Assembly (NCBI GenBank): GCA_001803415.1
Contig: MHDC01000038.1
Coordinates: 1 to 57,625 of the forward strand
Reading direction: 5' to 3'
Source of the DNA: Microgenomates group bacterium RBG_16_45_19
GTDB lineage: Bacteria; Patescibacteriota; Microgenomatia; UBA1400; RBG-16-45-19
Length of the DNA stretch: 57,625 nt
Shown: in pieces, positions 1-57,625 of the stretch
How the letters are laid out: each line of letters begins with the position of its first letter
Numbering within the stretch: position 1 is the stretch's first letter
The notes under the pieces: generated by a model
Database searches by the model: none
What the model saw: the letters and a program-made list of their open reading frames with translations, nothing else
What the model was told of the DNA's origin: nothing
Made by a program: the position numbers and the translations under genes

Positions 1-115
1 CCCACGCTGCCGGGATGAAAGTTATCATCTTTGAAACTTTTAATCATTACCCTGGTGCTGATTATTACTTTAACTCGTTTAAACAATTACTAGAAATCAT
101 TCGAGAAATAGATTC

Positions 116-1033
116 TTAAACTCCAACTGCCTTCTCTAAATACTCCTTTACCTGTCCTTCCCATTGTTTGATGCCCGAACCGATAAACACCACCTGTGAT
201 TTATCGGCCTTAAAGTTGGGTAGTGCCTGCCAGGTGATCCGGCCAAAGACGCCATTGACTAACTGCCACCCCTTCCCGGTTTTTAATATCCCTTTTATCC
301 GGTAAAAAGAGTTCGGTCGGCAGGCTTTAACCACCTGATCAATTAGTTCCACCCTGACTATTCCGGTCGTCTCCCACCCAAACGTCTCCACCGTTTCGTG
401 CTCATGGTGTTCGTGGCTGGTCAAAGCGTCTAACGCCGCCCACTTGTCTCGGGCGTTGGGCAGACCAAACAAAACCTGCGGCTTGACCACCCCACCAGCC
501 GTCTCGATTTTAACGGTATCCGGATTCAAATCGTTAATATCCTCTCTAACCTGATAGAGTTTATTTTCATCGACCAAGCCGGTCTTATTAAAAATGATCA
601 AATCGGTGTGTTTGGCTTGATCTCGGGCCACAAAACTTTTATCTTTGACCTTCACAAAATTCAGGCAATCGACCACCACAATCACGCCGTCTACATAGAC
701 TTTGGGATTTTTCTTGAGTTCCAAGATGATCGGGAAGGGTAAGGCGTTGCCCGAAGCTTCGATAATAATCCGTTCCGGCCGCACTTGATCAATCAGTTCG
801 TTAATGCCCGGATTCAGTTCCCCCACCAAGACACAACATAAACAGCCGTTAACCACTTCTTTAACCCGTAAATTGGCGTTGCGGGCTAATTGGGCGTCGA
901 CATTAACATCCCCGTACTCATTTTTAATCATGGCAAACTTAACCGGCTTTCTATATTGCTTCAAGGCGTTCAGGATAATCGTCGTCTTACCGCTGCCCAA
1001 GTACCCGCCAAAGATCGTCACCGGCGTTTGCAT
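116..1033 (-). CDS. COG0523/CobW-family G3E GTPase (putative zinc metallochaperone)
   Basis: Walker A GYLGSGKTT, NEYG, GCLCC (CxCC) metal motif, IEASG, NKT(G), His-rich HEHHEH linker, C-terminal YRIKG. Confidence 0.93.
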   Translation of the reverse strand: MQTPVTIFGGYLGSGKTTIILNALKQYRKPVKFAMIKNEYGDVNVDAQLARNANLRVKEVVNGCLCCVLVGELNPGINELIDQVRPERIIIEASGNALPFPIILELKKNPKVYVDGVIVVVDCLNFVKVKDKSFVARDQAKHTDLIIFNKTGLVDENKLYQVREDINDLNPDTVKIETAGGVVKPQVLFGLPNARDKWAALDALTSHEHHEHETVETFGWETTGIVRVELIDQVVKACRPNSFYRIKGILKTGKGWQLVNGVFGRITWQALPNFKADKSQVVFIGSGIKQWEGQVKEYLEKAVGV

Positions 1034-1072
1034 ACCTTGGTTATAGCATGGGGCTTGGTTATACTGGTAGCA

Positions 1073-1816
1073 ATGCCCGTCCTACTGGCAATTATTCTCG
1101 CCAACGTTCTGATCAGCGCCGGCTCACTCCTGGGGGTGGTCACTTTATCGATTAAGGCCGCCAAGCTCCAACAGGTTCTCTTATTATTAGTGGCCATGTC
1201 GGCCGGAGCCTTGGTGGGGTCGGCCTTTTTACACCTCTTGCCCGAAGCCATCGAGGCTGCTTCGGCTTTGCCGGTCTTGGGTACCGCCTTAATTGCCTTT
1301 ATCTTCTTTTATCTATTTGAAAACTTTTTCTATTGGCGCCACTGTCATCGTGGCCATTGCGATATTCATGCCTTTGGTTATTTGAATTTAGTTGGTGACG
1401 CTATGCATAATTTCTTGGACGGTCTAATTATTGCCGCTGCTTTTTTAACCACTCCGGCCTTGGGGGTGGCTACTACCCTAGCCGTAGCCCTCCACGAAAT
1501 CCCTCAGGAAATTGGTGATTTCAGCGTCCTGCTCTACTCCGGCTTCTCGCGCCAAAAAGCCATTCTGGCCAATGTCTTAGTGGCCATGACTGCCATTCTC
1601 GGCGGAATCATCGGCTACATGCTACATGATTCCGGTTTAAACCTGGAAGCGCTCCTAATTCCCTTAGCTGCCGGCGGTTTCTTGTATATCGCCACTGCTG
1701 ACCTCATGCCCGAAATCCACAAAGAAAAGAACCGGGCTAAGGCGCGCTTGGCCTTTATCATGTTTCTTTTGGGGATTGCCCTCATGGCCGGTCTCAAACT
1801 CATCGGCTGGGAATAA
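1073..1816 (+). CDS. ZIP/ZupT-family divalent metal (zinc) transporter
   Basis: HLLPEA, His-rich loop HCHRGHCDIH, HNFLDG and HEIPQEIGD motifs. Start moved to ATG 1073 because the ORF-track start overlaps the divergent gene. Confidence 0.92.
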   Translation: MPVLLAIILANVLISAGSLLGVVTLSIKAAKLQQVLLLLVAMSAGALVGSAFLHLLPEAIEAASALPVLGTALIAFIFFYLFENFFYWRHCHRGHCDIHAFGYLNLVGDAMHNFLDGLIIAAAFLTTPALGVATTLAVALHEIPQEIGDFSVLLYSGFSRQKAILANVLVAMTAILGGIIGYMLHDSGLNLEALLIPLAAGGFLYIATADLMPEIHKEKNRAKARLAFIMFLLGIALMAGLKLIGWE

Positions 1817-1828
1817 ATATTCTCCCTG

Positions 1829-1857
1829 TTGACAGACCAGGCTTCCCCTGATAAATT
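1829..1857 (+). promoter_or_regulatory. sigma70-type promoter for rpoBC
   Basis: TTGACA (1829-1834), 17-nt spacer, TGn-TAAATT (1852-1857). Confidence 0.65.
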
Positions 1858-2053
1858 ACCGTTATCAAGCCTGATTATTCAAGGCGTGATTGTCCACGTC
1901 TTTTTTAGTAGTTGTATCCAAACTAGACTCAGTCACCAGCACCGGCGGTAATCCTCTTATTTCCCACCGCAAGTTGTCTGAACCCCCAAACCTACCTGCT
2001 CCAGCCAGATTAATGGGTGATGAACTGAGGCATATCGGTCTTCGCTTGTCACT

Positions 2054-5000
2054 ATGGCTAAAACTACCCGAGTATATTTAGGTAAAGCGAACCTGCCTCT
2101 CCCTAAGCTTGATCTGGTCGCAGTGCAGCAGAATTCTTACACTTGGTTCCTCACTCACGGTATTCGTGAAGCTTTTAACGAAATTAACCCGGTCGAAGAT
2201 TTTACCGGCAAGAATTGGTCGCTCGAATTTTTAGATTATGCCTTTGGTAACACCAAACACACTCCTTCCGTCGCTCGCAATAAAGGCGTCACCTACGATG
2301 TTCCCTTAAGAGTCAAAACTCGTTTGACTAATAAACAAACCGGCAAATCGGTCACCCAAGAGGTCTTTTTAGGTGATATTCCCCGAATGACCGAAAACGG
2401 GACCTTTATCATCAACGGCATCGAAAGAGCTGTAGTTAATCAAATCGTCCGTTCCCCGGGCGTTTTTTATTCCGGGGTGATTGATCGTTCTTCCGGTCGT
2501 TTACTCTATCAAGCCGAACTCCGGCCGATTCGGGGTTCTTGGTTGGAGTTCATGATCAGTAAGAACGACGTCATTTCGGTCAAGATAGATCGTCACCGTA
2601 AAATTGCCGCCACCACCCTGCTTCGGGCGGTCGGTTTGGATAGCGACGAAGCCTTAATTAACCAGTTTAAAGCCGCCAACACCGATCCGCAGCATGATTA
2701 TTTGGCGGCCACTTTAAGTAAAGACATCACTAAAACCCGGGCTGAAGCCTTAATGGATATCTATCAAAAGATGCGACCCGGTGAACCGGCGGTTCTAGAC
2801 AACGCCGAGGAATTTTTCCACGAACTGTTCTTTGATCCTCGTCGTTACGATCTCGGCAAAGTTGGCCGCTACAAGCTCAATCGCCGTTTAAGTCTAAACA
2901 TCACCAATGATCAGCCTAATCACGTTTTAACCTCAGAGGATATCATCGGCACTATTGACTATCTCATTAACCTCCAAAATCAACGCGGTCGGGTGGACGA
3001 CATCGATCACTTGTCCAACCGCCGGGTGCGTTCCGTCGGTGAGTTGGTCAACGTTTCCGCCTTCCGCATTGGTTTATTACGCTTAGAACGATCGATTCGG
3101 GAGAAAATGTCCTTAACCAAAACTGACGAAGACATTAAACCCAACCAACTGGTTAATGCCCGGCCGGTCATCGCCACTATTTCCGAATTTTTCCGGCGTA
3201 ACCGTCTTTCCACTATCTTGGACCAAACCAATCCCCTCTCGGAAATTGATAACTTAAGACGCCTGTCGGTCATGGGTTCCGGCGGTGTCACTCGCGAGCG
3301 AGCTTCCTTCTCCATGCGCGACATCAACGCCTCCCAGTATTCCCGGATTTGTCCGGTCCGTTCTCCCGAAGGTCCCAACATTGGCTTGGTCACCTATCTT
3401 TCCCTTTACACTCGGGTCAACGAGTTTGGTTTTTTGGAAGCTCCCTACCGTAAAGTCCAGTCAGTTGTCCGCGGCGGTAAAACCAAAATGCAGGTGACCA
3501 ATGACATTGTCTATTTTGCCGCCGATGAAGAAGCTGAGCATTACATTACCCAAGCCGAAGTCGATATCGATGACCGGGGTTTCATTAAAGAACCGTGGGT
3601 TCCTGTCCGTTACAATGGTGAGTTTATGGAAGCACCGGTGGAGCAGGTGGAATATATCGATATTGCCACCCGCCAAGTGTTTGGTACCGCCGCCTCCCTC
3701 ATCCCCTTCATCAGTCACGACGAGGCTAACCGGGCGCTCATGGGTACGCACATGCAATGTCAGGCCGTCCCCTTAGTTAAACCCGAAAGTCCGATTATTG
3801 GTACCGGGATGGAAGCAGCTATCGTTGCCGCTCTCCATCATGCCGTCCGGGCTCGCCACGCCGGTACCATTGAGTATGTTGACGCTACCAAGATCGTGAT
3901 CAAACTGACCGAGCCGATCAAAGATTTAAGCGTCATCCCCGAAGCTGAATTTATCCAACTCACCGCCGATCGGGAAACCTACCTTTTGAAAAAATTTATG
4001 CGTTCGGCTCAGTCGACGGCTTATTCCCAACGTCCTCTGGTTTCCATCGGCGATCGGGTGACCCAAGATCAAGTCATCATTGACGGACCGGCCTGTGACC
4101 ACGGCGAATTGGCTTTAGGCAGCAATCTGGTGATTGCTTACACCTCCTTTGATGGCTTAGGTTACGAAGACGCTATCATTATTTCCGATCGTCTCGTCAA
4201 AGAAGATACCTTAACCTCCATTCATATTAATGAATACGATGCGGTGGTGATGGACACCAAGTTGGGTCCTGAAGAATTAACCCGGGACATTCCCAACGTC
4301 GGTGAAACCGATCTCCGCAATTTGGGTGACGACGGCATCGTGGTTTTGGGCTCGGTGGTTGGTCCCAACGATATTTTAGTCGGTAAGATTGCTCCTAAAG
4401 GTGAAACCGAGTTAACCGCCGAAGAACGGCTGCTTCGCGCTATTTTTGGCGAAAAAGCCCGCGAAGTTCGGGATACTTCTTTAAGAATGCCCCACGGCGA
4501 ATCGGGCACTATCATCGACGTTAAAGTTTTAGACCGGGAGGAAGGCGACGAGCTGGACCCGGGGGCGATCAAAAAGGTCGTGGTCAGAGTGGCACAAATG
4601 CGCAAAGTGACTGTCGGTGATAAATTGGCCGGTCGTCATGGCAACAAGGGGGTTATCTCCCAAATCATCCCCCAAGCCGACATGCCTCACTTGGAAGACG
4701 GCACGCCGGTGGACATTATCATTTCGCCGCTCTCGGTTTTAGCCCGGATGAATTTAGGCCAACTCTTGGAAGCTCATTTTGGCTGGGCGGCCAAAAAATT
4801 GGGCTATCAGGTCAGCCTACCCGTCTTTGAGGAAATCCCCGAAGCTCACATTCAAGCCGAGCTGGCCAAAGCCGGTTTACCGGTCGACGGCAAAGCTCAA
4901 CTTTATGACGGCCGTAGCGGTGAAGCTTATCAGGAAAAGACGGTGGTCGGTATTGGCTACATGCTCAAACTCATCCACATGGTTGAGGATAAAACCCACG

Positions 5001-5449
5001 CCCGCTCCACCGGACCCTATTCTTTAGTTACCCAACAGCCTCTGGGTGGCAAAGCTCAAATGGGTGGCCAGCGCTTGGGTGAAATGGAAGTTTGGGCTTT
5101 ACAAGCTCATAAAGCGGCTCACACTCTCCAGGAAATGTTAACCATTAAATCTGATGATGTGGTTGGCCGCGCCCGAGCCTTTGAAGCCATTGTCGAGGGT
5201 CAAGACATTCCCGAAGCCACCGTCCCCGAATCGTTTAAGGTTTTAGTCAAAGAATTGAATTCCTTAGCTTTAGATGTGGTGCCTTTGGAACAAACCGAAG
5301 TTGTCGTCGATGAACCGGTGGCCGAGGCCGACGCTGCCGTCGCTGGCACTATCACCGACGACCAAGGTGTGGTCGTGGCTGAAACGGAAGACTCACCGCC
5401 TGATGCCCCCGAACCACCCGCTCCACCCTTAGAAACAGGAGAAGCTTAA
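2054..5449 (+). CDS. rpoB: RNA polymerase beta subunit
   Basis: [48 protein letters not shown] motifs. Confidence 0.99.
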
Positions 5450-5456
5450 ACCCTAT

Positions 5457-8400
5457 ATGAAAAATATTGTCGACTTTCAAGGTCTCCAAATCCGTCTGGC
5501 TTCGCCTGACACTATCAAAAGTTGGTCTCACGGCGAGGTCATCAAACCGGAAACCATCAATTACCGGACCTTAAAACCCGAAAAAGACGGCCTCTTTTGT
5601 GAGCGTATTTTTGGCCCGACTAAGGACTGGGAATGTTATTGCGGTAAGTACAAACGGATTCGTTATCGGGGCATTATTTGTGATAAATGCGGGGTCGAAG
5701 TCACACTCTCTCGAGTGCGGCGCGAGCGCATGGGTCACATTCAACTGGCTTGTCCGGTAGTCCACGTCTGGTTCTTTAAAGGTGCCCCCTCCAAGCTGTC
5801 CCTCCTCTTAGATATTTCCCCCCGCAATCTCTCCTCGATCATTTATTTTTCTCAGTACGTCGTTCTTAATGTCGATCTGGACCAAAGGCTTAAAGTCATC
5901 GAACAATTAGATCTGGACCTGGAAGCCAAAAAACAAGAACTCACCAAGGAAGCTAAAATCAGTCTGGAAAAAGAAAAAGCTGAGCTTAAAAGTCATCTGG
6001 CCGCCATTAAAACCGAATTGAAAAATAAAGAGCAGCAGGACTTAAAAACTGAAGAAGCCAGAATCAAAAGCAAACAACGGCTCAAGCACCTCAAGGATAA
6101 CCTGGATCATCAAATCCAAAACGCCGAAGACATCTACAAAACCATCAAAGATATGGTCAAGCGGCTGGAAGTCCGTTCGGTCATCAGTGAAGATGAATAT
6201 TTAAAGCTGGTCGATTATCACGCCGCCGATCACATCACCGTTGGCATGGGCGCCGAAGCTTTGGTACAACTGGTCAAACAGATTGACATTGAAAGCCTGG
6301 CTAGCGAACTCCGGGAAGAATCCAAGAAAGGCCAAGGGGCTAAACGGATCAAGGCCAGCAAAAGACTGCGGGTGGTTGAAGGTATGAAAACCGCCCACAT
6401 CGATCCTGCTTGGATGATTTTATCGGTCTTACCGGTCATCCCGCCGGACTTAAGGCCGATGGTCCAATTATCCGGTGGGCGGTTTGCCAGTTCCGACCTG
6501 AACGATTTATACCGCCGGGTTATCAACCGCAACAATCGCTTAAAACACCTCATCGATCTTGGCGCTCCGGAAATTATTTTGCGCAACGAAAAACGGATGC
6601 TTCAGGAAGCCGTCGATGCCTTAATCGATTCCAGCCAACAGAAAGAGACGGCTGCCCGGCGTAACCGCAAACAACTCCGCTCCCTCTCGGAAATGTTAAG
6701 GGGTAAACAAGGCCGCTTTCGTCAGAACCTCCTCGGTAAAAGAGTCGACTACTCCGGTCGATCGGTCATTGTCGTTGGCCCCGAACTCCAACTGACCCAA
6801 TGCGGTTTACCCAAAGATATGGCTTTGGAAATGTTCCGGCCTTATGTCTTGCGCGAATTAATCAAATCGGGTATTGCCCCCAACGTCAAATCGGCCAAGA
6901 ATGCTTTAGTCCGCCGCGTCCCCGAAGTTTACGACATTCTTGAAGAGATCATTGCCCATCATCCGGTACTCCTCAACCGTGCCCCCACCCTGCATAAACT
7001 CGGTATTCAGGCTTTCTATCCGGTTTTAGTCGAAGGTAATGCCATTCGCATTCACCCTTGTGTCTGTGCCGGTTATAACGCTGACTTTGACGGCGACCAA
7101 ATGGCCGTGCATGTCCCTTTGTCCAACGCCGCCCAAAGCGAGGCCGCCTCTTTGATGATGCCCGACTCCAATCTCCTCAAACCGGCCGACGGCTCTCCCA
7201 TCACTGTACCCAACAAAGAAATGGTTATGGGTTGTTATTACCTGACTATGTTCTCGCCCCATCTTGAACCCCACCCCACCATCTTTAGCTCTCCCGAAGA
7301 AGCCGAGTTTGCTTACCAATCTCGTTTAATCGCTTTAACTCAACCCATCTCGGTCCGCTTACTTCTTCCTGGCGGTAAAACTCAGATCCTGGTCACTAGC
7401 GTCGGCCGTATCCGTTTTAATCAGGTTTTACCTGAAGAACTGCGTTACCTCAACGAACCCATTAATGCCGGTTCGGTCAAGCAGTTGATTCGGAAAGCCA
7501 TCAAACTTTATGACCGGGAACGCATTGTTAAATTGATCGATCAGCTCAAAGACTTAGGTTTTCAAGCGGCCACTCAATCCGGTCTGTCCGTTTCGGTCGC
7601 GGATAACGTCATGATTAATACCAAACCGGCTTTGATTGAAGCCGCCAATAAGCGTGCCGAAACTGTCCAAGACAATTTCAAAATGGGCTTAATCACGGCC
7701 GAAGAAAAACGCCGTCTGACCCAAGAAATTTGGATGGAGACCACTGATGAAATTGCCGACCAAACTTGGAATATCTTTACCCCCGACAATGCCGTCAAAA
7801 TTATTATTGATTCCGGCGGTACCCGGGCTTCCAAAGACCAAGTCAAACAATTAGCCGCCATGCGCGGTCTGGTCGTCGATCCTTTAGGCAAAATTGTCGA
7901 ACTGCCAACTAAATCCAACTTTCGTGAAGGCTTGTCCGTATTTGAATATGTCACCTCCAGCCGTGGTTCCCGTAAAGGTTTAACCGATTCTGCTCTTAAA
8001 ACTGCCGACGCCGGTTACCTCACCCGGCGCTTGGTTGATGTCGCTCATGACGCCATTATTCGTGAACTCGATTGTGGCACCAAAGACCACCTGATTATCT
8101 CCGTTCAGGGCAAACGCGGTCCGACCTTTAGTCGTCGTCTCACTGGTCGGCTGGTCGCCCAAAAAGTCATCGACCCCAAAACTAAGAAAGTTCTGGCCGC
8201 CGTCGGTGACCTGCTCGATGAGGAATTGGTCGAAGTCTTAGAAGCCAAAAAAGTCTCTCAGGTGGCCGTCTTTTCCCCTTTAACTTGTCAGGCTCGTTAT
8301 GGTTTATGCGCCAAATGCTACGGTCGCGATTTCTCGACCAAAGAATTAGTCAGTTTAGGCACTCCGGTCGGGGTCATCGCCGCCCAGAGTATCGGTGAAC

Positions 8401-9173
8401 CGGGTACTCAATTGACCATGCGGGTCAAGCATGCCGGTGGCATTGTTGGTTTAGATGTGACTCAGGGGTTGCCCCGGGTAGAAGAATTATTCGAAACCCG
8501 GATTCCCAAAAATGTCGCTCCCCTAAGTGATTTTGCCGGTAAATTGATCGTTAACGAAAAACCGGACGGCTACGTCATTACCTTAAACTCCACCAAGAAA
8601 CCGATTAAAACCAAAACTTATACTATTCCCTTAACCAGTCTCTTAAAAGTGACCGATGGCGACCTGGTCGGTGCCGGCACTCAATTGTCGGCTGGGTCTT
8701 TGGATATCAAAGACATCCTCGAAATTAAGGGTCTCTTAGCCGCCCAAGAATATCTGCTCGCCGAAATTCAAGCGGTTTATGAATCCCAAGGTATTCCGAT
8801 TAATGACCGCCATTTCGAAGTCATTATTCGCCGCATGAGTGATAAAGTGGTGGTCGAGCAGTCGGGTGATACTACCCTTCTACCCGGTGAAATCGTCGAG
8901 CGGGCTTTCTTTAATCAAGCCAATGAACGGGTCATTGCCGAAGGGGGTGAACCGGCCACGGCTCAAGTCATTATTCTAGGTATTTCCACCGCCAGTCTGC
9001 ACACTCATTCTTGGCTCTCGGCCTCCTCTTTCCAGGAAACTACCAATGTTTTAACCGACGCTTCCATCCAAGGCAAAGAGGATTATTTATTGGGCCTAAA
9101 GGAAAATGTCATTATCGGGCGCTTGATTCCCACTTCTTCTGAGCGCGCCGTCATTAGTCATCTTTACTCTTGA
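5457..9173 (+). CDS. rpoC: RNA polymerase beta' subunit
   Basis: [11 protein letters not shown] catalytic motif, N-terminal Zn finger CYCGKYK...[14 protein letters not shown]. Confidence 0.99.
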
Positions 9174-9197
9174 CATCAAGACCGGGCCGATTAAGAT
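9170..9197 (+). promoter_or_regulatory. sigma70-type promoter for str operon, overlapping the rpoC stop
   Basis: TTGACA (9170-9175), 16-nt spacer, TAAGAT (9192-9197). Confidence 0.55.
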
Positions 9198-9222
9198 AAG
9201 GAAGTTAGAAAAGGTAAATATT

Positions 9223-9663
9223 ATGCCTACCATTAATCAGTTGATTCGTAAAGGCCGTCGCCATAAGCTTAAACCTCTTAAAGCCGCTGCTTTGCGCAAA
9301 AGCTACAGTGCCAAAGATCAACGGGTCACCACCCTTTTCAACCCGCAGAAACGCGGTGTCTGTACTATTGTCAAAACCATGGCTCCCAAAAAGCCCAATT
9401 CGGCGCTGCGTAAAGTCGCCCGGGTTCGGCTGTCCAACCGCCAAGAAATTACCGCCTATATTCAGGGTGAAGGTCATAATTTAGCCGAACACTCCATTGT
9501 TTTGGTCCGCGGTGGCCGGGTTAAAGATTTACCCGGTGTAAAATATCATATTATCCGCGGCAAATATGATTGTGCCGGGGTGGCTGACCGCCGCTCCAGC
9601 CGGAGTAAATATGGCGTTCGTCGGGTCCCGGCTCTAGCTGCTGCTGCTCCCACCACCACCTAA
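9223..9663 (+). CDS. rpsL: 30S ribosomal protein S12
   Basis: [29 protein letters not shown]. Confidence 0.99.
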
Positions 9664-9686
9664 AATAATTTAAAATTTATTTGTAT

Positions 9687-10163
9687 ATGCGTGCCAAAAC
9701 CGCCAAAATCCGTCCCGCCCGTGCTGATCCCCTCTACCAATCGGTCGAATTAAACCAATTGGTTAATCGGGTCATGTTTGACGGCAAGAAATCGGTCGCT
9801 TTAAAACAAGTCTACCAGGCGTTAACTATCATTAAAGAGTCTGGCCAAACTGACCCCTTAGCCGTTTTTAATCAAGCCATCGCCAATATCATCCCCAAAA
9901 TGGAAGTTCGGTCCCGTCGGGTCGGCGGCGCTGCCTACCAAGTCCCCATGCCCGTTCGGCCTCGCCGAGCTTTTGCGTTAGCGGTTCGGTGGTTGGTCAT
10001 CGAAGCCCGCAAACGCTCTAGTGCCGAATACCACACTTTTGCCGCTAAACTAGCTGCCGAACTACTCGACGCTGTTAAAAACGAGGGTGGCTCCGTCCAG
10101 AAAAAACTGACCACTCATAAAATGGCTGAAGCCAACAAAGCTTTTGCTCACTTTCGCTGGTAA
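9687..10163 (+). CDS. rpsG: 30S ribosomal protein S7
   Basis: [26 protein letters not shown]; ATG at 9687. Confidence 0.98.
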
Positions 10164-10183
10164 TTTCCCCAATCATAACCTCT

Positions 10184-12352
10184 ATGGCTCAGCCTCACGC
10201 TCAACCCCAAACCGTGCCCTTGGACCGGATTCGCAATATCGGGATTATCGCTCATATTGATGCCGGTAAAACCACCACCACCGAACGTATTCTTTATTAC
10301 ACCGGCAAGACTTACAAGATCGGTGACATTGATGAGGGCAGCACCCAAATGGACTGGATGGATCAGGAGCGGGAACGGGGGATTACTATCGTCTCGGCCG
10401 CCACTACCACTTTTTGGATCCCGGTCTTTGACACCGCTGTTGCCAAAGCTCCCTACCGCCTGAATATCATTGACACTCCCGGTCACGTCGATTTTACCGC
10501 CGAAGTGGAACGCTCCCTCAGAGTCCTTGACGGCGGCATCACCGTCCTCGACGCTAACGAAGGGGTGCAATCGCAATCGGAAACGGTTTGGCGCCAAGCT
10601 GACAAATACCACATCCCGCGTCTCTGCTTTGTCAATAAAATGGATAAAATCGGGGCCGACTTTCTCATGGTCGTCAATGATATTAAGACCAAACTAGCCG
10701 TCAAACCGGCCATTATGACTTTGCCTATCGGCAAGGAAGCCACCTTTACCGGTGTGGTTCAGCTCTTGGAACGCCAGGCGGTGGTTTGGACCGGTGACGC
10801 CACTGGCGCCAAATACCAAATTGAGGCCATCCCGGCCGACATGACCGAAGCCGTCGACCACTATCGGCATCAGCTGGTCGAACAAATTGCCGAAACCGAC
10901 GAAGCCCTGTTAGAAAAATACGTCAATAACCAAGAAATTAGCCTACATGAGTTAAAAGCAGCTTTGAGGCGAGCGGTCATTGCCTATCAATTGGTGCCCA
11001 TCTTTTGTGGTTCCTCTTTACGCAATAAAGGTGTCCAACTCCTCTTGGATGCCGTAGTCGAATATTTACCCAGCCCCATGGACATTAAGTCGATCAAAGG
11101 CCTCAATCCCAAAACCAACCAAGAGGAAACCCGGGACTTGGTGCCTGAAGCTCCTTTTGCCGCGCTGGCTTTTAAGATTCAAACCGATTCTCATGTTGGT
11201 CGTTTGACCTATGCCCGCATTTACTCGGGTACGGTTAGATCCGGTAGTTACGTGGTTAACGCTAATACCGGCACCAAAGAGCGACTCGGTCGGCTGCTCT
11301 TAATGCACGCCAATCAGCGGGAAGAAATTAATCTCGCCCAAGCCGGTGAAATTGTGGCCATTGTTGGCCTCAAAGACACCCGCACCGGTCATACCTTAAC
11401 CGACGAAACTCACCCGATTACTTTTGAAGGTATCGTTTTTACCGAACCGGTGATTTCTTTAGCCATCGAACCGAAAACTAAAGCCGACCAAGAAAAAATG
11501 GGTATGGCTTTAAACAAACTGGCTGAGGAGGATCCCACCTTTAAAGTTCGGGTTGACCATGAAACCGGCCAAACCATCATTGCCGGCATGGGTGAACTCC
11601 ACCTGGAGATCATTACCGATCGGATGAAGCGCGAGTTTAGCGTCGCCGCCAACGTCGGTTCACCTCAGGTAGCTTATAAAGAAACCATCACCAAAACCGC
11701 CCAAGCAGAAGGCAAGTTTATTCGTCAATCCGGTGGTCGGGGACAATATGGTCATTGTTTCCTGCGCCTTGAACCTAAAAATCGCGGTGAAGGTTTCGAA
11801 TTTAAAAACGAAATCACCGGCGGGGCTATCCCCCGTGAGTTTATTCCGGCTATCGAAAAAGGGGTTAAGGAAGCCATGGAAAACGGGGTTTTGGCTGGCT
11901 ATCCTCTGGTGGATATGACTGTCGCCGTCTACGATGGCACTTTCCATGAAGTCGATTCTTCCGAAAATGCTTTTAAAATTGCCGGTTCGATCGCCCTTCA
12001 GTCCGGCGTTAAACAAGCTGGCTTGATCCTCCTCGAACCTATCATGAAAGTGGAAGTCACCACCCCCGAAGATTTTATGGGTGAGGTCATTGGTGATCTA
12101 TCCAGTCGCCGGGCTCAAATTTTAGGCACTGACAATCGCGGTAATACCCGAATAATTACTGCCTTGGTCCCCTTGGCAGAGATTTCCAGGTATGCTACAA
12201 TACTCCGCAGTATTACCCAGGGTAGGGCAGGGTATTACATGGAACCAAGTCATTATGACCAAGTCCCTACTCAAATAGCCCAAGATATTATTATCAAATC
12301 CGGAAAGGAGCCGCATGGCAGCCACTTACCAACGCACCAAACCACACATTAA
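10184..12352 (+). CDS. fusA: Elongation factor G
   Basis: [30 protein letters not shown]; overlaps tuf by 38 nt. Confidence 0.99.
12173..12201 (+). promoter_or_regulatory. Internal promoter for tuf within the fusA 3' end
   Basis: TTGGCA (12173-12178), 17-nt spacer, TGc-TACAAT (12196-12201); AAGGAG SD before the tuf ATG. Confidence 0.6.
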
Positions 12353-13496
12353 TATTGGTACCATTGGTCATGTCGACCACGGTAAAACCACTTTAACCGC
12401 CGCCATAACTCAAACTTTAGCCAAAAAAGGTTTTGCTGAAGCCAAAAAATTTGAAGATATTGACAACGCTCCCGAAGAACGCGCTCGGGGGGTCACCATC
12501 AATGTCACTCACGTCGAGTACGAAACCGAAAAGCGTCACTATGCCCATATTGATGCTCCTGGTCACGCTGACTATATCAAAAACATGATTACCGGTGCCG
12601 CCCAAATGGATGGCGCTATTTTAGTCGTCGCCGCCACCGATGGCCCTATGCCTCAAACCCGCGAGCATATCCTTTTAGCCAAACAGGTGAATGTCCCCCG
12701 TTTGGTCGTGGCCTTAAATAAAGTTGATGCCGTCGATGATCCCGAACTCTTAGATTTAGTCGAGATGGAAATTCGCGAACTCTTAAAGAAATATGAATTT
12801 CCGGGTGATGACATTCCCATTATTCGCGTTTCCGCCCTCAAAGCCCTTGAAGGTGATGCTAAAGCCCAGGAAGCGATCATGGAATTGATGAACAAAGTTG
12901 ACGAATATATCCCCATTCCCGAACGGGATTTGGACAAACCCTACCTCATGCCGGTCGAGGACGTCTTCTCCATTAAAGGTCGGGGCACCGTCGCCACCGG
13001 TCGGATTGAACGCGGCAAAGTCAAAGTCGGCGACGATATCGAAATTATCGGCCTCAAAGATACCAAAAAATCAACCGTCACCGGCGTGGAGATGTTCCGA
13101 AAGACCCTCGATGAAGGTCAAGCCGGCGACAACGTTGGTATTCTCTTGCGGGGGATCGAAAAAGATGATGTCGAGCGCGGCCAAGTCTTAGCCAAACCCG
13201 GCTCTATTACTCCGCATACTGACTTTGAAGCCCAAGTTTACATCCTCACCAAAGAAGAGGGTGGTCGCCACAGCCCCTTTTTCACCGGCTACCGGCCTCA
13301 ATTCTACGTGCGGACGACTGACGTCACCGGTGAAATTGCTTTACCCAAGGGGGTCGAAATGGTCATGCCCGGTGATAACGCCACCATGACAGTTAAATTA
13401 ATTCAGCCGGTCGCCATGGAAGAAGGCTTCCGTTTTGCCATCCGTGAAGGTGGTAAAACCGTTGGCGCTGGTGCCATTACTAAAATCTTAAAATAA
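12315..13496 (+). CDS. tuf: Elongation factor Tu
   Basis: [35 protein letters not shown]. Confidence 0.99.
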
Positions 13497-13513
13497 ATCA
13501 AGGTATCAAAACC

Positions 13514-13540
13514 AACCCGGGCTATTACTCGGGTTTTCTG
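13514..13540 (+). terminator. Probable intrinsic terminator after tuf
   Basis: aacccggg-ctatta-ctcgggtt hairpin (one G-U) followed by a short T-tract. Confidence 0.55.
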
Positions 13541-13571
13541 ATCAACCAGGCTGCCCAAAAACCCTAAGGTT

Positions 13572-13880
13572 ATGGCTCAAGACCGGATCCGCGTACGTTT
13601 AAAATCATTTGACCATCGTGTCATTGACGAAGCCGCCAAAAAAATTTTAGAGACGGCCTTGGCTACCGGAGCCACGATTGTTGGTCCGGTGCCCTTGCCC
13701 ACCCAAAAAAAGCGCTTCATCGTCTTGACCTCGCCTCATGTGGATAAAAACGCCCGGGAGCGCTTTCAACTCTTAACTCATAAGCGGCTCATCGATATCC
13801 TCAAACCCACGGGCAAAACCATCGATGCTTTGATGCATCTGGAATTGCCAGCCGGCGTCGGCATCGAAATCAAAATGTAA
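13572..13880 (+). CDS. rpsJ: 30S ribosomal protein S10
   Basis: [24 protein letters not shown]. Confidence 0.98.
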
Positions 13881-13906
13881 TTAACCGCTTAACTGATTAT
13901 TAAATA

Positions 13907-14054
13907 AGTCAGGGAAGTGATCGTGCGTCACTCGACTGAAATTAAACAAACAATGTGGGGTAAATTGACCAAGTGATGGTACCGGTTAGCTTTGTTTTTT
14001 AAACAGGCGACCGACCCCGGCCGCTTTTTTATTGGTCTTTACCCGAAAGGTGAC
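13907..14054 (+). ncRNA. Candidate structured cis-regulatory RNA in the rpsJ-rplC spacer
   Basis: 176-nt spacer with nested stems: agtc/agtga...tcact/gact; gaccaa...ttggtc enclosing cggttagc-tgttt/aaaca-gcgaccg; ttacc-cgaaa-ggtga next to the rplC start. Confidence 0.4.
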
Positions 14055-14056
14055 TT

Positions 14057-14635
14057 GTGGCCATAATTTTTGGTTTTAAAAAGACAATGACTCAAACTTG
14101 GTCGGAAGCCGGTCGGCGTCAACCGGTGACCGTGATGACCATTCCCCCGCTGACCGTCGTTCAAGTCAAGACTCCGACCGTAGACGGTTACCATGCCCTA
14201 AAAGTCGGTTTTAGCTTGGGATCTAAACCCCGTCATTTTCGCGAAATCCGCCTGTCTGATCCCCCCACCGCCAAAGTTCAAGACGTCTTAAATTTGGCTG
14301 ATTTAGTCAAATTAGGTGATCGCTGCCACGTCACCGCTCTCTCCAAAGGTCATGGGTTTAGTGGTGTGGTCAAGCGCTGGGGATTTAAGGGTGGTCCCAA
14401 AACTCATGGTCAGTCGGACCGTCAGCGAGCCCCGGGTTCCATCGGTCAGGGCACCGACCCCGGCCGAGTCCATAAAGGTAAGAAAATGGCCGGTCATTCA
14501 GGTCAAACTAACCACCAGGTTAAAAACTTGCAGGTTGTTAAAATTGATCCGGAAAATCAGGAGCTCTGGCTTAATGGGCCGGTGCCGGGAGCTGTCGGTA
14601 CTCTCTTGAAAGTCACTCTTCCTAATCAAATCTAA
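14057..14635 (+). CDS. rplC: 50S ribosomal protein L3
   Basis: SKGHGFSGVVKRWGF, THG...RAPGSIG, KGKKMAG; GTG start. Confidence 0.97.
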   Translation: MAIIFGFKKTMTQTWSEAGRRQPVTVMTIPPLTVVQVKTPTVDGYHALKVGFSLGSKPRHFREIRLSDPPTAKVQDVLNLADLVKLGDRCHVTALSKGHGFSGVVKRWGFKGGPKTHGQSDRQRAPGSIGQGTDPGRVHKGKKMAGHSGQTNHQVKNLQVVKIDPENQELWLNGPVPGAVGTLLKVTLPNQI

Positions 14636-14641
14636 AAGCCT

Positions 14642-15268
14642 ATGCCACTCACCATCCCCCAATACGATTATCAAGGTAAACCCCAGGGTACCGTCACCGT
14701 GTCGGCCACCTATTTTAAAGCCAAAGCCAATCCTGCCTTGGTCACTCAAGCCTTGCGAATTTATCAATCTAATCAGCGACAAGTGACCAGAAAGGTGAAA
14801 ACCAGGGGCGAGATTGACCGGACCACTCAAAAAGTCTGGCGCCAAAAAGGCACCGGTCGGGCTCGTCATGGTTCTCGCCGGGCGCCAATCTTTGTCGGTG
14901 GTGGGGTCGCCCATGGACCCACCGGTCAGGAAAACTTCCGGCTTGCCCTACCCCAAAAAATGCGCCGGGCCGCCCTCAAAACCGCTTTATCTGATCACTA
15001 CCGCCGCTCTAGCCTTAAAGCGATCCTGGATTTAACGCCGCTTAAAGGCAAAACTAAACCACTCATCAAGTTGTTTTCTAAAATGGAGCTATATCCCCAA
15101 TGTCCCAAAGTCTTATTAATTTTAGATTCACCCTATCCTGAGGTCCTGCGGGCTGGCCGCAACCTTGAGTGGCTGTCCGTTAGTCAAGCTAAACGCCTGA
15201 ATCTGTTTGAAGTTTTAAATCATCAAGTCTTGGTCTTTACTACCAAAGCCCTGGATCAGTTAACTTAA
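14642..15268 (+). CDS. rplD: 50S ribosomal protein L4
   Basis: WRQKGTGRARHGS, GGGVAHGP. Confidence 0.97.
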   Translation: MPLTIPQYDYQGKPQGTVTVSATYFKAKANPALVTQALRIYQSNQRQVTRKVKTRGEIDRTTQKVWRQKGTGRARHGSRRAPIFVGGGVAHGPTGQENFRLALPQKMRRAALKTALSDHYRRSSLKAILDLTPLKGKTKPLIKLFSKMELYPQCPKVLLILDSPYPEVLRAGRNLEWLSVSQAKRLNLFEVLNHQVLVFTTKALDQLT

Positions 15269-15281
15269 TCTAGCCACCGCT

Positions 15282-15560
15282 ATGAAACCGCTCGTCACCG
15301 AAAAAACTACCCAGCAGGCTGAACTTAATCAGTACGCCTTTTTGGTGCCCACTCACCTCACCAAATCCCAGTTGAAAACCAGGCTTGAAGCTCTCTATGG
15401 CGTCAAGCTGATTAAGCTCCATACTCAGAGACGTCGGCCTCTGTCTCGACGTACCGGCCGGAAGCGCTTACCCACCCCTGTCCCGGCGCTCAAAAAAGTT
15501 ACCATTACCGTTAAAGCCGGTCAATCATTAACCGTGACTCAATTTAAGGCGGTTTCATGA
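15282..15560 (+). CDS. rplW: 50S ribosomal protein L23
   Basis: PLVTEK start, position between rplD and rplB. Confidence 0.92.
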   Translation: MKPLVTEKTTQQAELNQYAFLVPTHLTKSQLKTRLEALYGVKLIKLHTQRRRPLSRRTGRKRLPTPVPALKKVTITVKAGQSLTVTQFKAVS

Positions 15561-16396
15561 CTCTCATCACTCGCTTACCCACCAGTCCTGGCACTCGACA
15601 CCGGCAAAACCTCCGCGGTGATTGGGTCACGGCTGCTAAACCGTTTAAACCCTTAACTCTGGCCAAAGCCAAAATTACCGGTCGTAATTACCAGGGAAGA
15701 ATTACCGTTAGACATCGTGGTGGCGGCGAAAAACGCCGTCTCCGGCTGATCGATTTCAAACGGGATAAACACGACATCCCCGGCCAGATTGTTTCGATTG
15801 AATATGACCCCAACCGCACCGCCAATATTGCTTTAGTTGTCTATACCGATGGCGAAAAGCGCTATATCTTAGCTCCTCATGGCCTTAAAGTGGGCATGCG
15901 GATTATCGCCGGAGCTAAGGGGGAAATCGAATTAGGTCACGCCTTGCCTCTAAAAAAGATTCCGGTTGGCACCCCCATCCATAACTTAGAATTGCGTCCC
16001 GGTAAAGGCGGTCAGCTCTTGCGTAGTGCCGGTTCAGCCGCCTTGATTCAGAGCAAAGAAGGGGCTTTCGCCACGGTCGTCTTGCCTTCCAAAGAGATTC
16101 GCCTTATTCCCCTTGACTGTTATGCTACCATTGGTCAAGTTAGTAATCCCGAGTGGAAGACCCTTAGCTTAGGCAAGGCCGGTCGCCAGCGCCATCGGGG
16201 CATCAGGCCTCATGTCCGGGGTACCGCCCAGCATCCTGGGAGTCATCCTCATGGTGGTGGTGAAGGCCGCTCTGGCGTTGGATTGGTCCAACCTAAGACT
16301 CCCTGGGGTAAGCCAGCCCGTGGTAAGTTGACTCGCCACCGCAAGAAATATTCGCGTTCATTAATTATTAAATCTCGCCGTCAGTCAGGTCGCTGA
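15557..16396 (+). CDS. rplB: 50S ribosomal protein L2
   Basis: [27 protein letters not shown]. Confidence 0.99.
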
Positions 16397-16401
16397 TATC
16401 T

Positions 16402-16686
16402 ATGAGTCGCAGTGCAAAAAAAGGGCCATACGTCAATGATAAGCTTTTAAAGAAAGTGATGCGGCAAAAGTCCCAAGGGTTAAAAGAACCCCTTAAAACC
16501 TGGGCTCGATCGAGTCAAATCCCGCCCGAGTTTGTCTCCCACACTTTTTTAGTCCACAACGGCAAAAGCTTTAAAGAAGTCTATGTTAATGAAACCATGG
16601 TCGGCCACCGCTTGGGTGAGTTTGCCCCCACCCGTTATTTCCATGGCCACGGCCGCATGGTTAAACGGATCTTAACCAAAACCTAA
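16402..16686 (+). CDS. rpsS: 30S ribosomal protein S19
   Basis: [25 protein letters not shown]. Confidence 0.98.
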
Positions 16687-16695
16687 ACCAAAAAT

Positions 16696-17100
16696 ATGAT
16701 CACAACCGTTAAGGCTCACCAAAAATTCTTGCGTCAAACCCCGCGAAAACTGCGCCTGGTGGCTCAGAGTTTTAAAAATCTGCCTCTGAACCAGGCTCTC
16801 AGTCGTTTAGACTTTATCGATAAACGGGCTGCTCGGTTACTCAAGCCGGTGGTCATCCAAGCTCAAAAAAATGCCATCAATAATGCCCACTTGCAACCAG
16901 ACTCGCTGACTGTGTCAGCCATTACCGTTGACGCCGGTCCGATTATCAAACGCTGGCAACCGGTGAGTCGGGGGCGGGCTCACTCGATTTTAAAACGTAC
17001 CTCCCACCTGACTGTCACCGTCACCGGCCTAACTCAAACCGTTAAAACCGCCGCCAAGCCAGCCACAGTTGAGCCAGCCAAAACTAAGAAAGTCAAATAA
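16696..17100 (+). CDS. rplV: 50S ribosomal protein L22
   Basis: TPRKLRLVA, RGRA..ILKRTSHLTV. Confidence 0.97.
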   Translation: MITTVKAHQKFLRQTPRKLRLVAQSFKNLPLNQALSRLDFIDKRAARLLKPVVIQAQKNAINNAHLQPDSLTVSAITVDAGPIIKRWQPVSRGRAHSILKRTSHLTVTVTGLTQTVKTAAKPATVEPAKTKKVK

Positions 17101-17101
17101 T

Positions 17102-17758
17102 ATGGGTCAAAAAGTTCATCCCTTCGGTTTCCGCCTCGGGCCACTCTACACCTGGAAGTCCCGCTGGTACGCTCCGGCCAAAGATTATCTTGGCGCCACC
17201 CTTGAAGATTACCAAGTCCGCCACTTTCTTCATCAACAATTAACCGGTGCCGGTTTGGCTCAGGTGGAAATTGAACGCTCCATCAACACCATGAAATTGA
17301 TTCTCCACGTTTCCCGCCCGGGAGTAGTGATCGGACGCGGCGGTGCCAATTTGGAGCAATTAAAACTGAATCTCTTAAAACTCTTAAAAATTAACCCTAA
17401 AGATGTTAAAACCCGGAAACTGGATATTAAAGTTGAAGAAATTAAAAATCCCGATCTCCAAGCCATCCTGGTGCTCGAACGGCTTAAAGACCAGCTAGAA
17501 AAACGCTATCCTCATCGTCGGGCCGTCGCCCAAGCCTTGGATAAAGTCATGGGGGCTGGAGCTCAAGGTATCAAAATCGTCCTCTCGGGTCGGATTGGCG
17601 GGGCGGAAATCGGCCGTACCGAAAAGTACAGCCGCGGCTCGATTCCCACCCAAACTCTGCGAGCCGATATTGATTATGCGGAAAAACCGGCTTATACCCG
17701 TTCCGGCTATGTCGGGATCAAAGTCTATATCTATCGGGGTGAACGCGCTACCAACTAA
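17102..17758 (+). CDS. rpsC: 30S ribosomal protein S3
   Basis: MGQKVHPFGFRLG, RPGVVIGRGG, SGRIGGAEI; ATG at 17102. Confidence 0.98.
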   Translation: MGQKVHPFGFRLGPLYTWKSRWYAPAKDYLGATLEDYQVRHFLHQQLTGAGLAQVEIERSINTMKLILHVSRPGVVIGRGGANLEQLKLNLLKLLKINPKDVKTRKLDIKVEEIKNPDLQAILVLERLKDQLEKRYPHRRAVAQALDKVMGAGAQGIKIVLSGRIGGAEIGRTEKYSRGSIPTQTLRADIDYAEKPAYTRSGYVGIKVYIYRGERATN

Positions 17759-17789
17759 TTATCAGTTATCCGTAATCTGTCATCTATCT

Positions 17790-18197
17790 ATGTTGCAACC
17801 TAAAAAACAAAAATACCGCAAAGCTTTTCGCGGCCGCCGCCGGGGTTTAGCCGCTCGAGCCACCACTTTAAGTTTTGGTGATTTTGGCCTCAAAGCTGCC
17901 GCCTCTGCCTGGTTGACTGCCAGACAAATCGAAGCCGCTCGCAAAACCATTACTCATCACACTAAGCGCTTGGGTAAACTGTGGCTCCGCCCTTTTCCGG
18001 ACAAACCGGTTACTAAAAAGGGTGCCGGTGTTCGGATGGGTTCGGGCAAGGGTGATATTGATCATTACGTGGCCGTCATTAAACCCGGTCACCTGATCTT
18101 TGAACTCTCAGGTGTGACTCAAACCATTGCCCGGGAAGCTTTTCGCAAAGCCTCTCATAAACTGCCGATGAAAACCGTTATCGTGACCAAAACTTAA
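17790..18197 (+). CDS. rplP: 50S ribosomal protein L16
   Basis: MLQPKKQKYRK, RQIEAARK, RMGSGKG; ATG at 17790. Confidence 0.98.
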   Translation: MLQPKKQKYRKAFRGRRRGLAARATTLSFGDFGLKAAASAWLTARQIEAARKTITHHTKRLGKLWLRPFPDKPVTKKGAGVRMGSGKGDIDHYVAVIKPGHLIFELSGVTQTIAREAFRKASHKLPMKTVIVTKT

Positions 18198-18206
18198 AGT
18201 TACCTT

Positions 18207-18419
18207 ATGAAACAAAAGGACAAAACTAAATATCAGCAAAGCCCGCTGCCGGAATTACTTAAAGCTAAGCAACAGCTTCAGCGCCAGCTAATCGAGACTA
18301 AAATTAGTCTTGAGGCCGGCAAACTAAAAAATGTGCACCAGGTTCGCACCCTTCGGGCTAATCTCGCCCGGATCTTAACCATTATTCGGGCTAAAACCCT
18401 GGTTGTCAGCAAAGGTTAA
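18207..18419 (+). CDS. rpmC: 50S ribosomal protein L29
   Basis: Synteny and LKN..VR.LR..LARILT pattern. Confidence 0.9.
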   Translation: MKQKDKTKYQQSPLPELLKAKQQLQRQLIETKISLEAGKLKNVHQVRTLRANLARILTIIRAKTLVVSKG

Positions 18420-18422
18420 TTT

Positions 18423-18689
18423 ATGAAACTGTTTATTGGTAACGTCATTTCTGTCAAGATGAAGCAAACCGCCGTGGTCAACGTTACTCGTGCTTGGACT
18501 CATCCCATCTATCACAAAACCATCAAACGCACCAAAAAATACTTAGTTCATGACCCCCAATCCCTAGCGGTGGTCGGTGATGTTGTCCGTTTTGCTCCCG
18601 CCAAACCTTTCTCCAAACGGAAGCATTTCATCTTACGCGAAGTGGTCAGTCATCATCAGTTAACTCAGCCTGTAGAAGCTAACCTCTAA
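18423..18689 (+). CDS. rpsQ: 30S ribosomal protein S17
   Basis: [26 protein letters not shown]. Confidence 0.96.
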
Positions 18690-18693
18690 CTTT

Positions 18694-19068
18694 ATGGTCC
18701 AACTCCGGACGGTAATCACTCCAGCAGACAATTCCGGCGCTAAAAAGCTCCGCATAATCATGATTCACGGCGGTTCTAAACACAAATTCGGCACCGTTGG
18801 CGATCTGATCACCGCGTCGGTCATTGAAGCTGATCCCAAAGGTTTGGTTAAAGCGGGGGAAATGGTTAAAGCGGTCATCGTTCGGGTTAAAAAAGAGGTC
18901 AGACGTTTGGACGGCAGCTACATTCGTTTTGACGACAACGCCGCCGTTATTATTGACGGCTTGGCTACCAAAAATCCTCGAGGAACTCGGGTCTTTGGGC
19001 CGATCGCTCGGGAAGTCAAAGACGCCGGTTTTACCAAAATTGCCTCGCTCGCCCCGGAGGTGCTATGA
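18694..19068 (+). CDS. rplN: 50S ribosomal protein L14
   Basis: [27 protein letters not shown]. Confidence 0.99.
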
Positions 19069-19391
19069 AACTTAAACTCAACGACCAAGTCATCGTCATT
19101 AGTGGCAAAGATAAGGGGAAAAAGGGCAAAATCACTCATGTTTACCCTAAAACCGCCCGGGTTTTAGTTGGAGGCATCAACCAGTACCGGCGGCACTTAA
19201 AAAAACGCAGCGATAAAACCCCTGGTGGTATCGTCTCACTGGAACGACCTTTACCGGCGGCCAACGTCATGTTGCTTTGCCCCCATTGTCATAAACCGAC
19301 TCGGGTCGGTTATGTCATTACCAAGACTGCTGAAAAATATCGTCGCTGTCGGCTGTGCGACCAGCAAATTGATCCAGCCGCTAAAGTTTAA
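19065..19391 (+). CDS. rplX: 50S ribosomal protein L24 (zinc-ribbon type)
   Basis: KOW motif [13 protein letters not shown]; CPHC...CRLC. Confidence 0.96.
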
Positions 19392-19396
19392 TCCTT

Positions 19397-19954
19397 ATGG
19401 AACCACTAGCCGTTGAATACCAGCAACGCCTTGTTAAGGAGCTCCAGCAAACCCTGAAGCGCTCCAATCCTTTGTCGCTGCCACGTTTAAGCAAGATTGT
19501 CGTCAATGTTGGTGTCGGTAAAAGTGACCATCGCGATCAAGTCGTTAAAAATGTAGCTGATCAGTTACTGGTCATCACCGGCCAGAAACCCAAAGTGACC
19601 CGGGCTAAACAATCAATCTCCGGTTTTAACCTTAGGCAGGGTGATCCGGTTGGTGTCGCCGTCACTCTCCGCGGCCGGTGCATGTATCAATTTTTTGAGA
19701 AGCTGGTTCGGATCGTCCTCCCCCGAGTCAAAGATTTTCAAGGTGTCTCACCCGAAGCTTTTGATCAATCCGGGACTTACACCTTAGGTTTATCTGAGCA
19801 AATTGTTTTCCCTGAGATCGAATATGATAAAATCGATACGGTTCGAGGCCTGGAAATCACCATTGTCACCACTGCCCGCAATCCGGCCGAAGCCAAATTG
19901 TTGTTAACTTTATTTGGTATCCCTTTCCGTCGAGAGGAGGCAACTAGTGGCTAA
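19397..19954 (+). CDS. rplE: 50S ribosomal protein L5
   Basis: [23 protein letters not shown]. Confidence 0.98.
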
Positions 19955-20132
19955 AACCTCGCAAATTGTCAGATCTCAAAGAGTGCCCAAATTTAGTACT
20001 CGCCGGGTACATCGTTGCCAACTTTGTGGCCGGTCCCGGGCTTATTTGCGTTATTTCGGACTTTGCCGGATTTGTTTTCGCCGCCTGGCTTTGCGCGGTG
20101 AACTCCCCGGCGTCACCAAATCTAACAACTAA
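19947..20132 (+). CDS. rpsN: 30S ribosomal protein S14 (zinc-binding C+ type)
   Basis: RCQLCGR...LCRICFR; GTG start at 19947 after GGAGG. Confidence 0.96.
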
Positions 20133-20134
20133 CT

Positions 20135-20521
20135 ATGACCGACCCCATCGCTGACATGTTAACCCGGATCCGCAACGCCTTACGGTCCCATCAAGCGATC
20201 GTCCTCATTCCTCATTCAAAAGTCAAGGAAGCCATTGCCGTGGTCTTAAAACAAGAGCAGTACATCAATGATTACCGCGTGACTACCACTCAACCAAAAG
20301 TCATTGAACTCAATTTGCGCTATGTCGCTGGTCAACCGGCGATTTCCCACTTGAAACGCTTAAGTAAACCCGGTCGTCGGCTTTACACTTCCGCCAAGCA
20401 CTTACCTTCAGTTTTAGGTGGTTACGGCTTGACTATTCTCACTACCAATCAGGGAATCCTAACCACCAAAAAAGCTCGAAAAGCCAACCTTGGCGGCGAA
20501 GTCCTCTGCCAAATCTATTAA
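20135..20521 (+). CDS. rpsH: 30S ribosomal protein S8
   Basis: MTDPIADMLTRIRN, SKPGRRLY, GGEVLC. Confidence 0.98.
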   Translation: MTDPIADMLTRIRNALRSHQAIVLIPHSKVKEAIAVVLKQEQYINDYRVTTTQPKVIELNLRYVAGQPAISHLKRLSKPGRRLYTSAKHLPSVLGGYGLTILTTNQGILTTKKARKANLGGEVLCQIY

Positions 20522-20526
20522 ATCAT

Positions 20527-21078
20527 ATGAGCCGTTTAGCCTTAAATCCACTGACCATTCCTTTAGGGGTGACTGTCAGTCTCAAAGAACAAACCGCGAC
20601 TGTCACCGGTCCTTTGGGGACTTTAACCCAAGCCATCCCCGCGGACATCAAATTGGAATTAACGCCAACTGATCTTAAAGTCAATCAAGTGGCCACCACC
20701 TATCAAGCTCAAGCTAATCAGGGCTTGATTTACCGCTTGTTGGAAAATATGATCATCGGGGTTACCACTGGCTTCAGTCGCCATCTGGAATTAGTCGGTA
20801 CCGGTTATCGGGCTAAGCCACAAGGTGATCAATTGGAAATCAACGCCGGCTATTCCCATCCGGTCAAGTTCCAGCCGCCACCAGGCATTCGTCTCCAGGT
20901 TCCCACGGAAACGACTATCGAAGTCCACGGCATTGATAAGCAGCTGGTGGGTCAGGTGGCTGCCAATATCCGAGCCATCCGCCCACCTGAACCCTATAAA
21001 GGTAAAGGTATCCGTTATCAAGGCGAGTACGTTCGCCATAAAGCCGGTAAAACCACTAAGGTCGGTGCAGCCGCTTAA
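20527..21078 (+). CDS. rplF: 50S ribosomal protein L6
   Basis: GTGYRA, GYSHPV, RPPEPYKGKGIRY. Confidence 0.98.
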   Translation: MSRLALNPLTIPLGVTVSLKEQTATVTGPLGTLTQAIPADIKLELTPTDLKVNQVATTYQAQANQGLIYRLLENMIIGVTTGFSRHLELVGTGYRAKPQGDQLEINAGYSHPVKFQPPPGIRLQVPTETTIEVHGIDKQLVGQVAANIRAIRPPEPYKGKGIRYQGEYVRHKAGKTTKVGAAA

Positions 21079-21103
21079 AATTTATCTAAATTAAGTCATT
21101 TCT

Positions 21104-21454
21104 ATGAAATCTACTTCCACTCAGACCCGTCTGCACCGTCAGCGCCGAACCCGGTTAAAGCTTAAAGACCAAGTTGCCCGACCTCGGCTACACGTTTACC
21201 GCTCCAATCGCTACTTATACGCTCAAATTATTGATGATGCTCAAGCCAAGACCATCGTCGCCGCCTCGGAAAAAGAGCTTAAAACACCGGGTAAGACTAA
21301 AACGGAACGAGCCCACCAAGTCGGGGCTTTGCTGGCCACCAAAAGCAAAACCAAAAAAATAACTCAGGTTAAATTTGACCGTGGTCGTTATCGTTATCAT
21401 GGTCGAGTCAAGGCTTTAGCCGAAAGCGCTCGAGCTGGAGGTTTAATTTTTTAA
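21104..21454 (+). CDS. rplR: 50S ribosomal protein L18
   Basis: RPRLHVYRSN, FDRGRYRYHGRVKALA. Confidence 0.97.
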   Translation: MKSTSTQTRLHRQRRTRLKLKDQVARPRLHVYRSNRYLYAQIIDDAQAKTIVAASEKELKTPGKTKTERAHQVGALLATKSKTKKITQVKFDRGRYRYHGRVKALAESARAGGLIF

Positions 21455-21473
21455 AGTCAAACTGGATCAAACT

Positions 21474-21959
21474 ATGAGACCCACCTACCACCATGCTTCT
21501 GCCTCGGAATTTGAAGAAAAAATTATTCAAGTCAACCGAGTCAGCAAAAAAACTAAAGGCGGTAACCAAATTGGTTTTTCCGTCCTGGTGGTCGTTGGTG
21601 ATCGTCAGGGTAAAGTCGGTGTGGCTCTGGGTAAAGGACCGGATGTCATGTCTTCGATTAAGAAAGGGGTCCGCAAGGCAAAAAAAAGACTTATCACCGT
21701 GCCCTTGCGCCGGGGGACCATCCCGTTTGCCTTGGTCACCAAGTATGGTGCCGCTAAAATCCTGCTTAAACCGGCTCCGGTTGGTTCAGGCATCATTGCC
21801 GGTGGCGCGGTTCGCTCCGTTATCGAAGTCGCCGGTATCCAAAATATCGTCGGTAAAGTCCTCGGTTCCAATAATCAAGCCAACAACGCCTATGCTACTT
21901 TTAAAGCCTTAGCCCAAATCCAGCGCCTGGTCAAGTTACGTCAAGTACCCATGACTTAA
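21474..21959 (+). CDS. rpsE: 30S ribosomal protein S5
   Basis: NRVSKKTKGG, PAPVGSGIIAGG. Confidence 0.98.
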   Translation: MRPTYHHASASEFEEKIIQVNRVSKKTKGGNQIGFSVLVVVGDRQGKVGVALGKGPDVMSSIKKGVRKAKKRLITVPLRRGTIPFALVTKYGAAKILLKPAPVGSGIIAGGAVRSVIEVAGIQNIVGKVLGSNNQANNAYATFKALAQIQRLVKLRQVPMT

Positions 21960-21962
21960 ATT

Positions 21963-22409
21963 ATGCTCAAACTCCACCAATTACCCAAGAGTACCAGCCC
22001 TTCCCATAAACGACGCGGTCAAGGCTACGGCTCCGGTAAGGGTGGTCATACTTCTGGCCGAGGCCAGAAAGGCCAACTCAGCCGAAGCCGCCTTCCGCTC
22101 TGGTTTGAAGGTGGTCAGTTGCCGCAAATTCGCCGCTTTCCTTTTATTCGGGGTAAAAGTCGTTTTGATCGCCTGCGGCCCCGACCCATCATACTCAACT
22201 TGACCGACCTAAACCGCTTTCCCTCAGGCACTGTCGTCACCCCGAAAACTTTATTGGCTGCCCGTTTGGTCAGTCAGACCGAATTAGCTTCCCATCCCAT
22301 TAAAATTTTAGGTCAAGGTACTTTAAAATCGGCCTTGACCGTGTCACTCCCGACTTCTAAAGCCGCTCAAACCAAGATTGAAGCCGCTGGTGGGAAAGTC
22401 AGTCTGTGA
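21963..22409 (+). CDS. rplO: 50S ribosomal protein L15
   Basis: [34 protein letters not shown]. Confidence 0.97.
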
Positions 22410-23692
22410 GTCAGCTGGTCAATACCTTAAGTCATGTTTTTGCTATTGTCGAATTGCGTCGTAAAATTTTCTTTACCCTGGCCATCTTTGCTGCCTATCG
22501 GCTTTTTGCCCATATTCCCTTAGCCGGGGTAAACACCGGCCAACTTAAGGACCTCTTTGCTCAGAACCAATTTCTGTCATTGCTGGATATTTTTTCCGGC
22601 GGCACCCTGGCTAACTTCTCCATCATGGCTTTGGGTCTAGCCCCCTACATTAACGCCTCGATCATTCTCCAACTCCTAACTTTAGTTATTCCCAAATTGG
22701 AAGCTTTGAGTAAGGAAGGTGAAGCCGGCCGGGAACAAATCAATCAATATACTCGCCTCCTCACTCTCCCCTTAGCCGTGGTTCAGGCCATTGGTGTGCT
22801 GTTTCTTTTAAACAGTCAAAGCTTACTCATCCGTTTTCAGTTACCCACTCTCATTGTCAGTGTCGTCATTCTGGTGACCGGTACTGTCATTGCCATGTGG
22901 CTGGGTGAGCTGATCACTCTTTACGGTATCGGCAACGGCATCTCCATGCTCATTTTAGCCGGCATTGTCGCTCGTTTGCCCGTTTCCTTTGCCCAAACTT
23001 TATTTACTTCCCAGGCCGAAACTATCTTTAACTTGATCATGATTATCGGCATCGCCGTTTTGGTCATTGCCGGCATCGTGGTTATGGATGTGGCTGTTCG
23101 TAAAGTCCCCATTCACTACGCCCGACGGGTGCGTGGCAGTCGGCTTTTGGGTGGCCAAAGTACCTTTTTACCCTTAAGACTTAATCAGGCCGGGGTGATT
23201 CCCATTATCTTTGCCGTTTCCCTGGTCTTAGTCCCCTCGATTGTCGGCCGGGTTTTAACCAACCTCCCCAATCCCACCTTAGCTTCACTGGGAGCTAGTC
23301 TGGTCGCCGCCTTTTCTCCCCAAAGCGTCGTCTATAACCTGATTTACTTCGGCTTAGTCGTCTGTTTCACTTATTTTTATACGGCGGTGGTTTTTGATCC
23401 ACAAAAAATAGCCGATGAAATCAAGAAAAACGGCGGCTTTATTCCCGGAATTCGCCCGGGTAAAGCCACGGCCGACCACCTTTCTTACATCATTACTCGG
23501 ATTACCCTCTTGGGAGCCCTATTTTTAGGGGTGATTGCCATTATGCCCTCGATTGTCCAAGGCATTACCGGGGTGACCGCCCTGACTATCGGCGGCACTG
23601 GTATTTTAATCGTCGTTTCCGTTATTTTAGAAACCTCAAAGCAGGTCGAAGCCATGCTCGTCATGCGCAATTATGATAGCTTTTTGGATTAA
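22406..23692 (+). CDS. secY: Preprotein translocase SecY
   Basis: [39 protein letters not shown]; multiple TM helices. Confidence 0.99.
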
Positions 23693-23710
23693 TGCCCATT
23701 AAGGGGGATC

Positions 23711-24274
23711 ATGAAAATCATACTCATTGGTATTCAAGGCGCTGGTAAATCGACTCAAGGCAATCTGCTCTCCCGCAAGTTAAAAATTCCCTACCTTTCT
23801 TCCGGTCATATTTTCCGGGAAATGGCCAAGGAGAAAACACCCTGGGGTCGTTATGTTAAAGAGACCATTAACGCCGGCGTCCTCATTCCTGATGCCAAAA
23901 CGGTTAAAATTATCGAAGCCTATCTTCAGCGCCTCGAATATGCCAACGGCTATATTTTGGATGGTTTTCCGCGGACTGTACCTCAGGCTAAAGCTTTTAG
24001 TAACGGCGTCGACTGCGTTATCTATCTGACTGTCTCCGATAAAGAAGCCCTCTGGCGTCTTTTTGGTCGTTTAAGTCAGGAAAATGGTGTCCGGGAAGAT
24101 AATACTTTAGACGCGATCTACAAACGGATTCAATCTTTTCATGAGCATACCAAGTTGGTCATCAGTCATTACAAACGCCGGCGTCTTTTAGAAGCAGTTG
24201 ATGGCGAACGTCCGATTAAAGTCATCTATCAGGATATTCTGCGTCGTTTGCCTAAATATTCTTCCCGACCTTGA
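23711..24274 (+). CDS. adk: Adenylate kinase (short, LID-less type)
   Basis: GIQGAGKSTQ P-loop, LDGFPRT, REDN; follows secY. Confidence 0.93.
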   Translation: MKIILIGIQGAGKSTQGNLLSRKLKIPYLSSGHIFREMAKEKTPWGRYVKETINAGVLIPDAKTVKIIEAYLQRLEYANGYILDGFPRTVPQAKAFSNGVDCVIYLTVSDKEALWRLFGRLSQENGVREDNTLDAIYKRIQSFHEHTKLVISHYKRRRLLEAVDGERPIKVIYQDILRRLPKYSSRP

Positions 24275-25020
24275 TGGTTATGTCCACGGCTTCCGCTTAC
24301 CTTGACACTTTTCGCCAAAACGGTCATAGAATTGCTACCATTAGGCGCACTTTAGTTAACTACACCCAAACTCAAAAGCAACTGGCTGCTATCGAAGCTT
24401 TAGCTAATCGCTTGATCCAAAAGGCCGGCGGTGAACCGGCCTTTAAAAAAGTCCCGGGTTATCGTTATGCCACTTGCATCTCGATCAATGACGCCATTGT
24501 CCATAGTCCCCCCTTGGGCCAACTCCACTCGGGTGATTTAGTCACTCTCGATACCGGCATGAGTTACCACGGTACCACCTCCGATACCGCCGTGTCCTTT
24601 GTCATTGGCCCACCCACCCCTTTTCAGAGTCACTTTCTTAATGTTGGCCGCCGCACCCTGAAAAAGGCTATTGCCGCCGCCACCGTCGGCCATAAAGTCT
24701 ACCACCTGGCCAAAACCATTCAAACCCACATTGAAGCCGCAGGTTTTAACGTCACCCGCAATTTAACCGGTCATGGTCTCGGTCAGACTATGCACGAACC
24801 ACCCCCCATCCCCTGTTTTATCTCCAAAGACCCGCAATTAAACCAACCCTTGACTGCCGGTATGGTCTTGGCCATTGAAGTCATGTACATGGCCGGTAAT
24901 TGGCCGCTTAAAACCGATCCTGATGGCTGGACCATGCGGACGGTTGATGGTTCTCTGTCCGCCGTCTTTGAAGAGGATATTTTAATTACACCCCGTGGAC
25001 CAGAGGTCCTGACCAACTGA
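24274..25020 (+). CDS. map: Methionine aminopeptidase type I
   Basis: Metal ligands in LDTG..SDTA, GHGLG..MHEPP, AIEVM, FEE; synteny. Confidence 0.93.
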   Translation: MVMSTASAYLDTFRQNGHRIATIRRTLVNYTQTQKQLAAIEALANRLIQKAGGEPAFKKVPGYRYATCISINDAIVHSPPLGQLHSGDLVTLDTGMSYHGTTSDTAVSFVIGPPTPFQSHFLNVGRRTLKKAIAAATVGHKVYHLAKTIQTHIEAAGFNVTRNLTGHGLGQTMHEPPPIPCFISKDPQLNQPLTAGMVLAIEVMYMAGNWPLKTDPDGWTMRTVDGSLSAVFEEDILITPRGPEVLTN

Positions 25021-25038
25021 CCCAAAAGTGACCTCCTC

Positions 25039-25107
25039 TTGTCCCAGGCTGATTCTTTTGTTAAAATAGCCCCGGCTTCACCTGTTTATGTCAGGTGTAG
25101 TTTTTTT
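25039..25107 (+). promoter_or_regulatory. Promoter plus terminator-like hairpin upstream of infA
   Basis: TTGTCC-N17-TAAAAT (with TG extension), then cacctg-N7-caggtg and a T7 run. Confidence 0.45.
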
Positions 25108-25134
25108 GTTGACCAAAGCAAAAATGCGGAGGGT

Positions 25135-25410
25135 ATGCCCCAAGCCAAACAAATTCTAGAGCTGGAAGGTATCATCACTGAAGCCTTACCTAACACCATG
25201 TTCCGCGTCCAAGTGGCGCCGTCGGCTCCGGAAGAATATCAGGGTCGTACCATCCTTTGCACCTTAAGCGGGAAAATGCGTCTCTACCGGATTCGGGTTA
25301 TGCCCGGTGATGAAGTTCGTCTGGAAATGACTCCTTACGACAAAGATCGGGGCCGGATTACTTATCGCAAGCGGGAACCAGCGGCCGACCATCCTCGGGT
25401 TGCCTCATAA
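25135..25410 (+). CDS. infA: Translation initiation factor IF-1
   Basis: [39 protein letters not shown]; ATG 25135 after GGAGG. Confidence 0.96.
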
Positions 25411-25459
25411 ATTCTGTTTGGAGGCTACCGTTAATCCCCTTTTCCGTCACAGTCATCTT

Positions 25460-25573
25460 ATGAAAGTCAAAGCCAGTATTAAGCCACGATGTAAACAATG
25501 TAAAATTGTTAGGCGTCACGGGAAAATTTACATTACCTGTGTTAATCCCCGCCACAAACAACGCCAGGGCTAA
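25460..25573 (+). CDS. rpmJ: 50S ribosomal protein L36 (not in ORF track)
   Basis: Translated by hand: [37 protein letters not shown]. Confidence 0.97.
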
Positions 25574-25585
25574 AGAAAAATAGTT

Positions 25586-25981
25586 ATGCCACGTCTAGCT
25601 GGAGTCGATCTACCCGAAAATAAGCGCGCCGAGGTCGCCCTAACCTATATCTATGGCATCGGTCAGGCTAACGTTAAAGTCGTTTTAGCCAAAGCTGACG
25701 TTAATCCTGATAAACGTGCCCGTGATTTTACCGCTCAAGATATCAATCGGCTCCAAAAAATTCTCGAAAGCTATAACCTTGAGGGTAATTTACGCAAACA
25801 AGTTCATGAAAACATTCAACGTTTACGGCGCATCGGTGCTTATCGTGGCCTGCGCCATGCTGCCGGTCTACCGGTTAGAGGCCAGCGGACTCGGGTCAAC
25901 GCCCGGACCAAACGTGGTCGGCGCATGACCGTCGGGGCCTTGAAGAAAGAAGCCATGACCAAAGTCGAAACCGCTAAATAA
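25586..25981 (+). CDS. rpsM: 30S ribosomal protein S13
   Basis: ALTYIYGIG, YRGLRH..GLPVRGQRT. Confidence 0.98.
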   Translation: MPRLAGVDLPENKRAEVALTYIYGIGQANVKVVLAKADVNPDKRARDFTAQDINRLQKILESYNLEGNLRKQVHENIQRLRRIGAYRGLRHAAGLPVRGQRTRVNARTKRGRRMTVGALKKEAMTKVETAK

Positions 25982-25984
25982 CTT

Positions 25985-26371
25985 ATGCCAGTCGGTCTTA
26001 AACGTCCAGCCGCTGCCCGAGCCGTCACCAAAGGGGCGATGTATGTCGCCGCCAGCTTTAATAACACTTTGGTCACCATTACCGATGAGCAGGGTCAAAC
26101 CTTGTGCTGGAGTTCGACTGGGAAAATGGGTTTTTCCGGTAGCCGCAAATCAACCCCCTTTGCTGCCACCGTCGCCATCGAAAAAGTCTTAGAAGAGGCT
26201 AAATCCTGGGGTTTAAGGGAACTCAAAGTTTATCTTAAAGGACCGGGTGCCGGCCGGGATGCGGCTCTCAGGGTCTTAAAAAACCAACCCTTTAAAATTA
26301 GCTTACTGGCGGATGTCACTCCCATCGCTCATAACGGCACTCGCCCCCGAAAAAAGAAACACAACCGCTAA
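25985..26371 (+). CDS. rpsK: 30S ribosomal protein S11
   Basis: ASFNNT, SRKSTPFAA, DVTPIAHNG. Confidence 0.98.
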   Translation: MPVGLKRPAAARAVTKGAMYVAASFNNTLVTITDEQGQTLCWSSTGKMGFSGSRKSTPFAATVAIEKVLEEAKSWGLRELKVYLKGPGAGRDAALRVLKNQPFKISLLADVTPIAHNGTRPRKKKHNR

Positions 26372-26372
26372 T

Positions 26373-26981
26373 ATGTCTCGCTACCTTGGTCCTAAAAACA
26401 AACTGGCTCGCCGCGCCAATCTGGATTTAAGCTTGAAGACTAATCCAGCTAAATTAGCCCGCCGGCTGAATATTCCCCCCGGCCAGCATGGCCGTAAAGG
26501 CACCAAAAAACTGTCCGATTACGGCTTACAGTTGCGGGAGAAGCAGAAAGTCAAATGGGTCTATGGGGTGCTTGAAGCTCAGTTTAGACGCTATTACCTT
26601 AAAGCCACTAAAAATCCGGCGGCCACCGGTGAAGAATTGCTTCGGCTTTTGGAACGACGCCTCGATAATGTCGTTTACCGCTTGGGTTTAGCCCCGACCC
26701 GTCCCTCAGCCCGACAATTAATTGTTCACGGCCATGTAAAGGTTAACCGTCGTCCCGTCGACCGCCCCTCTTACCAAGTCAAAGTCGGTGACACTGTCAC
26801 TTTGTCTCCCCGGGCTTTAAAAATCCCGACCATAAAAACCCTGTTGGATCAGAAAAATATCTTAGTTCCATCTTGGCTTAAACGCCAGGCTGTCGTTGGC
26901 AAAATGGTCTCCCTGCCACAGAAAAATGACTGGCAGCTGGATGTCAATGAAAATTTAATCGTTGAGTCTTATTCACGCTAA
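26373..26981 (+). CDS. rpsD: 30S ribosomal protein S4
   Basis: MSRYLGP, LREKQK, LERRLDNVVYRLG; ATG at 26373. Confidence 0.98.
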   Translation: MSRYLGPKNKLARRANLDLSLKTNPAKLARRLNIPPGQHGRKGTKKLSDYGLQLREKQKVKWVYGVLEAQFRRYYLKATKNPAATGEELLRLLERRLDNVVYRLGLAPTRPSARQLIVHGHVKVNRRPVDRPSYQVKVGDTVTLSPRALKIPTIKTLLDQKNILVPSWLKRQAVVGKMVSLPQKNDWQLDVNENLIVESYSR

Positions 26982-27026
26982 GCTTGATTAATCATCAATC
27001 ATTAACCATTAACCATAAGGATATTT

Positions 27027-27986
27027 ATGCTTCAACCCACTTTTTCGGTCCAAATTGCTGAAGAAAGCCAAGGTTACGCTAAATTTATTATCGAACCCTT
27101 GGAGAAAGGTTACGGCCAAACCCTAGCCGTTGGCTTACGTCGTGTCTTATTAACCTCGATGGAGGGGGCCGCCATTTCTTCGGTGCGTCTGGAAGGCGTG
27201 CCGCATCAATTTACTACCTTAGCCGGGATGAAAGAAGACGTGGTCGACTTAATTTTAAATCTAAAGCAATTAAACGTCGCCCTGACTGGTGACACCGATT
27301 CAGTCACCCTTAAACTGGATGTTAAAGGTCCGCGCTCGGTCACCGGCGCCGATTTACCGTTGCCGTCAACCGTTGTTTTGGCCAATCCTGATCAACCGCT
27401 TTGTGTTCTAGCCGATAGCAAAGCCAAACTGGTGGCTGAAATTACCATCAGTAAAGGCCGAGGTTACTCTCTGGCTTCGGATCGGCCGACCGGTAGTCTG
27501 GGCGAAATTCCGGTTGATGCCGCCTACTCACCCGTTCGTAAAGTGGCTTATAAAATCGAGGCGACTCGGGTTGGTCGCCGGACCGATTTCGACCGCTTGA
27601 TTTTAGAATTATGGTCTAACGGCACTATTGCCTCCCGTGAAGTTCTAGATCGAGCCGCCAAAATCTTAGTCGCCCATTTTCAGCAGATCTACGAACCGGT
27701 GATCGTCGAGACTCCTAAGGAAATGACTTTTGCCGACCGCTATGAAGACGAAGTCTATAAATTGACCGTTGAAGAATTGGACTTGCCGACCAGAATCGCT
27801 AACGCTTTGCGCAAAGGTGGCTACAAAACGGTTAAAGACCTGGTCAATGCCAAAAAATCAGATATTGCCAAAGTTAAGAATTTAGGCGAAAAGTCAGTCG
27901 ATGTCGTCGCTGGTGCGTTATCTCAGAAAGATCTGACATTAGCCGATGCTGCCGTCGACTCTTCACCTGAAGCTAAATCCCTATGA
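27027..27986 (+). CDS. rpoA: RNA polymerase alpha subunit
   Basis: EPLEKGYG, LRRVLL, DAAYSPV, alpha-CTD NLGEKS. Confidence 0.98.
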   Translation: MLQPTFSVQIAEESQGYAKFIIEPLEKGYGQTLAVGLRRVLLTSMEGAAISSVRLEGVPHQFTTLAGMKEDVVDLILNLKQLNVALTGDTDSVTLKLDVKGPRSVTGADLPLPSTVVLANPDQPLCVLADSKAKLVAEITISKGRGYSLASDRPTGSLGEIPVDAAYSPVRKVAYKIEATRVGRRTDFDRLILELWSNGTIASREVLDRAAKILVAHFQQIYEPVIVETPKEMTFADRYEDEVYKLTVEELDLPTRIANALRKGGYKTVKDLVNAKKSDIAKVKNLGEKSVDVVAGALSQKDLTLADAAVDSSPEAKSL

Positions 27987-28498
27987 GACACCGTCTTCAA
28001 GGTCATAAATTAAATCGTAATTCAGCCCAGCGGCGGGCTTTGTTTAAGAATTTAGCCCGCTCGCTCATCGAACATCAACGACTGACTACTACTTTAGCCA
28101 AAGCCAAAGCCGTCCAAGGTAAATTTGACCGGTTGATGGTTCAAGCCAAATCCGGTACCCTCAAAGACCGCCGCCTCATTGAAGCCGTCATCAATGACCG
28201 GCGTTTGGTTAACCGCTTGGTCATGGACTTGGCTCCCTTAAGTCGCCAGCGGGCCAGCGGTTTTACCCGGATTATCCGCTTAAACCGAAATCGGGGTGAC
28301 GCTGCCCTTAAAGTCCGCTGGGAATTGGTTGATCTGCCTCAAGCGGAACCCGAACCAACCAAAGCCAAAGCTAAAACCAGAAGTAAACTCAAAATTAAAC
28401 CGATGCCGCCACCCACTACCAAAGAATCGCTTAAACCGAAGGCTCCGTCTCCGGTTCCAACTTCGGCCGGACCAGTCACTTTAAGGAAAACACCATGA
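27983..28498 (+). CDS. rplQ: 50S ribosomal protein L17 with Lys/Pro-rich C-terminal extension
   Basis: MRHR...LNR, TTLAKAK, GFTRII, RGDAA. Confidence 0.96.
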   Translation: MRHRLQGHKLNRNSAQRRALFKNLARSLIEHQRLTTTLAKAKAVQGKFDRLMVQAKSGTLKDRRLIEAVINDRRLVNRLVMDLAPLSRQRASGFTRIIRLNRNRGDAALKVRWELVDLPQAEPEPTKAKAKTRSKLKIKPMPPPTTKESLKPKAPSPVPTSAGPVTLRKTP

Positions 28499-28932
28499 CC
28501 ACCACCACCACCAAACTCAGCCAGATTCACCGCTCTTGGTATTTCCTTGATCTAAACGGGCAAACTTTAGGTCGAGCCTCCACTCAGATTGCCGCCTGGC
28601 TCATCGGTAAACACCGGCCTTATTATACGCCCAACCTAGATTGTGGCGATTATGTAGTGGCCATCAATGCTAGTCAGGTTAAAGTTACCGGTCAGAAACC
28701 AACCACTAAACTCTATCGGCATCATACCGGTTTTCCTGGTGGTTTTCGCGAATTAACTTATAGCCAAGTGGCCGCCAAAGATCCCCGGGAGATTATTATT
28801 AAAGCCGTTACCGGTATGCTCCCCAAAAATAAACTCCGCTCGCGCCGTTTAAAGCGGTTGAAAGTGTTTGTCTCAACTGAGCATCCTTACACCGCCCAAT
28901 TAAACCAGGAGTCTTATGGCTCAACCAACTAA
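28495..28932 (+). CDS. rplM: 50S ribosomal protein L13
   Basis: LGR, GKHRP.YTP.LDCGDYVV, GMLPKN. Confidence 0.97.
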   Translation: MTTTTTKLSQIHRSWYFLDLNGQTLGRASTQIAAWLIGKHRPYYTPNLDCGDYVVAINASQVKVTGQKPTTKLYRHHTGFPGGFRELTYSQVAAKDPREIIIKAVTGMLPKNKLRSRRLKRLKVFVSTEHPYTAQLNQESYGSTN

Positions 28933-29338
28933 AACCGCCACCGCCAAAGCCAAATACGTCTACGCCATCGGTCGGCGCAAAACCGCTACCGCCCGAGTTC
29001 GTCTCTTCCTTAAAGCTGGGGATTGGTTGGTCAATGATCAAGCTATCGCTCAATATTTTCCGGGTGAAGTCGCCCGTCATTATTACTCCCAACCCTTAAA
29101 GCTCCTGGGTAAAAGCGAAACCTTCAGTTTTACGTCCAGAATCGTTGGTTCCGGTAAAACCGCTCAACTTCAGGCCATGGTTCATGGCTTGTCTCGGGCT
29201 TTAATTAAAGTCGATCCCGCCTTCAAATCACCGCTTAAACAGGCCGGTTTTATCACCCGTGATTCCCGGATGAAACAATCACGTCAAATCGGCACCGGCG
29301 GCAAAGCTAGACGCAAAAAACAAAGTCCCAAGCGCTAA
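28916..29338 (+). CDS. rpsI: 30S ribosomal protein S9
   Basis: GRRKTATARV, TRDSR, ARRKKQSPKR. Confidence 0.97.
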   Translation: MAQPTKTATAKAKYVYAIGRRKTATARVRLFLKAGDWLVNDQAIAQYFPGEVARHYYSQPLKLLGKSETFSFTSRIVGSGKTAQLQAMVHGLSRALIKVDPAFKSPLKQAGFITRDSRMKQSRQIGTGGKARRKKQSPKR

Positions 29339-29347
29339 ACTAAGGTT

Positions 29348-30340
29348 ATGCGGCGCTTTTTGGTTATCAGTTTTTTCACCTGCCTTTTGATTGGTTTATG
29401 GTCGGTTGGCTTACGTCAAGGCTATTTAAACCATTTTTCTCTACCAGATCCGATTTTAAGTTTTTTTCGTCATTTTGGTTTGACTGGTCCACCCTCACCC
29501 GCCGCCGCCCCACCGGTCCAAACTTCTCCCCAGGAAATCTTTACCAAGATTAATCTCTATCGCCAAAATCAAGCTTTGGCAGTCCTTTCGGCTGATCCCG
29601 CTCTTTGCTCGGCTTTAAATTTAACTGCTGATCAACCCCTGACCGACGCCGTCCTGGCCATTTGCCCCCAGTGTACGCGGGCGGCTTTGGTCACCGCTTC
29701 GGCCTATGTCAGCCCCAACGAACTCTTAACTGCCCTGATTTTTGAAGACGCCACGCATAACCATCTCTTAAGTCCCACCGCTCGTTATTTATGCCCGACG
29801 ACCGCTCAGGGTAAATTAGCCTTACTTTTTGTCGAGCAAGCCACCCGCGAAGCTCTGGCTCAACCCTCGCCAACTTCGGTTCCGGTTAAACCGGTGGTAG
29901 TCGTTTCTCAACCCCCCAAAAACTTTACCGAAGCCGAATTATGGCAAGCCCTGGTTAATTATCGTCAAGCTCATCAACGCTCCAGTTTGATTCATGAAGA
30001 ATCCATCTGCCAATATGCCCGCAAGCGCGTTCAAGACCAAATCAACCTCATGGCCCAAACCGACGCCTCCGCTTATCCCAATTCTGATAAATATCCCCTC
30101 GATGATCATCAGGGTTTCAATCAAGACGCTGATTCCGGCTTAGCCTTTGACCTGGCCGGAAAAAACCACTTAGCCGAAAATTTAGCTTATTGGCCTGATG
30201 CCCAGTATGCCCATCAAATTATTGAATGGGGTTGGGATACTTCGACTGAAGGCCATCGGGAAGCTCAGTTATCCAACGACTGGACTCATGCCTGCCTGGC
30301 CGGTAGCGACGGTTTTTACGTCGCCATCTTCGGCTATTAG
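29348..30340 (+). CDS. Secreted/anchored protein with CAP (SCP) domain(s)
   Basis: N-terminal hydrophobic segment; INLYRQ and VNYRQ repeats, AENLA, GH..QL, C-terminal CAP pattern. Confidence 0.65.
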   Translation: MRRFLVISFFTCLLIGLWSVGLRQGYLNHFSLPDPILSFFRHFGLTGPPSPAAAPPVQTSPQEIFTKINLYRQNQALAVLSADPALCSALNLTADQPLTDAVLAICPQCTRAALVTASAYVSPNELLTALIFEDATHNHLLSPTARYLCPTTAQGKLALLFVEQATREALAQPSPTSVPVKPVVVVSQPPKNFTEAELWQALVNYRQAHQRSSLIHEESICQYARKRVQDQINLMAQTDASAYPNSDKYPLDDHQGFNQDADSGLAFDLAGKNHLAENLAYWPDAQYAHQIIEWGWDTSTEGHREAQLSNDWTHACLAGSDGFYVAIFGY

Positions 30341-31008
30341 CTTTTCAGTAAGCTCAGCTGTCGCTTTCTTAAAAAAGTTCGTTGCTGTTGGTAACTGGGA
30401 TCGAATTGCTCCACTAACTGCCAAAACTTCAAGGAATGATCATGGTGTTGGATGTGGGCCAGCTCGTGAATTACCACGTAATCGATTACCGCCGGCTTAA
30501 AGTGAATCAAGCGCCAGTTAAAGCTTAAATGGTTTTTGTGGCTGCAGCTACCCCAGCGGCTTTTTTGTTGTCTAAAGCGTAGCGGACCTGGCGTAACCTG
30601 CATCAGTCTCGCCCAACTGGCCGACCGCTCCCTGATTTCCCGTTCTCCCTCCCGTTTTAACCAGGTCACCAACATCTTTTTGGCATCTTTTCCCAACCCT
30701 GTCACCGGTGATACCGTAATTTCCTTTGGCTTAACCATGATTCTTGATTCTTGATTCATGATTCTAATTTTATATAGCCTTCCCAAATAACTTACCACCT
30801 TCTGTTCCCAATCAAATACCGGCTGGACTTCTCGATGTAATCTGACTCTGGCTTGCTGTCGCTTAACCCAAGTCTCATTGGTTTTGACGAAGCGCTCAAT
30901 CAGTAGTTTTGGCACATAAGCCGGAGCGGTAACGCCTACCTGCCCGTCGGCCTCCACCCGGATCTTAATTGAACCGCTCCGTCTTAAGCGTTTTAATTGA
31001 TACTCCAT
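30337..31008 (-). CDS. YgjP-like zinc metallopeptidase-fold protein (M48/SprT-like, DUF45)
   Basis: KSRWGSCS, FNWRL, DYVVIHELAH..H..HS..FW; ATG 31008 after GGAGG. Confidence 0.9.
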   Translation of the reverse strand: MEYQLKRLRRSGSIKIRVEADGQVGVTAPAYVPKLLIERFVKTNETWVKRQQARVRLHREVQPVFDWEQKVVSYLGRLYKIRIMNQESRIMVKPKEITVSPVTGLGKDAKKMLVTWLKREGEREIRERSASWARLMQVTPGPLRFRQQKSRWGSCSHKNHLSFNWRLIHFKPAVIDYVVIHELAHIQHHDHSLKFWQLVEQFDPSYQQQRTFLRKRQLSLLKS

Positions 31009-31042
31009 TGCCCTCCTGGTTTTTGTAGTATAAACTACCCTT

Positions 31043-31432
31043 ATGGCTGTCTTTACCACTAATATTGAAACTGCCACTTTGAAGAATTCCCATTTTCGCC
31101 AGGTTTTATTTACTGGCCAACATCAGCAGCTGGTGGTCATGAGCTTAAAGCCCCAAGAAGAAATTGGGGCTGAGGTCCATGATGAGGTTGATCAGTTTTT
31201 CCGTTTAGAAGCCGGTGAGGCTAAATTTATCGTTGATGATCAAACTTTTACTCTTAAAGCCGATGACGTCATAATTATCCCGGCTGGTTCCCAGCATAAC
31301 GTCATCAACCCTTCTGCTTCTGAAGCTCTCAAACTCTACACTATCTACGCTCCCCCCAACCATCCGCCCGGGACGGTTCACCCCACCAAAGCCGAGGCTG
31401 ACGCCGCCGAAGCCACCGCCCACCACTCTTAA
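31043..31432 (+). CDS. Cupin-domain protein
   Basis: QLVVMSL..EEIG.EVH..DQFF, IPAG..HNV, KLYTIYAPP. Confidence 0.9.
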   Translation: MAVFTTNIETATLKNSHFRQVLFTGQHQQLVVMSLKPQEEIGAEVHDEVDQFFRLEAGEAKFIVDDQTFTLKADDVIIIPAGSQHNVINPSASEALKLYTIYAPPNHPPGTVHPTKAEADAAEATAHHS

Positions 31433-31453
31433 TCTGCCTGTTACAATAGCCCC

Positions 31454-32698
31454 ATGCTCGCTCAGCCGGTCTTCCAAGTTTCCGAGTGTATTGAAGCTTT
31501 AAATCAACATTTGTCCCTCGTCGGTGAGATTGTGGTTGAGGGTGAGCTAGGCCGCCTGGACGTTAAGAACGGCCGGTTGTTGTTTGGCACGCTCAAAGAT
31601 GCCGTTTCCAGCTTAGATTTTTTCTCCATGTCTCACCTTGTCAAAAATTTCCGCCAGTTCGAACCAGGCATGTTGGTTCAAGCTTACGGCTCGCCCGGCT
31701 TGTATAAAACCTCGGGCAAATTCCGCCTCTTGGTCAACCAGTTGGTGCCGGTGGGTGAGGGTGCCCTGCAGATCGCCTATGATAAACTCAAAGCCCAGTT
31801 GCAACGGGAGGGATTGTTTGCTCCCGAACGGAAGCGGCCTCTGCCTCCCTGGCCTCAAACTATTGGCTTAATCACCGCCGTTGGCTCGTCCGCCCAAGCC
31901 GATCTACTCAAAATTATTACCGCTCGTCGGGGAGGGTTAACTATTTATACTTTACCGGTCAACGTTCAAGGTCGGGAAGCCATCCCCAGTATTTTAAAAG
32001 CCTTTGCTTACCTCAACTATCATCCATCAGCCATCGATCTGGTCATTATAGCCCGGGGTGGCGGCTCGCTGGAGGACCTGGCTGCCTTTAACTCCGAAGC
32101 CGTCTGCCGGGCTGTTTTTGGCTGTCCGGTCCCGGTGATGGCGGCGATTGGTCATGAAGACAATTGGTCTCTCTGCGATTATGTCGCCGACCTCAGAGCC
32201 AGTACCCCCAGCCACGCTGCCGAATTGGCCGTTCGCGATCGACTCGAAGTTTTAAGAGAAATTATCACTTCCCACCAGTGGCTCCATCAGCGCCTGATCC
32301 GTGATTTAAAAACCAAAGAAACGACAGTAAACCAAGCTACCCTGGCCATTCGCCGCCGCCTTCACCGTCTGACCGCCACCGTTAACCAAACCCTCGGCAA
32401 AATCCCGGTTATGGCTGTCTCGCTTCAATCACTCCTCCATCAATATCGTCAAACCTTGGATCACTCCCTGCCTCAATTTTACAGTCGGCTTAAGCGTGAT
32501 CAGGCTTTAAAGCAGCAAGACTTAATTCATCTAGAACGTCTTTTGACCTCATTGGATTACCGGGTCGTCTTACGCCGCGGCTATTCGATTACTCGCTTAA
32601 AAACCGGCCGCATCCTCAAACGGGCTGATCAAGTCAAACCTGGCGCTGCTCTTCAGACTCAGCTGTCACACGGGGCTATCAATTCGATTGTTAATTAA
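31454..32698 (+). CDS. xseA: Exodeoxyribonuclease VII large subunit
   Basis: N-terminal OB fold, ARGGGSLEDL..FN, AIGHE.., RASTPS, RGYSI. Confidence 0.96.
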   Translation: MLAQPVFQVSECIEALNQHLSLVGEIVVEGELGRLDVKNGRLLFGTLKDAVSSLDFFSMSHLVKNFRQFEPGMLVQAYGSPGLYKTSGKFRLLVNQLVPVGEGALQIAYDKLKAQLQREGLFAPERKRPLPPWPQTIGLITAVGSSAQADLLKIITARRGGLTIYTLPVNVQGREAIPSILKAFAYLNYHPSAIDLVIIARGGGSLEDLAAFNSEAVCRAVFGCPVPVMAAIGHEDNWSLCDYVADLRASTPSHAAELAVRDRLEVLREIITSHQWLHQRLIRDLKTKETTVNQATLAIRRRLHRLTATVNQTLGKIPVMAVSLQSLLHQYRQTLDHSLPQFYSRLKRDQALKQQDLIHLERLLTSLDYRVVLRRGYSITRLKTGRILKRADQVKPGAALQTQLSHGAINSIVN

Positions 32699-32716
32699 TT
32701 TTAAAAAGGAGCCTCT

Positions 32717-32929
32717 ATGTCCAATGAACCAGCCTTAACTTTTGCCAAAGCCTATGCTGAACTCCAAACGATCACCCAGGAATTTGAGGCCGGAGAACTG
32801 GATTTGGAAAAAAGTATTCCCCGCTTCAAACGGGCCACCGAGCTGGTCAACTTCCTTAAAAAAGAACTGGTTAAGATGGAATCCCAAATCGAAGAAATCA
32901 ATTTAGATAATCAGGAAGGATTATCCTAA
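32717..32929 (+). CDS. xseB: Exodeoxyribonuclease VII small subunit
   Basis: F..A..EL..I...E.GELDLEKSI; follows xseA. Confidence 0.9.
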   Translation: MSNEPALTFAKAYAELQTITQEFEAGELDLEKSIPRFKRATELVNFLKKELVKMESQIEEINLDNQEGLS

Positions 32930-35900
32930 ACTTTCAATCTCCGCCTCTCTTTGATTTTACCCCCCACCCAGACTATACTACCCCCGCCAAGTAATAAGAT
33001 ATTGACGATAATAAACAGTCCGCTAAATCCTCCCGGCAAGCCAATGCCACTTCCGTCACCATCCAAGGCCATGGCTATACCCATCCCTCCGCCCCCGCCT
33101 CCAAATCCTGCCGGAGCCCCATAATATTCCATAGTAAATTTGTTGGAATTTAGTATGTCCGCTCCCAGCATTGGTGAAAAAATGCCTGTAATCGGCATTC
33201 CTCTCGGTCGGGGCACGCTAATCACCCCGCCCCCCTGGTTCTGGGTAAACTGCTGCTCGTCAAACCGGTCATAATCTTGCGACAAATTATCCAAATTCTG
33301 TTGCTGCTGGGCATTAACCAAAGCAATTAATGATGAATACGGGGTAATAAAATGGGTTTCTACCGCTAAATTGTGGTAAGCATCCAATAACGACAAGTTC
33401 TGCATCACTGGTTGGGCGTAAGTTTTTAAGCTCTGCTGTATCCACACTTGGGTCGTCACTTGTGAAGCTGCGGTCGAGGCGGTCTTAATTTCCCCTAAGG
33501 CCGTCATCAGACCGGTAATCTGGCTCAGATTATATTGTTGGTTATTATCAAGTTTTGTCCACCAGTACATCCCCGGCATTCCGGCTTCATTTACCAATTT
33601 AGCTTGATAGGCATAACGTAAGGCCTCGGTAATGCTGGCGAAAATATAGCTGCCGCTTTGAATCATGGTCGTAATTCTTTCTGGATCCAAACTTACTCCT
33701 CCCCGGCTGGGTACCAGGTAAATTGGGGTATTCTTGGGGATAGACCATGACTGCCATTCCGTTGCAGAAAATTGCTTACCGGTTAAAATAATGTAGGCGT
33801 CGTAATTACCCTGGTTGACAATCTTGTTTAACCCATCTAAAGAGTGTTTGCCAAAATTAACTTGGTTATTAACCAAAGTGTCTTTCCATTGAGCGTAAGC
33901 TACTGCCTCGCCGGTTAAATCATTAAAAGGCATGATTTCCACCTGATAATTTTCGGATAAATCCGAGAGGGAGGCTAATTCCTTAATGGCCTTTTCATGA
34001 CCCGCCCCGGCCGAAGTATCAATCAAGACCGCAATTTTTATTGGGCTAGACCCTTTTGGCAGTCCCGGTTGGCATGAAGCCTGTCCGTCAAAATTTGACA
34101 GGGTGGCTGTACTCACTCCCAAATCAACTTGGTCGGTATCTTTCCACTTGATTTGACACAAGCTTTCTTTAATCGCTGGTGATGGGGGGATATAGTTTTG
34201 CTGGCTATCGAAACTGACCCACTCGCCATCCACCTGAGCCGAAAGCTTTACCGTCTTATCGGTCATTAAATTTTGCGCTCTGATGACTTGCGGCAAGTAA
34301 AACCCGTCGGGCGTCAATGGTGTCAGGTAGATAATTTCGATCTTTTGGGGCTTACCCCGTGGCATCGTGGTGTTATTTGTTCCTGGGATGGGAAATACCC
34401 TCAAACGGTATAGACTTGATCCGATTTGTTCCAACAGGGCTGGATCGCGCCTTTGGACTAGTTCCTGCTGGTAAGTCTGTTGGGCTGCCCCCCGGGGCGC
34501 TATCTGGCCTTCGTATTCCAGGTTAGGTCCCAATTTCAAACCGGTCACCACCGCCTCAGGCGGTAATGTAAATTCATAAATCACTTCCTGGTCACTCCAC
34601 TCATTTGTCGTATAAGTTTCCCCGTAAATCACTTGCCCTAATGGCCCTTGCCCTAAGGAGTCAACTTTTATATCCCGGCTAACTAATTTAACATTTTTAT
34701 TTTGCGGAAACTCACTTTGCGGTGTTCCCCATACCCCATGGCCATATAGATAAGTGTAGGCTTCATCTAGTTCGTCCCAAGGCACCTTTTCTTGGTAAAC
34801 AAAGGGGTAAGCTACTGCCAGAAACACTGTTTGGATCGCATCCGCTAAGGGTTCCGGAAAACCTAAAACCTCATGGTACCCCTCACTGATAAAATCATTC
34901 CCAGCTGTCAGTAAATAATTCTCCCGTCTTTCATAAATTTGTTTTATATCAGCCGTTACTTCACTTTTTCTGGGAACAAGCTCCTGGGCAATTTTTAGCT
35001 TCTCACTATAATTATTAGCCTTTAATAAGGTTCCCAGCTGCTTAGCTGATTTGGGGTAACCGCCGGGGACTGATAAAACCACTACTACTGCCAGCCACAC
35101 CACAGCCCCAACCGTTACCCACTTTGAGAATTTGTTTCCTTCTGAAGCTGCCAAAACTTCAAAATCTTTCCGCCACTTTTTCAATAACACGTAAGTCAAT
35201 AGATATGGCAGCCATATGGCCGCCTCAACGAGAAGGAACCCTAACAAGCGGAAGCCAAAACTAACCAAATTGCCTAGAATATCCACCGGCATCGAGATCA
35301 AATCCCCGTATCTGCCGTAGGGGTTTATGAGGTTAGCAAAAAAATCTTCAAAAAAAGCTTGGGCAGCCGTCCCTGTTAACGGGCCGACCACAAAAGTCCA
35401 CAAAATCAGGCCGTATATCAGGGTGAGCGTTATCCAAATAGCCAGCCAAATAACCGCCTGCTGTTTATTATAGGGTAAATTTACTAAGCCTTGCTGGTTA
35501 AAATAAATAAAAACCGGGGAGATTAACAGAATCAACAAGAAGAAATTAATCAGGGGGATAGATGATGCTGCCACCAACAGGCTGACTCCCGCTAAAAATA
35601 GTGTTGGGATTTCGACTCTAAAAAACAGTTTCGACAGCTGCTGGCCTTCTTTGCCGATGTGTTTATAAAGCACATAACCGGTTGCCGCCAACGGTGTCGC
35701 CAATAAAATCAGCCCGTAGCTAATTTGGAAAATACTCCAGTTTTTCCCTATGGTGACTAGATCGACTAAAGCCCCGCCAAATAATAGCCCAACTGCCAAC
35801 AAGCCAAAATAAACTAAGTAAAAAAGGTGGTATCCCCAAAATAAAAAGATCATGCCCCAGGCATTCCCACCGCTTGCCTTGGGGTGAGTTTCGGCTTCGA

Positions 35901-36189
35901 GTTTAGTTTCACCTGCATGTGTTTCAGGTGTCAGGCTCTCAATCACTACTCGCCTAGCACTTTGCTCTACTTCGGCTCTAAAAGCAGCCGGCGTGATATC
36001 TTCATCACCAGCTAATAACCTGATCTTACCCGATTCAATATCCACGATGACTTCGGTAGTGATGGGTGCTTTAGGGTATTTTTGGGTGTAAGCTGCTAAA
36101 ACCGCCTGTTTAATTTTTATGACTAAATCAGTCTGGGTAGCCCCCTGAGATACCGCTAACTTAAACAACGACCCCAACTCGCTCGTCAT
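32926..36189 (-). CDS. Large integral membrane protein: NusA-NTD-like N-terminus + multi-TM region + VIT domain + vWA-like region + C-terminal TM tail (resembles the TIGR02921 PEP-CTERM integral membrane family)
   Basis: VIT-like EVIYEFTLPPEAVVTGL...APRGAAQQTY...DPALLEQIG...YRLRVFPIP; IDTS; TPYSSLIALVN; about 9 hydrophobic helices; C-terminal TM followed by KERRRLK. Confidence 0.7.
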   Translation of the reverse strand: MTSELGSLFKLAVSQGATQTDLVIKIKQAVLAAYTQKYPKAPITTEVIVDIESGKIRLLAGDEDITPAAFRAEVEQSARRVVIESLTPETHAGETKLEAETHPKASGGNAWGMIFLFWGYHLFYLVYFGLLAVGLLFGGALVDLVTIGKNWSIFQISYGLILLATPLAATGYVLYKHIGKEGQQLSKLFFRVEIPTLFLAGVSLLVAASSIPLINFFLLILLISPVFIYFNQQGLVNLPYNKQQAVIWLAIWITLTLIYGLILWTFVVGPLTGTAAQAFFEDFFANLINPYGRYGDLISMPVDILGNLVSFGFRLLGFLLVEAAIWLPYLLTYVLLKKWRKDFEVLAASEGNKFSKWVTVGAVVWLAVVVVLSVPGGYPKSAKQLGTLLKANNYSEKLKIAQELVPRKSEVTADIKQIYERRENYLLTAGNDFISEGYHEVLGFPEPLADAIQTVFLAVAYPFVYQEKVPWDELDEAYTYLYGHGVWGTPQSEFPQNKNVKLVSRDIKVDSLGQGPLGQVIYGETYTTNEWSDQEVIYEFTLPPEAVVTGLKLGPNLEYEGQIAPRGAAQQTYQQELVQRRDPALLEQIGSSLYRLRVFPIPGTNNTTMPRGKPQKIEIIYLTPLTPDGFYLPQVIRAQNLMTDKTVKLSAQVDGEWVSFDSQQNYIPPSPAIKESLCQIKWKDTDQVDLGVSTATLSNFDGQASCQPGLPKGSSPIKIAVLIDTSAGAGHEKAIKELASLSDLSENYQVEIMPFNDLTGEAVAYAQWKDTLVNNQVNFGKHSLDGLNKIVNQGNYDAYIILTGKQFSATEWQSWSIPKNTPIYLVPSRGGVSLDPERITTMIQSGSYIFASITEALRYAYQAKLVNEAGMPGMYWWTKLDNNQQYNLSQITGLMTALGEIKTASTAASQVTTQVWIQQSLKTYAQPVMQNLSLLDAYHNLAVETHFITPYSSLIALVNAQQQQNLDNLSQDYDRFDEQQFTQNQGGGVISVPRPRGMPITGIFSPMLGADILNSNKFTMEYYGAPAGFGGGGGGMGIAMALDGDGSGIGLPGGFSGLFIIVNILLLGGGSIVWVGGKIKERRRLKV

Positions 36190-36205
36190 ACATCTCACTT
36201 CTATT

Positions 36206-36230
36206 AATCAAGTTTACTTTAAACTTGATT
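36206..36230. promoter_or_regulatory. Perfect 11-bp inverted repeat upstream of the NusA-NTD/VIT gene
   Basis: aatcaagttta-ctt-taaacttgatt. Confidence 0.45.
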
Positions 36231-36250
36231 CTGAAGTAAAGTACTCAGCT

Positions 36251-37423
36251 TTAAATTCCGACTAAAGTTAATTCCCTTTCAGCTCGAGTAACTCCGGTGT
36301 ATAACCACCGAGACCAGTCTTCGTCGCTCATGTGTTGATTTCTTTCTTCAAAGAGTAAGACTTTTGGGGCTTGCGAACCTTGAGCTTTATGGACGGTTAA
36401 AGCGTAACCTAGGTCCCATAAATCCCCCAGAGCTTTATATTTTAAGCCGTCAAACTCGGCTAAAGTGGTTAACTGATTAAACTGGTGGGCACTGATTTTG
36501 CCGGCATAAATTAAGCCGTCGTCTAAAGTGATTTCCACCTCGTACCAATGCAGCTTCTCCTCATCAAATATGGGTATGGTTTTATGCAATTGTCCGGTCA
36601 TGCCGTTATAAATGCCCTTTTGCCAGTTGTTTTTAAGGCAAATCAGTCTCTCACCCACTCGCGGGGTTTCACCGTCAAAGGTCAGGTACCCGCGGATGGC
36701 TTGGTTAAGCTTCACCCGGGTATGATTGAAACCGGTTAAAATTAACCAATCTTGATTATATTGCCTTAAAATTTCTTCCACCTCTTGTCCGGTAACGCTG
36801 TCATATCTATTTAATTTCCTCACCGTCTGGCTATAATTTGCGATCGGGATTTGACCCGTTTCCCTGGCCATAATGGATAAGCGAATGATCGGATTGCTTT
36901 GGGCTTGCCGGTGAATCGTCTCTAACTTCAACCGTGGCTTGGCCATCAGATTATAGCGCCCGTTGACCGGCGGCAATTGGCCATGGTCGCCGACGGCAAT
37001 AATCGGCCGCTTAAAGCTTAATAAATCCTGCCATATCAACTCATCTACCATACTGGCTTCGTCTGCCAAAATTACCTCAGCTTGGATATCTTTTTTAAGC
37101 CGCCAACCGGTAATTTGACCTTGGTCGTTGGTCACCGGCGCATAAATTAACGAGTGGATGGTGGAAATACTATCCTTGGCGTAGTCAACTCGCTGCCGCT
37201 TTAAGGTCGCCGCTAACACCCGACTGGCCTTGCCGGTATAGGCGCAGAAGGCTACCCTGGCGTTTGGCTCCAGGTGATGCAGTAGTTTTCGCCATAAGGC
37301 CACCGTCGTCGTTTTACCGGTCCCGGCATACCCACCCAGAGTGATGGCCGGACTATCTGGTCGACTAAGCCAGGTTATCAACTGACTTAAAACTGCCTTT
37401 TGCTCGCGGCTGGCTGCTACCAT
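36251..37423 (-). CDS. SF1B RecD/Dda-like DNA helicase
   Basis: GYAGTGKTT, DEASMV, VGDHGQLPPV, HRQA, YALTVHKAQGS, LYTGVTRA. Confidence 0.92.
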   Translation of the reverse strand: MVAASREQKAVLSQLITWLSRPDSPAITLGGYAGTGKTTTVALWRKLLHHLEPNARVAFCAYTGKASRVLAATLKRQRVDYAKDSISTIHSLIYAPVTNDQGQITGWRLKKDIQAEVILADEASMVDELIWQDLLSFKRPIIAVGDHGQLPPVNGRYNLMAKPRLKLETIHRQAQSNPIIRLSIMARETGQIPIANYSQTVRKLNRYDSVTGQEVEEILRQYNQDWLILTGFNHTRVKLNQAIRGYLTFDGETPRVGERLICLKNNWQKGIYNGMTGQLHKTIPIFDEEKLHWYEVEITLDDGLIYAGKISAHQFNQLTTLAEFDGLKYKALGDLWDLGYALTVHKAQGSQAPKVLLFEERNQHMSDEDWSRWLYTGVTRAERELTLVGI

Positions 37424-37450
37424 GGGCTGATTGTAACGTATACTGGATTT

Positions 37451-38710
37451 ATGCGCCTGCGCTCTCGAAGTTATCCCTCACCCGCCTTGACCCCGGCTCT
37501 CGGACAGCCCTGGCTTAAACGGCTCTGTCTCTACTCCATTATTCTGATGTTCGTCGGCTTGGGTGACGCCATCATGACTTATTTTTCCCCGGTCTATATT
37601 AATCGGCACCTCAATAATGAAATGATCATGGGTTTGATCATTGCCACCTCTTCGATGGTCGGCCTCGCCTGCGACATTCTCTTTGGGGAATTCTTTAGCG
37701 GTAAACCTCATTCCTTTTTTCTCCTCCGCTCCATTGCCGTCGCCGGTCTGTTCTCCCTCTCTTTTATCTTTTTTCCACCCTTGGTGGCCTTGCTGATTCT
37801 GAGCATGGCCTTGTGGGGGATTTATTATGAATTAATTCTTTTTTCCGATTTTCATTTTATTAACCACGCCCTCGACCACCCCCACCACTCCCTGGGTTGG
37901 AGTATCATTAAAATGTTTACCGGTTTGGCTTATCTCATTGGTCCTTTAATTGCCGGTTTTCTGTTAACCTTTAATGAAACTTTTCCCCCCTTGGGGGCTT
38001 TGGTCATGTTTCTGGTTGCCTTCAGTCTGTTTCTCATTTTTCGTCCCCGGCTCGATAAACGCTCTCCGGCTGATATTCACCAAACCGCCCCCAAACGTAA
38101 TTTACTCCATGAATTTAAAGTCTGGCGTCTCCTCTTACCCAAACTCTGGCCGGTCATGCTCTTTATCCTTATCTTAACCATGATGGATGCCGCCTTTTGG
38201 ACCGTCGGCTCAGTTTTGGCCGACACTATGAATCATGGTGGCTTCCTCGTCGTTGCCTATATGTTACCGTCGCTGTTTGCCGGTTATCTGGCTGCCCGCT
38301 TTTCCCCCCGTTATGGTAAAAAACGGACCGCTTTTGTCACCGGTTTGATTTGCGGCTGCCTCTTTGCCCTTTCTGGCTTAACCGCCGCTTCTCCTCTTTT
38401 CGTGATTCTCATTTTCGTCGCCTCCATTTTTCAAGGTATGGCCATGCCCGAAATTTTTGGAGCCATCGAGGATTATTTGGAACGCATGGGTCACTCCGCC
38501 AATACCCTCGTTGGTTTAGAAAATTCGACTACCAGCCTCGCTTTTATTATTGGCCCGATTTTCGCCGGCTTAATCGCTTCTGTTCTCTCGGAACTCTTAA
38601 TGTTTTCTGTCTTTGGTTTGCTGATCGCCGGTATCTCTTTGTTGGCTTTACTGATTGTCCCTCGTAAAATCCACTTGCCCCAAACCGCCCTCAATCAGGT
38701 TGGCTCTTAA
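37451..38710 (+). CDS. MFS transporter
   Basis: About 12 hydrophobic helices in two halves, RYGKKR loop, IGP motifs. Confidence 0.85.
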   Translation: MRLRSRSYPSPALTPALGQPWLKRLCLYSIILMFVGLGDAIMTYFSPVYINRHLNNEMIMGLIIATSSMVGLACDILFGEFFSGKPHSFFLLRSIAVAGLFSLSFIFFPPLVALLILSMALWGIYYELILFSDFHFINHALDHPHHSLGWSIIKMFTGLAYLIGPLIAGFLLTFNETFPPLGALVMFLVAFSLFLIFRPRLDKRSPADIHQTAPKRNLLHEFKVWRLLLPKLWPVMLFILILTMMDAAFWTVGSVLADTMNHGGFLVVAYMLPSLFAGYLAARFSPRYGKKRTAFVTGLICGCLFALSGLTAASPLFVILIFVASIFQGMAMPEIFGAIEDYLERMGHSANTLVGLENSTTSLAFIIGPIFAGLIASVLSELLMFSVFGLLIAGISLLALLIVPRKIHLPQTALNQVGS

Positions 38711-39636
38711 TCGAGTAACCGGCGGTAGACTCGTTCCGGTTTTGGCCCGACCAAAGCTGTCTCTCCAATAAAGACTGTCGGGGTTCCATATATACCCATG
38801 TTGAGTAAGGCCGCCTGTTGGGCTTGGACCAGCCGGGTGGTGGTTTCGGCACTTAAGCACTGGTTTAACGCTGCTTGATCCAAACCCAATTCTTTAAGGA
38901 GATTATCCACATATTGTTTATCCGTCACTTGCTCCGGGGTATTGGTTAACAATCGGTCCAGATATTCACCAAATCGCTCGGGTTTTAGAGTCTGCACGCA
39001 GACATCGTACGGTAACAGGTATTTAGTTTCACTTCTGGTCGGATAGTGGGCAAATCGAACTTCGGCTTGAGACTCAGCCAACACCTCTTTCAAGCTGGGA
39101 TAAGCTTGGCGCGTAAAGGGACAGGCCACACAGCCCACCAGCAATACCACCGGTTTTCCAATCTGGCCATTTTGATAGCGGGGAAAGATGGTTTGGTCAA
39201 TCCCCTCGACTGACAAGGCCTGACTGGCTAAAGCCGAGTCGGTACACTCGGCCCCCTTAGCCCCGGTCGCTTGATTGTTGCTGTTGGTCGGATCAAAGAC
39301 GCAAAATTCGCCCTGATTAAATTGACCTTGGCAGCTGCCCCAAGCCCAATAATTATAGACACCCCGTATGGTCCAGATTGACGTCACCGTCATCCCCATG
39401 ACTAATCCCCAGGCTAACCATTCAAAGCGGCGGTAAACCCAGCCGGCTATTTTAGGCGACCGCGCCAAGACCGGCCCCAGCATTTTAGCTTTGATTTTAA
39501 CGTCAAAGCCGGTTTGACATGGCTGTCTGGTCAGCCGGCGAAAGACGCAGTCAAACGCCTCCCGGGCTAATTGCCGGTGGCTGGCACTGAATAATCCCAA
39601 AATCGATAAAATGACTAAAGCGATTAGACATGGCAT
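38707..39636 (-). CDS. Membrane-anchored Cys-rich thioredoxin/DsbA-like protein
   Basis: GCVACPFT CxxC, HYP, GIYGTPTVFIG cis-Pro motif; N-terminal TM helices with extra Cys; ATG 39636. Confidence 0.75.
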   Translation of the reverse strand: MPCLIALVILSILGLFSASHRQLAREAFDCVFRRLTRQPCQTGFDVKIKAKMLGPVLARSPKIAGWVYRRFEWLAWGLVMGMTVTSIWTIRGVYNYWAWGSCQGQFNQGEFCVFDPTNSNNQATGAKGAECTDSALASQALSVEGIDQTIFPRYQNGQIGKPVVLLVGCVACPFTRQAYPSLKEVLAESQAEVRFAHYPTRSETKYLLPYDVCVQTLKPERFGEYLDRLLTNTPEQVTDKQYVDNLLKELGLDQAALNQCLSAETTTRLVQAQQAALLNMGIYGTPTVFIGETALVGPKPERVYRRLLD

Positions 39637-39640
39637 AAAT

Positions 39641-40855
39641 TTAGACCATTCGCCTGACGGCTTTAACCGCTTCGACCAGACTGACGGCTTCGGCTTCAGT
39701 GTTATAGAAGTAGCTACTGGCCCGGACCGAGCCCTGGATGCCCCGATCGTTAAACCAGGAATGGACACAGTGTTGACCGGATCTCACCATGATCCCGTAA
39801 GCTTCATCCAGTAACGCCGCTATTTGGTGCGGATCAACCCCCTCGAGGTAAAAGGCCACAATCGAACCCCGTAGCTTTGGATCCTTAGGACCGATAATCT
39901 TTAAACCGTTGATCTCCCTTAAACCTTGACTGATGATTTGGTTTAAATGGCTTTCGTGAGATTTGAGTTTGTCCCAGCCGATCTTGGTCAGATAATCAAC
40001 GGCCGCGCCCAAACCCATAATGCCGGCATAATCCTGTAGGCCGGCTTCGAATTTTTCCGGTAAAGGTAGGTGCTGGTAATCAGTGTAAGTGGTGGACACG
40101 ACCGTGTCACCGCCCACTAGAAAACCCTCCATTTTGTCTAGGCAGGTTTTTTTGCCATAGAGCCCGCCGATACCCGACGGCCCCATCATTTTATGTCCGG
40201 AAAAAGCTAAAAAGTCTACCTCTAACTCGGTCACCTTCACTGGTTGATGGGGGACACTTTGAGCGGCATCCACCATCACTAGTGCTCCTGCTCGATGGGC
40301 TAGTTGGGTGATGGTTTCGATGGGATTAGTCACTCCGTCCAGATTAGAGGTCATGACCCAACTGACTAGCTTTGGTCGCTCCTGGGTTAGAGCCTGTTCA
40401 AACCTAACCTGGTCAAACCGGTTATCCGGGGTTGACTTAACTACTGCCAGCTTAATCCCCCGCGTTCGCTGCAGTTTTAACCAAGGCACTAAATTGGAGT
40501 TATGTTCTTTGTCCGAAATTAACACCGTCTCGCCGGCTTTAAGCTCTAAACTGTTAGCCACTAAATTGATCCCCTCGGTGGTATTTCGGGTAAAAATGAT
40601 CTCTTCGGCCAATTTTGCCCCGATAAAATTCTTAACACTTTCTCGAACTGCGCTGACTGCTTCGGTTACCGCTCGGGCTAAGCGGTGGTTCGATCGGCCG
40701 GCGCAAGCCGACATCTCGGTGTAATAGCGCTGGATTTCCGTCAGGACTGCTTGAGGTCTGAGACTCATACAAGCGTTATCGAAATAAATTAGTGGTCGAC
40801 CTTTAATTTGCCTTGATAACATGGGGAAATCAGCCCGGATTTGGTCTAAGTCCAT
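39641..40855 (-). CDS. sufS: Cysteine desulfurase, SufS/CsdA class
   Basis: YFDNA, EHNSN, DAAQ, SGHKMMGP (PLP Lys), RSGQHC catalytic Cys, RAS.YFYN. Confidence 0.9.
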   Translation of the reverse strand: MDLDQIRADFPMLSRQIKGRPLIYFDNACMSLRPQAVLTEIQRYYTEMSACAGRSNHRLARAVTEAVSAVRESVKNFIGAKLAEEIIFTRNTTEGINLVANSLELKAGETVLISDKEHNSNLVPWLKLQRTRGIKLAVVKSTPDNRFDQVRFEQALTQERPKLVSWVMTSNLDGVTNPIETITQLAHRAGALVMVDAAQSVPHQPVKVTELEVDFLAFSGHKMMGPSGIGGLYGKKTCLDKMEGFLVGGDTVVSTTYTDYQHLPLPEKFEAGLQDYAGIMGLGAAVDYLTKIGWDKLKSHESHLNQIISQGLREINGLKIIGPKDPKLRGSIVAFYLEGVDPHQIAALLDEAYGIMVRSGQHCVHSWFNDRGIQGSVRASSYFYNTEAEAVSLVEAVKAVRRMV

Positions 40856-40858
40856 AAC

Positions 40859-41617
40859 CTACTCACTTATTGTCGCCGAGTCAGTCGCTGGTAAAAGTGG
40901 TTCCAGCACCGCTTGGAACGCCGCCAAACCTTGGGGATTTTCAATCCGGCTGCCATTAACAAAAAAAGAGGGGGTGCCGTTTAATCGATTGGCCAAAGCA
41001 CTTAAATAATCGGCTTTAACTAAGCCCTTGACCGCTTTCGAGTTTAAATCCTGTTTAAACTGGTCCGAATTTAAGCCCAGTTCTTGAGCATAGCCCATCA
41101 TGATCTTAGATGCTTGACCAGATTCGGCCCATTCTTCTTGCCGCTCAAAGAGTAGGTGATTCATTTCCCAAAATTTACCCTGCTTGCCGGCGGCTTCAGC
41201 TGCCTGGGCGGCTAAGTTGGCCCGCGGATGGATTTCTTTCAAGGGGAAATGACGGTAGACCACCGCCAGTTGGTCAGGGTAAAGCTGAGTTAGTTGTTCT
41301 ATCAGGGGACTGTATAAACGGCAGGCCGGACATTGAAAATCTGAATATTCAACGATCACCACGGCCGCCGCTTTATTGCCTTGATACCAATCCGTTTCCA
41401 AGACTTGATTGACGGGTTTCACGCCCTCACCAGCGGGTACCGGGATATAACGGCTATAAGCCCACCACCCGATTAAAACTACCAACCCTACTCCCAAGCC
41501 AAACTTGATCAACCGGCGCCACCCCACCTGTTTGCTTTGAGTGGCGATTTTAGCCTGTTTTTCCTGTTTCCTTAAAGCTTTCCGTTCGTCTTTAGTCAAG
41601 GGGGGATCACTTTCCAT
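40859..41617 (-). CDS. DsbA/BdbD-family thiol-disulfide oxidoreductase
   Basis: EYSDFQCPAC, YRHFPL, GTPSFFVNG; N-terminal TM. Confidence 0.92.
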   Translation of the reverse strand: MESDPPLTKDERKALRKQEKQAKIATQSKQVGWRRLIKFGLGVGLVVLIGWWAYSRYIPVPAGEGVKPVNQVLETDWYQGNKAAAVVIVEYSDFQCPACRLYSPLIEQLTQLYPDQLAVVYRHFPLKEIHPRANLAAQAAEAAGKQGKFWEMNHLLFERQEEWAESGQASKIMMGYAQELGLNSDQFKQDLNSKAVKGLVKADYLSALANRLNGTPSFFVNGSRIENPQGLAAFQAVLEPLLPATDSATISE

Positions 41618-41659
41618 AGGCCATACTTTAGCAGAAACCAGGTATTTATCAAGGCAAAA

Positions 41660-41929
41660 TTAACTTCTGATCTCGAAAGTGGCAAAACCTTGGATCTTCC
41701 CCGTTTTTATCGCCACCATCTCTACCCGAGCCAACGGCGTCTCCTGCTTTAACCAAGTGATCAAGTCCTTCAGCGCTTCGGCCTTACCTTCGGCTTCGAT
41801 ATAAACCGTCCCATCGGCTTGATTCATGACGAAGCCTTTGAGCCCCAAGCTGGCCGCTTTCACTTGGGTAAAGTTGCGGAAACTAACCCCCTGGACTCGT
41901 CCCGTCACTGTCAAATTTAAGTGTTTCAT
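41660..41929 (-). CDS. acyP: Acylphosphatase
   Basis: GRVQGVSFR, GFVMN..DGTV. Confidence 0.93.
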   Translation of the reverse strand: MKHLNLTVTGRVQGVSFRNFTQVKAASLGLKGFVMNQADGTVYIEAEGKAEALKDLITWLKQETPLARVEMVAIKTGKIQGFATFEIRS

Positions 41930-41974
41930 CTGTTGTATAATTACCTAGCATACCATGCCAGCGTCTCTTTTAAG

Positions 41975-42424
41975 ATGCAATTAACCAGTCCTGTCTTTAG
42001 CCATACCGACTTTATTCCCCAGGCATATACCTGTGACGGGGCTAATCTCCACCCCCCTTTAACCATTGTCGGTGTCATTCCCGGTGCTAAAAGCTTGGTG
42101 CTGATTGTCGACGACCCGGATGCACCCGGCGGCCTTTGGACTCATTGGCTGCTCTGGAATTTAGATCCTCAAACCACCGAGATTTCCGCCACCGCTACCC
42201 CGGTGGGGTCCATTCAAGGCCTTAACGACTTTGGCGATGAGGGCTACGGCGGACCTTGTCCGCCCTCGGGTATCCATCATTATCGTTTTACGCTTTATGC
42301 TTTAAGTAAAATCTTCGAGCGGGAATTAACTCCGTTAGCCAAACGAGCTGACGTGGATCGGGAAATCACTGGTCACATTCTCGATCAAGCTCAGCTTATT
42401 GGCTTGTATCAACGTATACTTTAA
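41975..42424 (+). CDS. YbhB/YbcL (PEBP/RKIP-like) protein
   Basis: YTCDG, DDPDAP, HWLLWN, GYGGPCPP..HHYRF; ATG 41975. Confidence 0.92.
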   Translation: MQLTSPVFSHTDFIPQAYTCDGANLHPPLTIVGVIPGAKSLVLIVDDPDAPGGLWTHWLLWNLDPQTTEISATATPVGSIQGLNDFGDEGYGGPCPPSGIHHYRFTLYALSKIFERELTPLAKRADVDREITGHILDQAQLIGLYQRIL

Positions 42425-42452
42425 GACTGTTTCTTCCTTTTTACCCGTCTCT

Positions 42453-42713
42453 TTATCGCTTCCAACGCTTCAGGCTGGTTGACCAAGCCGAAATTAACCA
42501 CGGTAAGACTCCCATTAAAACGCCGGCCATCGGTTGATTAAGCTTGTCTTTAATCAGGTTTTGCATTTCGTCCAGACGTTTATCCATGGCGGCTTGCCAG
42601 GTTTTAACCTGCTTATACATGACCACCATCGAAATAGTCATCACCACCAAAAAAACAAACCAACTGAAAAAGAAGATCATCCCCCAAAAGTAAAACCAAT
42701 CTTGGACGCTCAT
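42453..42713 (-). CDS. Small membrane protein
   Basis: N-terminal TM helix; directly downstream of 42715-43194. Confidence 0.6.
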   Translation of the reverse strand: MSVQDWFYFWGMIFFFSWFVFLVVMTISMVVMYKQVKTWQAAMDKRLDEMQNLIKDKLNQPMAGVLMGVLPWLISAWSTSLKRWKR

Positions 42714-42714
42714 A

Positions 42715-43194
42715 TTAATTAGCCGTTTTCCGCGGTCGGCGTTTAGCCTTTGGTTTAACCGCTGGCGTGGTTAACAAGGCATAATCCTGCATCAGGTAGT
42801 CTTTCAGCATCCCCACTTGGGTCCCGGTGACCTTACCTGCCTGCTTCATGCCGGCAACCACTTCATTTACCAAGGTGGTATATTTGTCTCGATCAACTCT
42901 ACCCAAAGCCTTTTTGGCCGCTGCCACTTTCTCTTTAAGGATCTTAACGGCGTTGGTATAAATTTTTTGGATATTCGCCGGTACCGTTTCTGCCAGTTCC
43001 TGGACCGTTTCTGTCGCCCATTCCGCCCCCTCGGCCAATCTGGTTTTGGTAAACTTAATTCTTTTTTTAACTAGTGGTCGAGTCTCCCCCTTTTCATCGG
43101 TTCCAGCCAATAAAGCCAGGATGCCGCCGATGGTCGAACCCACCAGAAAAATAACCATACCGGAAAAAGGACCAGCGTAACGATTCTGATTCAT
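42715..43194 (-). CDS. YtxH-like protein
   Basis: FLVGSTIGGILALL..G.E.R N-terminus followed by a helical region; GAGGAG SD. Confidence 0.6.
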   Translation of the reverse strand: MNQNRYAGPFSGMVIFLVGSTIGGILALLAGTDEKGETRPLVKKRIKFTKTRLAEGAEWATETVQELAETVPANIQKIYTNAVKILKEKVAAAKKALGRVDRDKYTTLVNEVVAGMKQAGKVTGTQVGMLKDYLMQDYALLTTPAVKPKAKRRPRKTAN

Positions 43195-43461
43195 AGCTCT
43201 CCTCTCAATTTATTAATGATATTTTGCGAGATTATAGCACAGGATCGGTCAAAGTTCACTAACTCTCTTTGATTGTTATAGGATTTATTATTCTTTTAAG
43301 TCTGGTTGCCATATAAAAGTGGTACCATCAAAATCAAAATATATCATCATAGAATATCTGATAGATCAATCTATTATTCAAATAAAAAGTCTAGCACCAT
43401 CTTGAGCCAAGTGATAAAATCCCATAAGTAGGCAAAAATGTGCTCATGTTAGAATTAGGTC

Positions 43462-44001
43462 ATGACCCCCAAAACTATCAACGTGGCCGTCGGCTCGACC
43501 AATCCCGTCAAAATTAAAGCGGTTACCAGCGCCTTTTCGCGGGTTTGGCCCGAAGTTAAGCTGGCTGTCACCGGCGTTACCATCCCTTCAGGGGTCGCCG
43601 CTCAACCGCTTAGCGACGTTGTGGCTCTTCGCGGGGCAAAGATTCGGGCAAATAAAGCCATTAATAGCGGTCTTTATACTTATGGTGTCGGTATTGAAGG
43701 TGGTTTGCAATCAATCAATCAACGCTGGTTTGCCTGCGGTTGGGTGGCTGTGGTTAACCGTCAGGGTCAAGTCGGTTTAGGCTCTTCCGCCCGAATTATC
43801 GTCCCCCCGAAAATGATGACCTCGATATTAAAGGGTCAGGAGTTGGGCACTGTCGTCGATCATTTTTTTGAGACCCATAATGCCAAACAAACTGATGGTC
43901 ACTTTGGCTTCATGACCAACCAAGCTATCACCCGGACTTCGGGTTACATCGACGGGGTCATCATGGCCTTAGCTCGTTTTCTTCACCCAGACTTGTTTTA
44001 A
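43462..44001 (+). CDS. yjjX: Non-canonical purine NTP phosphatase (YjjX/PRRC1, ITP/XTP)
   Basis: VGSTNPVKI.AV, SGV..QP, GA..RA, GVGIEGG, G.ELG. Confidence 0.88.
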   Translation: MTPKTINVAVGSTNPVKIKAVTSAFSRVWPEVKLAVTGVTIPSGVAAQPLSDVVALRGAKIRANKAINSGLYTYGVGIEGGLQSINQRWFACGWVAVVNRQGQVGLGSSARIIVPPKMMTSILKGQELGTVVDHFFETHNAKQTDGHFGFMTNQAITRTSGYIDGVIMALARFLHPDLF

Positions 44002-44049
44002 ACTGTTGCTTCTTGCTTCCAAGCTTGTTATACCAGTATTAAGGTATCT

Positions 44050-44649
44050 ATGGCTAATCCGGTCAGCGAGGCAATCAATCGCCACTATCTCCAAGTTCAG
44101 GCTTTAACCCCTGCCTCGGCTCAAACCACTTTCGGTTCCGCTACCTCAACCCCGTCCATTGATTGGTTTTCTCTGGCTACGCCGGCCTTTATCGTCTTTA
44201 CGGCTTTGTTAATTGTGGGCATTATTGGCTTACTTCTGACTCACACCAAAAATATCAACAAACTCCTAGTGGTCATCAGCATCGCCTTTCTCACCAGTTT
44301 AGTTCCGGTCAGTCTCAATTTAGTCAATCAGCAAGCTAGCTTAGTCACTAAGGCTGGTGCCGGTGATGTTCCCACCCAAGTCTTAGTTGATCAAGTCACC
44401 CCCACTGGTTTTGACGTTTCCTGGCAAACTGATAATCCCTCTGTCGGTGCCATTCGTCTCCGGGAGCCGGGTCAACCTCCCGAATATAATCGGATTATTG
44501 CCGAGGATCAGGAGACCGGCATTTATACCCATATTATCCGCGTTACTGATCTTCGGGCCGCTACCACTTACGCTTTTGAGGTGCTTTCCGGTGGCAATTG
44601 GTACAACGATCAAGGCCAACCATTATTGGTCACCACTCGGTCACCTTAA
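44050..44649 (+). CDS. Two-TM protein with C-terminal fibronectin-III-like domain
   Basis: VTPTGFDVSWQTD...H.IRVTDL...TTY.FEV pattern. Confidence 0.65.
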   Translation: MANPVSEAINRHYLQVQALTPASAQTTFGSATSTPSIDWFSLATPAFIVFTALLIVGIIGLLLTHTKNINKLLVVISIAFLTSLVPVSLNLVNQQASLVTKAGAGDVPTQVLVDQVTPTGFDVSWQTDNPSVGAIRLREPGQPPEYNRIIAEDQETGIYTHIIRVTDLRAATTYAFEVLSGGNWYNDQGQPLLVTTRSP

Positions 44650-44653
44650 GGTT

Positions 44654-46228
44654 TTATTCCAAATTATTCGCCAGCGTGATCAAGTCGTTTAACGAGGCTT
44701 TGGTCGAACTGATAAAGATCAAAACATTAACTCTGGTCGTATACATCACCGCTCTTAAAGCCCCCTTAGAATTAATTGTTTCCAGGGTATAAGCGGTGTC
44801 TTGGGTCGCTCCCGGCACTAACACTGCCGCCGGCGACGCCATCCCAGTCAGCAAGCCTGAGGCAAACTGGGCCGTGGCGAAGCCTGGGGGCACGTCTACC
44901 TGGCGTAAAATGATCGGCGATGGTCCACCCCTCTGGCTTTGCTGCCCTAAGGGATAATCAAAGGTGACTTGCACAAAATCAGTCCGGCCGTTGAGCATGC
45001 CTTCACCTTGATTGATCCGGTACTGGGTTTTATAAGTCCGGCCACCCGGAATAGCTTTGGGTTTATATAAATTGAAACTGACTTGTTCCTCCACCGCCGA
45101 AAAAGCGTAATTGTCGCTAAAAGCAAAAGCGTAGGCGCCCCCGAGTAAACCGCCGATAATGAAAATGCTAAAAAAGGTAAACAAACTCACCATCGCTTTA
45201 CTGTTCCGGTTATTATAGCTGCCGGTTGACCTAAACCAAGAAAAACAGACTGCGGTTAAGATCGCTAACGCCAAAAACGCGTATTGGTAAACAAAAATTC
45301 CTTTTATTAAAAAATTAATCAAGTTAGCTGGTAGGTTGAGGTTAGCGGTCGCGAGGTTGGTTAATGGCTCCAGTTGAACCGACATTAACCGGCGGGTCAT
45401 CCCGACCATGATTGGAGCGCCTAAGGCCACCATCACTCCCAACACCCAGCCGGTTCTGGAGCTTTCTTTCAGGTAAACACTCGCCCAAAAAGAGGCAATC
45501 GCCGCCAACAGTAACATCAACGGTAACGCTCCCAAAAGCGGTGCTTCCTTTAAAAAGGCAAAAGCTAAGGCTTGACCTTCTAGCAAGAACCGGTTGAACT
45601 GATAGCCAATCAAGAGCAATCCCAAGCTGATCAATAAATAGAATCCCCCCATCAGTAAATAAATCAGACTTAAGCCTCTGGCTAATACCGGTGCCGTTTC
45701 CTGGGCGGAGATGATTGTCCCGCCCATCGTTTGCGGTGGTGGGATGACCGCGGCTGCCGGCGGGACGGTCATGACCGGTTTTAACGGTGGTTTGACCGTC
45801 GTTGGCACCGCGGTTACCTGAGTCGGTGCCGGTTTATAAATGTTTACCACTACCGGTTGGGGGGCAATGAGCGGTGCCGTTTCGGTGGCTGGTTTAACTG
45901 GATAATAAATTCCCGGAAGATTAGGAGTCGTGGTAAATTGACCCGCGATCTTAGTCGGTGTTGTGGCTGCTTCCAGGGGTGGGGGGGATGCCTGGTTCTG
46001 CACCACTTGGGGGTATTCGACTGGTTTTATGGGCGCCGATGGGGTTAACCACGCCGGTACCGCTGCTGGCGGCTGGTTACTGATCGGTTCATACAAACTC
46101 GCCAATTGAGGCAAACCGGCTGCCGGGGCGGGGTTGATGGGCTCTTCGTACTCTAACCCCAATTCTGGGGCCGGAGGCAGACCAAAACCACCCACCGCTG
46201 GCTTAACTGCCTGGGCAGGGTCATTCAT
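44654..46228 (-). CDS. Pro-rich N-terminal, multi-TM hypothetical protein
   Basis: About 180 aa Pro/Ala-rich region, about 5 TM helices, soluble C-terminal domain; ATG 46228. Confidence 0.7.
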   Translation of the reverse strand: MNDPAQAVKPAVGGFGLPPAPELGLEYEEPINPAPAAGLPQLASLYEPISNQPPAAVPAWLTPSAPIKPVEYPQVVQNQASPPPLEAATTPTKIAGQFTTTPNLPGIYYPVKPATETAPLIAPQPVVVNIYKPAPTQVTAVPTTVKPPLKPVMTVPPAAAVIPPPQTMGGTIISAQETAPVLARGLSLIYLLMGGFYLLISLGLLLIGYQFNRFLLEGQALAFAFLKEAPLLGALPLMLLLAAIASFWASVYLKESSRTGWVLGVMVALGAPIMVGMTRRLMSVQLEPLTNLATANLNLPANLINFLIKGIFVYQYAFLALAILTAVCFSWFRSTGSYNNRNSKAMVSLFTFFSIFIIGGLLGGAYAFAFSDNYAFSAVEEQVSFNLYKPKAIPGGRTYKTQYRINQGEGMLNGRTDFVQVTFDYPLGQQSQRGGPSPIILRQVDVPPGFATAQFASGLLTGMASPAAVLVPGATQDTAYTLETINSKGALRAVMYTTRVNVLIFISSTKASLNDLITLANNLE

Positions 46229-46279
46229 ACCCTTAAGTATACCCAACTCCAAGTTAAAGTTTACCGTTAAATTTTTTCA

Positions 46280-46308
46280 TTGACATATCCGTTACAATAA
46301 AATAAGCT
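46280..46308 (+). promoter_or_regulatory. sigma70-type promoter for the 46351-hpt unit
   Basis: TTGACA-N17-TAAGCT; GGAGG SD before 46351. Confidence 0.5.
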
Positions 46309-46350
46309 TTCCTGTCCAAGTGTGATCACCTGTCGTTAATTAGGAGGCCT

Positions 46351-46842
46351 ATGCTCTTCGCTTTGATTATTTATCTTCTCTCTCAGTTATCTCCTTACCC
46401 TTCTGCTTCGGTGGCCCCCGTTATTTACCCACTACCGCCGGCCAAATCGGCGCCTCTGGGCGCCGCCCAAGCTACCCCGACTTTAAAGCCTCCGGCTTCA
46501 CCTTTAAATCCAGAGACTCCCCCTAAAGCTCAGGCCGAAAATTTGGCCAGTGGCCAGGTGATCAAGTCGGTGCCAGAAGTGGCCATCAGCCGGTCGCCAG
46601 TGCTGATTCCCTGCCTAATTGATTTACGTAATTGTGAACCCACCGGTAAACCTAAACCGACTCCAACCCCTTTGCCTAAAGTCGAGCCGACCGCCCGCCC
46701 GCTACCGAGGCTGACCCTGAAACCGGAACCGTTACCAATTGAGCCCATTTCCCCTCTTCCCACCGGCTGCCCTCGTCCGGTAAATTATAAATTAGATCAA
46801 CCAGATATCTATATACCTGAGTGTCCCCTGGAATCTATCTAA
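46351..46842 (+). CDS. Pro-rich secreted hypothetical protein
   Basis: Signal-like N-terminus, low-complexity Pro-rich body, good SD. Confidence 0.6.
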   Translation: MLFALIIYLLSQLSPYPSASVAPVIYPLPPAKSAPLGAAQATPTLKPPASPLNPETPPKAQAENLASGQVIKSVPEVAISRSPVLIPCLIDLRNCEPTGKPKPTPTPLPKVEPTARPLPRLTLKPEPLPIEPISPLPTGCPRPVNYKLDQPDIYIPECPLESI

Positions 46843-46845
46843 TCC

Positions 46846-47361
46846 ATGCCCGTTCGTCAACTCTACTCACCCCCCCAAATTCAACGCAGCATTAACCGCT
46901 TGGCTAAACAAATCGCCGCCGATTATCGGGGTAAACCGCTGATTTTAATCGGTATTCTCCGTGGTGGCTTCATTGTCTTGGCTGACTTAGTTCGGGCTTT
47001 ATGGTTGGCCGGTCATCATGATTTAGATATCGATTTTATTACTACTAGTAGTTATTTAGAGAGTAATATTTCGGCTCAAGTACCACCCAAGATTATCGTT
47101 GATTTAAACCGGAGTCTGGCTGGTCAGCATGTTTTGATTGTTGAAGATATCTGTGATACTGGCCTGACTCTTAACTTAGTCCAAAAGCAGCTTCGGGCGG
47201 CCGGACCCAAATCCTTAAAAACCTTCACCTTTCTTGATAAACCCTCCCGACGTCAAGTCCCGGTTAAACTTGATTATATTGGCTTTACCGTCAACGGTTG
47301 GATCGAGGGTTATGGCCTGGATGCTGATCGGGCTTGTCCCTCAGTTGTGGTCAAAACCTAA
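46846..47361 (+). CDS. hpt: Hypoxanthine phosphoribosyltransferase
   Basis: GILRGG, VLIVEDICDTGLTL PRPP motif, LDKPSRR, GYGLD. Confidence 0.92.
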   Translation: MPVRQLYSPPQIQRSINRLAKQIAADYRGKPLILIGILRGGFIVLADLVRALWLAGHHDLDIDFITTSSYLESNISAQVPPKIIVDLNRSLAGQHVLIVEDICDTGLTLNLVQKQLRAAGPKSLKTFTFLDKPSRRQVPVKLDYIGFTVNGWIEGYGLDADRACPSVVVKT

Positions 47362-47362
47362 A

Positions 47363-47890
47363 TTACCGGATAAATAGGAATGCTGCGGTTTGATTAACGA
47401 TCTCCCCGCAACCATAAGTCCACTCGGCCAGTAGATTGTCTCGGTGTCCGCCACTCTCAATCCAAGCTTGGACTACGGCCGCCGTGGATACATCCGTCCC
47501 CCACCATAAATTTTCGGCGCTGGCTGAATGAGGCATCGCTTTAATTGCCTCCAGGTAACCGCTATGGTCTAAATTCCGGCCGACTGCTGCCGCCCGCCCT
47601 CTTGCTGCCTCACATAAAGCCGTCAATGGCTTTAACTCTGATTTGCCCTGTTGTCTTCGGTAATCATTCACCGCCGCTAGTAAGGGGGGAGTTGGCCGCT
47701 CCATCTGTCTCGCCGGTGGTCCGGTTGGTATTGGCGTCGGTGCTTCTGGTCTGGCTATGAGTGAGCTGATCGTGGCTTCAGGCTTATGCTGATAGTAGAC
47801 ATCACTGTAATTGGTTACTTTTGGCCAACTGGTAATAGTCATCATCCCCAAACTTAATTTCACCATGACCTCGGTCCATTGGTTTATCAT
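47363..47890 (-). CDS. CAP (SCP) domain protein
   Basis: VNDYRRQQG..L, H, AENL, W..SGGHRDNLL. Confidence 0.85.
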   Translation of the reverse strand: MINQWTEVMVKLSLGMMTITSWPKVTNYSDVYYQHKPEATISSLIARPEAPTPIPTGPPARQMERPTPPLLAAVNDYRRQQGKSELKPLTALCEAARGRAAAVGRNLDHSGYLEAIKAMPHSASAENLWWGTDVSTAAVVQAWIESGGHRDNLLAEWTYGCGEIVNQTAAFLFIR

Positions 47891-48000
47891 TCAATAAATT
47901 AAATAATTAAACAATACTTTAAAATAACCACACATCCACCCAAAATTCAACCGCATTTACCTATACCCTCAAGATACTTTTCTTAAGTTATAATACGCAC

Positions 48001-48453
48001 ATGAAACCCATCAAATCACTTATCCAAACCTACCCTTATCGGACTGTCGCTTTGATTCAGTCACTGATCGCTACCGTCGGTAGTTTATTCCTTAGCCAAG
48101 TTTGGCTCTTAGTCCCCTGTGAACTGTGTTGGTTTCAACGGATCTTTATGTATCCCCTACCATTTATTCTGGGGATCGGTTTGATCAGACGGGAAACTAA
48201 ACTTTATCAATATGTCTTACCCCTCAGTTTGATTGGTCTAACCATCGCCGCCTACCATACCTATCTCTACTATTACGCTAACTATTCTCTCAACGGTGCC
48301 AACGAGACCGTCATGATCGCTTGCAGCGGTGGTGTCTCCTGTACTAATCAACTGATTGAATGGTTTGGGTTTATTACCGTCCCCTTGCTCTCATTTCTTG
48401 CCTTCTCAGTTATCACCCTAGCCATGCTCAAGGAACGCCACGACTCCATCTAA
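48001..48453 (+). CDS. dsbB: Disulfide bond formation protein DsbB/BdbC
   Basis: PCELCWFQRIFMYPL, second Cys pair CSGGVSC, FGFITVP. Confidence 0.92.
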   Translation: MKPIKSLIQTYPYRTVALIQSLIATVGSLFLSQVWLLVPCELCWFQRIFMYPLPFILGIGLIRRETKLYQYVLPLSLIGLTIAAYHTYLYYYANYSLNGANETVMIACSGGVSCTNQLIEWFGFITVPLLSFLAFSVITLAMLKERHDSI

Positions 48454-48470
48454 TCAATAGCTTTCCCTTG

Positions 48471-48571
48471 GTCGCAATTACTGAACGAAGCTCGAACCTT
48501 TATTGAACGAAACTCCGACTGATTGCCGCGCTTTGCGCGGCATAAACTGAACGCTCAGGCGGGCTAAAAGG
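48471..48571 (+). repeat. 101-bp inverted repeat, left copy (att-like arm + GC hairpins)
   Basis: Reverse complement of 53326-53426 with 2 mismatches by manual alignment. Confidence 0.95.
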
Positions 48572-49602
48572 TAAGATAATAATGATTCAGCTCCTTGGTT
48601 TAGGTTGATTCCTTTTTCCTCTAATCCGTCATATACTCCACCTGTATTCTGATCAACCATTCTAGCCCCCAAAATATTTCTCCCATGATACCAATCGAGA
48701 GCTTTTTGGGCCCAATCTAAATATTTTTTTTCTTTGGTAACCGAAAACGCTTCGGTGCAGGCTTCCACCACTGAACCCGCCTCAATCGGTTGTTGCACGA
48801 AAAGAGCTTTTTTGCCGTTTTTTTCAAACCACCCTCGATAACCCGGAAAAGAAAAACAGTCTAATTTTTTGTCATAAATCTGTTCCAGTAATAAATCTAA
48901 AGATTCCTTAGCGATATTCAAATATTTTATATTGCCAAAAACTGAGTAAGCCCAAAACAAAGCCCATGGCAATCTCCCAATATCATATGTAATCTTATCC
49001 TCAAACCATCTCCACGAAATGTCAGAGTTTTTTTCGTAGCTGGTTATTAATTCATCAGATAATATTATTGCCATTTTTTTAAAGTCATATTTACTCATCT
49101 GTCCAATTTTTTTTTTGGAGATTTTAACCTTTATATAATTTTCTAACACCGATCCCAGTTTGGAGCTACACTGATCTCTCACCAATAGACCGTAAATCAA
49201 CCATGCCTTGCTCCTAAGGGATTCTACCTTTTCGATATATTTTACGTACTGATCAAATAAGAACATGCCTGTCAGTTTCTGGTCATCCCTTAACCCCAGT
49301 TTTATAGTATCCGCTAATCCCGCCATTGCCCGGCCAAAATTTTCTCCAATGGACTCATTTTCCCAAACCAAATTCTGATTCAGATCATTCTTATAACTAT
49401 ATTTCCCAGCAGCCGATACTAAAAATTTCAAGTAAATATCAACCAATTTTTCCTCTTTCAATCGAAGTGCCACCTGTAAAGCTCGCGCATTATCATCCAC
49501 GCAGTACCCCTCCCGCAAATCTGGCGTAGCTATCAAACAATGCTCTGCTATCCCGACCATGTCCGTCATCCGATAAAGGTGATCAAGCTTTGGTTTATTC
49601 AT
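48478..49602 (-). CDS. Six-hairpin glycosidase-like protein (the domain often fused to GT4 enzymes); C-terminal tail derived from the repeat
   Basis: GYCVDDNARAL, W.WFED..TYD, QQPIEA, GGVYDGL, NQGAES. Confidence 0.8.
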   Translation of the reverse strand: MNKPKLDHLYRMTDMVGIAEHCLIATPDLREGYCVDDNARALQVALRLKEEKLVDIYLKFLVSAAGKYSYKNDLNQNLVWENESIGENFGRAMAGLADTIKLGLRDDQKLTGMFLFDQYVKYIEKVESLRSKAWLIYGLLVRDQCSSKLGSVLENYIKVKISKKKIGQMSKYDFKKMAIILSDELITSYEKNSDISWRWFEDKITYDIGRLPWALFWAYSVFGNIKYLNIAKESLDLLLEQIYDKKLDCFSFPGYRGWFEKNGKKALFVQQPIEAGSVVEACTEAFSVTKEKKYLDWAQKALDWYHGRNILGARMVDQNTGGVYDGLEEKGINLNQGAESLLSYLLARLSVQFMPRKARQSVGVSFNKGSSFVQ

Positions 49603-50626
49603 GTTTTTCCTTTGCCTTCAAAATTTCTTGATATACTTTTTCATAATTATCTACCATTCGTTCCACCGTAAAGTTTTTATCTACTCTTTCCCTACAATTT
49701 TTCCTGGAAATTAGGTCAATATTTTTCATAGCCCGTTCTGCTTCTTTGAGATTTTTAACAACAAAGCCCGTTTTTCGATCGTCAATTACTTCAGGAATAG
49801 ACCCCAATTCCATTCCGATAACGGGTGTCCCAGTTACCATCGCCTCAATGAGAGTTAAGCCAAATCCTTCGGGGTAGGTGTTTAAATGAAGAAAGCCATA
49901 AGCGTTTTTCAACAGAGCTTTCTTGTCTTCCTCGTCGACTAATCCTACATATTGGATTTTAGAATTTAGATGAGGTTTGATTTCTTTTTCAAAGTATTCT
50001 TTATTTTCTGAAGCGATAAGGCCGGCAATTTTTAGGTTAGCGTTTAGTTTTTTTACCAACTTTATCGCATTATGGACACCTTTATCCGGAGATATTCGAC
50101 CGATAAAACAAAAATAATTATCTGGCTTACCGTTATACGGGTACTCGTTTACCGGAATACCGTGATAAATATTGGCTATATAATTTAAATCCGGTGCGTG
50201 TTTTCGATCGGCATAGCTTATTGAAACATAATGGGTATTTGAATATTTTTTGTAAATTTGGATAACTTGCGGAGAGGAAAAACCGTGGATGGTAGTAACA
50301 ACGGGGGTTTTAACCAGTTTTGAGAAAACAAGCGGGTAAGCATCGTAGTGATTATGGATAATATCGTATTGATCTGAGTCTTCAAAAACCGAAGCCGTAT
50401 GAAGGTATTGATAAACTCTTGGTTCTAAACCGGAGTTTTCCATTATCGGTTTAGGACAGACCCATTTTAACCGGGCAGTAGTTACCGAATCTCCTGTTGC
50501 GTAAAGAGTTACTGTATGGCCGAGTTTCACCATTCCTTCTGCGATACGACTGGCAATTAATTCCCACGGGCCGTATGTAGTCGGAGGAGTTCTCCAATGA
50601 ATTGATGAAAGAATAGCAATTTTCAT
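49595..50626 (-). CDS. Glycosyltransferase family 4
   Basis: PP..YGPWE, GRISPDKG, EGFGLTLIEAM..GTPVI. Confidence 0.93.
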   Translation of the reverse strand: MKIAILSSIHWRTPPTTYGPWELIASRIAEGMVKLGHTVTLYATGDSVTTARLKWVCPKPIMENSGLEPRVYQYLHTASVFEDSDQYDIIHNHYDAYPLVFSKLVKTPVVTTIHGFSSPQVIQIYKKYSNTHYVSISYADRKHAPDLNYIANIYHGIPVNEYPYNGKPDNYFCFIGRISPDKGVHNAIKLVKKLNANLKIAGLIASENKEYFEKEIKPHLNSKIQYVGLVDEEDKKALLKNAYGFLHLNTYPEGFGLTLIEAMVTGTPVIGMELGSIPEVIDDRKTGFVVKNLKEAERAMKNIDLISRKNCRERVDKNFTVERMVDNYEKVYQEILKAKEKHE

Positions 50627-50631
50627 TACGT

Positions 50632-51819
50632 TTATTTTTTTAAAATAGTAATTGTTTTAAAAAGATCGAGGTATCGAAGTCCTATATTTGACCAGGTCAT
50701 TAACCTTCCGTAATCGTACGCTTTTTGGCTAATTTTTTCTTTTTTATCCTGATTTTCCCACAATTCTATTACCGCAGAAGCAATCGAGTCAGCGTCCTGA
50801 AAAGGAACAAGAATACCTCTGGTATTGTTTAGAACCTCCTTCGCATATAAATATGGGGTGGAAATACAACATTTTCCTGCGCCTAGGGCATAAGCAAGCG
50901 CTCCGGAGGCAGCTTGTTGGGGATCAAGATACGGGGAGACATAAAAATCAATGGTTTTTAACCAATCGATTAATTCGTCAAGCGAAAGATATTTGTTAAC
51001 AAATTTGACATTCTTTTCTATTTTTAGTCTTTTTATTTCCTTTTCAAGAAAATTGCGGTATTCTTCGCCGTTAGTTTGTAAAAATACCGGGTGTGTTTGT
51101 CCGATTACTAGATATAAAACATTTGGATAAATTTTGGCGATAGTAGCCACGGCATCTAAAGCATACTCAATTCCTCTCGTTGGAGTTAATAGATTAATAT
51201 TACCAAGAATTATCTTTCCGGTAAGTTGTTTTTTCTCCTTATATGTATCTGTCGGAGCAAATGTAAAATCGGGCGTTCCGTGCGGGATGACTATAATTTT
51301 TTCTCTAGAGGCGCTATATGTATTGACCAATTTCTCCTTAATTTTTTCCATCATAACAACGACAGCATCCGATTTTTTAATTAACCTTTTTAAAATTGCT
51401 CCTTCCCGACTGTTTGGATCATCTAGTACGGTGTGGAGGGTAGTTACTAGCGGTTTTTTTAGCGATTCTACAAAAGGAATAATATATTCACCACATTGAC
51501 TGCCGTACAAGCCATATTCGTGTTGGAGTGAGATAATATCAGTACTCGATTGATTAATGTAGTTAGCTGCTTCAAGATAAGTATGTAACTCCTCTTGTTT
51601 AATTTTGTATTTTACTTCCCACGGGTAATTTATACGCTCTTTTGGCCTTGTGGTGGCCATAATTTCTGCCAAATTATGAGGATTAAGTAAGTTGATCGCG
51701 TTAGTTAAATCTTTTGTATAAGTGGCAATACCACACTTACGGGGTATGTATGAAGAAAGGTAAATAACCCTAATTTCTTTAGACTTTGAAGTTAAAAGTT
51801 TTTCTAAGTTTTTTGTTAT
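50632..51819 (-). CDS. Glycosyltransferase family 4; conserved N-terminus lacks a canonical start (ATA at 51819)
   Basis: Frame is open upstream of the ORF-track start and encodes LSSYIPRKCGIATYT; QHEYGLYG, IPHG, GQTHP, SGALAYA.G, STPY. Confidence 0.85.
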   Translation of the reverse strand: MTKNLEKLLTSKSKEIRVIYLSSYIPRKCGIATYTKDLTNAINLLNPHNLAEIMATTRPKERINYPWEVKYKIKQEELHTYLEAANYINQSSTDIISLQHEYGLYGSQCGEYIIPFVESLKKPLVTTLHTVLDDPNSREGAILKRLIKKSDAVVVMMEKIKEKLVNTYSASREKIIVIPHGTPDFTFAPTDTYKEKKQLTGKIILGNINLLTPTRGIEYALDAVATIAKIYPNVLYLVIGQTHPVFLQTNGEEYRNFLEKEIKRLKIEKNVKFVNKYLSLDELIDWLKTIDFYVSPYLDPQQAASGALAYALGAGKCCISTPYLYAKEVLNNTRGILVPFQDADSIASAVIELWENQDKKEKISQKAYDYGRLMTWSNIGLRYLDLFKTITILKK

Positions 51820-51938
51820 ACTTGAGATCCTTCCTTTACTTGCGTTTCATCTCGTTGAGAAATCAGCCCATAATATACCACTAATCTTCCATTTTGTACA
51901 ATTGTGCCGGTTGGAAAAACTACATTGTTTGTTTGTCC
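51816..51938 (-). pseudogene. C-terminal fragment of a second GH130 gene
   Basis: Manual translation GQTNNVVFPTGTIVQNGRLVVYYG matches the adjacent GH130 GVTNNVVFPTGAVVRDKRLYIYYG. Confidence 0.8.
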
Positions 51939-52951
51939 TATCTTTTCTTGAGCTGCGTCAACAGCTCTGTGAGGTCAACAGATTTAGCGGCGATTAACTT
52001 GTCAGCAGCCCCATAATAAATATAAAGTCTTTTATCTCTTACTACTGCTCCGGTAGGAAAGACAACATTATTTGTAACACCACTTTTTTCCCAAGAAGCC
52101 TTTGGGGAAAACAGAGGTTCTTTTAATCGCCCCAAAACTTTTAGGGGATTTTTGAGATCAAGTAGGGCAGCGGAGGCGTGATAGATTTTTCCAAAAGGAG
52201 AATCCTGCACCGCATGATAGATAATAAGCCATCCGTCTTTTGTTTCGATAGGGGGACAACCACCGCCAATGTTGCGGTTTTCAAACCAAAAAAGAGGATC
52301 AAGTACAATAAAATCACCTAAATTCTTGAAATAATTGCGCCAGCAGTCTTTTGTAAGTTCGGAGAAATTATTAAAGTAAACAATTTGGATTCCGGGTAAT
52401 ATTCGGTGGAGAAGAGCAAATTTATGATTGAATTTTTGGGGAAAGAGGGAGGCGTCTTTTTCAAATAGCAGAATGTCCTTGCCTTCCCTTTCTTTATAGA
52501 GCATTTCGAACATGGTATATATTTCTCTGACTTTTGACTCGCGAAAAATGTCTTCCGCTTCATCGTAAGAGATTTTCGGCGAGATAAGGCCTTGTTTGGC
52601 GAAATGGACAAGATCTTTACTTGTGGCGTAGGCAATAAGAGCATTTTTACCGTAATGGGCAGTATAGAGAAGGTAATATGTTCCTTCTAAAAGAGTAATT
52701 CTGGGATCTTCTACACCTTTTTTCTCATAATCATATTCCTGGGATAAGATTGGCTCTTTAAGTCTTTTTACAACTTTATTATCTTTCAGCTGGCAGTAGC
52801 CTATGGAAGAAACATCATTGCGGTTAATTGCCCGATAAAACATGTGGGTAATGTCATCCACCTGGATGCAGGCAGGGTTTAAAACACCTTTATTTTCGAA
52901 TTCCAGATTTGTTTTTTCTAAAATTATTCCCTCGTTTTTGACTGTAATCAT
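51938..52951 (-). CDS. GH130-family glycoside hydrolase/phosphorylase (DUF377)
   Basis: GVLNP, GVEDPRI, KD..LFP, LLHRI, GG.PPI.T..GWL..YH, NVVFPTG, YYGAAD. Confidence 0.9.
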   Translation of the reverse strand: MITVKNEGIILEKTNLEFENKGVLNPACIQVDDITHMFYRAINRNDVSSIGYCQLKDNKVVKRLKEPILSQEYDYEKKGVEDPRITLLEGTYYLLYTAHYGKNALIAYATSKDLVHFAKQGLISPKISYDEAEDIFRESKVREIYTMFEMLYKEREGKDILLFEKDASLFPQKFNHKFALLHRILPGIQIVYFNNFSELTKDCWRNYFKNLGDFIVLDPLFWFENRNIGGGCPPIETKDGWLIIYHAVQDSPFGKIYHASAALLDLKNPLKVLGRLKEPLFSPKASWEKSGVTNNVVFPTGAVVRDKRLYIYYGAADKLIAAKSVDLTELLTQLKKR

Positions 52952-52980
52952 AATCTTTAATTCCTCAATTGGTTAGACTT

Positions 52981-53208
52981 TTATTTACCCTGTAATTGAT
53001 AACCGGTTAATTCATCCAAACCAACCCCGAGGGCTTTCGCCATTTTCTTTAGCGTATCAAGCGTTGGGTTAATATTCTCGCCCTGCTCAATCTTAATAAT
53101 CGTGTTGTTGGCAACATCGGCGAGCTTGGCGAGACGATCTTGCGAAAGCCCCTTTTTCTCTCGTAGCTTCTTAAGATTTTTTGATAGCGGATATTCTTGC
53201 TTTGACAT
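52981..53208 (-). CDS. XRE-family HTH transcriptional regulator
   Basis: LKKLREKKGLSQ..LA, IE.G...NPTL.TL..MAKALGV. Confidence 0.92.
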   Translation of the reverse strand: MSKQEYPLSKNLKKLREKKGLSQDRLAKLADVANNTIIKIEQGENINPTLDTLKKMAKALGVGLDELTGYQLQGK

Positions 53209-53234
53209 AGTTTATCTACATTAGTACTATTTTA

Positions 53235-53263
53235 ATGATACTATAAAATACATTTTCAGTCAA
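53235..53263 (-). promoter_or_regulatory. Promoter for the XRE-GH130-GT4 unit
   Basis: Minus strand TTGACT-N17-TATCAT; repeated ATAGTA boxes near the start are possible autoregulatory operators. Confidence 0.55.
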
Positions 53264-53325
53264 AATATTCGGGAGCAATGATTTGTTGTGTGCGCACGGA
53301 TGGGCGGCGCAAACACAACCCCCTT

Positions 53326-53426
53326 CCTTTTAGCCCGCCTGAGCGTTCAGTTTATGCCGCGCAAAGCGCGGCAATCAGTCGGAGTTTCGTTCAAAAAAGG
53401 TACGAGCTTCGTTCAGTAATTGCGAC
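53326..53426 (-). repeat. 101-bp inverted repeat, right copy
   Basis: 99/101 identical to the reverse complement of 48471-48571; contains tgccgcgc-aaa-gcgcggca hairpin. Confidence 0.95.
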
Positions 53427-53510
53427 AAAGTTAGAACCGAATTTCGCAATTGTTAGCTCGCTTTGCGAGCAATTATAATCTGATAAAATGATATCAAGAA
53501 TACAACAATT

Positions 53511-54221
53511 ATGAAACTAAATTTTCCTAAATCACCAGCCACCTCTTGGGTTATAAGGACGAAAAATGAAGAAAAATGGTTCGGTAAAGTTTTGGAAACC
53601 CTTTTTATGCAATCTAGGCTTGATTTTGAAGTGATAATCGTAGACTCCGATTCTACAGACAAAACTATCGAAATTACAAAAGACTTTCCGGTTCGAAAGA
53701 TTATTAACGTTTCTGAAAAAGACTTTAATTATAGCTATGCGCTTAATCTTGGAATTAAAGAGTCTTGGGGCGAATACATAGGAATTATTAGCGGCCATTC
53801 GCTTCCTATAAGTCGAACATGGTATCAGGATGGGATGAAGAATTTTGCTGACCCTAAAATGGCAGCAGTGACAGGTTGCTATACGGCATTACCCGATGGT
53901 TCCCTAGATGAGGAACTAGGCGATCTTCATTTTGATCAGAGACGACTGGAAAAAGAGTATTATTGCAAATGGATGACCAACACAAACGTAATTATCAGAA
54001 AGGATTTGTGGAGAAAATACCCATTTGATGAGAGGCTAGAAGAGTGTGAGGACTATGATTGGGCTTGTGAAATGATTGCAAGAGGATGGAATATTGTTAA
54101 AGACCCAAGATTCAACGTTTATCATTCTCATGGCGGGATTGGAAGATCAACTTACAGTGAAAGGGTTCCCACTTGGCAAAGGGTTTGTGCACTTATTGAT
54201 AAAAAGAAAAGACCGAGCTAA
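53511..54221 (+). CDS. Glycosyltransferase family 2
   Basis: VIRTKNEE, EVIIVDSDSTDKT, ALNLGI, PFDE...EDYDW. Confidence 0.9.
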   Translation: MKLNFPKSPATSWVIRTKNEEKWFGKVLETLFMQSRLDFEVIIVDSDSTDKTIEITKDFPVRKIINVSEKDFNYSYALNLGIKESWGEYIGIISGHSLPISRTWYQDGMKNFADPKMAAVTGCYTALPDGSLDEELGDLHFDQRRLEKEYYCKWMTNTNVIIRKDLWRKYPFDERLEECEDYDWACEMIARGWNIVKDPRFNVYHSHGGIGRSTYSERVPTWQRVCALIDKKKRPS

Positions 54222-54240
54222 CCTTCTTGTAGAGGCATAT

Positions 54241-55161
54241 ATGGAAAATCAAATTAATGTTGGTAATCAAAATACCCAGCAAATCGGTCAAAATCCTATT
54301 AACCAAAATGTACAAACTACAGGAAATCCGAAGGTAAAATATTTGGCCTTAGGAATAGTGGTTTTTCTTGGATTTTTACTTTTTGGTCTTGGTGGGTATT
54401 ACTTTGGTAAACAGTCAACAAATTCCTATCAGGATTCAAAAAAAACAGCAAATCAACCTCTCCCCTCTTCGACTACTACTGAAGCTGACGACGCGGCCGA
54501 CTGGAAAGTATATTCAAATGAGAAGTATGGATTTGAAGTAAAATACGATCCTGAATCAAGTCCAACCGAACAAGTTGGAACCGAAGACACTGGTCAATTT
54601 ACATATTTACTATTGGTTAAATTTGGAACAAATCCGTTAAAATTTCCGCATGGCTATACATTAACAGTTAATAAACAAAAATCTTTAGATGACTATCGTA
54701 CGGAGTTAATTGGTCACAGCACTGACAAAATTGATTCAGAAAAAGAAACAACGACCAATGATAGTACTTGGACAAAATTAAATTATCAAATATTTCTGAC
54801 AACAGATTATATTCCTGTTACAACAGCAATTTTAAGCAAATCTGGATATAGTTATACTATAACTGCCAGCATACTAGATATTGACCAAATCCTTTCTACT
54901 TTTAAATTCAGAATAAAATACACTGACCTAAGTGAACTAAAAACTGCGGACGTACTTGTTCAAGATGGGTCGTACTACGGACCACCTTTCGATCCAGATT
55001 TATATCAACTTGAGATCGGACAATCAAATCATCTGTTTGCTAAAAGTGACACAGTAAATCTCAAACAGTATTTAGGTAAGCGTATTAAAGTTAGCTATCG
55101 AGAAATCAAGGGGATAGTAATGGGCGAACAACAATTAGTAATTGTTGAATCTGTTGATTAA
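54241..55161 (+). CDS. Single-TM anchored hypothetical surface protein
   Basis: Q/N-rich N-terminus, TM ending GGYYFGK, WKVYSNEKYGFEVKY, DQILSTFKF; ATG 54241. Confidence 0.75.
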   Translation: MENQINVGNQNTQQIGQNPINQNVQTTGNPKVKYLALGIVVFLGFLLFGLGGYYFGKQSTNSYQDSKKTANQPLPSSTTTEADDAADWKVYSNEKYGFEVKYDPESSPTEQVGTEDTGQFTYLLLVKFGTNPLKFPHGYTLTVNKQKSLDDYRTELIGHSTDKIDSEKETTTNDSTWTKLNYQIFLTTDYIPVTTAILSKSGYSYTITASILDIDQILSTFKFRIKYTDLSELKTADVLVQDGSYYGPPFDPDLYQLEIGQSNHLFAKSDTVNLKQYLGKRIKVSYREIKGIVMGEQQLVIVESVD

Positions 55162-55405
55162 AAGCGATTGCGGAGCAATCGCAAAAATCGCGCGCGCAAA
55201 AAATAATTGCGAAGAATTGGCATTCTTCGCAAAACGTGTCGGTTCGAACTTCTTTTTATCCAATCGGCAGCTCGCGGCCGAATATAAAAAGGGCTTCTCG
55301 GCGCTCCGTGCGGACGGCGGTGCACGGAGCGCCTCCACCCTTCCGGACTCTTTTTCTCTTTTGGTCGGCGTTCCTGGACGAATTGAGGAACGCCTGGTAC
55401 AAACT
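55160..55405 (+). pseudogene. Probable C-terminal remnant of a large serine recombinase gene ending in an att-like site
   Basis: No start/SD; GC-rich hairpin-dense segment reading IAKIARAKNNCEELAFFAKRVGSNFFLSNRQL..., ending (+1 frame) in WSAFLDELRNAW, homologous to the repeat arm. Family assignment from recollection of CPR recombinase tails. Confidence 0.45.
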
Positions 55406-55607
55406 CAATTCTTTCGAGTTCAGTGTACCAAATATCGGTCGATTTCTCAATCCAAATCCAGCCTTACTCATTATGAGTTGAGGGGTATGGGTTGCCACGA
55501 GACCTTCATATTTTATGATTACTGAGTCCTTGTAAAACTGCAATGAATTTTTTCAAATTACCAGAGAACTTCTCCCCAAAATAAGCTATAATTGCAGATA
55601 GATTGAT

Positions 55608-56402
55608 ATGAAGAAAAATAAGACAGCAATTGTCACTGGTGGGGCGATGGGCTATAAAACTGGCGGCACTTCTATTGGCGGTGCAATCTCCATAAAACTT
55701 GCGAAAGAAGGCTTCAGCGTAATCGTCGTTGATTTAGGCGAAATGGGACAGAGAACGGTGGACGTTATTAAGAAAAATGGCGGGGACGGAATATTTCTCA
55801 AAGCAGATGTTACCAATACGGAGGAAGTTAATAAAATCATTGACACAATCAAATCAACTTATGGTAGTCTTCATTGTCTTGTAAATTGTGTTGCTCGTTA
55901 TAGCCCTGGTATGGGGAAAAATGTAGCTGACATTTCAGAAGAAGAATGGAATAAAACTCTTGAGGTGAATTTAAACGGGTATTTTAAAATGGCAAAGTAT
56001 TCGATTCCCTTGATGCTTGAATCAGGTGGTGGAACGATTATAAACATATCTTCAATTGAGAGCCAGGTAGTATTACCTAACTTCAGTGTTTATTCTGTCT
56101 CAAAGGCTGCTGTTGACGCATTAACCAGAACTATGGCTGTGGATTTTGCTCCCAAAATACGATCAAATTCTGTTGTGCCTGGCTTCGTAAAGATTGCCAA
56201 CTCAGAGAATAACAGAACCCCAGAACAGCTTGAGAAATGGTATAGCGATATTTCAAAGCAGTATCCAATGAAGCGAGTCTGTGAAGTCGATGAAATTGCA
56301 AATATAGTTGCGTTTCTGGCAAGTGACCAATCTTCTTACATCAACGGACAAGCGATCGTAGTGGACGGGGGCAAGACCATCGCTGACACTCACGAGTTTT
56401 GA
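55608..56402 (+). CDS. Short-chain dehydrogenase/reductase (SDR)
   Basis: TGG...IG, ADVT, INISS, YSVSK catalytic motif, PG, GQAIVVDGG. Confidence 0.93.
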   Translation: MKKNKTAIVTGGAMGYKTGGTSIGGAISIKLAKEGFSVIVVDLGEMGQRTVDVIKKNGGDGIFLKADVTNTEEVNKIIDTIKSTYGSLHCLVNCVARYSPGMGKNVADISEEEWNKTLEVNLNGYFKMAKYSIPLMLESGGGTIINISSIESQVVLPNFSVYSVSKAAVDALTRTMAVDFAPKIRSNSVVPGFVKIANSENNRTPEQLEKWYSDISKQYPMKRVCEVDEIANIVAFLASDQSSYINGQAIVVDGGKTIADTHEF

Positions 56403-56729
56403 TTAAATATTTTATGTCTGATCGGTACCCCGTAAACTAAGACAATCTTCTACGACTCAGCGTTACAATACGGTCGTAAGAAAGGAGTCTTAAATGCAGC
56501 GGAAAATGATCCCCAATTTGGAGATACTCGATACTTTTGTTACTGCATTGTTTGAGTTGAAAAGTTCTAACAAAAAGCCAGTTTTGGCTTCTTGATAGTG
56601 TAATTATTGGCTCTTTTTGATATAATCCGAGTCAGGTTGATATAACCAGCCACTCAAGTTAGAATAATTTGAAACCGCCAGATTGGTTATATCAGTCAGG
56701 CGGTTTGTTATTGAATGGAGGTGAATATT

Positions 56730-57050
56730 ATGGCAGAAGAAAGAGCAGGTTTCCAAAGACCACAGCCAACCCGAGATAACTGGACATCTCGGCTTAGGCA
56801 AGAACACGGTCTTCATACGGATGCATCAATGGAAGAAGTTGAGCAGAAGGCGATCTCTTTATTGGGAAGTCCTCCCACAGCAATTACTGGAGCTGAGTTA
56901 GTTTTAGGTCGTAGGGTAGATGCAGGAGATAAAGAAATTACACCCATAATTGCAACTCCTGGATTAAGTCCCGAAGACAGGTTTAGGCTTCTATTGTTAC
57001 GAAAATCTGTGGAGGATATGCAAGAAGAACAGGGTGGGGAAAAGGGTTAA
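56730..57050 (+). CDS. Hypothetical protein
   Basis: Strong GGAGGTG SD before ATG 56730; directly upstream of the recombinase. Confidence 0.65.
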   Translation: MAEERAGFQRPQPTRDNWTSRLRQEHGLHTDASMEEVEQKAISLLGSPPTAITGAELVLGRRVDAGDKEITPIIATPGLSPEDRFRLLLLRKSVEDMQEEQGGEKG

Positions 57051-57064
57051 GCCCTTGTGTCAAT

Positions 57065-57550
57065 ATGGAAGAAGAGCTTGATATAACCAAACTCAAGTAT
57101 GTTTTGTATGCTCGTAAATCAACCGAAGACGAAACGAGGCAGGTAAAGTCAATTGAAGACCAGATTGAAGAGTGTAAGATTTTTGCCAAAAGAGTCGGAA
57201 TAACTTTCGTTGATATTCTTCAAGAGTCGAAATCCGCCAAACGACCAAATAATCGCCCCATCTTCAGACAAATGCTTGATGACATCAAAGGAGGCAAATA
57301 TGACGGAATTTTATCATGGCACCCTGATAGGCTCTCCCGAAATATGCTTGAAGGCGGTGAAATCATTAACATGATTGACGAAGGGGTTATTCAAGACCTC
57401 AAGTTCGTGACTCACCATTTTACCAACGACGCCAGTGGAAAGATGTTACTCGGAATTGCATTTGTACTCTCGAAAGAGTTTTCGGATAAGCTATCTACTG
57501 ATGTTACGAGAGGAACAAGGAGAAGGCTCAATAACGAGGGCAGGATATGA
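57065..57550 (+). pseudogene. Serine recombinase (resolvase catalytic domain), apparently a truncated large serine recombinase
   Basis: LYARKSTED (catalytic Ser), SIEDQ, ESKSAK...RP.F..M, WHPDRLSRN, helix E LS.DV.RG; stops at EGRI*, where large recombinases continue into the DNA-binding domains. Confidence 0.8.
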
Positions 57551-57625
57551 CCCCCAAAAACTGTACCGGTTCTAGTTCTCAAATCTTCGGTTAAACTTCG
57601 CTCGATTTAATTGGCGTTTTCATCT

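Follow-up and report, generated by a model that had tools for sequence, protein, structure and literature searches.

The N-terminal domain (NTD) of NusA is, to our knowledge, regarded as private to NusA, with one well-documented job, namely docking on the flap tip of RNA polymerase. Control of transcription from the membrane is known from other systems: in membrane anti-sigma factors and ToxR-like systems a cytoplasmic, transcription-directed module is connected across the membrane with an extracytoplasmic sensor, and the known membrane-tethered regulators target sigma factors or DNA. We know of no membrane-tethered regulator in which an elongation-factor domain is aimed at the beta flap tip. 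Ultra-small, host-dependent bacteria, for their part, encode few classical regulators. TIGR02921 comprises PEP-CTERM integral membrane proteins of cyanobacteria, Chloroflexi and others (its tie to a 2006 paper is presumptive), and a literature search for TIGR02921 by name found no paper. Likewise, we found no paper on a NusA NTD joined to a VIT/vWA membrane protein, including in the context of PEP-CTERM/exosortase and, among the papers listed, in that of Patescibacteria, in keeping with the original prediction that no system with such an architecture had been described.

Here we describe a gene on a contig of 57,625 nucleotides from Microgenomates group bacterium RBG_16_45_19 (the whole of which we refer to as the window) that almost certainly represents a Microgenomates-type (CPR/Patescibacteria) subfamily of TIGR02921-like polytopic surface proteins with a copy of the NusA NTD at the N-terminus (Table 1). 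An in-frame GTG at 36198 opens an alternative reading frame (32926..36198, minus strand) of 1090 aa, i.e., 3 residues longer, but the ATG at 36189 is the likely start because alignments with relatives begin at the fourth residue of the GTG form. This ATG coincides with the end coordinate of the stretch originally singled out as NusA-like (35925..36189), which corresponds to residues 1–88. A Pfam scan of the 1090-aa protein detected a weak NusA_N match and a VIT domain (PF08487; 43.3 bits against a gathering threshold of 26.5, E 4.7e-11), and nothing else.

Table 1. Features of the fused gene and its product (nucleotide positions in the window; residues of the 1087-aa form)
Feature	Residues	Position	Strand	Basis
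Whole gene	1087 aa + stop, counted from ATG	32926..36189	minus	ORF list
NusA-NTD-like compact domain	1–88	35926..36189	minus	profile, BLASTP, phmmer, hhalign, AF2, Foldseek, VIA
Linker from NTD to first membrane helix, flexible, unconserved	89–106	35872..35925	minus	pLDDT <50, 9.1% identity
Polytopic membrane region	107–373	35071..35871	minus	hydropathy, AF2 helices, loop charges, family consensus
Helical juxtamembrane part of ectodomain	374–495	34705..35070	minus	AF2; 30.6% mean pairwise identity
VIT domain	520–608	34366..34632	minus	Pfam PF08487
vWA-like alpha/beta domain, incomplete MIDAS	713–880	33550..34053	minus	Foldseek, column counts
Helical C-terminal part of ectodomain, with conserved VTPYSSLIALVN block	881–975	33265..33549	minus	AF2, family consensus, identity
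Gly/Ser-rich stalk, low confidence	976–1050	33040..33264	minus	pLDDT <50 for residues 984–1057
C-terminal membrane helix and basic tail KIKERRRLKV	1051–1087	32929..33039	minus	hydropathy, AF2

A resemblance of the first ~87 aa to the NusA NTD had been proposed from alignment by eye, and it was borne out by the family profile, the fold and the comparison with NusA of the same class: residues 1–88 are a real homolog of the NusA NTD, with a likeness far beyond chance. For the single sequence, Pfam NusA_N (PF08529), which the original prediction had named as the profile to search, was indeed the sole match to the first 113 aa, yet it stayed below the gathering threshold (17.6 bits vs. 23.8, E 0.0047; a 95-aa piece scored 18.0 bits, again short of 23.8), and an NCBIfam search of the N-terminal piece gave no match. 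The shortfall in Pfam would favour an artefact, be it a fortuitous likeness, an assembly error that fused nusA with a membrane gene, or an incorrectly chosen start codon. Against a chance resemblance, PF08529 was matched at E ≤ 0.01 by 34 of 46 family members (best 6.1e-10), and BLASTP aligned the genome’s own NusA with the fused domain colinearly from the N-terminus (E 2e-5). A single-domain phmmer search of 1.84 billion representatives reached true NusA fragments at E-values between 2.6e-7 and 8.8e-4, and Pfam assigned these fragments to NusA_N with 66–79 bits. Although a single-sequence search of the PDB was weak (1k0r at E 0.24, a designed protein at 0.38), a profile built from the NTDs of the 46 family members, with no NusA included (A1), gave stronger matches to the NusA structures 2mt4 (7.5e-12), 1k0r (4e-10, model positions 4–91) and 1hh2 (1.3e-8). 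When this profile was aligned by hhalign with the NTDs of 21 NusA proteins of the class (A3), the match extended over 93 columns at 99.7% and E 5.6e-26.

The predicted structure agrees with the profiles. In the AF2 model of the NTD (pLDDT 90.8), helices at residues 4–14 and 19–37, strands at 45–50 and 55–60 and a helix at 68–86 form the arrangement of the NusA NTD fold, i.e., two N-terminal helices, a beta hairpin/sheet and a long C-terminal helix. Foldseek placed 2mt4 first (TM 0.71), VIA gave Z-scores of 11.5 and 10.4 against B. subtilis NusA (the best row other than NusA reached 5.9), and the model superposed on B. subtilis NusA with an rmsd of 2.5–3.0 over 90–93 residues. Mean pairwise identity within the family was 37.5% for the NTD, second only to the 54.9% of the VIT block (residues 496–640), where conservation within the protein is highest, and fell to 9.1% in the linker; from these alignments, the fused NTD appears almost certain to be under purifying selection.

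The fusion recurs. Two word-index homolog searches, one with the whole protein and one with an alignment, returned only the protein itself, and it was the exhaustive phmmer search of representatives that found the family: in 52 of its 73 matches the NTD starts a protein of ~1000–1300 aa. The fusion was also present at 18 of 80 genome loci, drawn from many assemblies, and the related records bear names fitting CPR. At the locus itself, contigs of runs X1 and X2 from a second study span 35819–36372 and a contig of run X3 spans 35705–35956, in all cases with no differences, thus bridging the junction between the NTD and the membrane part. Because of these 52 independent long representatives, the 18 of 80 loci and the second-study contigs over the junction, a one-off assembly chimera, a concern raised in the original prediction, is excluded. 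Taken together with the evidence from profile, fold and tree (see below), we regard the artefact explanation as refuted and its residual probability as negligible.

We searched 151 genomes of the class and 121 of the phylum. The A1 profile matched NusA in 144 of the 151 class genomes; among the full-length matches listed, E-values ranged from about 1e-6 to 1e-22 in frames of ~325–470 aa, with the strongest NusA rows at 1e-13 to 1e-22. NusA of the class scored up to ~78 bits, compared with 48 for B. subtilis NusA and 43 for M. tuberculosis NusA, and both the fused domain and the NusA of the class lack the head that is inserted in NusA of E. coli and B. subtilis. The fused NTD is thus, with near certainty, a copy of the lineage’s own compact NusA NTD. 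In a phylogenetic tree, one branch (support 98/97) parted 50 fused NTDs from 21 NusA NTDs, and the fused copies of G005, G007, G020 and G089 did not pair with the NusA of their own genome; the subfamily apparently gained its NTD only once. Long-frame copies occurred in 6 of the 151 sampled class genomes, and a core function can therefore be set aside. The separate, intact nusA that the original prediction called for is present as a 407-aa gene in the same genome; G000, G005, G007, G020 and G089 each carry both the fused gene and nusA, and the fused protein is no replacement for NusA.

The layout of the remaining protein was largely as originally predicted, in that a VIT domain, a vWA-like region and, at the C-terminus, a membrane helix plus basic tail were all recovered; the proposed number of about nine membrane helices did not hold, as hydropathy and AF2 give seven spanning helices plus a short one at residues 139–149. 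The family motif FWGY(N/H) opens the membrane region. Across the 46 members, loops assigned to the inside carry net charges of +1.9, +0.5 and +1.8 and those assigned to the outside –0.3, 0, –0.9 and –0.9, and the C-terminal tail is basic, with an average of 4.5 K/R in the last 12 residues. These positive-inside counts by themselves support a predicted cytoplasmic location of the NTD, which agrees with what had been expected of its topology. A search of the ESM Atlas with residues 100–500 gave unnamed VIT-bearing clusters only, at 0.76–0.79 and below lead level, and no clue to the function of the membrane region.

Outside the membrane, Foldseek aligned the ectodomain with that of the inter-alpha-trypsin inhibitor heavy chain ITIH1 (6fpy; E 1.5e-12, probability 1.00, ~600 columns at 11–12% identity), and other vWA-fold matches included vWF A3 (1fe8) and the VWA domain of CLCA1 (6pyo). 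Pfam found no VWA match in the 1090-aa protein. A complete MIDAS reads DxSxS...T...D; in the family, D724 (43/46) and S726 (42/46) are conserved, and column 728 is not Ser (D in 9, A in 6, T in 5, Q in 4). As for sorting signals, no PEP motif occurred in the last 60 aa of any of the 46 fused members, no LPxT[GASN] in their last 70 aa and no exosortase (PF09721) in this genome (G000), which is 86.7% complete; three sortase genes were found in the genome.

The TIGR02921 model itself matched with 158.9 bits (E 1.6e-46), below its cutoff of 200, over residues 500–1010 (model positions 401–913 of 922), and the protein shares the layout of that family, with a polytopic membrane region at the N-terminus and a large extracytoplasmic part after it. 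Relatives recovered by tblastn align from query residue ~114 onward at 23–28% identity. In the 80 loci, insofar as their 5′ ends are closed, we saw no other cytoplasmic N-terminal domain in non-fused relatives, so the NTD is not one of several interchangeable modules. Long Arg-rich N-terminal extensions in four high-GC loci (L027, L032, L067 and L072) look like ORF-calling artefacts.

What the fused NTD does can be approached through the residues that it keeps. Positions common to the family and to NusA are E4 (45/46), L8 (45/46), G16 (43/46), G54 (44/46), D64 (43/46), T66 (41/46), P67 (44/46), F70 (43/46), A74 (41/46) and A78 (44/46), and the equivalent of NusA K111 is R79 in 42 of the 46 members. 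Ma et al. (2015) found R104 of NusA to be essential for pause enhancement and located the determinants of flap binding, as mapped in E. coli, at F59, R61, E94 and Q96 in strands 2 and 3. By alignment with 2mt4, column 59 remains hydrophobic in the family (L in 14, F in 10, M in 10, Y in 5) and D fills column 64 (the counterpart of residue 96) in 43 of 46; columns 61 and 62 are variable, as they are in the class’s own NusA. The mapped flap-binding edge is thus kept in part, with two of the four E. coli determinants unconserved. The equivalent of R104 (column 72) is P in 11, E in 6, S in 6 and L in 4 of the 46 members and A in the window protein, and with this residue lost the fused NTD cannot simply act like NusA. 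A further contact of NusA, namely that of its head with the alpha C-terminal domain, is needed for pause enhancement by the NTD alone in E. coli, according to Guo et al. (2018). Finally, one run of complex prediction, without controls, with the NTD alignment A1 and the genome’s own beta flap (RpoB 745–867) scored 0.00, which is evidence neither way.

Considering this, we tentatively propose, as a real possibility that falls somewhat short of an even chance, that the fused NTD still docks on the beta flap-tip helix of RNA polymerase. In retaining this ancestral role it would serve as a membrane-bound tether of the polymerase or compete, at the RNA exit channel, with NusA and perhaps also with sigma region 4. 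The Arg that stabilises the pause hairpin is lost and the S1 and KH RNA-binding domains are absent, and the domain would therefore be a tether or competitor rather than a pause factor. In this manner a large protein of the cell surface, which may be an adhesin for host or matrix, would be coupled to transcription through its NTD, either with polymerase held at the membrane or with the NTD set free or masked upon a change of state in the ectodomain. From RNA polymerase binding onward, every step is one that we infer. The missing head, the two unconserved flap determinants, the relaxed NusA motif described below and the sparse occurrence of the fusion weigh against this proposal.

Alternatively, the NusA-NTD fold may, once duplicated, have been exapted as a cytoplasmic module that works away from RNA polymerase and binds another amphipathic helix or protein, oligomerises, or regulates the membrane region in cis, an option that we hold to be about as likely as docking. 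It would account for the fate of the most conserved NusA motif (H3, ...REAEK), which is invariant in 21 of 21 NusA proteins of the class and relaxed in the family, with variation at its G, G, I, Q and T positions besides the loss of the R104 equivalent. It would also account for conserved residues that are specific to the family and absent from NusA at the same columns, i.e., D10 (37/46), H19 (27/46) and S20 (35/46); the protein encoded in the window deviates at D10, where it has K, and shows Q36 where many members have a basic residue. Furthermore, branches in the tree are longer for the fused NTDs than for NusA, indicating faster evolution, which would also fit a changed partner, and published titles and abstracts present the NusA NTD as a hub with several partners, e.g., lambda Q and IF2. 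By contrast, the positions kept in at least 90% of members are largely NusA’s own conserved ones, including the D-I/V-T-P strand and the S-E-F helix, and the lack of any other cytoplasmic N-terminal domain at this position in the 80 loci also argues against exaptation. Genomic context bears on both sides: no gene neighbourhood was conserved in 15 CPR loci and the window (a small cupin-like family adjoins the gene in 3 of 16 loci), so context offers no link to transcription, as exaptation would have it, but neither does it point to an alternative partner.

Docking on the polymerase could also follow release of the domain. In this scenario the NTD would be cut off by regulated proteolysis in the linker or first helix once the ectodomain is engaged and would become a soluble NusA competitor or anti-pausing factor, much as membrane-bound anti-sigma systems do. 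The linker of 18 residues that leads from the NTD to the first membrane helix and is disordered and unconserved, the ligand-binding type of the ectodomain (VIT plus vWA-like) and the general analogy with regulated intramembrane proteolysis are all consistent with it. We nevertheless judge release improbable, as no protease gene was conserved alongside in the 15 CPR loci and the window, no cleavage motif was seen, and the scenario presupposes RNA polymerase binding, which we again infer.

Returning to docking by the intact, membrane-anchored protein, its most far-reaching form would be a single polypeptide linking the cell surface with the polymerase’s RNA exit channel. The NTD at the beta flap tip would displace NusA or sigma region 4, or pin elongating polymerase at the membrane, with its occupancy set by the state of the VIT/vWA part, e.g., upon contact with a host cell; the arrangement would have arisen in ultra-small epibiotic bacteria from a duplicate of the nusA 5′ end. 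As a whole we consider this chain of events rather unlikely. If it were true, it would constitute signalling of a new class, directed at elongation instead of initiation, and the fusion does hint at what could be a direct connection between cell surface and transcription. If the polymerase is bound, the protein would offer a handle on how surface events are coupled to gene expression in ultra-small, host-dependent bacteria; if it is not bound, the family would be a clean natural experiment in the re-purposing of a polymerase-docking fold. In either case, the analysis delimits a small soluble domain of ~90 residues suited to direct expression and testing, and provides a first cytoplasmic clue for the uncharacterised TIGR02921-like VIT/vWA membrane family.

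The protein can be compared with several known systems. With the NusA NTD (PF08529; 2MT4 of B. subtilis, 1K0R of M. tuberculosis and, above all, the compact NTD of the class) it shares the fold, colinear from the first residue, along with the S-E-F motif in helix 1, G16, Y34, G54, the D-I/V-T-P strand, F70, A74, A78 and K/R79; what follows the NTD is a linker and a membrane protein instead of S1, KH1 and KH2. With TIGR02921 it has the core in common, which starts at the first membrane helix (FW.[YW]N motif) and runs over VIT and the vWA-like part to the VTPYSSLIALVN block. Non-fused relatives have 6–59 residues before the first membrane helix, without an NTD, and end in PEP-CTERM signals of the VPEPEEW type, whereas in the fused subfamily the NusA-like NTD is present and the PEP motif absent. 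The VIT and vWA-like ectodomain resembles in fold that of inter-alpha-trypsin inhibitor heavy chains (ITIH1, 6FPY), although here it is bacterial and membrane-embedded and has an incomplete MIDAS, in which D and the first S are kept but the second S is not. To membrane anti-sigma factors and ToxR-like one-component systems it has no relation in sequence or fold, and the likeness is a functional analogy from general knowledge. What sets the family apart is a true paralog of the NusA NTD, conserved and borne by a large surface protein on its cytoplasmic side in a whole CPR group; if this NTD still binds polymerase, this would be the first membrane protein known to us to address the elongation machinery directly.

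The gene lies on the minus strand of the window as an open reading frame (32926..36198) of 1090 amino acids counted from a GTG, with the part resembling the NusA N-terminal domain (NTD) at its 5' end. Because relatives align from the fourth residue of the GTG form, we placed the start at the ATG at 36189, yielding a protein of 1087 amino acids (P0002) in which the stretch 35925-36189, originally singled out as NusA-like, corresponds to residues 1-88. Pfam detected a VIT domain (43.3 bits, E = 4.7e-11), and the best NCBIfam match was TIGR02921 (a 'PEP-CTERM integral membrane' family; 158.9 bits over residues 500-1010, cutoff 200), followed by weaker matches to other exosortase-sorted VIT proteins. 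The expected Pfam NusA_N hit was borne out in part: the single sequence did match at its N-terminus, but below the cutoff of 23.8 bits (13.5 bits for the whole protein and 17.6 bits for the first 113 amino acids), and 34 of 46 aligned relatives matched at E ≤ 0.01 (best 6.1e-10).

We found that the N-terminus of P0002 is truly NusA-like. By BLASTP, its first 113 amino acids aligned colinearly from the N-terminus with NusA of the same genome (26% identity, E = 2e-5 for the pair). An exhaustive phmmer search with this segment against 1.84 billion representatives retrieved 73 proteins at E ≤ 1e-3: 52 of 970-1338 amino acids starting with the NTD (the window's own among them), 15 shorter pieces (86-505 amino acids) likewise starting with it, four true NusA fragments (P0041 at 2.6e-7, P0060, P0065 and P0073, all NusA_N by Pfam at 66-79 bits) and two apparently unrelated proteins (P0071 and P0074). 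We hand-picked 46 of the 67 family N-termini (those of the long proteins and the shorter pieces), with no NusA included, and built from them a profile, A1. Against the PDB, this profile matched solved NusA structures, namely the B. subtilis NTD 2mt4 (E = 7.5e-12), 1k0r from M. tuberculosis (4e-10, model positions 4-91) and 1hh2 from T. maritima (1.3e-8), and hhalign aligned it end to end over 93 columns with an alignment of 21 NusA NTDs of the class Microgenomatia (99.7% probability, E = 5.6e-26). An AlphaFold2 model on A1 (pLDDT 90.8) has helices at 4-14, 19-37 and 68-86 and strands at 45-50 and 55-60. Its best Foldseek match was 2mt4 (TM 0.71, probability 1.00), and VIA-align placed B. subtilis NusA on top (9a74_B, Z 11.5; 2mt4, Z 10.4, rmsd 2.5 over 90 residues), followed by Planctomyces NusA (Z 7.5), the best non-NusA row having Z 5.9. 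The likeness of the first ~87 residues to the NusA NTD, initially seen by eye, therefore holds at the level of both profile and structure.

A separate, intact nusA, whose presence had been a point to confirm, exists in the genome (G000) as a 407-aa gene on another contig (contig 17, L001:1474-2697). The A1 profile had matches in 144 of 151 sampled class genomes, nearly all in open frames of ~325-470 amino acids and most spanning model positions 2/4-92, with E from about 1e-6 down to 1e-22. Judged by sequence, these NusA-sized frames represent each genome's own NusA: the NusA-type match of G000 falls on the nusA locus, and G068, an unpublished genome of this sample on which none of our conclusions depends, gave one ordinary NusA-type row. 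In B. subtilis and E. coli NusA, a 'head' of ~25-30 residues separates the hairpin from the last helix, whereas the class NusA NTDs (that of G000 and those of 20 class genomes, L084-L103) are compact and, like the fused NTD, have no head (Pfam NusA_N positions about 58-83), the part that touches the alpha C-terminal domain in E. coli; their last-helix motif is invariant in 21/21 sequences. In a maximum-likelihood tree of 50 fused NTDs and 21 class NusA NTDs, a single branch (98/97 support) parts the two sets, and the fused copies of G005, G007, G020 and G089 stand apart from their own genomes' NusA; the inner forks are weak because the alignment comprises only 94 columns. This is most simply read as a single ancient duplication of the 5' end of a nusA of the lineage, after which the fused copy evolved faster.

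The rest of the protein was modelled with AlphaFold2 on 46 full-length family members (mean pLDDT 79.7).

Features of the window protein P0002 C-terminal to its NTD, from the full-length AF2 model
Feature	Residues
Disordered linker	89-106
Membrane helices	107-136, 153-175, 182-207, 212-232, 240-288, 301-350, 352-373
Short helix	139-149
Ectodomain	380-980
Gly/Ser stretch, low confidence	984-1057
Last helix	1056-1086

The original prediction of ~9 transmembrane helices, a VIT domain, a vWA-like region and a C-terminal TM/basic tail was accurate for the VIT domain, the vWA-like fold, the last helix and the tail (basic across the 46 members), but the model contains seven membrane helices and one short helix rather than ~9. 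The ectodomain fold resembles inter-alpha-inhibitor heavy chain 1 (6fpy, E = 1.5e-12) and also various vWA domains, although the MIDAS motif of the vWA-like part is incomplete (46 members). Mean net charges of the loops over the 46 members are +1.9, +0.5 and +1.8 on the side of the N-terminus and -0.3, 0, -0.9 and -0.9 on the opposite side, obeying the positive-inside rule for a predicted N-in topology and thus fitting, as a prediction, the cytoplasmic NTD that had been proposed. PEP and LPxT[GASN] motifs are absent near the C-terminus in all 46 members, and no exosortase was found in the 1.37-Mb G000 (86.7% complete), which has three sortase genes (contigs 10, 29 and 35; L108-L110). We interpret the C-terminal helix as simply a second membrane anchor, with a sorting role being possible.

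Among the matches listed for the class sample, frames of at least 950 amino acids starting with the NTD occurred in at least 6 of the 151 genomes (G000, G005, G007, G017, G020 and G089). When 121 genomes were sampled across the phylum (G000 and only a few others of the class among them), the sole long-frame match at E ≤ 1e-14, a threshold that could miss weaker fused copies, was that of G000, the other 15 all being NusA-sized frames. Among named public genomes, the NTD was present in 18 of the 80 best loci, labelled Woesebacteria, Gottesmanbacteria, Amesbacteria, Shapirobacteria, Paceibacterota or 'Patescibacteria group'. Given this recurrence, also evident from the 52 long representatives, and the fact that contigs obtained in two studies span the junction and agree fully there, we excluded the possibility of a one-off assembly chimera. 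A few loci with the fused CPR-type protein lie in third-party assemblies labelled 'uncultured Gammaproteobacteria' or 'Pseudomonadales' (L004, L009, L011, L012 and L019; one contig of 953,690 bases), and these labels are probably wrong.

The remaining best loci came from cyanobacteria (many Microcoleus), Chloroflexi, a Gastranaerophilales MAG, a Magasanikbacteria MAG, proteobacteria and myxobacteria. For these non-fused loci the alignment is partial or begins no earlier than query residue about 102-120, with 6-59 residues ahead of the first membrane helix (where judged) and, in the 13 checked, a VPEPEEW-type PEP-CTERM signal or variant at the C-terminus. As the non-fused relatives span wider groups, we consider the NTD an addition to a wider, older family, seen in one CPR (Patescibacteria) group only. 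The relative in the MAG labelled Magasanikbacteria (L021, ORF 5938-8775) ends in a PEP-CTERM-type VPEPEEW, which would be unexpected in CPR, a group not known to have an outer membrane or exosortase systems.

Gene context did not help with function: no neighbour gene was conserved across 15 CPR loci and the window, and the sole neighbour to recur was a small cupin (3/16 loci). In the window this cupin lies with Exonuclease VII large subunit and a YgjP-like metallopeptidase on one side (30337-32698); on the other are a RecD-like SF1 helicase (36251-37423, -), an MFS transporter (37400-38710, +) and two membrane-anchored DsbA/thioredoxin-like proteins (38707-39768 and 40859-41617, both -). Between the helicase gene and the P0002 start, an inverted repeat seen by eye (CAAGTTTA...TAAACTTG; 36199-36250, minus strand) may be a terminator or regulatory hairpin. 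Further away are rpoB (2054-5449, +; 1131 aa, by Pfam; flap-tip helix motif from residue 793) and, named by eye, a rpoC-like ORF of 1238 aa (5457-9173, +), a rpsG-like ORF (9681-10163, +) and a fusA-like ORF (10184-12352, +). We take the presence of rpoB and rpoC ~27 kb from the P0002 gene as coincidence. Over 48001-57625 (the last ~10 kb) G+C falls from about 0.49 to 0.37-0.40 and the sign of the GC skew reverses, so that a foreign or mobile origin is possible.

Within the family, mean pairwise identity of the NTD (37.5%) is exceeded by the VIT block (54.9%) alone, the vWA-like part, membrane region and linker having 26.1%, 23.8% and 9.1%. The near-invariant NTD positions (E4, L8, G16, G54, D64, T66, P67, F70, A74, A78 and R79; each 41-45/46) are almost all conserved in class NusA too. 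By contrast, the signature invariant in class NusA (21/21) is relaxed in its central and C-terminal part, the fused NTD retaining no more than F, two A, K (as R) and, in part, Q and V. This relaxation, the faster evolution of the fused NTD and the residues conserved specifically in the family (D10, H19 and S20) would fit re-use of the fold in self-association or in binding a different cytoplasmic partner, which we tentatively entertain as seriously as docking on the RNA polymerase beta flap tip.

As to such docking, the part of Ma et al. 2015 dealing with these residues (PMC4357713) reports that flap binding rests mainly on F59, R61, E94 and Q96, which lie on strands 2 and 3, whereas R104 and K111 in the last helix are indispensable for enhancing pauses but not for flap binding. 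The relevant part of Guo et al. 2018 (PMC5842316) places the flap-tip helix in a hydrophobic cavity of NTD helices 1, 2 and 4, and describes a contact of the head with the alpha C-terminal domain that the NTD requires if it is to enhance pausing on its own. We mapped these residues via a B. subtilis NusA alignment whose numbering reproduces F59, R61, R104 and K111, residue 94 being placed by assumed ungapped extension. Column 59 of the family is hydrophobic (L14, F10, M10, Y5), column 64 (residue 96) is D in 43/46 and column 79 (K111) is R in 42/46; at column 72 (R104) the residues are non-basic (P11, E6, S6, L4), the window protein having A, and columns 61 and 62 are variable in the family and in class NusA alike. 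These counts indicate that the fused NTD keeps the fold, the flap-tip-cavity helices and part of the mapped binding edge and, together with the domain layout, that it has lost one of two pause-enhancing residues and comes without head, S1 or KH domains. The parsimonious target would be that of the NusA NTD, i.e., the beta flap tip, and a domain docked there would be a membrane-bound tether or competitor rather than a pause factor. From sequence conservation, we give somewhat less than even credence to the view that this docking domain, conserved after its duplication, has retained such docking; release of the NTD by proteolysis appears improbable.

In line with the initial statement that no described system of this architecture was known, we found no paper on it or on a NusA NTD outside NusA in the literature searched, most subscription journals being beyond reach of the search. 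Both building blocks are known; what is new is the domain architecture, together with a defined subfamily confined to a single lineage. If polymerase binding is confirmed, the protein would constitute a new kind of surface-to-transcription link.

Follow-up and report, generated by a model that had tools for sequence, protein, structure and literature searches.

Large serine recombinases (LSRs) drive integrative elements of the phiC31, Bxb1, SCCmec ccr and Tn4451 TnpX types. In the SSV1-type partition known from archaeal viruses, the integrase is a tyrosine recombinase with attP within its gene; integration into a tRNA gene alters the integrase ORF and splits the gene into two large parts. Long near-perfect inverted repeats beside a site-specific recombinase gene are found in invertible segments, shufflons and the FLP repeats of the 2-micron plasmid. 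The Islander paper (PMC4383910) describes serine-family integrases as not known to target tRNA genes, and the tycheposon preprint (bioRxiv 10.1101/2020.12.28.424599) gives a tyrosine recombinase for 910 of 937 elements and an LSR for the rest.

The locus described here lies in a 57,625-nt stretch (the window; contig MHDC01000038.1 of Microgenomates group bacterium RBG_16_45_19, C38 below), in which an earlier note had proposed an integron-like array driven by a serine recombinase. Serial capture by serine recombinases, that is, repeated site-specific capture at one locus, is supported by our analysis as the best reading; an integron-like mechanism is not. The best explanation is a genomic island of at least 11 kb, of which the region forms the distal two thirds. 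Three small integrative elements carrying LSRs (E0, E1 and E2) probably built it, inserting site-specifically one after another at the 3' end of tRNA-Pro(GGG); each brought different accessory genes, and all three are now decayed.

The empty site and the insertion point

The last host gene before the island, dsbB, occupies 48001-48453 on the plus strand (Pfam DsbB, E 7.8e-11). At about 48.5 kb the GC content drops from 0.46-0.52 to 0.35-0.43, and the first arm falls exactly at this host/island boundary, where the earlier note had placed it. The same note had pointed to relatives for an empty site after dsbB, and such a site is present in G003, a relative of the same family, where dsbB and tRNA-Pro(GGG) are convergent and 14 nt apart. 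The gene order in G003 runs from the ortholog (84 % amino acid identity) of a gene on contig C25 through tRNA-Pro(GGG), the 14 nt and the dsbB ortholog (69-70 % amino acid identity) to orthologs of the upstream genes of C38. In the present genome the low-GC island separates dsbB from tRNA-Pro(GGG), and ARAGORN found no tRNA or tRNA fragment within the window itself.

The attB junction reads ..aaaatcTGG|TCGGGGAGG, the attL junction ..tttcccTTGG|TCGCAATT and the attR junction ..ttaccTAG|TCGGGGAGG. Element and target sites have only about 7 nt in common, and the junctions here and at locus L280 narrow the crossover to TGG|TCG. Insertion is precise, between a defined attL and attR, with the empty attB in the relative, as in LSR elements. 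Insertion took place at the 3' end of tRNA-Pro(GGG) and not at the arms.

The arm and the 3' end of the recombinase gene

Arm 1 (48467-48571, plus strand) and arm 2 (53326-53430, minus strand) form an inverted repeat of 105 nt, 97 % complementary and 4754 nt apart, which encloses a 4.75-kb block of glycosyl genes; both arms had been noticed before, at a shorter length. Their sequence has two copies only across the 1.37-Mb genome. When the whole genome was scanned with a profile of 68 arm copies taken from other genomes (arm60), arm 1 (E 1.6e-18) and arm 2 (E 7.6e-18) scored and no other place did. One Logan contig spans the arm 1 junction (48140-48499) and another covers 53387-53739, where arm 2 meets the arm facing it, P'g.

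Arm 1 is an attL-type junction, in which host spacer and TTGG|TCG are followed by the canonical P' arm, and arm 2 is an inverted copy of that arm. The coding content of arm 1 is the final 17 codons of an LSR gene (WSQLLNEARTFIERNSD); the stop codon occupies 48520-48522, the GC hairpin 48525-48541, and the arm breaks off after 105 nt. In arm 2 the hairpin lies at 53346-53362, and in the alignment the family homology carries on inward of 53326. The stops and TTT-loop hairpins had been read correctly, the third hairpin lying in P'g (53456-53470). The arm is thus the end of an LSR gene, made up of its last ~17 codons, its stop and its GC hairpin, and the view that the arms are serine-recombinase att sequences overlapping the 3' end of the recombinase gene holds good. 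By analogy with studied LSRs, from which the terms P and P' are taken over, the arm would be the element-side half (P') of an att site, with the crossover TGG|TCG inside the LSR gene.

Scans for the canonical arm gave at least 120 stretches in GTDB and at least 119 in metagenomes; the same 27-nt arm is present in more than 230 CPR contigs, and it flanks unrelated cargo. Of 163 copies in 160 fetched loci, 17 have a sense tRNA (16 Pro, 1 Gly) 25-73 nt upstream. It might be argued that the arms take no part in recombination, being just the ends of decaying pseudogenes or terminator repeats, and that the island arose from unrelated events; they are indeed 3' ends and hairpins of recombinase genes, and no arm in the window has an intact partner gene. 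This is very unlikely, since the left boundary is fixed at T(T/G)G|TCG in all 163 copies with unrelated DNA upstream, the arm boundary is the attB crossover in the empty site, and the first ~45 nt are almost invariant in the alignment across many CPR lineages.

At 20 of the relatives' 30 LSR loci the 3' end of the ORF overlaps an antisense tRNA, 11 amino-acid identities being covered, and at 12 of the 30 a repeat of 77-161 nt, mostly 95-100 % identical, brackets the LSR. Beyond the shared tail, one copy of the repeat continues into the tRNA and the other into the conserved arm; in nine of these twelve loci the LSR frame reads into the arm (..[VIL][FY].x.[IVA]RT[FY]F.., then stop). Among the best 120 database LSR proteins, 29 end in a W-S-x-L-L..RT tail and 75 switch right after W-S to a tRNA-antisense tail (16 unclassified). 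These patterns suggest that integration in related LSR genes swaps the tail for the antisense 3' end of a tRNA gene. In the free element, the LSR gene would end in the tail (W-S-Q-L-L-N-E-A-R-T-F-F...), the stop and the GC hairpin, which together would make the P' arm, and the TGG|TCG crossover would lie within the gene, about 17 codons upstream of the stop. Integration would shift the arm to the far end of the element, against host DNA (attL), and leave the recombinase ORF fused to the antisense tRNA (attR); because the crossover would fall inside the ORF, its last ~17 residues would be exchanged.

The same architecture recurs elsewhere, and L280 is a complete example of it: tRNA-Pro is followed by an inverted tail and the LSR, then by tail plus arm, some 8.2 kb of cargo, an inverted arm (339 nt, 99.7 %) and host DNA. 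The LSR of L280 has Resolvase, Recombinase and zinc-ribbon domains, as has the one on contig C1. Arm 2 is the element-internal, LSR-proximal copy in this architecture, for which we coined the label 'State I', and arms 1 and 2 are an inverted pair of one element, not two successive cassette sites. It is possible, though doubtful, that a CPR-wide LSR family targets many tRNA 3' ends with the crossover within its own gene, loses its native C-terminal tail upon integration and keeps a spare in a near-perfect inverted att-site copy just upstream of the gene. A flip of the ~1.45-kb gene segment across the 80-160-nt repeat, or excision, would then restore the full-length enzyme, a built-in stochastic on/off switch for mobility. 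Cargo blocks between inverted arms, such as the glycosyl block, and short palindromic scars by tRNA-Pro would be non-autonomous modules that keep just enough site sequence for movement in trans.

The block between arms 1 and 2 (cargo A, five genes by Pfam, 48478-53208, minus strand) encodes two GT4 glycosyltransferases, a GH130 phosphorylase, an XRE HTH regulator and a 374-aa protein with weak C5-epimerase/GH76-like matches; arm 1, read on its antisense strand, encodes the final ~31 residues of the 374-aa ORF. A one-directional glycosyl operon that has a regulator of its own and lies within a 97 % inverted repeat could also point to a phase-variable glycan locus. In that case a DNA invertase or RecA would act on the 105-nt repeat, and surface glycosylation would be switched on and off as the 4.75-kb GT/GH130/XRE block flips. 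Two arms are present in 16 of the 160 fetched loci (8 convergent, 7 direct, 1 divergent), and inverted brackets of the same arm occur in eight. However, the cargo between arms elsewhere comprises serpins, a restriction enzyme, Dam/LexA/GIY-YIG genes and an acyltransferase; the same bracket thus encloses unrelated cargo, DNA-modification genes included, and a single attachment site, present once split and once intact, accounts for it. A cognate intact recombinase is also lacking: of the two Resolvase-domain loci in the genome, one is specific for tRNA-Lys and has a different arm, and the other is split by an IS. The flipped order was found in no Logan contig, at a depth (~3-5) far too low to exclude it. 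Taken together, a phase-variable locus is improbable, and we retain a single State I element for arms 1 and 2.

Probable remains of three elements between dsbB and tRNA-Pro

Head-to-head with arm 2 lies P'g (53426-53475, plus strand), a third arm of a different type which lacks its first ~13-18 nt. A hand count over 53426-53461 gives 34 of 36 positions identical to the P' arm next to the LSR of G117. With a profile of 11 LSR-linked arms of other genomes, window sequence excluded, the top three matches in the window were arm 2 (E 0.0077), arm 1 (E 0.018) and 53411-53458 on the plus strand (E 0.022); the degenerate arm suspected near 53421 is therefore real. P'g is the left end of E1. It is followed by cargo B (53511-55161, plus strand), a GT2 glycosyltransferase (53511-54221) and a 306-aa protein (54241-55161), called a surface protein, which matched no Pfam family.

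The recombinase sequence reported at 55160 proved to be a 3'-terminal LSR remnant of ~200 nt (X1, 55163-55365, plus strand), identified by DNA identity to LSR 3' ends. Its part 55180-55365 shares 73 % identity (E 2e-22) with the terminal 3' sequence of the intact LSR gene on C1, and the LSR 3' tail of G117 is 90 % identical to 55183-55371 over 189 nt; X1 and P'g (53426) both match one and the same G117 element. X1 ends at the crossover TTGG|TCG (55361-55367). Order-wide DNA matches to it end at or before 55371, except for a tRNA-side match in G075 that reaches 55386.

Directly 3' of this remnant ending in TTGG|TCG, where G117 and G075 have the antisense tRNA-Pro, stands arm 3 (55365-55400, plus strand). 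The 19/30 identity to arm 1 at 55362 that had drawn attention to it is not above chance: one other place in the window equals that identity, and 20 shuffled versions had 1.85 such places on average. Neither the 68-copy nor the 11-copy profile detected arm 3, and no homologue appeared with the arm profiles or among the order-wide DNA matches. Arm 3, whose similarity to arm 1 is at chance level, is credible only by its position, which suggests the P' end of the youngest element, E2. Downstream lies cargo C (55608-57050, plus strand; Pfam) with a short-chain dehydrogenase (SDR, 55608-56402) and a 111-aa ORF (56715-57050) that matched no Pfam family. The cargo blocks thus agree with their first description, and the arms do delimit unrelated accessory genes.

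The second recombinase sequence, at 57065, has likewise been borne out. It is the N-terminal fragment (aa 1-160) of an LSR, LSR2 (57065-57550, plus strand; Pfam Resolvase, E 1e-21), whose remainder is on C25 (33674-32571, minus strand; 368 aa, Recombinase and Zn ribbon) and runs antisense into tRNA-Pro(GGG) at C25:32516-32587. The two parts abut within one gene in all nine full-length homologues, eight of which overlap an antisense tRNA-Pro. Within ±1.5 kb of these nine loci there was neither an inverted repeat nor a canonical arm, and neither cargo C gene was found beside them. The left end of an IS3-like insertion sequence (57546-57625, plus strand) splits LSR2 and ends the contig; a similar IS terminal sequence adjoins the LSR fragment on C25, and a rve-type transposase ORF, its family read from translation motifs rather than a domain scan, lies at the C25 end. 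The right end of the window most probably joins C25 through this insertion, as the conserved gene order in G003 also indicates. Both island recombinase genes are broken.

Several elements have thus gathered at one tRNA: the stretch from dsbB to tRNA-Pro contains arms of three types and LSRs of two lineages, X1 and LSR2. The oldest, E0, would consist of arm 1 as its attL against the dsbB flank, the GT/GH130 cargo and the inverted arm 2, the second arm copy that this family would carry next to the LSR; this State I copy would account for the inverted repeat around its cargo. No integrase remnant of E0 is left. The junction of arm 2 with P'g is not a clean site-specific one, because 13-18 nt of P'g are missing, and the loss of the E0 LSR therefore needs an unobserved deletion, which probably removed the LSR module. 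E1 would comprise the truncated arm at 53426, the GT2 and surface protein genes and X1, and E2 arm 3, the SDR gene, the IS3-split LSR2 and then tRNA-Pro. E1 and E2 would have been inserted later at the tRNA, pushing the older elements away from it. No read or contig with excision, a circle or inversion was found in the Logan contigs searched (depth ~3-5), and nothing in the region looks mobile any more.

Alternatively, one resident serine recombinase might have captured cassettes, each cassette arm recombining with a resident arm. Recombination-site-like arms do part unrelated gene blocks near recombinase sequences, and direct arm repeats 0.3-8 kb apart exist in seven loci of other genomes. 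We hold this to be highly improbable: the empty site and the junctions put insertion at the tRNA 3' end, the blocks hold remnants of two LSR lineages with three arm types, and arms 1 and 2 are inverted. The blocks, about 1.7-4.8 kb, multi-gene, in both orientations and one with its own XRE regulator, misfit cassettes. The integron analogy of the earlier note fails on this insertion point, on the remains of its own element in each block, on the inverted arms and on the lack of a stationary integrase, attI and attC, and three stacked elements remain the preferred reading.

Relation to described systems

Like LSR integrative elements, the elements studied here have the Resolvase, Recombinase and Zn_ribbon_recom domain set, site-specific insertion and a recombinase gene at the element end. 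They differ in that the targets are tRNA gene 3' ends of 11 amino-acid identities, that the crossover lies within the recombinase ORF and exchanges its last ~17 residues, and that in many members the whole site recurs, inverted, beside the gene. The imperfect palindromy that the earlier note had invoked was not detected: an ungapped test showed more dyad symmetry than in shuffles at none of 12 attP-like sites. With the SSV1 type they share an att site inside the integrase gene and a tRNA gene target, although only the last ~17 codons are exchanged. As in invertible segments, shufflons and the 2-micron FLP system, near-perfect inverted repeats bracket a segment beside a recombinase gene; no inversion was seen in the Logan contigs (depth ~3-5), and the repeats are explained here by a split and an intact att copy.

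The likeness to integrons is that unrelated accessory genes are parted by recombination-site sequences. There is, however, no IntI, attI or attC here and no tyrosine recombinase in the window (PF00589 is on C28, C8, C39, C4 and C22, none on C38); instead of single-gene, mostly promoterless, one-direction cassettes with direct attC, the blocks here are former elements that comprise several genes and had recombinases of their own, and the tRNA is the insertion point.

With the tandem arrays of tRNA-targeting islands (Islander) and the tycheposons the region shares a common pattern: elements integrate at a tRNA 3' end and restore it, newcomers displace older elements, which lose their integrase, and small accessory blocks are the cargo. 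Unlike those overwhelmingly tyrosine-integrase-driven systems, the region described here has no replication module in the window, its integrases are of the serine family, and the marker that is displaced is the 3' end of the integrase itself rather than a piece of a tRNA.

Identity of the arms

The earlier note reported a recombinase sequence at 55160, and the match was recovered as the 3' end of a large serine recombinase (LSR) gene: nucleotides 55180-55365 are 73 % identical (E 2e-22) to the final ~190 nt of a gene on contig C1 of the source genome that encodes an intact LSR of 524 aa. The C1 gene runs antisense through tRNA-Lys(CTT), and a perfect 103-nt inverted repeat lies on both sides of it. 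A survey of LSR genes, in which 30 loci were fetched from 61 relatives, gave the same arrangement repeatedly. The 3' end of the LSR ORF overlaps an antisense tRNA gene in 20 of the 30 loci, with 11 tRNA identities (Lys, Glu, Arg, Ile, Gln, Pro, Tyr, Ser, Gly, Trp and Leu), and in 12 of the 30 the LSR body is bracketed by a 77-161-nt repeat whose copies are mostly 95-100 % identical. Past X, the LSR 3' tail before the crossover, one copy of the repeat continues into the antisense tRNA and the other into a conserved arm (P'), then a GC hairpin.

The reading frame from X into the arm is open in 9 of these 12 loci (..[VIL][FY].x.[IVA]RT[FY]F.., with a stop a few codons on); the LSR tail of locus L280 reads ..CLNWSQLLNEARTFFERKSLE and then stops. 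A protein search with the C-terminal portion of this L280 enzyme as query gave 201 proteins at E ≤ 1e-10, and the best 120 of the 201 were classified. Among these 120, a W-S-x-L-L..RT tail ends 29 proteins, 75 carry an antisense-tRNA-encoded tail directly past W-S, and 16 are unclassified, many of them stopping at or just past the W-S(-G) motif. Taken together, the in-frame reading and the tail classes show that the arm is the native final ~17 codons, stop and hairpin of an LSR gene, and that the recombination crossover lies inside the gene. This accounts for the similarity of the peptides encoded by the arms, pointed out previously.

The arm was also considered as a tRNA-like 3' half and rejected on inspection, the T-loop having only the TCGAAC motif in common with it. 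An Rfam scan at E ≤ 1 of both arms and of the G040 and G044 copies placed no family on the arms, the sole match being a tRNA in locus L007.

The C1 locus of the source genome (G000:C1; L030 1506-4370, L023 379-3243) is a complete small State I element, that is, an element with a second, inverted site copy beside its LSR gene, at tRNA-Lys(CTT) with the intact 524-aa LSR. The element also has one 176-aa ORF without a Pfam family, which lies inside another pair of repeats (45 nt, 84 %). On contig C14 (74877-74928), a weak arm-like match (E 0.018, first profile) lies ~1.1 kb from tRNA-Ile(GAT) and may be another relic site.

Distribution and architecture of the canonical arm

Of 286 genomes from the order to which the window belongs, only 4 contain its arm (TCGCAATTRCTGAACGNNGCTCGNACC). 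The arm was found in at least 120 stretches of species-representative genomes and at least 119 metagenome stretches, and nearly all named arm records among the matches listed are titled as candidate phyla (Patescibacteria), from many classes; a viral contig collection gave 0 matches. For a few arm contigs the bin title is Gammaproteobacteria, Planctomycetales, Aminicenantes, Omnitrophica or Pacearchaeota, which reflects either mis-binned candidate-phyla contigs or a wider spread of the element. In all copies the homology has its left edge at T(T/G)G|TCG, upstream of which the DNA is unrelated, and the first ~45 nt of the arm are nearly invariant. As judged by eye, the hairpin is preserved, with stem variants altered on both sides (loci L243 and L213). 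In an alignment of 39 arms RNAalifold missed this hairpin because the variant stems were misaligned.

We then considered 160 fetched arm loci, holding 163 arms. A sense tRNA lies 25-73 nt upstream of 17 of the 163 arms (16 Pro, 1 Gly), and in 10 of these 17 the spacer is a 13-30-bp hairpin. A perfect AT-rich palindrome of 17-30 bp, with a sequence of its own at each locus, often lies between tRNA-Pro and arm (L063, L064, L102, L126, L254, L256, L282 and others); it looks like two inverted LSR-tail copies, about one attachment half-site long, remaining once the LSR body was lost. Two arms occur in 16 of the 160 loci, in convergent (8, as in the window), direct (7) or divergent (1) orientation, and the cargo between them at one locus is unrelated to that at another; it includes serpins, a restriction enzyme of BsuBI/PstI type, Dam/LexA/GIY-YIG genes and an acyltransferase.

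L280 shows the full State I form: tRNA-Pro(GGG), inverted X, LSR, X plus arm, ~8.2 kb of cargo, an inverted arm (339 nt, 99.7 %) and host DNA. Wherever an LSR locus has the bracketing repeat (14 of 14), the gene reads into the tRNA. The second inverted site copy might belong to a circular form carrying both sites in inverted orientation, might allow a flip restoring the native tail of the integrase, or might act in autoregulation. Dyad symmetry exceeded that of shuffles in 0 of 12 attP-like sites; since these sites are no more symmetric than shuffles, a pairing by eye of the tail of LSR2, the IS-split LSR, with arm 1 or arm 3 was abandoned.

Three further arrangements were seen. Locus L225, a 4160-nt metagenome contig, is bounded by perfect terminal inverted repeats of 758 nt, with two convergent arms inside and an LSR N-terminus at each end, facing outward; it is either a true symmetric element or an assembler fold-back over the repeat. 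In G044, the two arm copies, at the end of C18 and the start of C26, both face outward, and the assembly was probably broken at an inverted-arm bracket resembling that of the window. In G009, a complete genome of the same order, two convergent LSR genes lie 1.6 kb apart (C1, 394750-399263).

Probable accreted elements between dsbB and tRNA-Pro(GGG)

The source genome comprises 1.37 Mb in 45 contigs, the window being one entire contig, C38 (57,625 nt). Near 48.5 kb its GC content falls from 0.46-0.52 to 0.35-0.43 and stays low to the contig end. An inverted repeat of 105 nt (48467-48571 and 53326-53430, 97 % complementary, spacing 4754 nt), the outer parts of which are arms 1 and 2, occurs in these two copies only in the 1.37-Mb genome. 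It encloses five minus-strand genes, for a 374-aa protein with weak C5-epimerase/GH76 matches, two GT4 glycosyltransferases, a GH130 phosphorylase and an XRE regulator. The C-terminal ~31 residues of the 374-aa protein come from the antisense strand of arm 1 (48478-48571, minus); its native C-terminus was probably replaced via the truncation that shortened arm 1. The genes to the right of the repeat are those for a GT2, for a protein of 306 aa that matches no family and for an SDR; a 111-aa ORF comes next, and then a 161-aa ORF with a Resolvase domain, ending 75 nt short of the contig end. ARAGORN detected no tRNA in the window.

An empty site behind dsbB, which the earlier note proposed to look for in close relatives, is present in G003, whose genome belongs to the same family. 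There the genes run: the ortholog of the gene on contig C25 of the source genome (84 % aa), tRNA-Pro(GGG), 14 nt, and a convergent dsbB ortholog (69-70 % aa), followed by orthologs of the window genes upstream of dsbB. The junctions are ..aaaatcTGG|TCGGGGAGG for attB in G003, ..tttcccTTGG|TCGCAATT for attL in the window and ..ttaccTAG|TCGGGGAGG for attR on C25. From this order and these junctions, the island lies precisely between dsbB and the tRNA, with arm 1 as its distal border.

Three former elements, E0, E1 and E2 from left to right, may be distinguished. E0 consists of arms 1 and 2 with their cargo, which have the State I form of a canonical-arm element; arm 1 stands against host DNA and arm 2 is the internal copy, next to which an inverted X and LSR are expected. 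Arm 2 is joined head-to-head to the arm of E1, whose first 13-18 nt are missing, and the LSR module of E0 was presumably removed by deletion. The G117 LSR, which adjoins tRNA-Pro(CGG), has a 3' end that shares 90 % identity over 189 nt with the X remnant of the window (X1, 55163-55365). What had been described as a degenerate arm near 53421(+) also matches this element: window 53426-53461 agrees with the arm next to the G117 LSR at 34 of 36 positions by manual count. From these two matches to one element, 53426-55365 is a single former element, E1, with its LSR body gone.

Arm 3 (55365-55400, plus) follows X1 and the common TTGG|TCG, at the point where G117 and G075 have antisense tRNA. It was missed by both profiles, has no homologue in the 286 genomes, and DNA matches from across the order do not extend past 55386. 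Its support is its position after an LSR remnant, the identity to arm 1 being at chance level. By position, arm 3 would be the distal end of E2, the youngest element, which would further comprise the SDR, the 111-aa ORF, LSR2 and tRNA-Pro.

LSR2 is divided between two contigs. The Resolvase domain lies on the 161-aa fragment at the window end, and the Recombinase domain and Zn-ribbon on a 368-aa fragment at the C25 end that continues into antisense tRNA-Pro(GGG). In 9 of 9 full-length homologues the two fragments are abutting parts of a single gene, and 8 of the 9 overlap antisense tRNA-Pro; the SDR and 111-aa ORF were not found beside any of the nine. Similar terminal sequences follow both fragments, and the C25 end has a transposase ORF of rve type, recognised by its motifs. 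An IS3-like insertion (window 57546-57625 and C25 33641-34372, its ends beginning TGA..ACTGTACC) is thereby indicated, which split LSR2 and broke the assembly; no further copies of the IS3-like element were found in the bin.

Neither recombinase of the island is intact, and the one LSR of the genome that is intact is that of the tRNA-Lys element, whose arm is different. The array is a decayed relic and, on these grounds, most likely immobile. Logan contigs (depth ~3-5) contained no joints, at a depth too low to bear on whether the DNA inverts, excises or circularises. In other molecules of the same samples, an LSR tail ahead of the arm was seen at two loose ends.

Comparison with known systems

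The array had been proposed to be integron-like. It is not an integron; it works like tandem accretion of islands at a tRNA site, driven by serine integrases and with an unusual site layout. The family is unusual in its intragenic crossover, which swaps the C-terminus of the enzyme, and in a double inverted-repeat layout that recurs in many members. The island accounts for how the small streamlined genomes of this lineage gain glycosyltransferases, dehydrogenases, serpins and restriction enzymes: compact serine-integrase elements pile up at tRNA genes. The near-invariant 27-45 nt of the arm offer a practical marker with which the edges of islands, and also breaks in the assembly, can be located in these genomes, and integrases recognising conserved tRNA ends could be of interest as landing-pad tools.

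We found no description of this LSR family in candidate-phyla bacteria in the papers searched; supplementary files might list such elements. In the Islander report (2015), serine-family integrases are stated not to be known to target tRNA genes (PMC4383910); in contrast, LSRs were found here at tRNA genes in 20 of 30 loci of one order, with 11 tRNA identities. Tycheposons are reported to be tandem decaying elements at tRNA genes as well, carrying a tyrosine integrase in 910 of 937 cases and an LSR in the rest (10.1101/2020.12.28.424599).

Follow-up and report, generated by a model that had tools for sequence, protein, structure and literature searches.

What is a 4.96-kb cluster of glycan genes doing between two long, nearly identical inverted repeats: is it a switch that can be flipped, a transposon, or a piece of cargo that can be exchanged? 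The cluster lies in a genome bin of 1.37 Mb in 45 contigs (86.7% complete), and we examined it in a window of 57,625 nt, the whole stretch of DNA that was analysed. A sequence-only reading had taken the segment for a recently duplicated att module that forms an invertible or composite-transposon-like unit. Mobile elements and gene-exchange routes are poorly described in CPR/Patescibacteria, and our literature search found no account of such repeats, or of large serine recombinases (LSRs), in these bacteria.

The inverted arms and the genes between them

A repeat search of the window returned two arms, IR-L (48467-48571) and IR-R (53326-53430), each of 105 nt, which are 97% complementary and lie 4754 nt apart. 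Direct comparison of the arms gives 3 mismatches over 105 nt, and the inner 69 nt are identical. The 101-bp near-perfect inverted repeats described earlier are real, with two mismatches inside the 101 nt and the third in four extra outer bases, and both arms carry GTCGCAA at their outward end, as had been stated. The similarity stops abruptly on both sides, and a 35-nt arm piece has 2 matches in the window versus 0 in 100 dinucleotide shuffles. In the genome's 45 contigs, neither BLAST of the arm nor an nhmmer profile of 71 family members (E up to 10) found any copy beyond IR-L and IR-R. The arms and the features that they enclose or adjoin are as follows.

48467-48571, plus strand: left arm (IR-L), a 105-nt truncated copy of the "head" described below, with the core GTCG at 48471-48474; distal junction of island and chromosome
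48478-49602, minus strand: six-hairpin-type glycan enzyme gene, 374 aa, with a weak Pfam match to C5-epim_C / GH76
49595-50626, minus strand: GT4 glycosyltransferase (Pfam Glycos_transf_1)
50632-51672, minus strand: GT4 glycosyltransferase (Pfam)
51938-52951, minus strand: GH130 glycoside phosphorylase/hydrolase (Pfam Glyco_hydro_130, 1e-48)
52981-53208, minus strand: XRE-family HTH regulator (Pfam HTH_3)
53262-53430, minus strand: right element (IR-R) with head, hairpin and conserved tail, the middle module deleted; arm proper at 53326-53430
53431-53480, plus strand: outer flank of IR-R, which resembles in alignment the start of "R", the arm joining heads to LSR genes at loci L063 and L064

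The two GT4 genes, the GH130 gene, the XRE gene and its promoter-like site are enclosed by the arms as previously described, but the six-hairpin ORF is only partly so, its last 26-30 codons or so and its stop being encoded by IR-L. The second GT4 (50632-51672) has its counterpart in a 395-397 aa ORF of metagenome relatives (ORF lists of L158, L160 and L162). Pfam annotation of the enclosed genes bears out that no transposase lies between the arms, and no recombinase lies there either. The promoter scan placed a TTGACT-17-TATCAT site (10/12) at 53263-53235, upstream of XRE and within the segment, and a promoter-like site for a GT2 gene at 53450-53479, outside the right arm.

An island inserted between dsbB and tRNA-Pro(GGG)

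A relative from the same family, G003, carries the empty site, where dsbB directly abuts tRNA-Pro(ggg) on the opposite strand and synteny holds on both sides. Synteny of the present genome (G000) with G003 ends at dsbB, tblastx coverage being confined to 44191-48438 of the window, and the G003 genes after tRNA-Pro are syntenic with contig C25 of G000 (32020->28713). In G000, at least 11 kb separates dsbB from tRNA-Pro, namely the window from 48467 to its end and C25 34372->32588. An island has therefore been inserted between dsbB and tRNA-Pro(GGG). IR-L starts at the position where the tRNA-Pro (reverse strand) starts in G003, with TGGTCG common to both, and the earlier term "att module" for the arms proved apt in that IR-L is the junction of the island with the chromosome at the tRNA-Pro site. 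The remaining features of the island and its borders are listed here.

48001-48453, plus strand: dsbB (Pfam DsbB), the last chromosomal gene before the island; 70% identical to its G003 ortholog
53511-56402, plus strand: further island cargo, with GT2 at 53511-54221, unnamed ORFs, and a short-chain dehydrogenase at 55608-56402 (Pfam)
57065-57550, plus strand: N-terminal catalytic domain of the LSR (Pfam Resolvase, 1e-21)
57551-57625, no strand assigned: probable left end of an IS in the LSR gene, at the contig end, judged from the match of IS ends with C25
C25 32568-33674: rest of the LSR gene (Recombinase and Zn_ribbon_recom), next to tRNA-Pro(GGG)
C25 32516-32587: tRNA-Pro(GGG), overlapped by the 3' end of the LSR gene

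The cargo at 53511-56402 has no tblastx match beside dsbB in G003, and its GT2 is at most 29% identical to any in the family. The LSR domains, Resolvase in the window and Recombinase plus Zn_ribbon_recom on C25, are found at one end of the island, 3.6 kb to the right of the segment. The two halves of the gene stand on different contigs (C38 and C25), and their contiguity rests on matching IS ends: ACTGTACCGGT at the window end is found inverted as ACTGTACCAGT beside an rve transposase ORF at the end of C25. Because this rve IS, together with a frame change, splits the gene, the LSR is probably inactive. The IS accounts for the sole DDE gene. The genome has a second LSR, a paralog, on contig C1, and of 30 LSR loci fetched in the order, 23 have the LSR 3' end facing a convergent tRNA.

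Four sites have GTCG in common, namely IR-L TTGGTCGCAATT, the tRNA junction CCTAGTCGGGGAGG, the G003 site TCTGGTCGGGGAGG and the reverse strand of IR-R CTTTGTCGCAATT. In the sites compared, the junctions show no duplication of flanking bases and no long direct repeat, only this very short shared core. By eye, ACTGA recurs in the LSR-end arm and in the head at a similar distance from the core, a weak dyad symmetry.

A family of heads and the history of the two arms

Both arms are copies of a conserved head (GTCGCAATTRCTGAACGAAGCTCGAACC...). We found 70 distinct copies of this head in public genomes, mostly labelled CPR, and 24 of these copies lie at contig ends. The conserved head spans ~45 nt and is unstructured; structured, GC-rich hairpin modules follow it. 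In the family alignment, IR-L is truncated at AAAAGG, whereas IR-R runs beyond the arm into AAGGAAGGGGGTT and then into a tail, GTGTTTGC..GCGCACACAAC, which was also found as a separate match. The conserved head and its modules exceed the ~25 bp that an LSR half-site needs, a point that counts against the cassette reading proposed below.

Twelve distinct copies, with three anticodons among their neighbours, lie within ~310 nt of a tRNA-Pro; heads stand 40-60 nt after tRNA-Pro, and a long stem joins the tRNA end to the head start. L063 and L064 have the layout head-CGACCA-R-LSR(528/558 aa)-tRNA-Pro, with the LSR flanked by ~150-nt near-identical inverted R arms. The architecture (head, cargo, inverted head)-LSR-tRNA-Pro recurs, being complete in L073 (tRNA-Pro-LSR-(head, cargo, inverted head)) and partial in L063, L064 and L035 ((head, cargo, inverted head)-LSR). 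Pairs with heads outward are present in the window, L033, L046, L035, L073 (weak), L107/L108, L162, the mini-form L092, and L045, whose second copy is at a contig end; heads face inward in L113/L114 and L116. Where Pfam annotated it, the cargo differs among the window, L033 and L046, and the last two have different cargo between arms at a common locus. Within the available DNA, an LSR accompanies head copies at only five other loci, most copies having none; L033 has none within 8 kb.

The segment, which was to be sought in other contexts, was found in L162, where the same cassette with both heads sits amid unrelated flanks and homology stops at the head termini. Contigs with housekeeping flanks that match G000 at no more than 72% identity, or not at all, carry the four glycan genes at 85-92% identity, which indicates that the glycan cluster has spread horizontally. 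L158, L160, L163 and L170 carry the four genes at 85-92% identity with neither heads nor XRE, so the cluster can also move without arms.

The comparison with L162 also bears on the recent duplication by which the sequence-only reading had explained the arms. The L162 arms match over 36 nt at 83% only, and sequence patches have been swapped between IR-L and IR-R in both directions. For these reasons, gene conversion between two pre-existing inverted family members fits better than a fresh duplication. The native six-hairpin form in relatives has 353 aa and ends in ..LLARLSFED, and alignments with homologs in the order end at residue 351-361. The footprints of conversion are visible in the arms: the inner edge of IR-L is the native gene end AGGCGGGCTAAAAGG, and gene-type variants are carried by IR-R. 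The 97% identity over 105 nt would have arisen by recent conversion between two older, more diverged arms. The conversion tract would have run inward to a 14-nt chance similarity within the six-hairpin gene, replacing its last five codons and stop.

A composite or TIR transposon, or a pair of MITEs, was considered and rejected. The flanks show no target-site duplication (CCCTTG|..|AAAGTT in the window, ATCTG|..|AGCTAA in L162, GTTTCT|..|CAATCA in L046), the single element has no terminal inverted repeats of its own, its head and tail being unrelated in the family alignment, and no transposase lies inside. The composite-transposon-like unit thus invoked the wrong mechanism, as both target-site duplication and transposase-type ends are absent.

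Readings of the segment and comparison with known systems

We propose, at a probability of about 0.6, that the segment is a recombinase-less cargo cassette (XRE and four glycan genes) bounded by LSR attachment arms that gene conversion has homogenised. The 4.96-kb cassette would form the distal part of the island of at least 11 kb between dsbB and tRNA-Pro(GGG), with the LSR at the tRNA end. Both inverted arms would be copies of a single attachment-site arm, namely the head, which reads inward from the shared GTCG core; IR-L would mark the island/chromosome junction, and IR-R would link the cassette with the module that bears the LSR. Each site is bound by an LSR as a pair of inverted half-sites, and integration at a near-palindromic attachment site would leave an element flanked by inverted copies of the arm, which would explain both the heads-outward geometry and the lack of target duplication. 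We infer that the head is bound by the LSR, that GTCG contains the crossover and that the cassette travels whole. Now that the IS splits the LSR, the arrangement has probably become frozen, unless the genome's second LSR can act on it. Textbook LSR rules count against the proposal, since they do not let hybrid sites like these arms recombine with one another and make insertion in tandem beside an occupied site non-canonical. The many head copies that have no LSR near them, the glycan clusters that have neither heads nor XRE, the weak dyad symmetry and the position of the LSR halves on separate contigs also count against it.

The sugar-gene cluster looks like a swappable cargo cassette rather than an on/off switch, and its phase-variable inversion is unsupported. 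Programmed or frequent inversion, with the arms as crossover sites for the LSR, its C1 paralog or RecA acting on 105 bp, would alter read-through between the cassette and the flanking dsbB and GT2. Long near-identical inverted arms, a serine recombinase beside the segment as in Gin/Hin-type layouts, and the exchange of patches, by which the arms have evidently recombined, speak for such a process; were the crossover dinucleotide in GTCG the palindromic CG, site polarity would also be lost. A flip would nevertheless not switch the genes, since promoter-like site, regulator and all five genes are internal and the GT2 site is outside. The adjacent LSR is split, L162 has the same relative orientation of cassette and arms, and among the best-supported joints listed for short Logan contigs from 4 runs, which break inside the arms, there is no "opposite strands" joint at the arms. 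The many copies at contig ends (24/70) could be read as a sign of inversion, but contig breaks are expected equally from any repeat. Altogether we regard inversion as improbable. About equally improbable, perhaps by a hair less so, is a passive mosaic repeat (BOX/BIME/REP- or MITE-like), dispersed by recombination or by some enzyme, whose placement is incidental and which serves as portable homology for cassette exchange. This would suit the modular construction, in which some copies of the head-hairpin-tail series lack a module or have an extra one and the hairpins vary, the retention of hairpins while their sequence changes, the folding of both strands better than shuffles (z about -3 to -3.7), the rarity of a recombinase near the copies, the different cargo of L033 and L046 at one locus, and a Y1-transposase-like ORF in the genome. 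That Y1 gene is not flanked by the element, however, and a passive repeat would not be expected to have a sharp outer boundary at the tRNA-Pro 3' end in the G003 comparison, a specific linkage to tRNA-Pro (12 copies, 3 anticodons), the recurrent head-CGACCA-R-LSR layout, a strong bias to heads-outward pairs, and neither target duplication nor terminal inverted repeats in the single element.

The arms could also be two genes or regulatory copies of a structured small RNA or transcript leader (boxA-like CCUUUUUUGAAC, or an RNA linked to the tRNA, with processing at the stem that it makes with the tRNA-Pro trailer), which we rate lower still. The unstructured 45-nt head followed by conserved hairpins, compensatory hairpin variants and the spacing of 40-60 nt after tRNA-Pro with its long stem would fit an RNA. 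On the other hand, Rfam 15 gave 0 matches in the window at the gathering score and, at E up to 10, only chance-level ones for both arms and L033. The strand preference in folding comes from base composition, as shuffles already show 5.3 of the 7.1 kcal/mol difference, and no more than 15/26 have the lower z-score on the reverse strand. The copies are mixed in orientation relative to neighbouring genes, and IR-L is a truncated copy in a coding region. Least probable is an assembly artefact in which one arm, or the orientation of the interior, was mis-joined in the metagenome-assembled genome. Such an error is conceivable in a 45-contig bin where short k-mers cannot fix orientation across 69 identical nucleotides, and an independent contig set breaks inside both arms (48140-48499 and 52910-53393). 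Against it, one Logan contig continues from the dsbB flank into IR-L for its first 33 nt with no differing letter and with two of the three left-specific variants included, the unrelated contig L162 has the same layout, and the left junction is a specific fusion in the six-hairpin gene, each base of which can be accounted for from relatives.

Beyond this locus, we tentatively suggest, as a possibility well short of the proposal for the segment itself, that a tRNA-targeting LSR family is widespread in CPR, that the arm of its tRNA-Pro branch is a long structured module, and that heads-outward pairs bound recombinase-less cassettes that are moved in trans and stacked at the tRNA. If so, accessory-gene cassettes (surface-glycan genes here) would be exchanged as in SCC islands or integrons, in a system built on palindromic serine-integrase sites. 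Should the cassette reading hold, it would explain glycan gene sets at 85-92% identity in distantly related genomes and account for the breaking of these genome bins at certain points. It would also supply candidate recombinase/attachment-site pairs (LSR, tRNA 3' end, and head or R arm) as genetic tools for organisms that have almost none at present.

Several known systems resemble the locus in part. Pneumococcal BOX and enterobacterial BIME/REP are mosaic intergenic repeats; the heads share with them conserved end modules, variable hairpin modules, an intergenic location and copies that break assemblies, but they are few (2 copies here), are sharply linked to tRNA-Pro and LSR genes, and form heads-outward pairs around cargo. 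The small serine invertases Gin, Hin and Cin act on sites of ~26-34 bp whose placement lets an inversion exchange promoters or the ends of genes. Here, too, a segment lies between inverted sites and has a serine recombinase gene as its neighbour, whereas everything needed for expression is internal, the recombinase belongs to the large integrase type and is broken, and the segment has been seen in one orientation. Tyrosine-integrase islands insert at tRNA 3' ends and leave a 15-50-nt direct repeat of the tRNA end. The present island likewise has that target, keeps its recombinase next to the tRNA, carries accessory genes, glycan genes among them, and shows tandem accretion, but its enzyme is of the serine class and the shared core is only ~4-6 nt.

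In staphylococcal SCC composite islands, Ccr LSRs insert at the 3' end of rlmH/orfX, and tandem arrays include recombinase-less pseudo-SCC cassettes. The likeness extends to LSR insertion at the 3' end of a conserved gene, adjoining modules with and without a recombinase, short inverted repeats at element ends, absence of target duplication and variable cargo. Unlike SCC, the present system targets a tRNA gene, has inverted rather than direct junction repeats, has structured arms of 45-330 nt conserved across many CPR lineages, and is known from sequence alone. Streptococcal ICEs with a single serine integrase in rumA, as described in an ICE survey (PMC4701971), have very short flanking repeats and an att site within the 3' end of the integrase gene, whose C-terminus is exchanged on integration; similarly, the LSR 3' end overlaps the tRNA here. 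In that survey, all elements at tRNA genes had tyrosine integrases and serine integrases targeted protein genes (PMC4701971). Against that survey, tRNA-aimed LSRs would be unusual, and here a whole LSR family stands at tRNA 3' ends, at 23 of 30 loci.

The inverted arms and the genes between them

The inverted repeat that the sequence-only reading had placed around the glycan cluster is real, with arms of 105 nt where 101 bp had been described, 3 mismatches between them and a spacing of 4754 nt. The features of this part of the window are:

48001..48453 (+), dsbB
48467-48571, left arm
50632-51819 (-), region of the second GT4 gene
53202-53230 (+), strong promoter-like site
53263-53235 (-), strong promoter-like site
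53326-53430, right arm

Both arms carry GTCGCAA at their outward end, as had been noted, and their similarity breaks off abruptly at both ends. A 35-nt piece of the arm occurs twice in the window and in none of 100 shuffles. No further copy was found in the 45 contigs of the genome (a 1.37-Mb bin, 86.7% complete), either by BLAST or with a profile of 71 family members.

The genes said to be enclosed, encoding a six-hairpin-type protein, two GT4 enzymes, a GH130 and an XRE regulator, are there, all on the minus strand, except that the six-hairpin ORF reaches into the left arm, which holds its final ~30 codons and stop. The XRE promoter was likewise recovered as a promoter-like site directly upstream of the gene. 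The XRE start region is straddled by the two strong promoter-like sites, one per strand; the site on the plus strand is directed into the right element, and the pair could form a Cro/CI-like switch. A flip of the segment, which had been proposed to be invertible, would not switch the segment's own genes. The second GT4 has 346 aa from its first start codon and 395-397 aa in metagenome relatives. Elsewhere in the order, distant six-hairpin homologs (L149, L151, L152, L153 and L154) are embedded in open frames of ~700-760 aa, which points to fusion with a further domain.

A wide element family and sequence exchange between the window arms

Sequences matching the arm at 84-91% identity exist in other families of its order; genome G044 has two, both at contig ends, and the complete genome G040 has one. 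The arm hairpin is formed by GCCGCGC/GCGCGGC in the window and by GCTCCGCC/GGCGGAGC in G044. With up to 1 mismatch, the 17-mer GTCGCAATTRCTGAACG is present in 5 of the 286 genomes of the order, including that of the window, and one of the five looks like chance. A family scan with one genome per species returned at least 126 stretches; among the matches listed, at least 70 distinct copies match on beyond the 17-mer, the remainder being chance matches in unrelated phyla, and the true copies mostly carry Patescibacteria/CPR labels, with some other labels as deposited.

These copies define an element with a conserved start (head), which has a sharp outer boundary usually preceded by TTG, followed by hairpins conserved in structure though not in sequence, and then by conserved middle and tail modules. 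The right copy in the window (~53262-53430) follows the family consensus beyond the arm and has lost the middle module, leaving head, hairpin and tail; the left copy is truncated and ends at AAAAGG. Among the matches listed, 24 of 70 public copies are cut off by a contig end after 40-302 nt of the element, 8 of these 24 after ~52-56 nt. Inverted pairs with heads outward occur in the window, L033, L046, L035, L073 (weak), L045, L107/L108, L162 and the mini-form L092; heads point inward in L113/L114 and L116, and five pairs are direct.

The two window arms have exchanged sequence by gene conversion. The six-hairpin protein of relatives has 353 aa and the C-terminus ..LLARLSFED, and the plus strand of the native gene end, AGGCGGGCTAAAAGG, is similar to the element consensus GGGCGGGCAAAAAGG. 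The inner limit of the left arm coincides exactly with this native-gene-end patch, and the right arm has gene-type variants in place of the family consensus, indicating that exchange took place in both directions. This exchange explains why the arms are 97% identical in the window and only 83% in L162.

Other identities for the head or arm were rejected. Neither arm, nor a full-length relative, matched any Rfam family. A promoter is disfavored by hexamers that, by eye, vary among copies, and an rRNA leader by the 10 long loci scanned, where no rRNA lies downstream, only tRNAs and one T-box. For an IS200/IS605-TnpB guide RNA, the TnpB domain is absent from the genome and its lone Y1-transposase-like ORF (C4:43528-44226, minus strand, 232 aa; PF01797, IS200/RAYT-like, 30.6 bits), which has no flanking head, is unlinked to the element. 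All 3 arm mismatches fall at A on one strand and the arm lies at a gene's 3' end, as a diversity-generating retroelement might have it, but membership of the arm in a wide family and a non-native C-terminal tail speak against this. A tRNA-like fold of the reverse head gave, by eye, unacceptable T-arm/acceptor pairing. In 44 of 53 copies the better fold is that of the reverse strand; as a sign of the strand of a putative RNA this was discarded, since shuffles attribute most of the asymmetry to base composition. Viral contigs yielded 4 pattern matches, all by chance. Judged from search entries alone, literature on the head motif, CPR repeats and LSRs in Patescibacteria offered nothing relevant.

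The glycan cluster elsewhere and the sequence between dsbB and tRNA-Pro

The segment does occur in another context: in locus L162 the four genes and XRE lie between a diverged head and an inverted element of full length, and the flanks are unrelated. Its homology to the window ends at the head termini, and its arms comprise 36 nt only. Of 37 loci found in a metagenome scan with the central GT4, L158, L160, L163 and L170 are 85-92% identical to window 48557-52954 (six-hairpin to GH130), without heads or XRE and with other neighbours such as HflX/YceG and GroEL; their flanks are at most 72% identical to the window genome or unmatched. Two groundwater runs contain contigs that, at ≥88% likeness, cover the segment interior and not the window flanks. 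Contig depth at this likeness was 52-343 over window 51918-53422 (GH130, XRE and right element) and 8-60 over the rest of the cassette, so that the former part seems to be present in many more organisms. Within the order, the six-hairpin protein had matches in 8 of 286 genomes including the window's own, the other seven at 32-42% identity.

In genome G003 of the same family, whose DsbB is 70% identical, synteny covers window 44191-48438 and then breaks off. There, tRNA-Pro(ggg) directly follows dsbB on the other strand (...AAAATC|TGGTCGGGGAGGGG), and the genes past the tRNA match contig C25 of the window genome (32020->28713). The counterpart tRNA-Pro occupies C25:32516-32587, with 1.8 kb left to the end of the contig. 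In the window genome, dsbB and the tRNA are therefore separated by at least 11 kb. This island covers window 48467-57625 and C25 34372->32588. The left arm begins, with TGGTCG, at the exact position where the tRNA starts in G003, and only GTCG is common to all four junction sequences. Two parts of a large serine recombinase (LSR) lie within it:

Window 57065-57550, LSR N-terminal Resolvase domain, matching the LSR remainder on C25
C25, within 32516-34372, LSR Recombinase and zinc-ribbon domains, beside tRNA-Pro(GGG)

On C25, the LSR C-terminal part overlaps the 3' end of tRNA-Pro(GGG) and is followed by an rve transposase that runs off the contig end. The sequence after the window Resolvase domain has its inverted partner next to this transposase, and the insertion sequence has the inverted ends ACTGTACCGGT and ACTGTACCAGT (window 57065-57625 and C25:32516-34372). 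From sequence, we read the two pieces as one LSR gene split by an rve-type insertion sequence, with a frame change at the break. A second LSR (C1:19537-20946), apparently intact and 48% identical to the LSR of L064, adjoins tRNA-Lys and is a candidate for acting on the island in trans.

Serine recombinases, tRNA genes and a proposed origin of the cassette

Heads, LSR genes and tRNA-Pro recur together. L063 and L064 have the layout head-CGACCA-R-LSR-tRNA-Pro, with LSRs of 528 and 558 aa. In both (L063:1-1971, L064:1-1972), near-identical inverted R arms of ~150 nt flank the LSR, one abutting the head and the other tRNA-Pro, the latter copy falling within the open frame annotated as LSR. Outside the right window arm, the flank aligns with the start of R; outside the left arm it does not. 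L073 reads tRNA-Pro-LSR-[head, cargo, inverted head], and L035 [head, cargo, inverted head]-LSR. For twelve distinct heads, a tRNA-Pro (anticodon GGG, UGG or CGG) is no more than ~310 nt away. At several of these heads a palindrome of two R starts connects the tRNA end CGACCA with the head start TGGTCG, as would remain after the collapse of an LSR module. In L077:4069-4373 and L066:3570-3810, the stretch between tRNA-Pro and head holds direct repeats of the tRNA 3' end (~60 nt in L077) or a partial second tRNA 3' half, which look like footprints of repeated integration and loss.

We interpret the segment as the distal cassette, itself lacking a recombinase, of an LSR island at tRNA-Pro, and its arms as copies of one putative attachment-site arm. 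The cassette may have integrated alone, by tandem accretion, or may be an internal part of a single composite element. A simple LSR-island reading is weakened by three points: most heads have no LSR nearby, the glycan genes also travel without heads, and hybrid sites are non-canonical LSR substrates.

LSRs of the window's family are present in 167 of the 286 genomes of the order, a tally that includes the unpublished G177. Of 30 fetched loci (L208-L237), 23 have a convergent tRNA at the 3' end of the LSR, with ten specificities (Pro, Gly, Ser, Glu, Lys, Arg, Val, Gln, Tyr and Ile); at least 5 of the remaining 7 are on contigs that stop at or inside the LSR 3' end (≤131 nt from the matched part), where a tRNA is unobservable. 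The LSR family of the order thus looks like a family of tRNA-targeting serine integrases. In excerpts of PMC4701971, elements in tRNA genes used tyrosine integrases and serine integrases targeted protein genes, and the attachment site of the rumA elements lies within the integrase gene.
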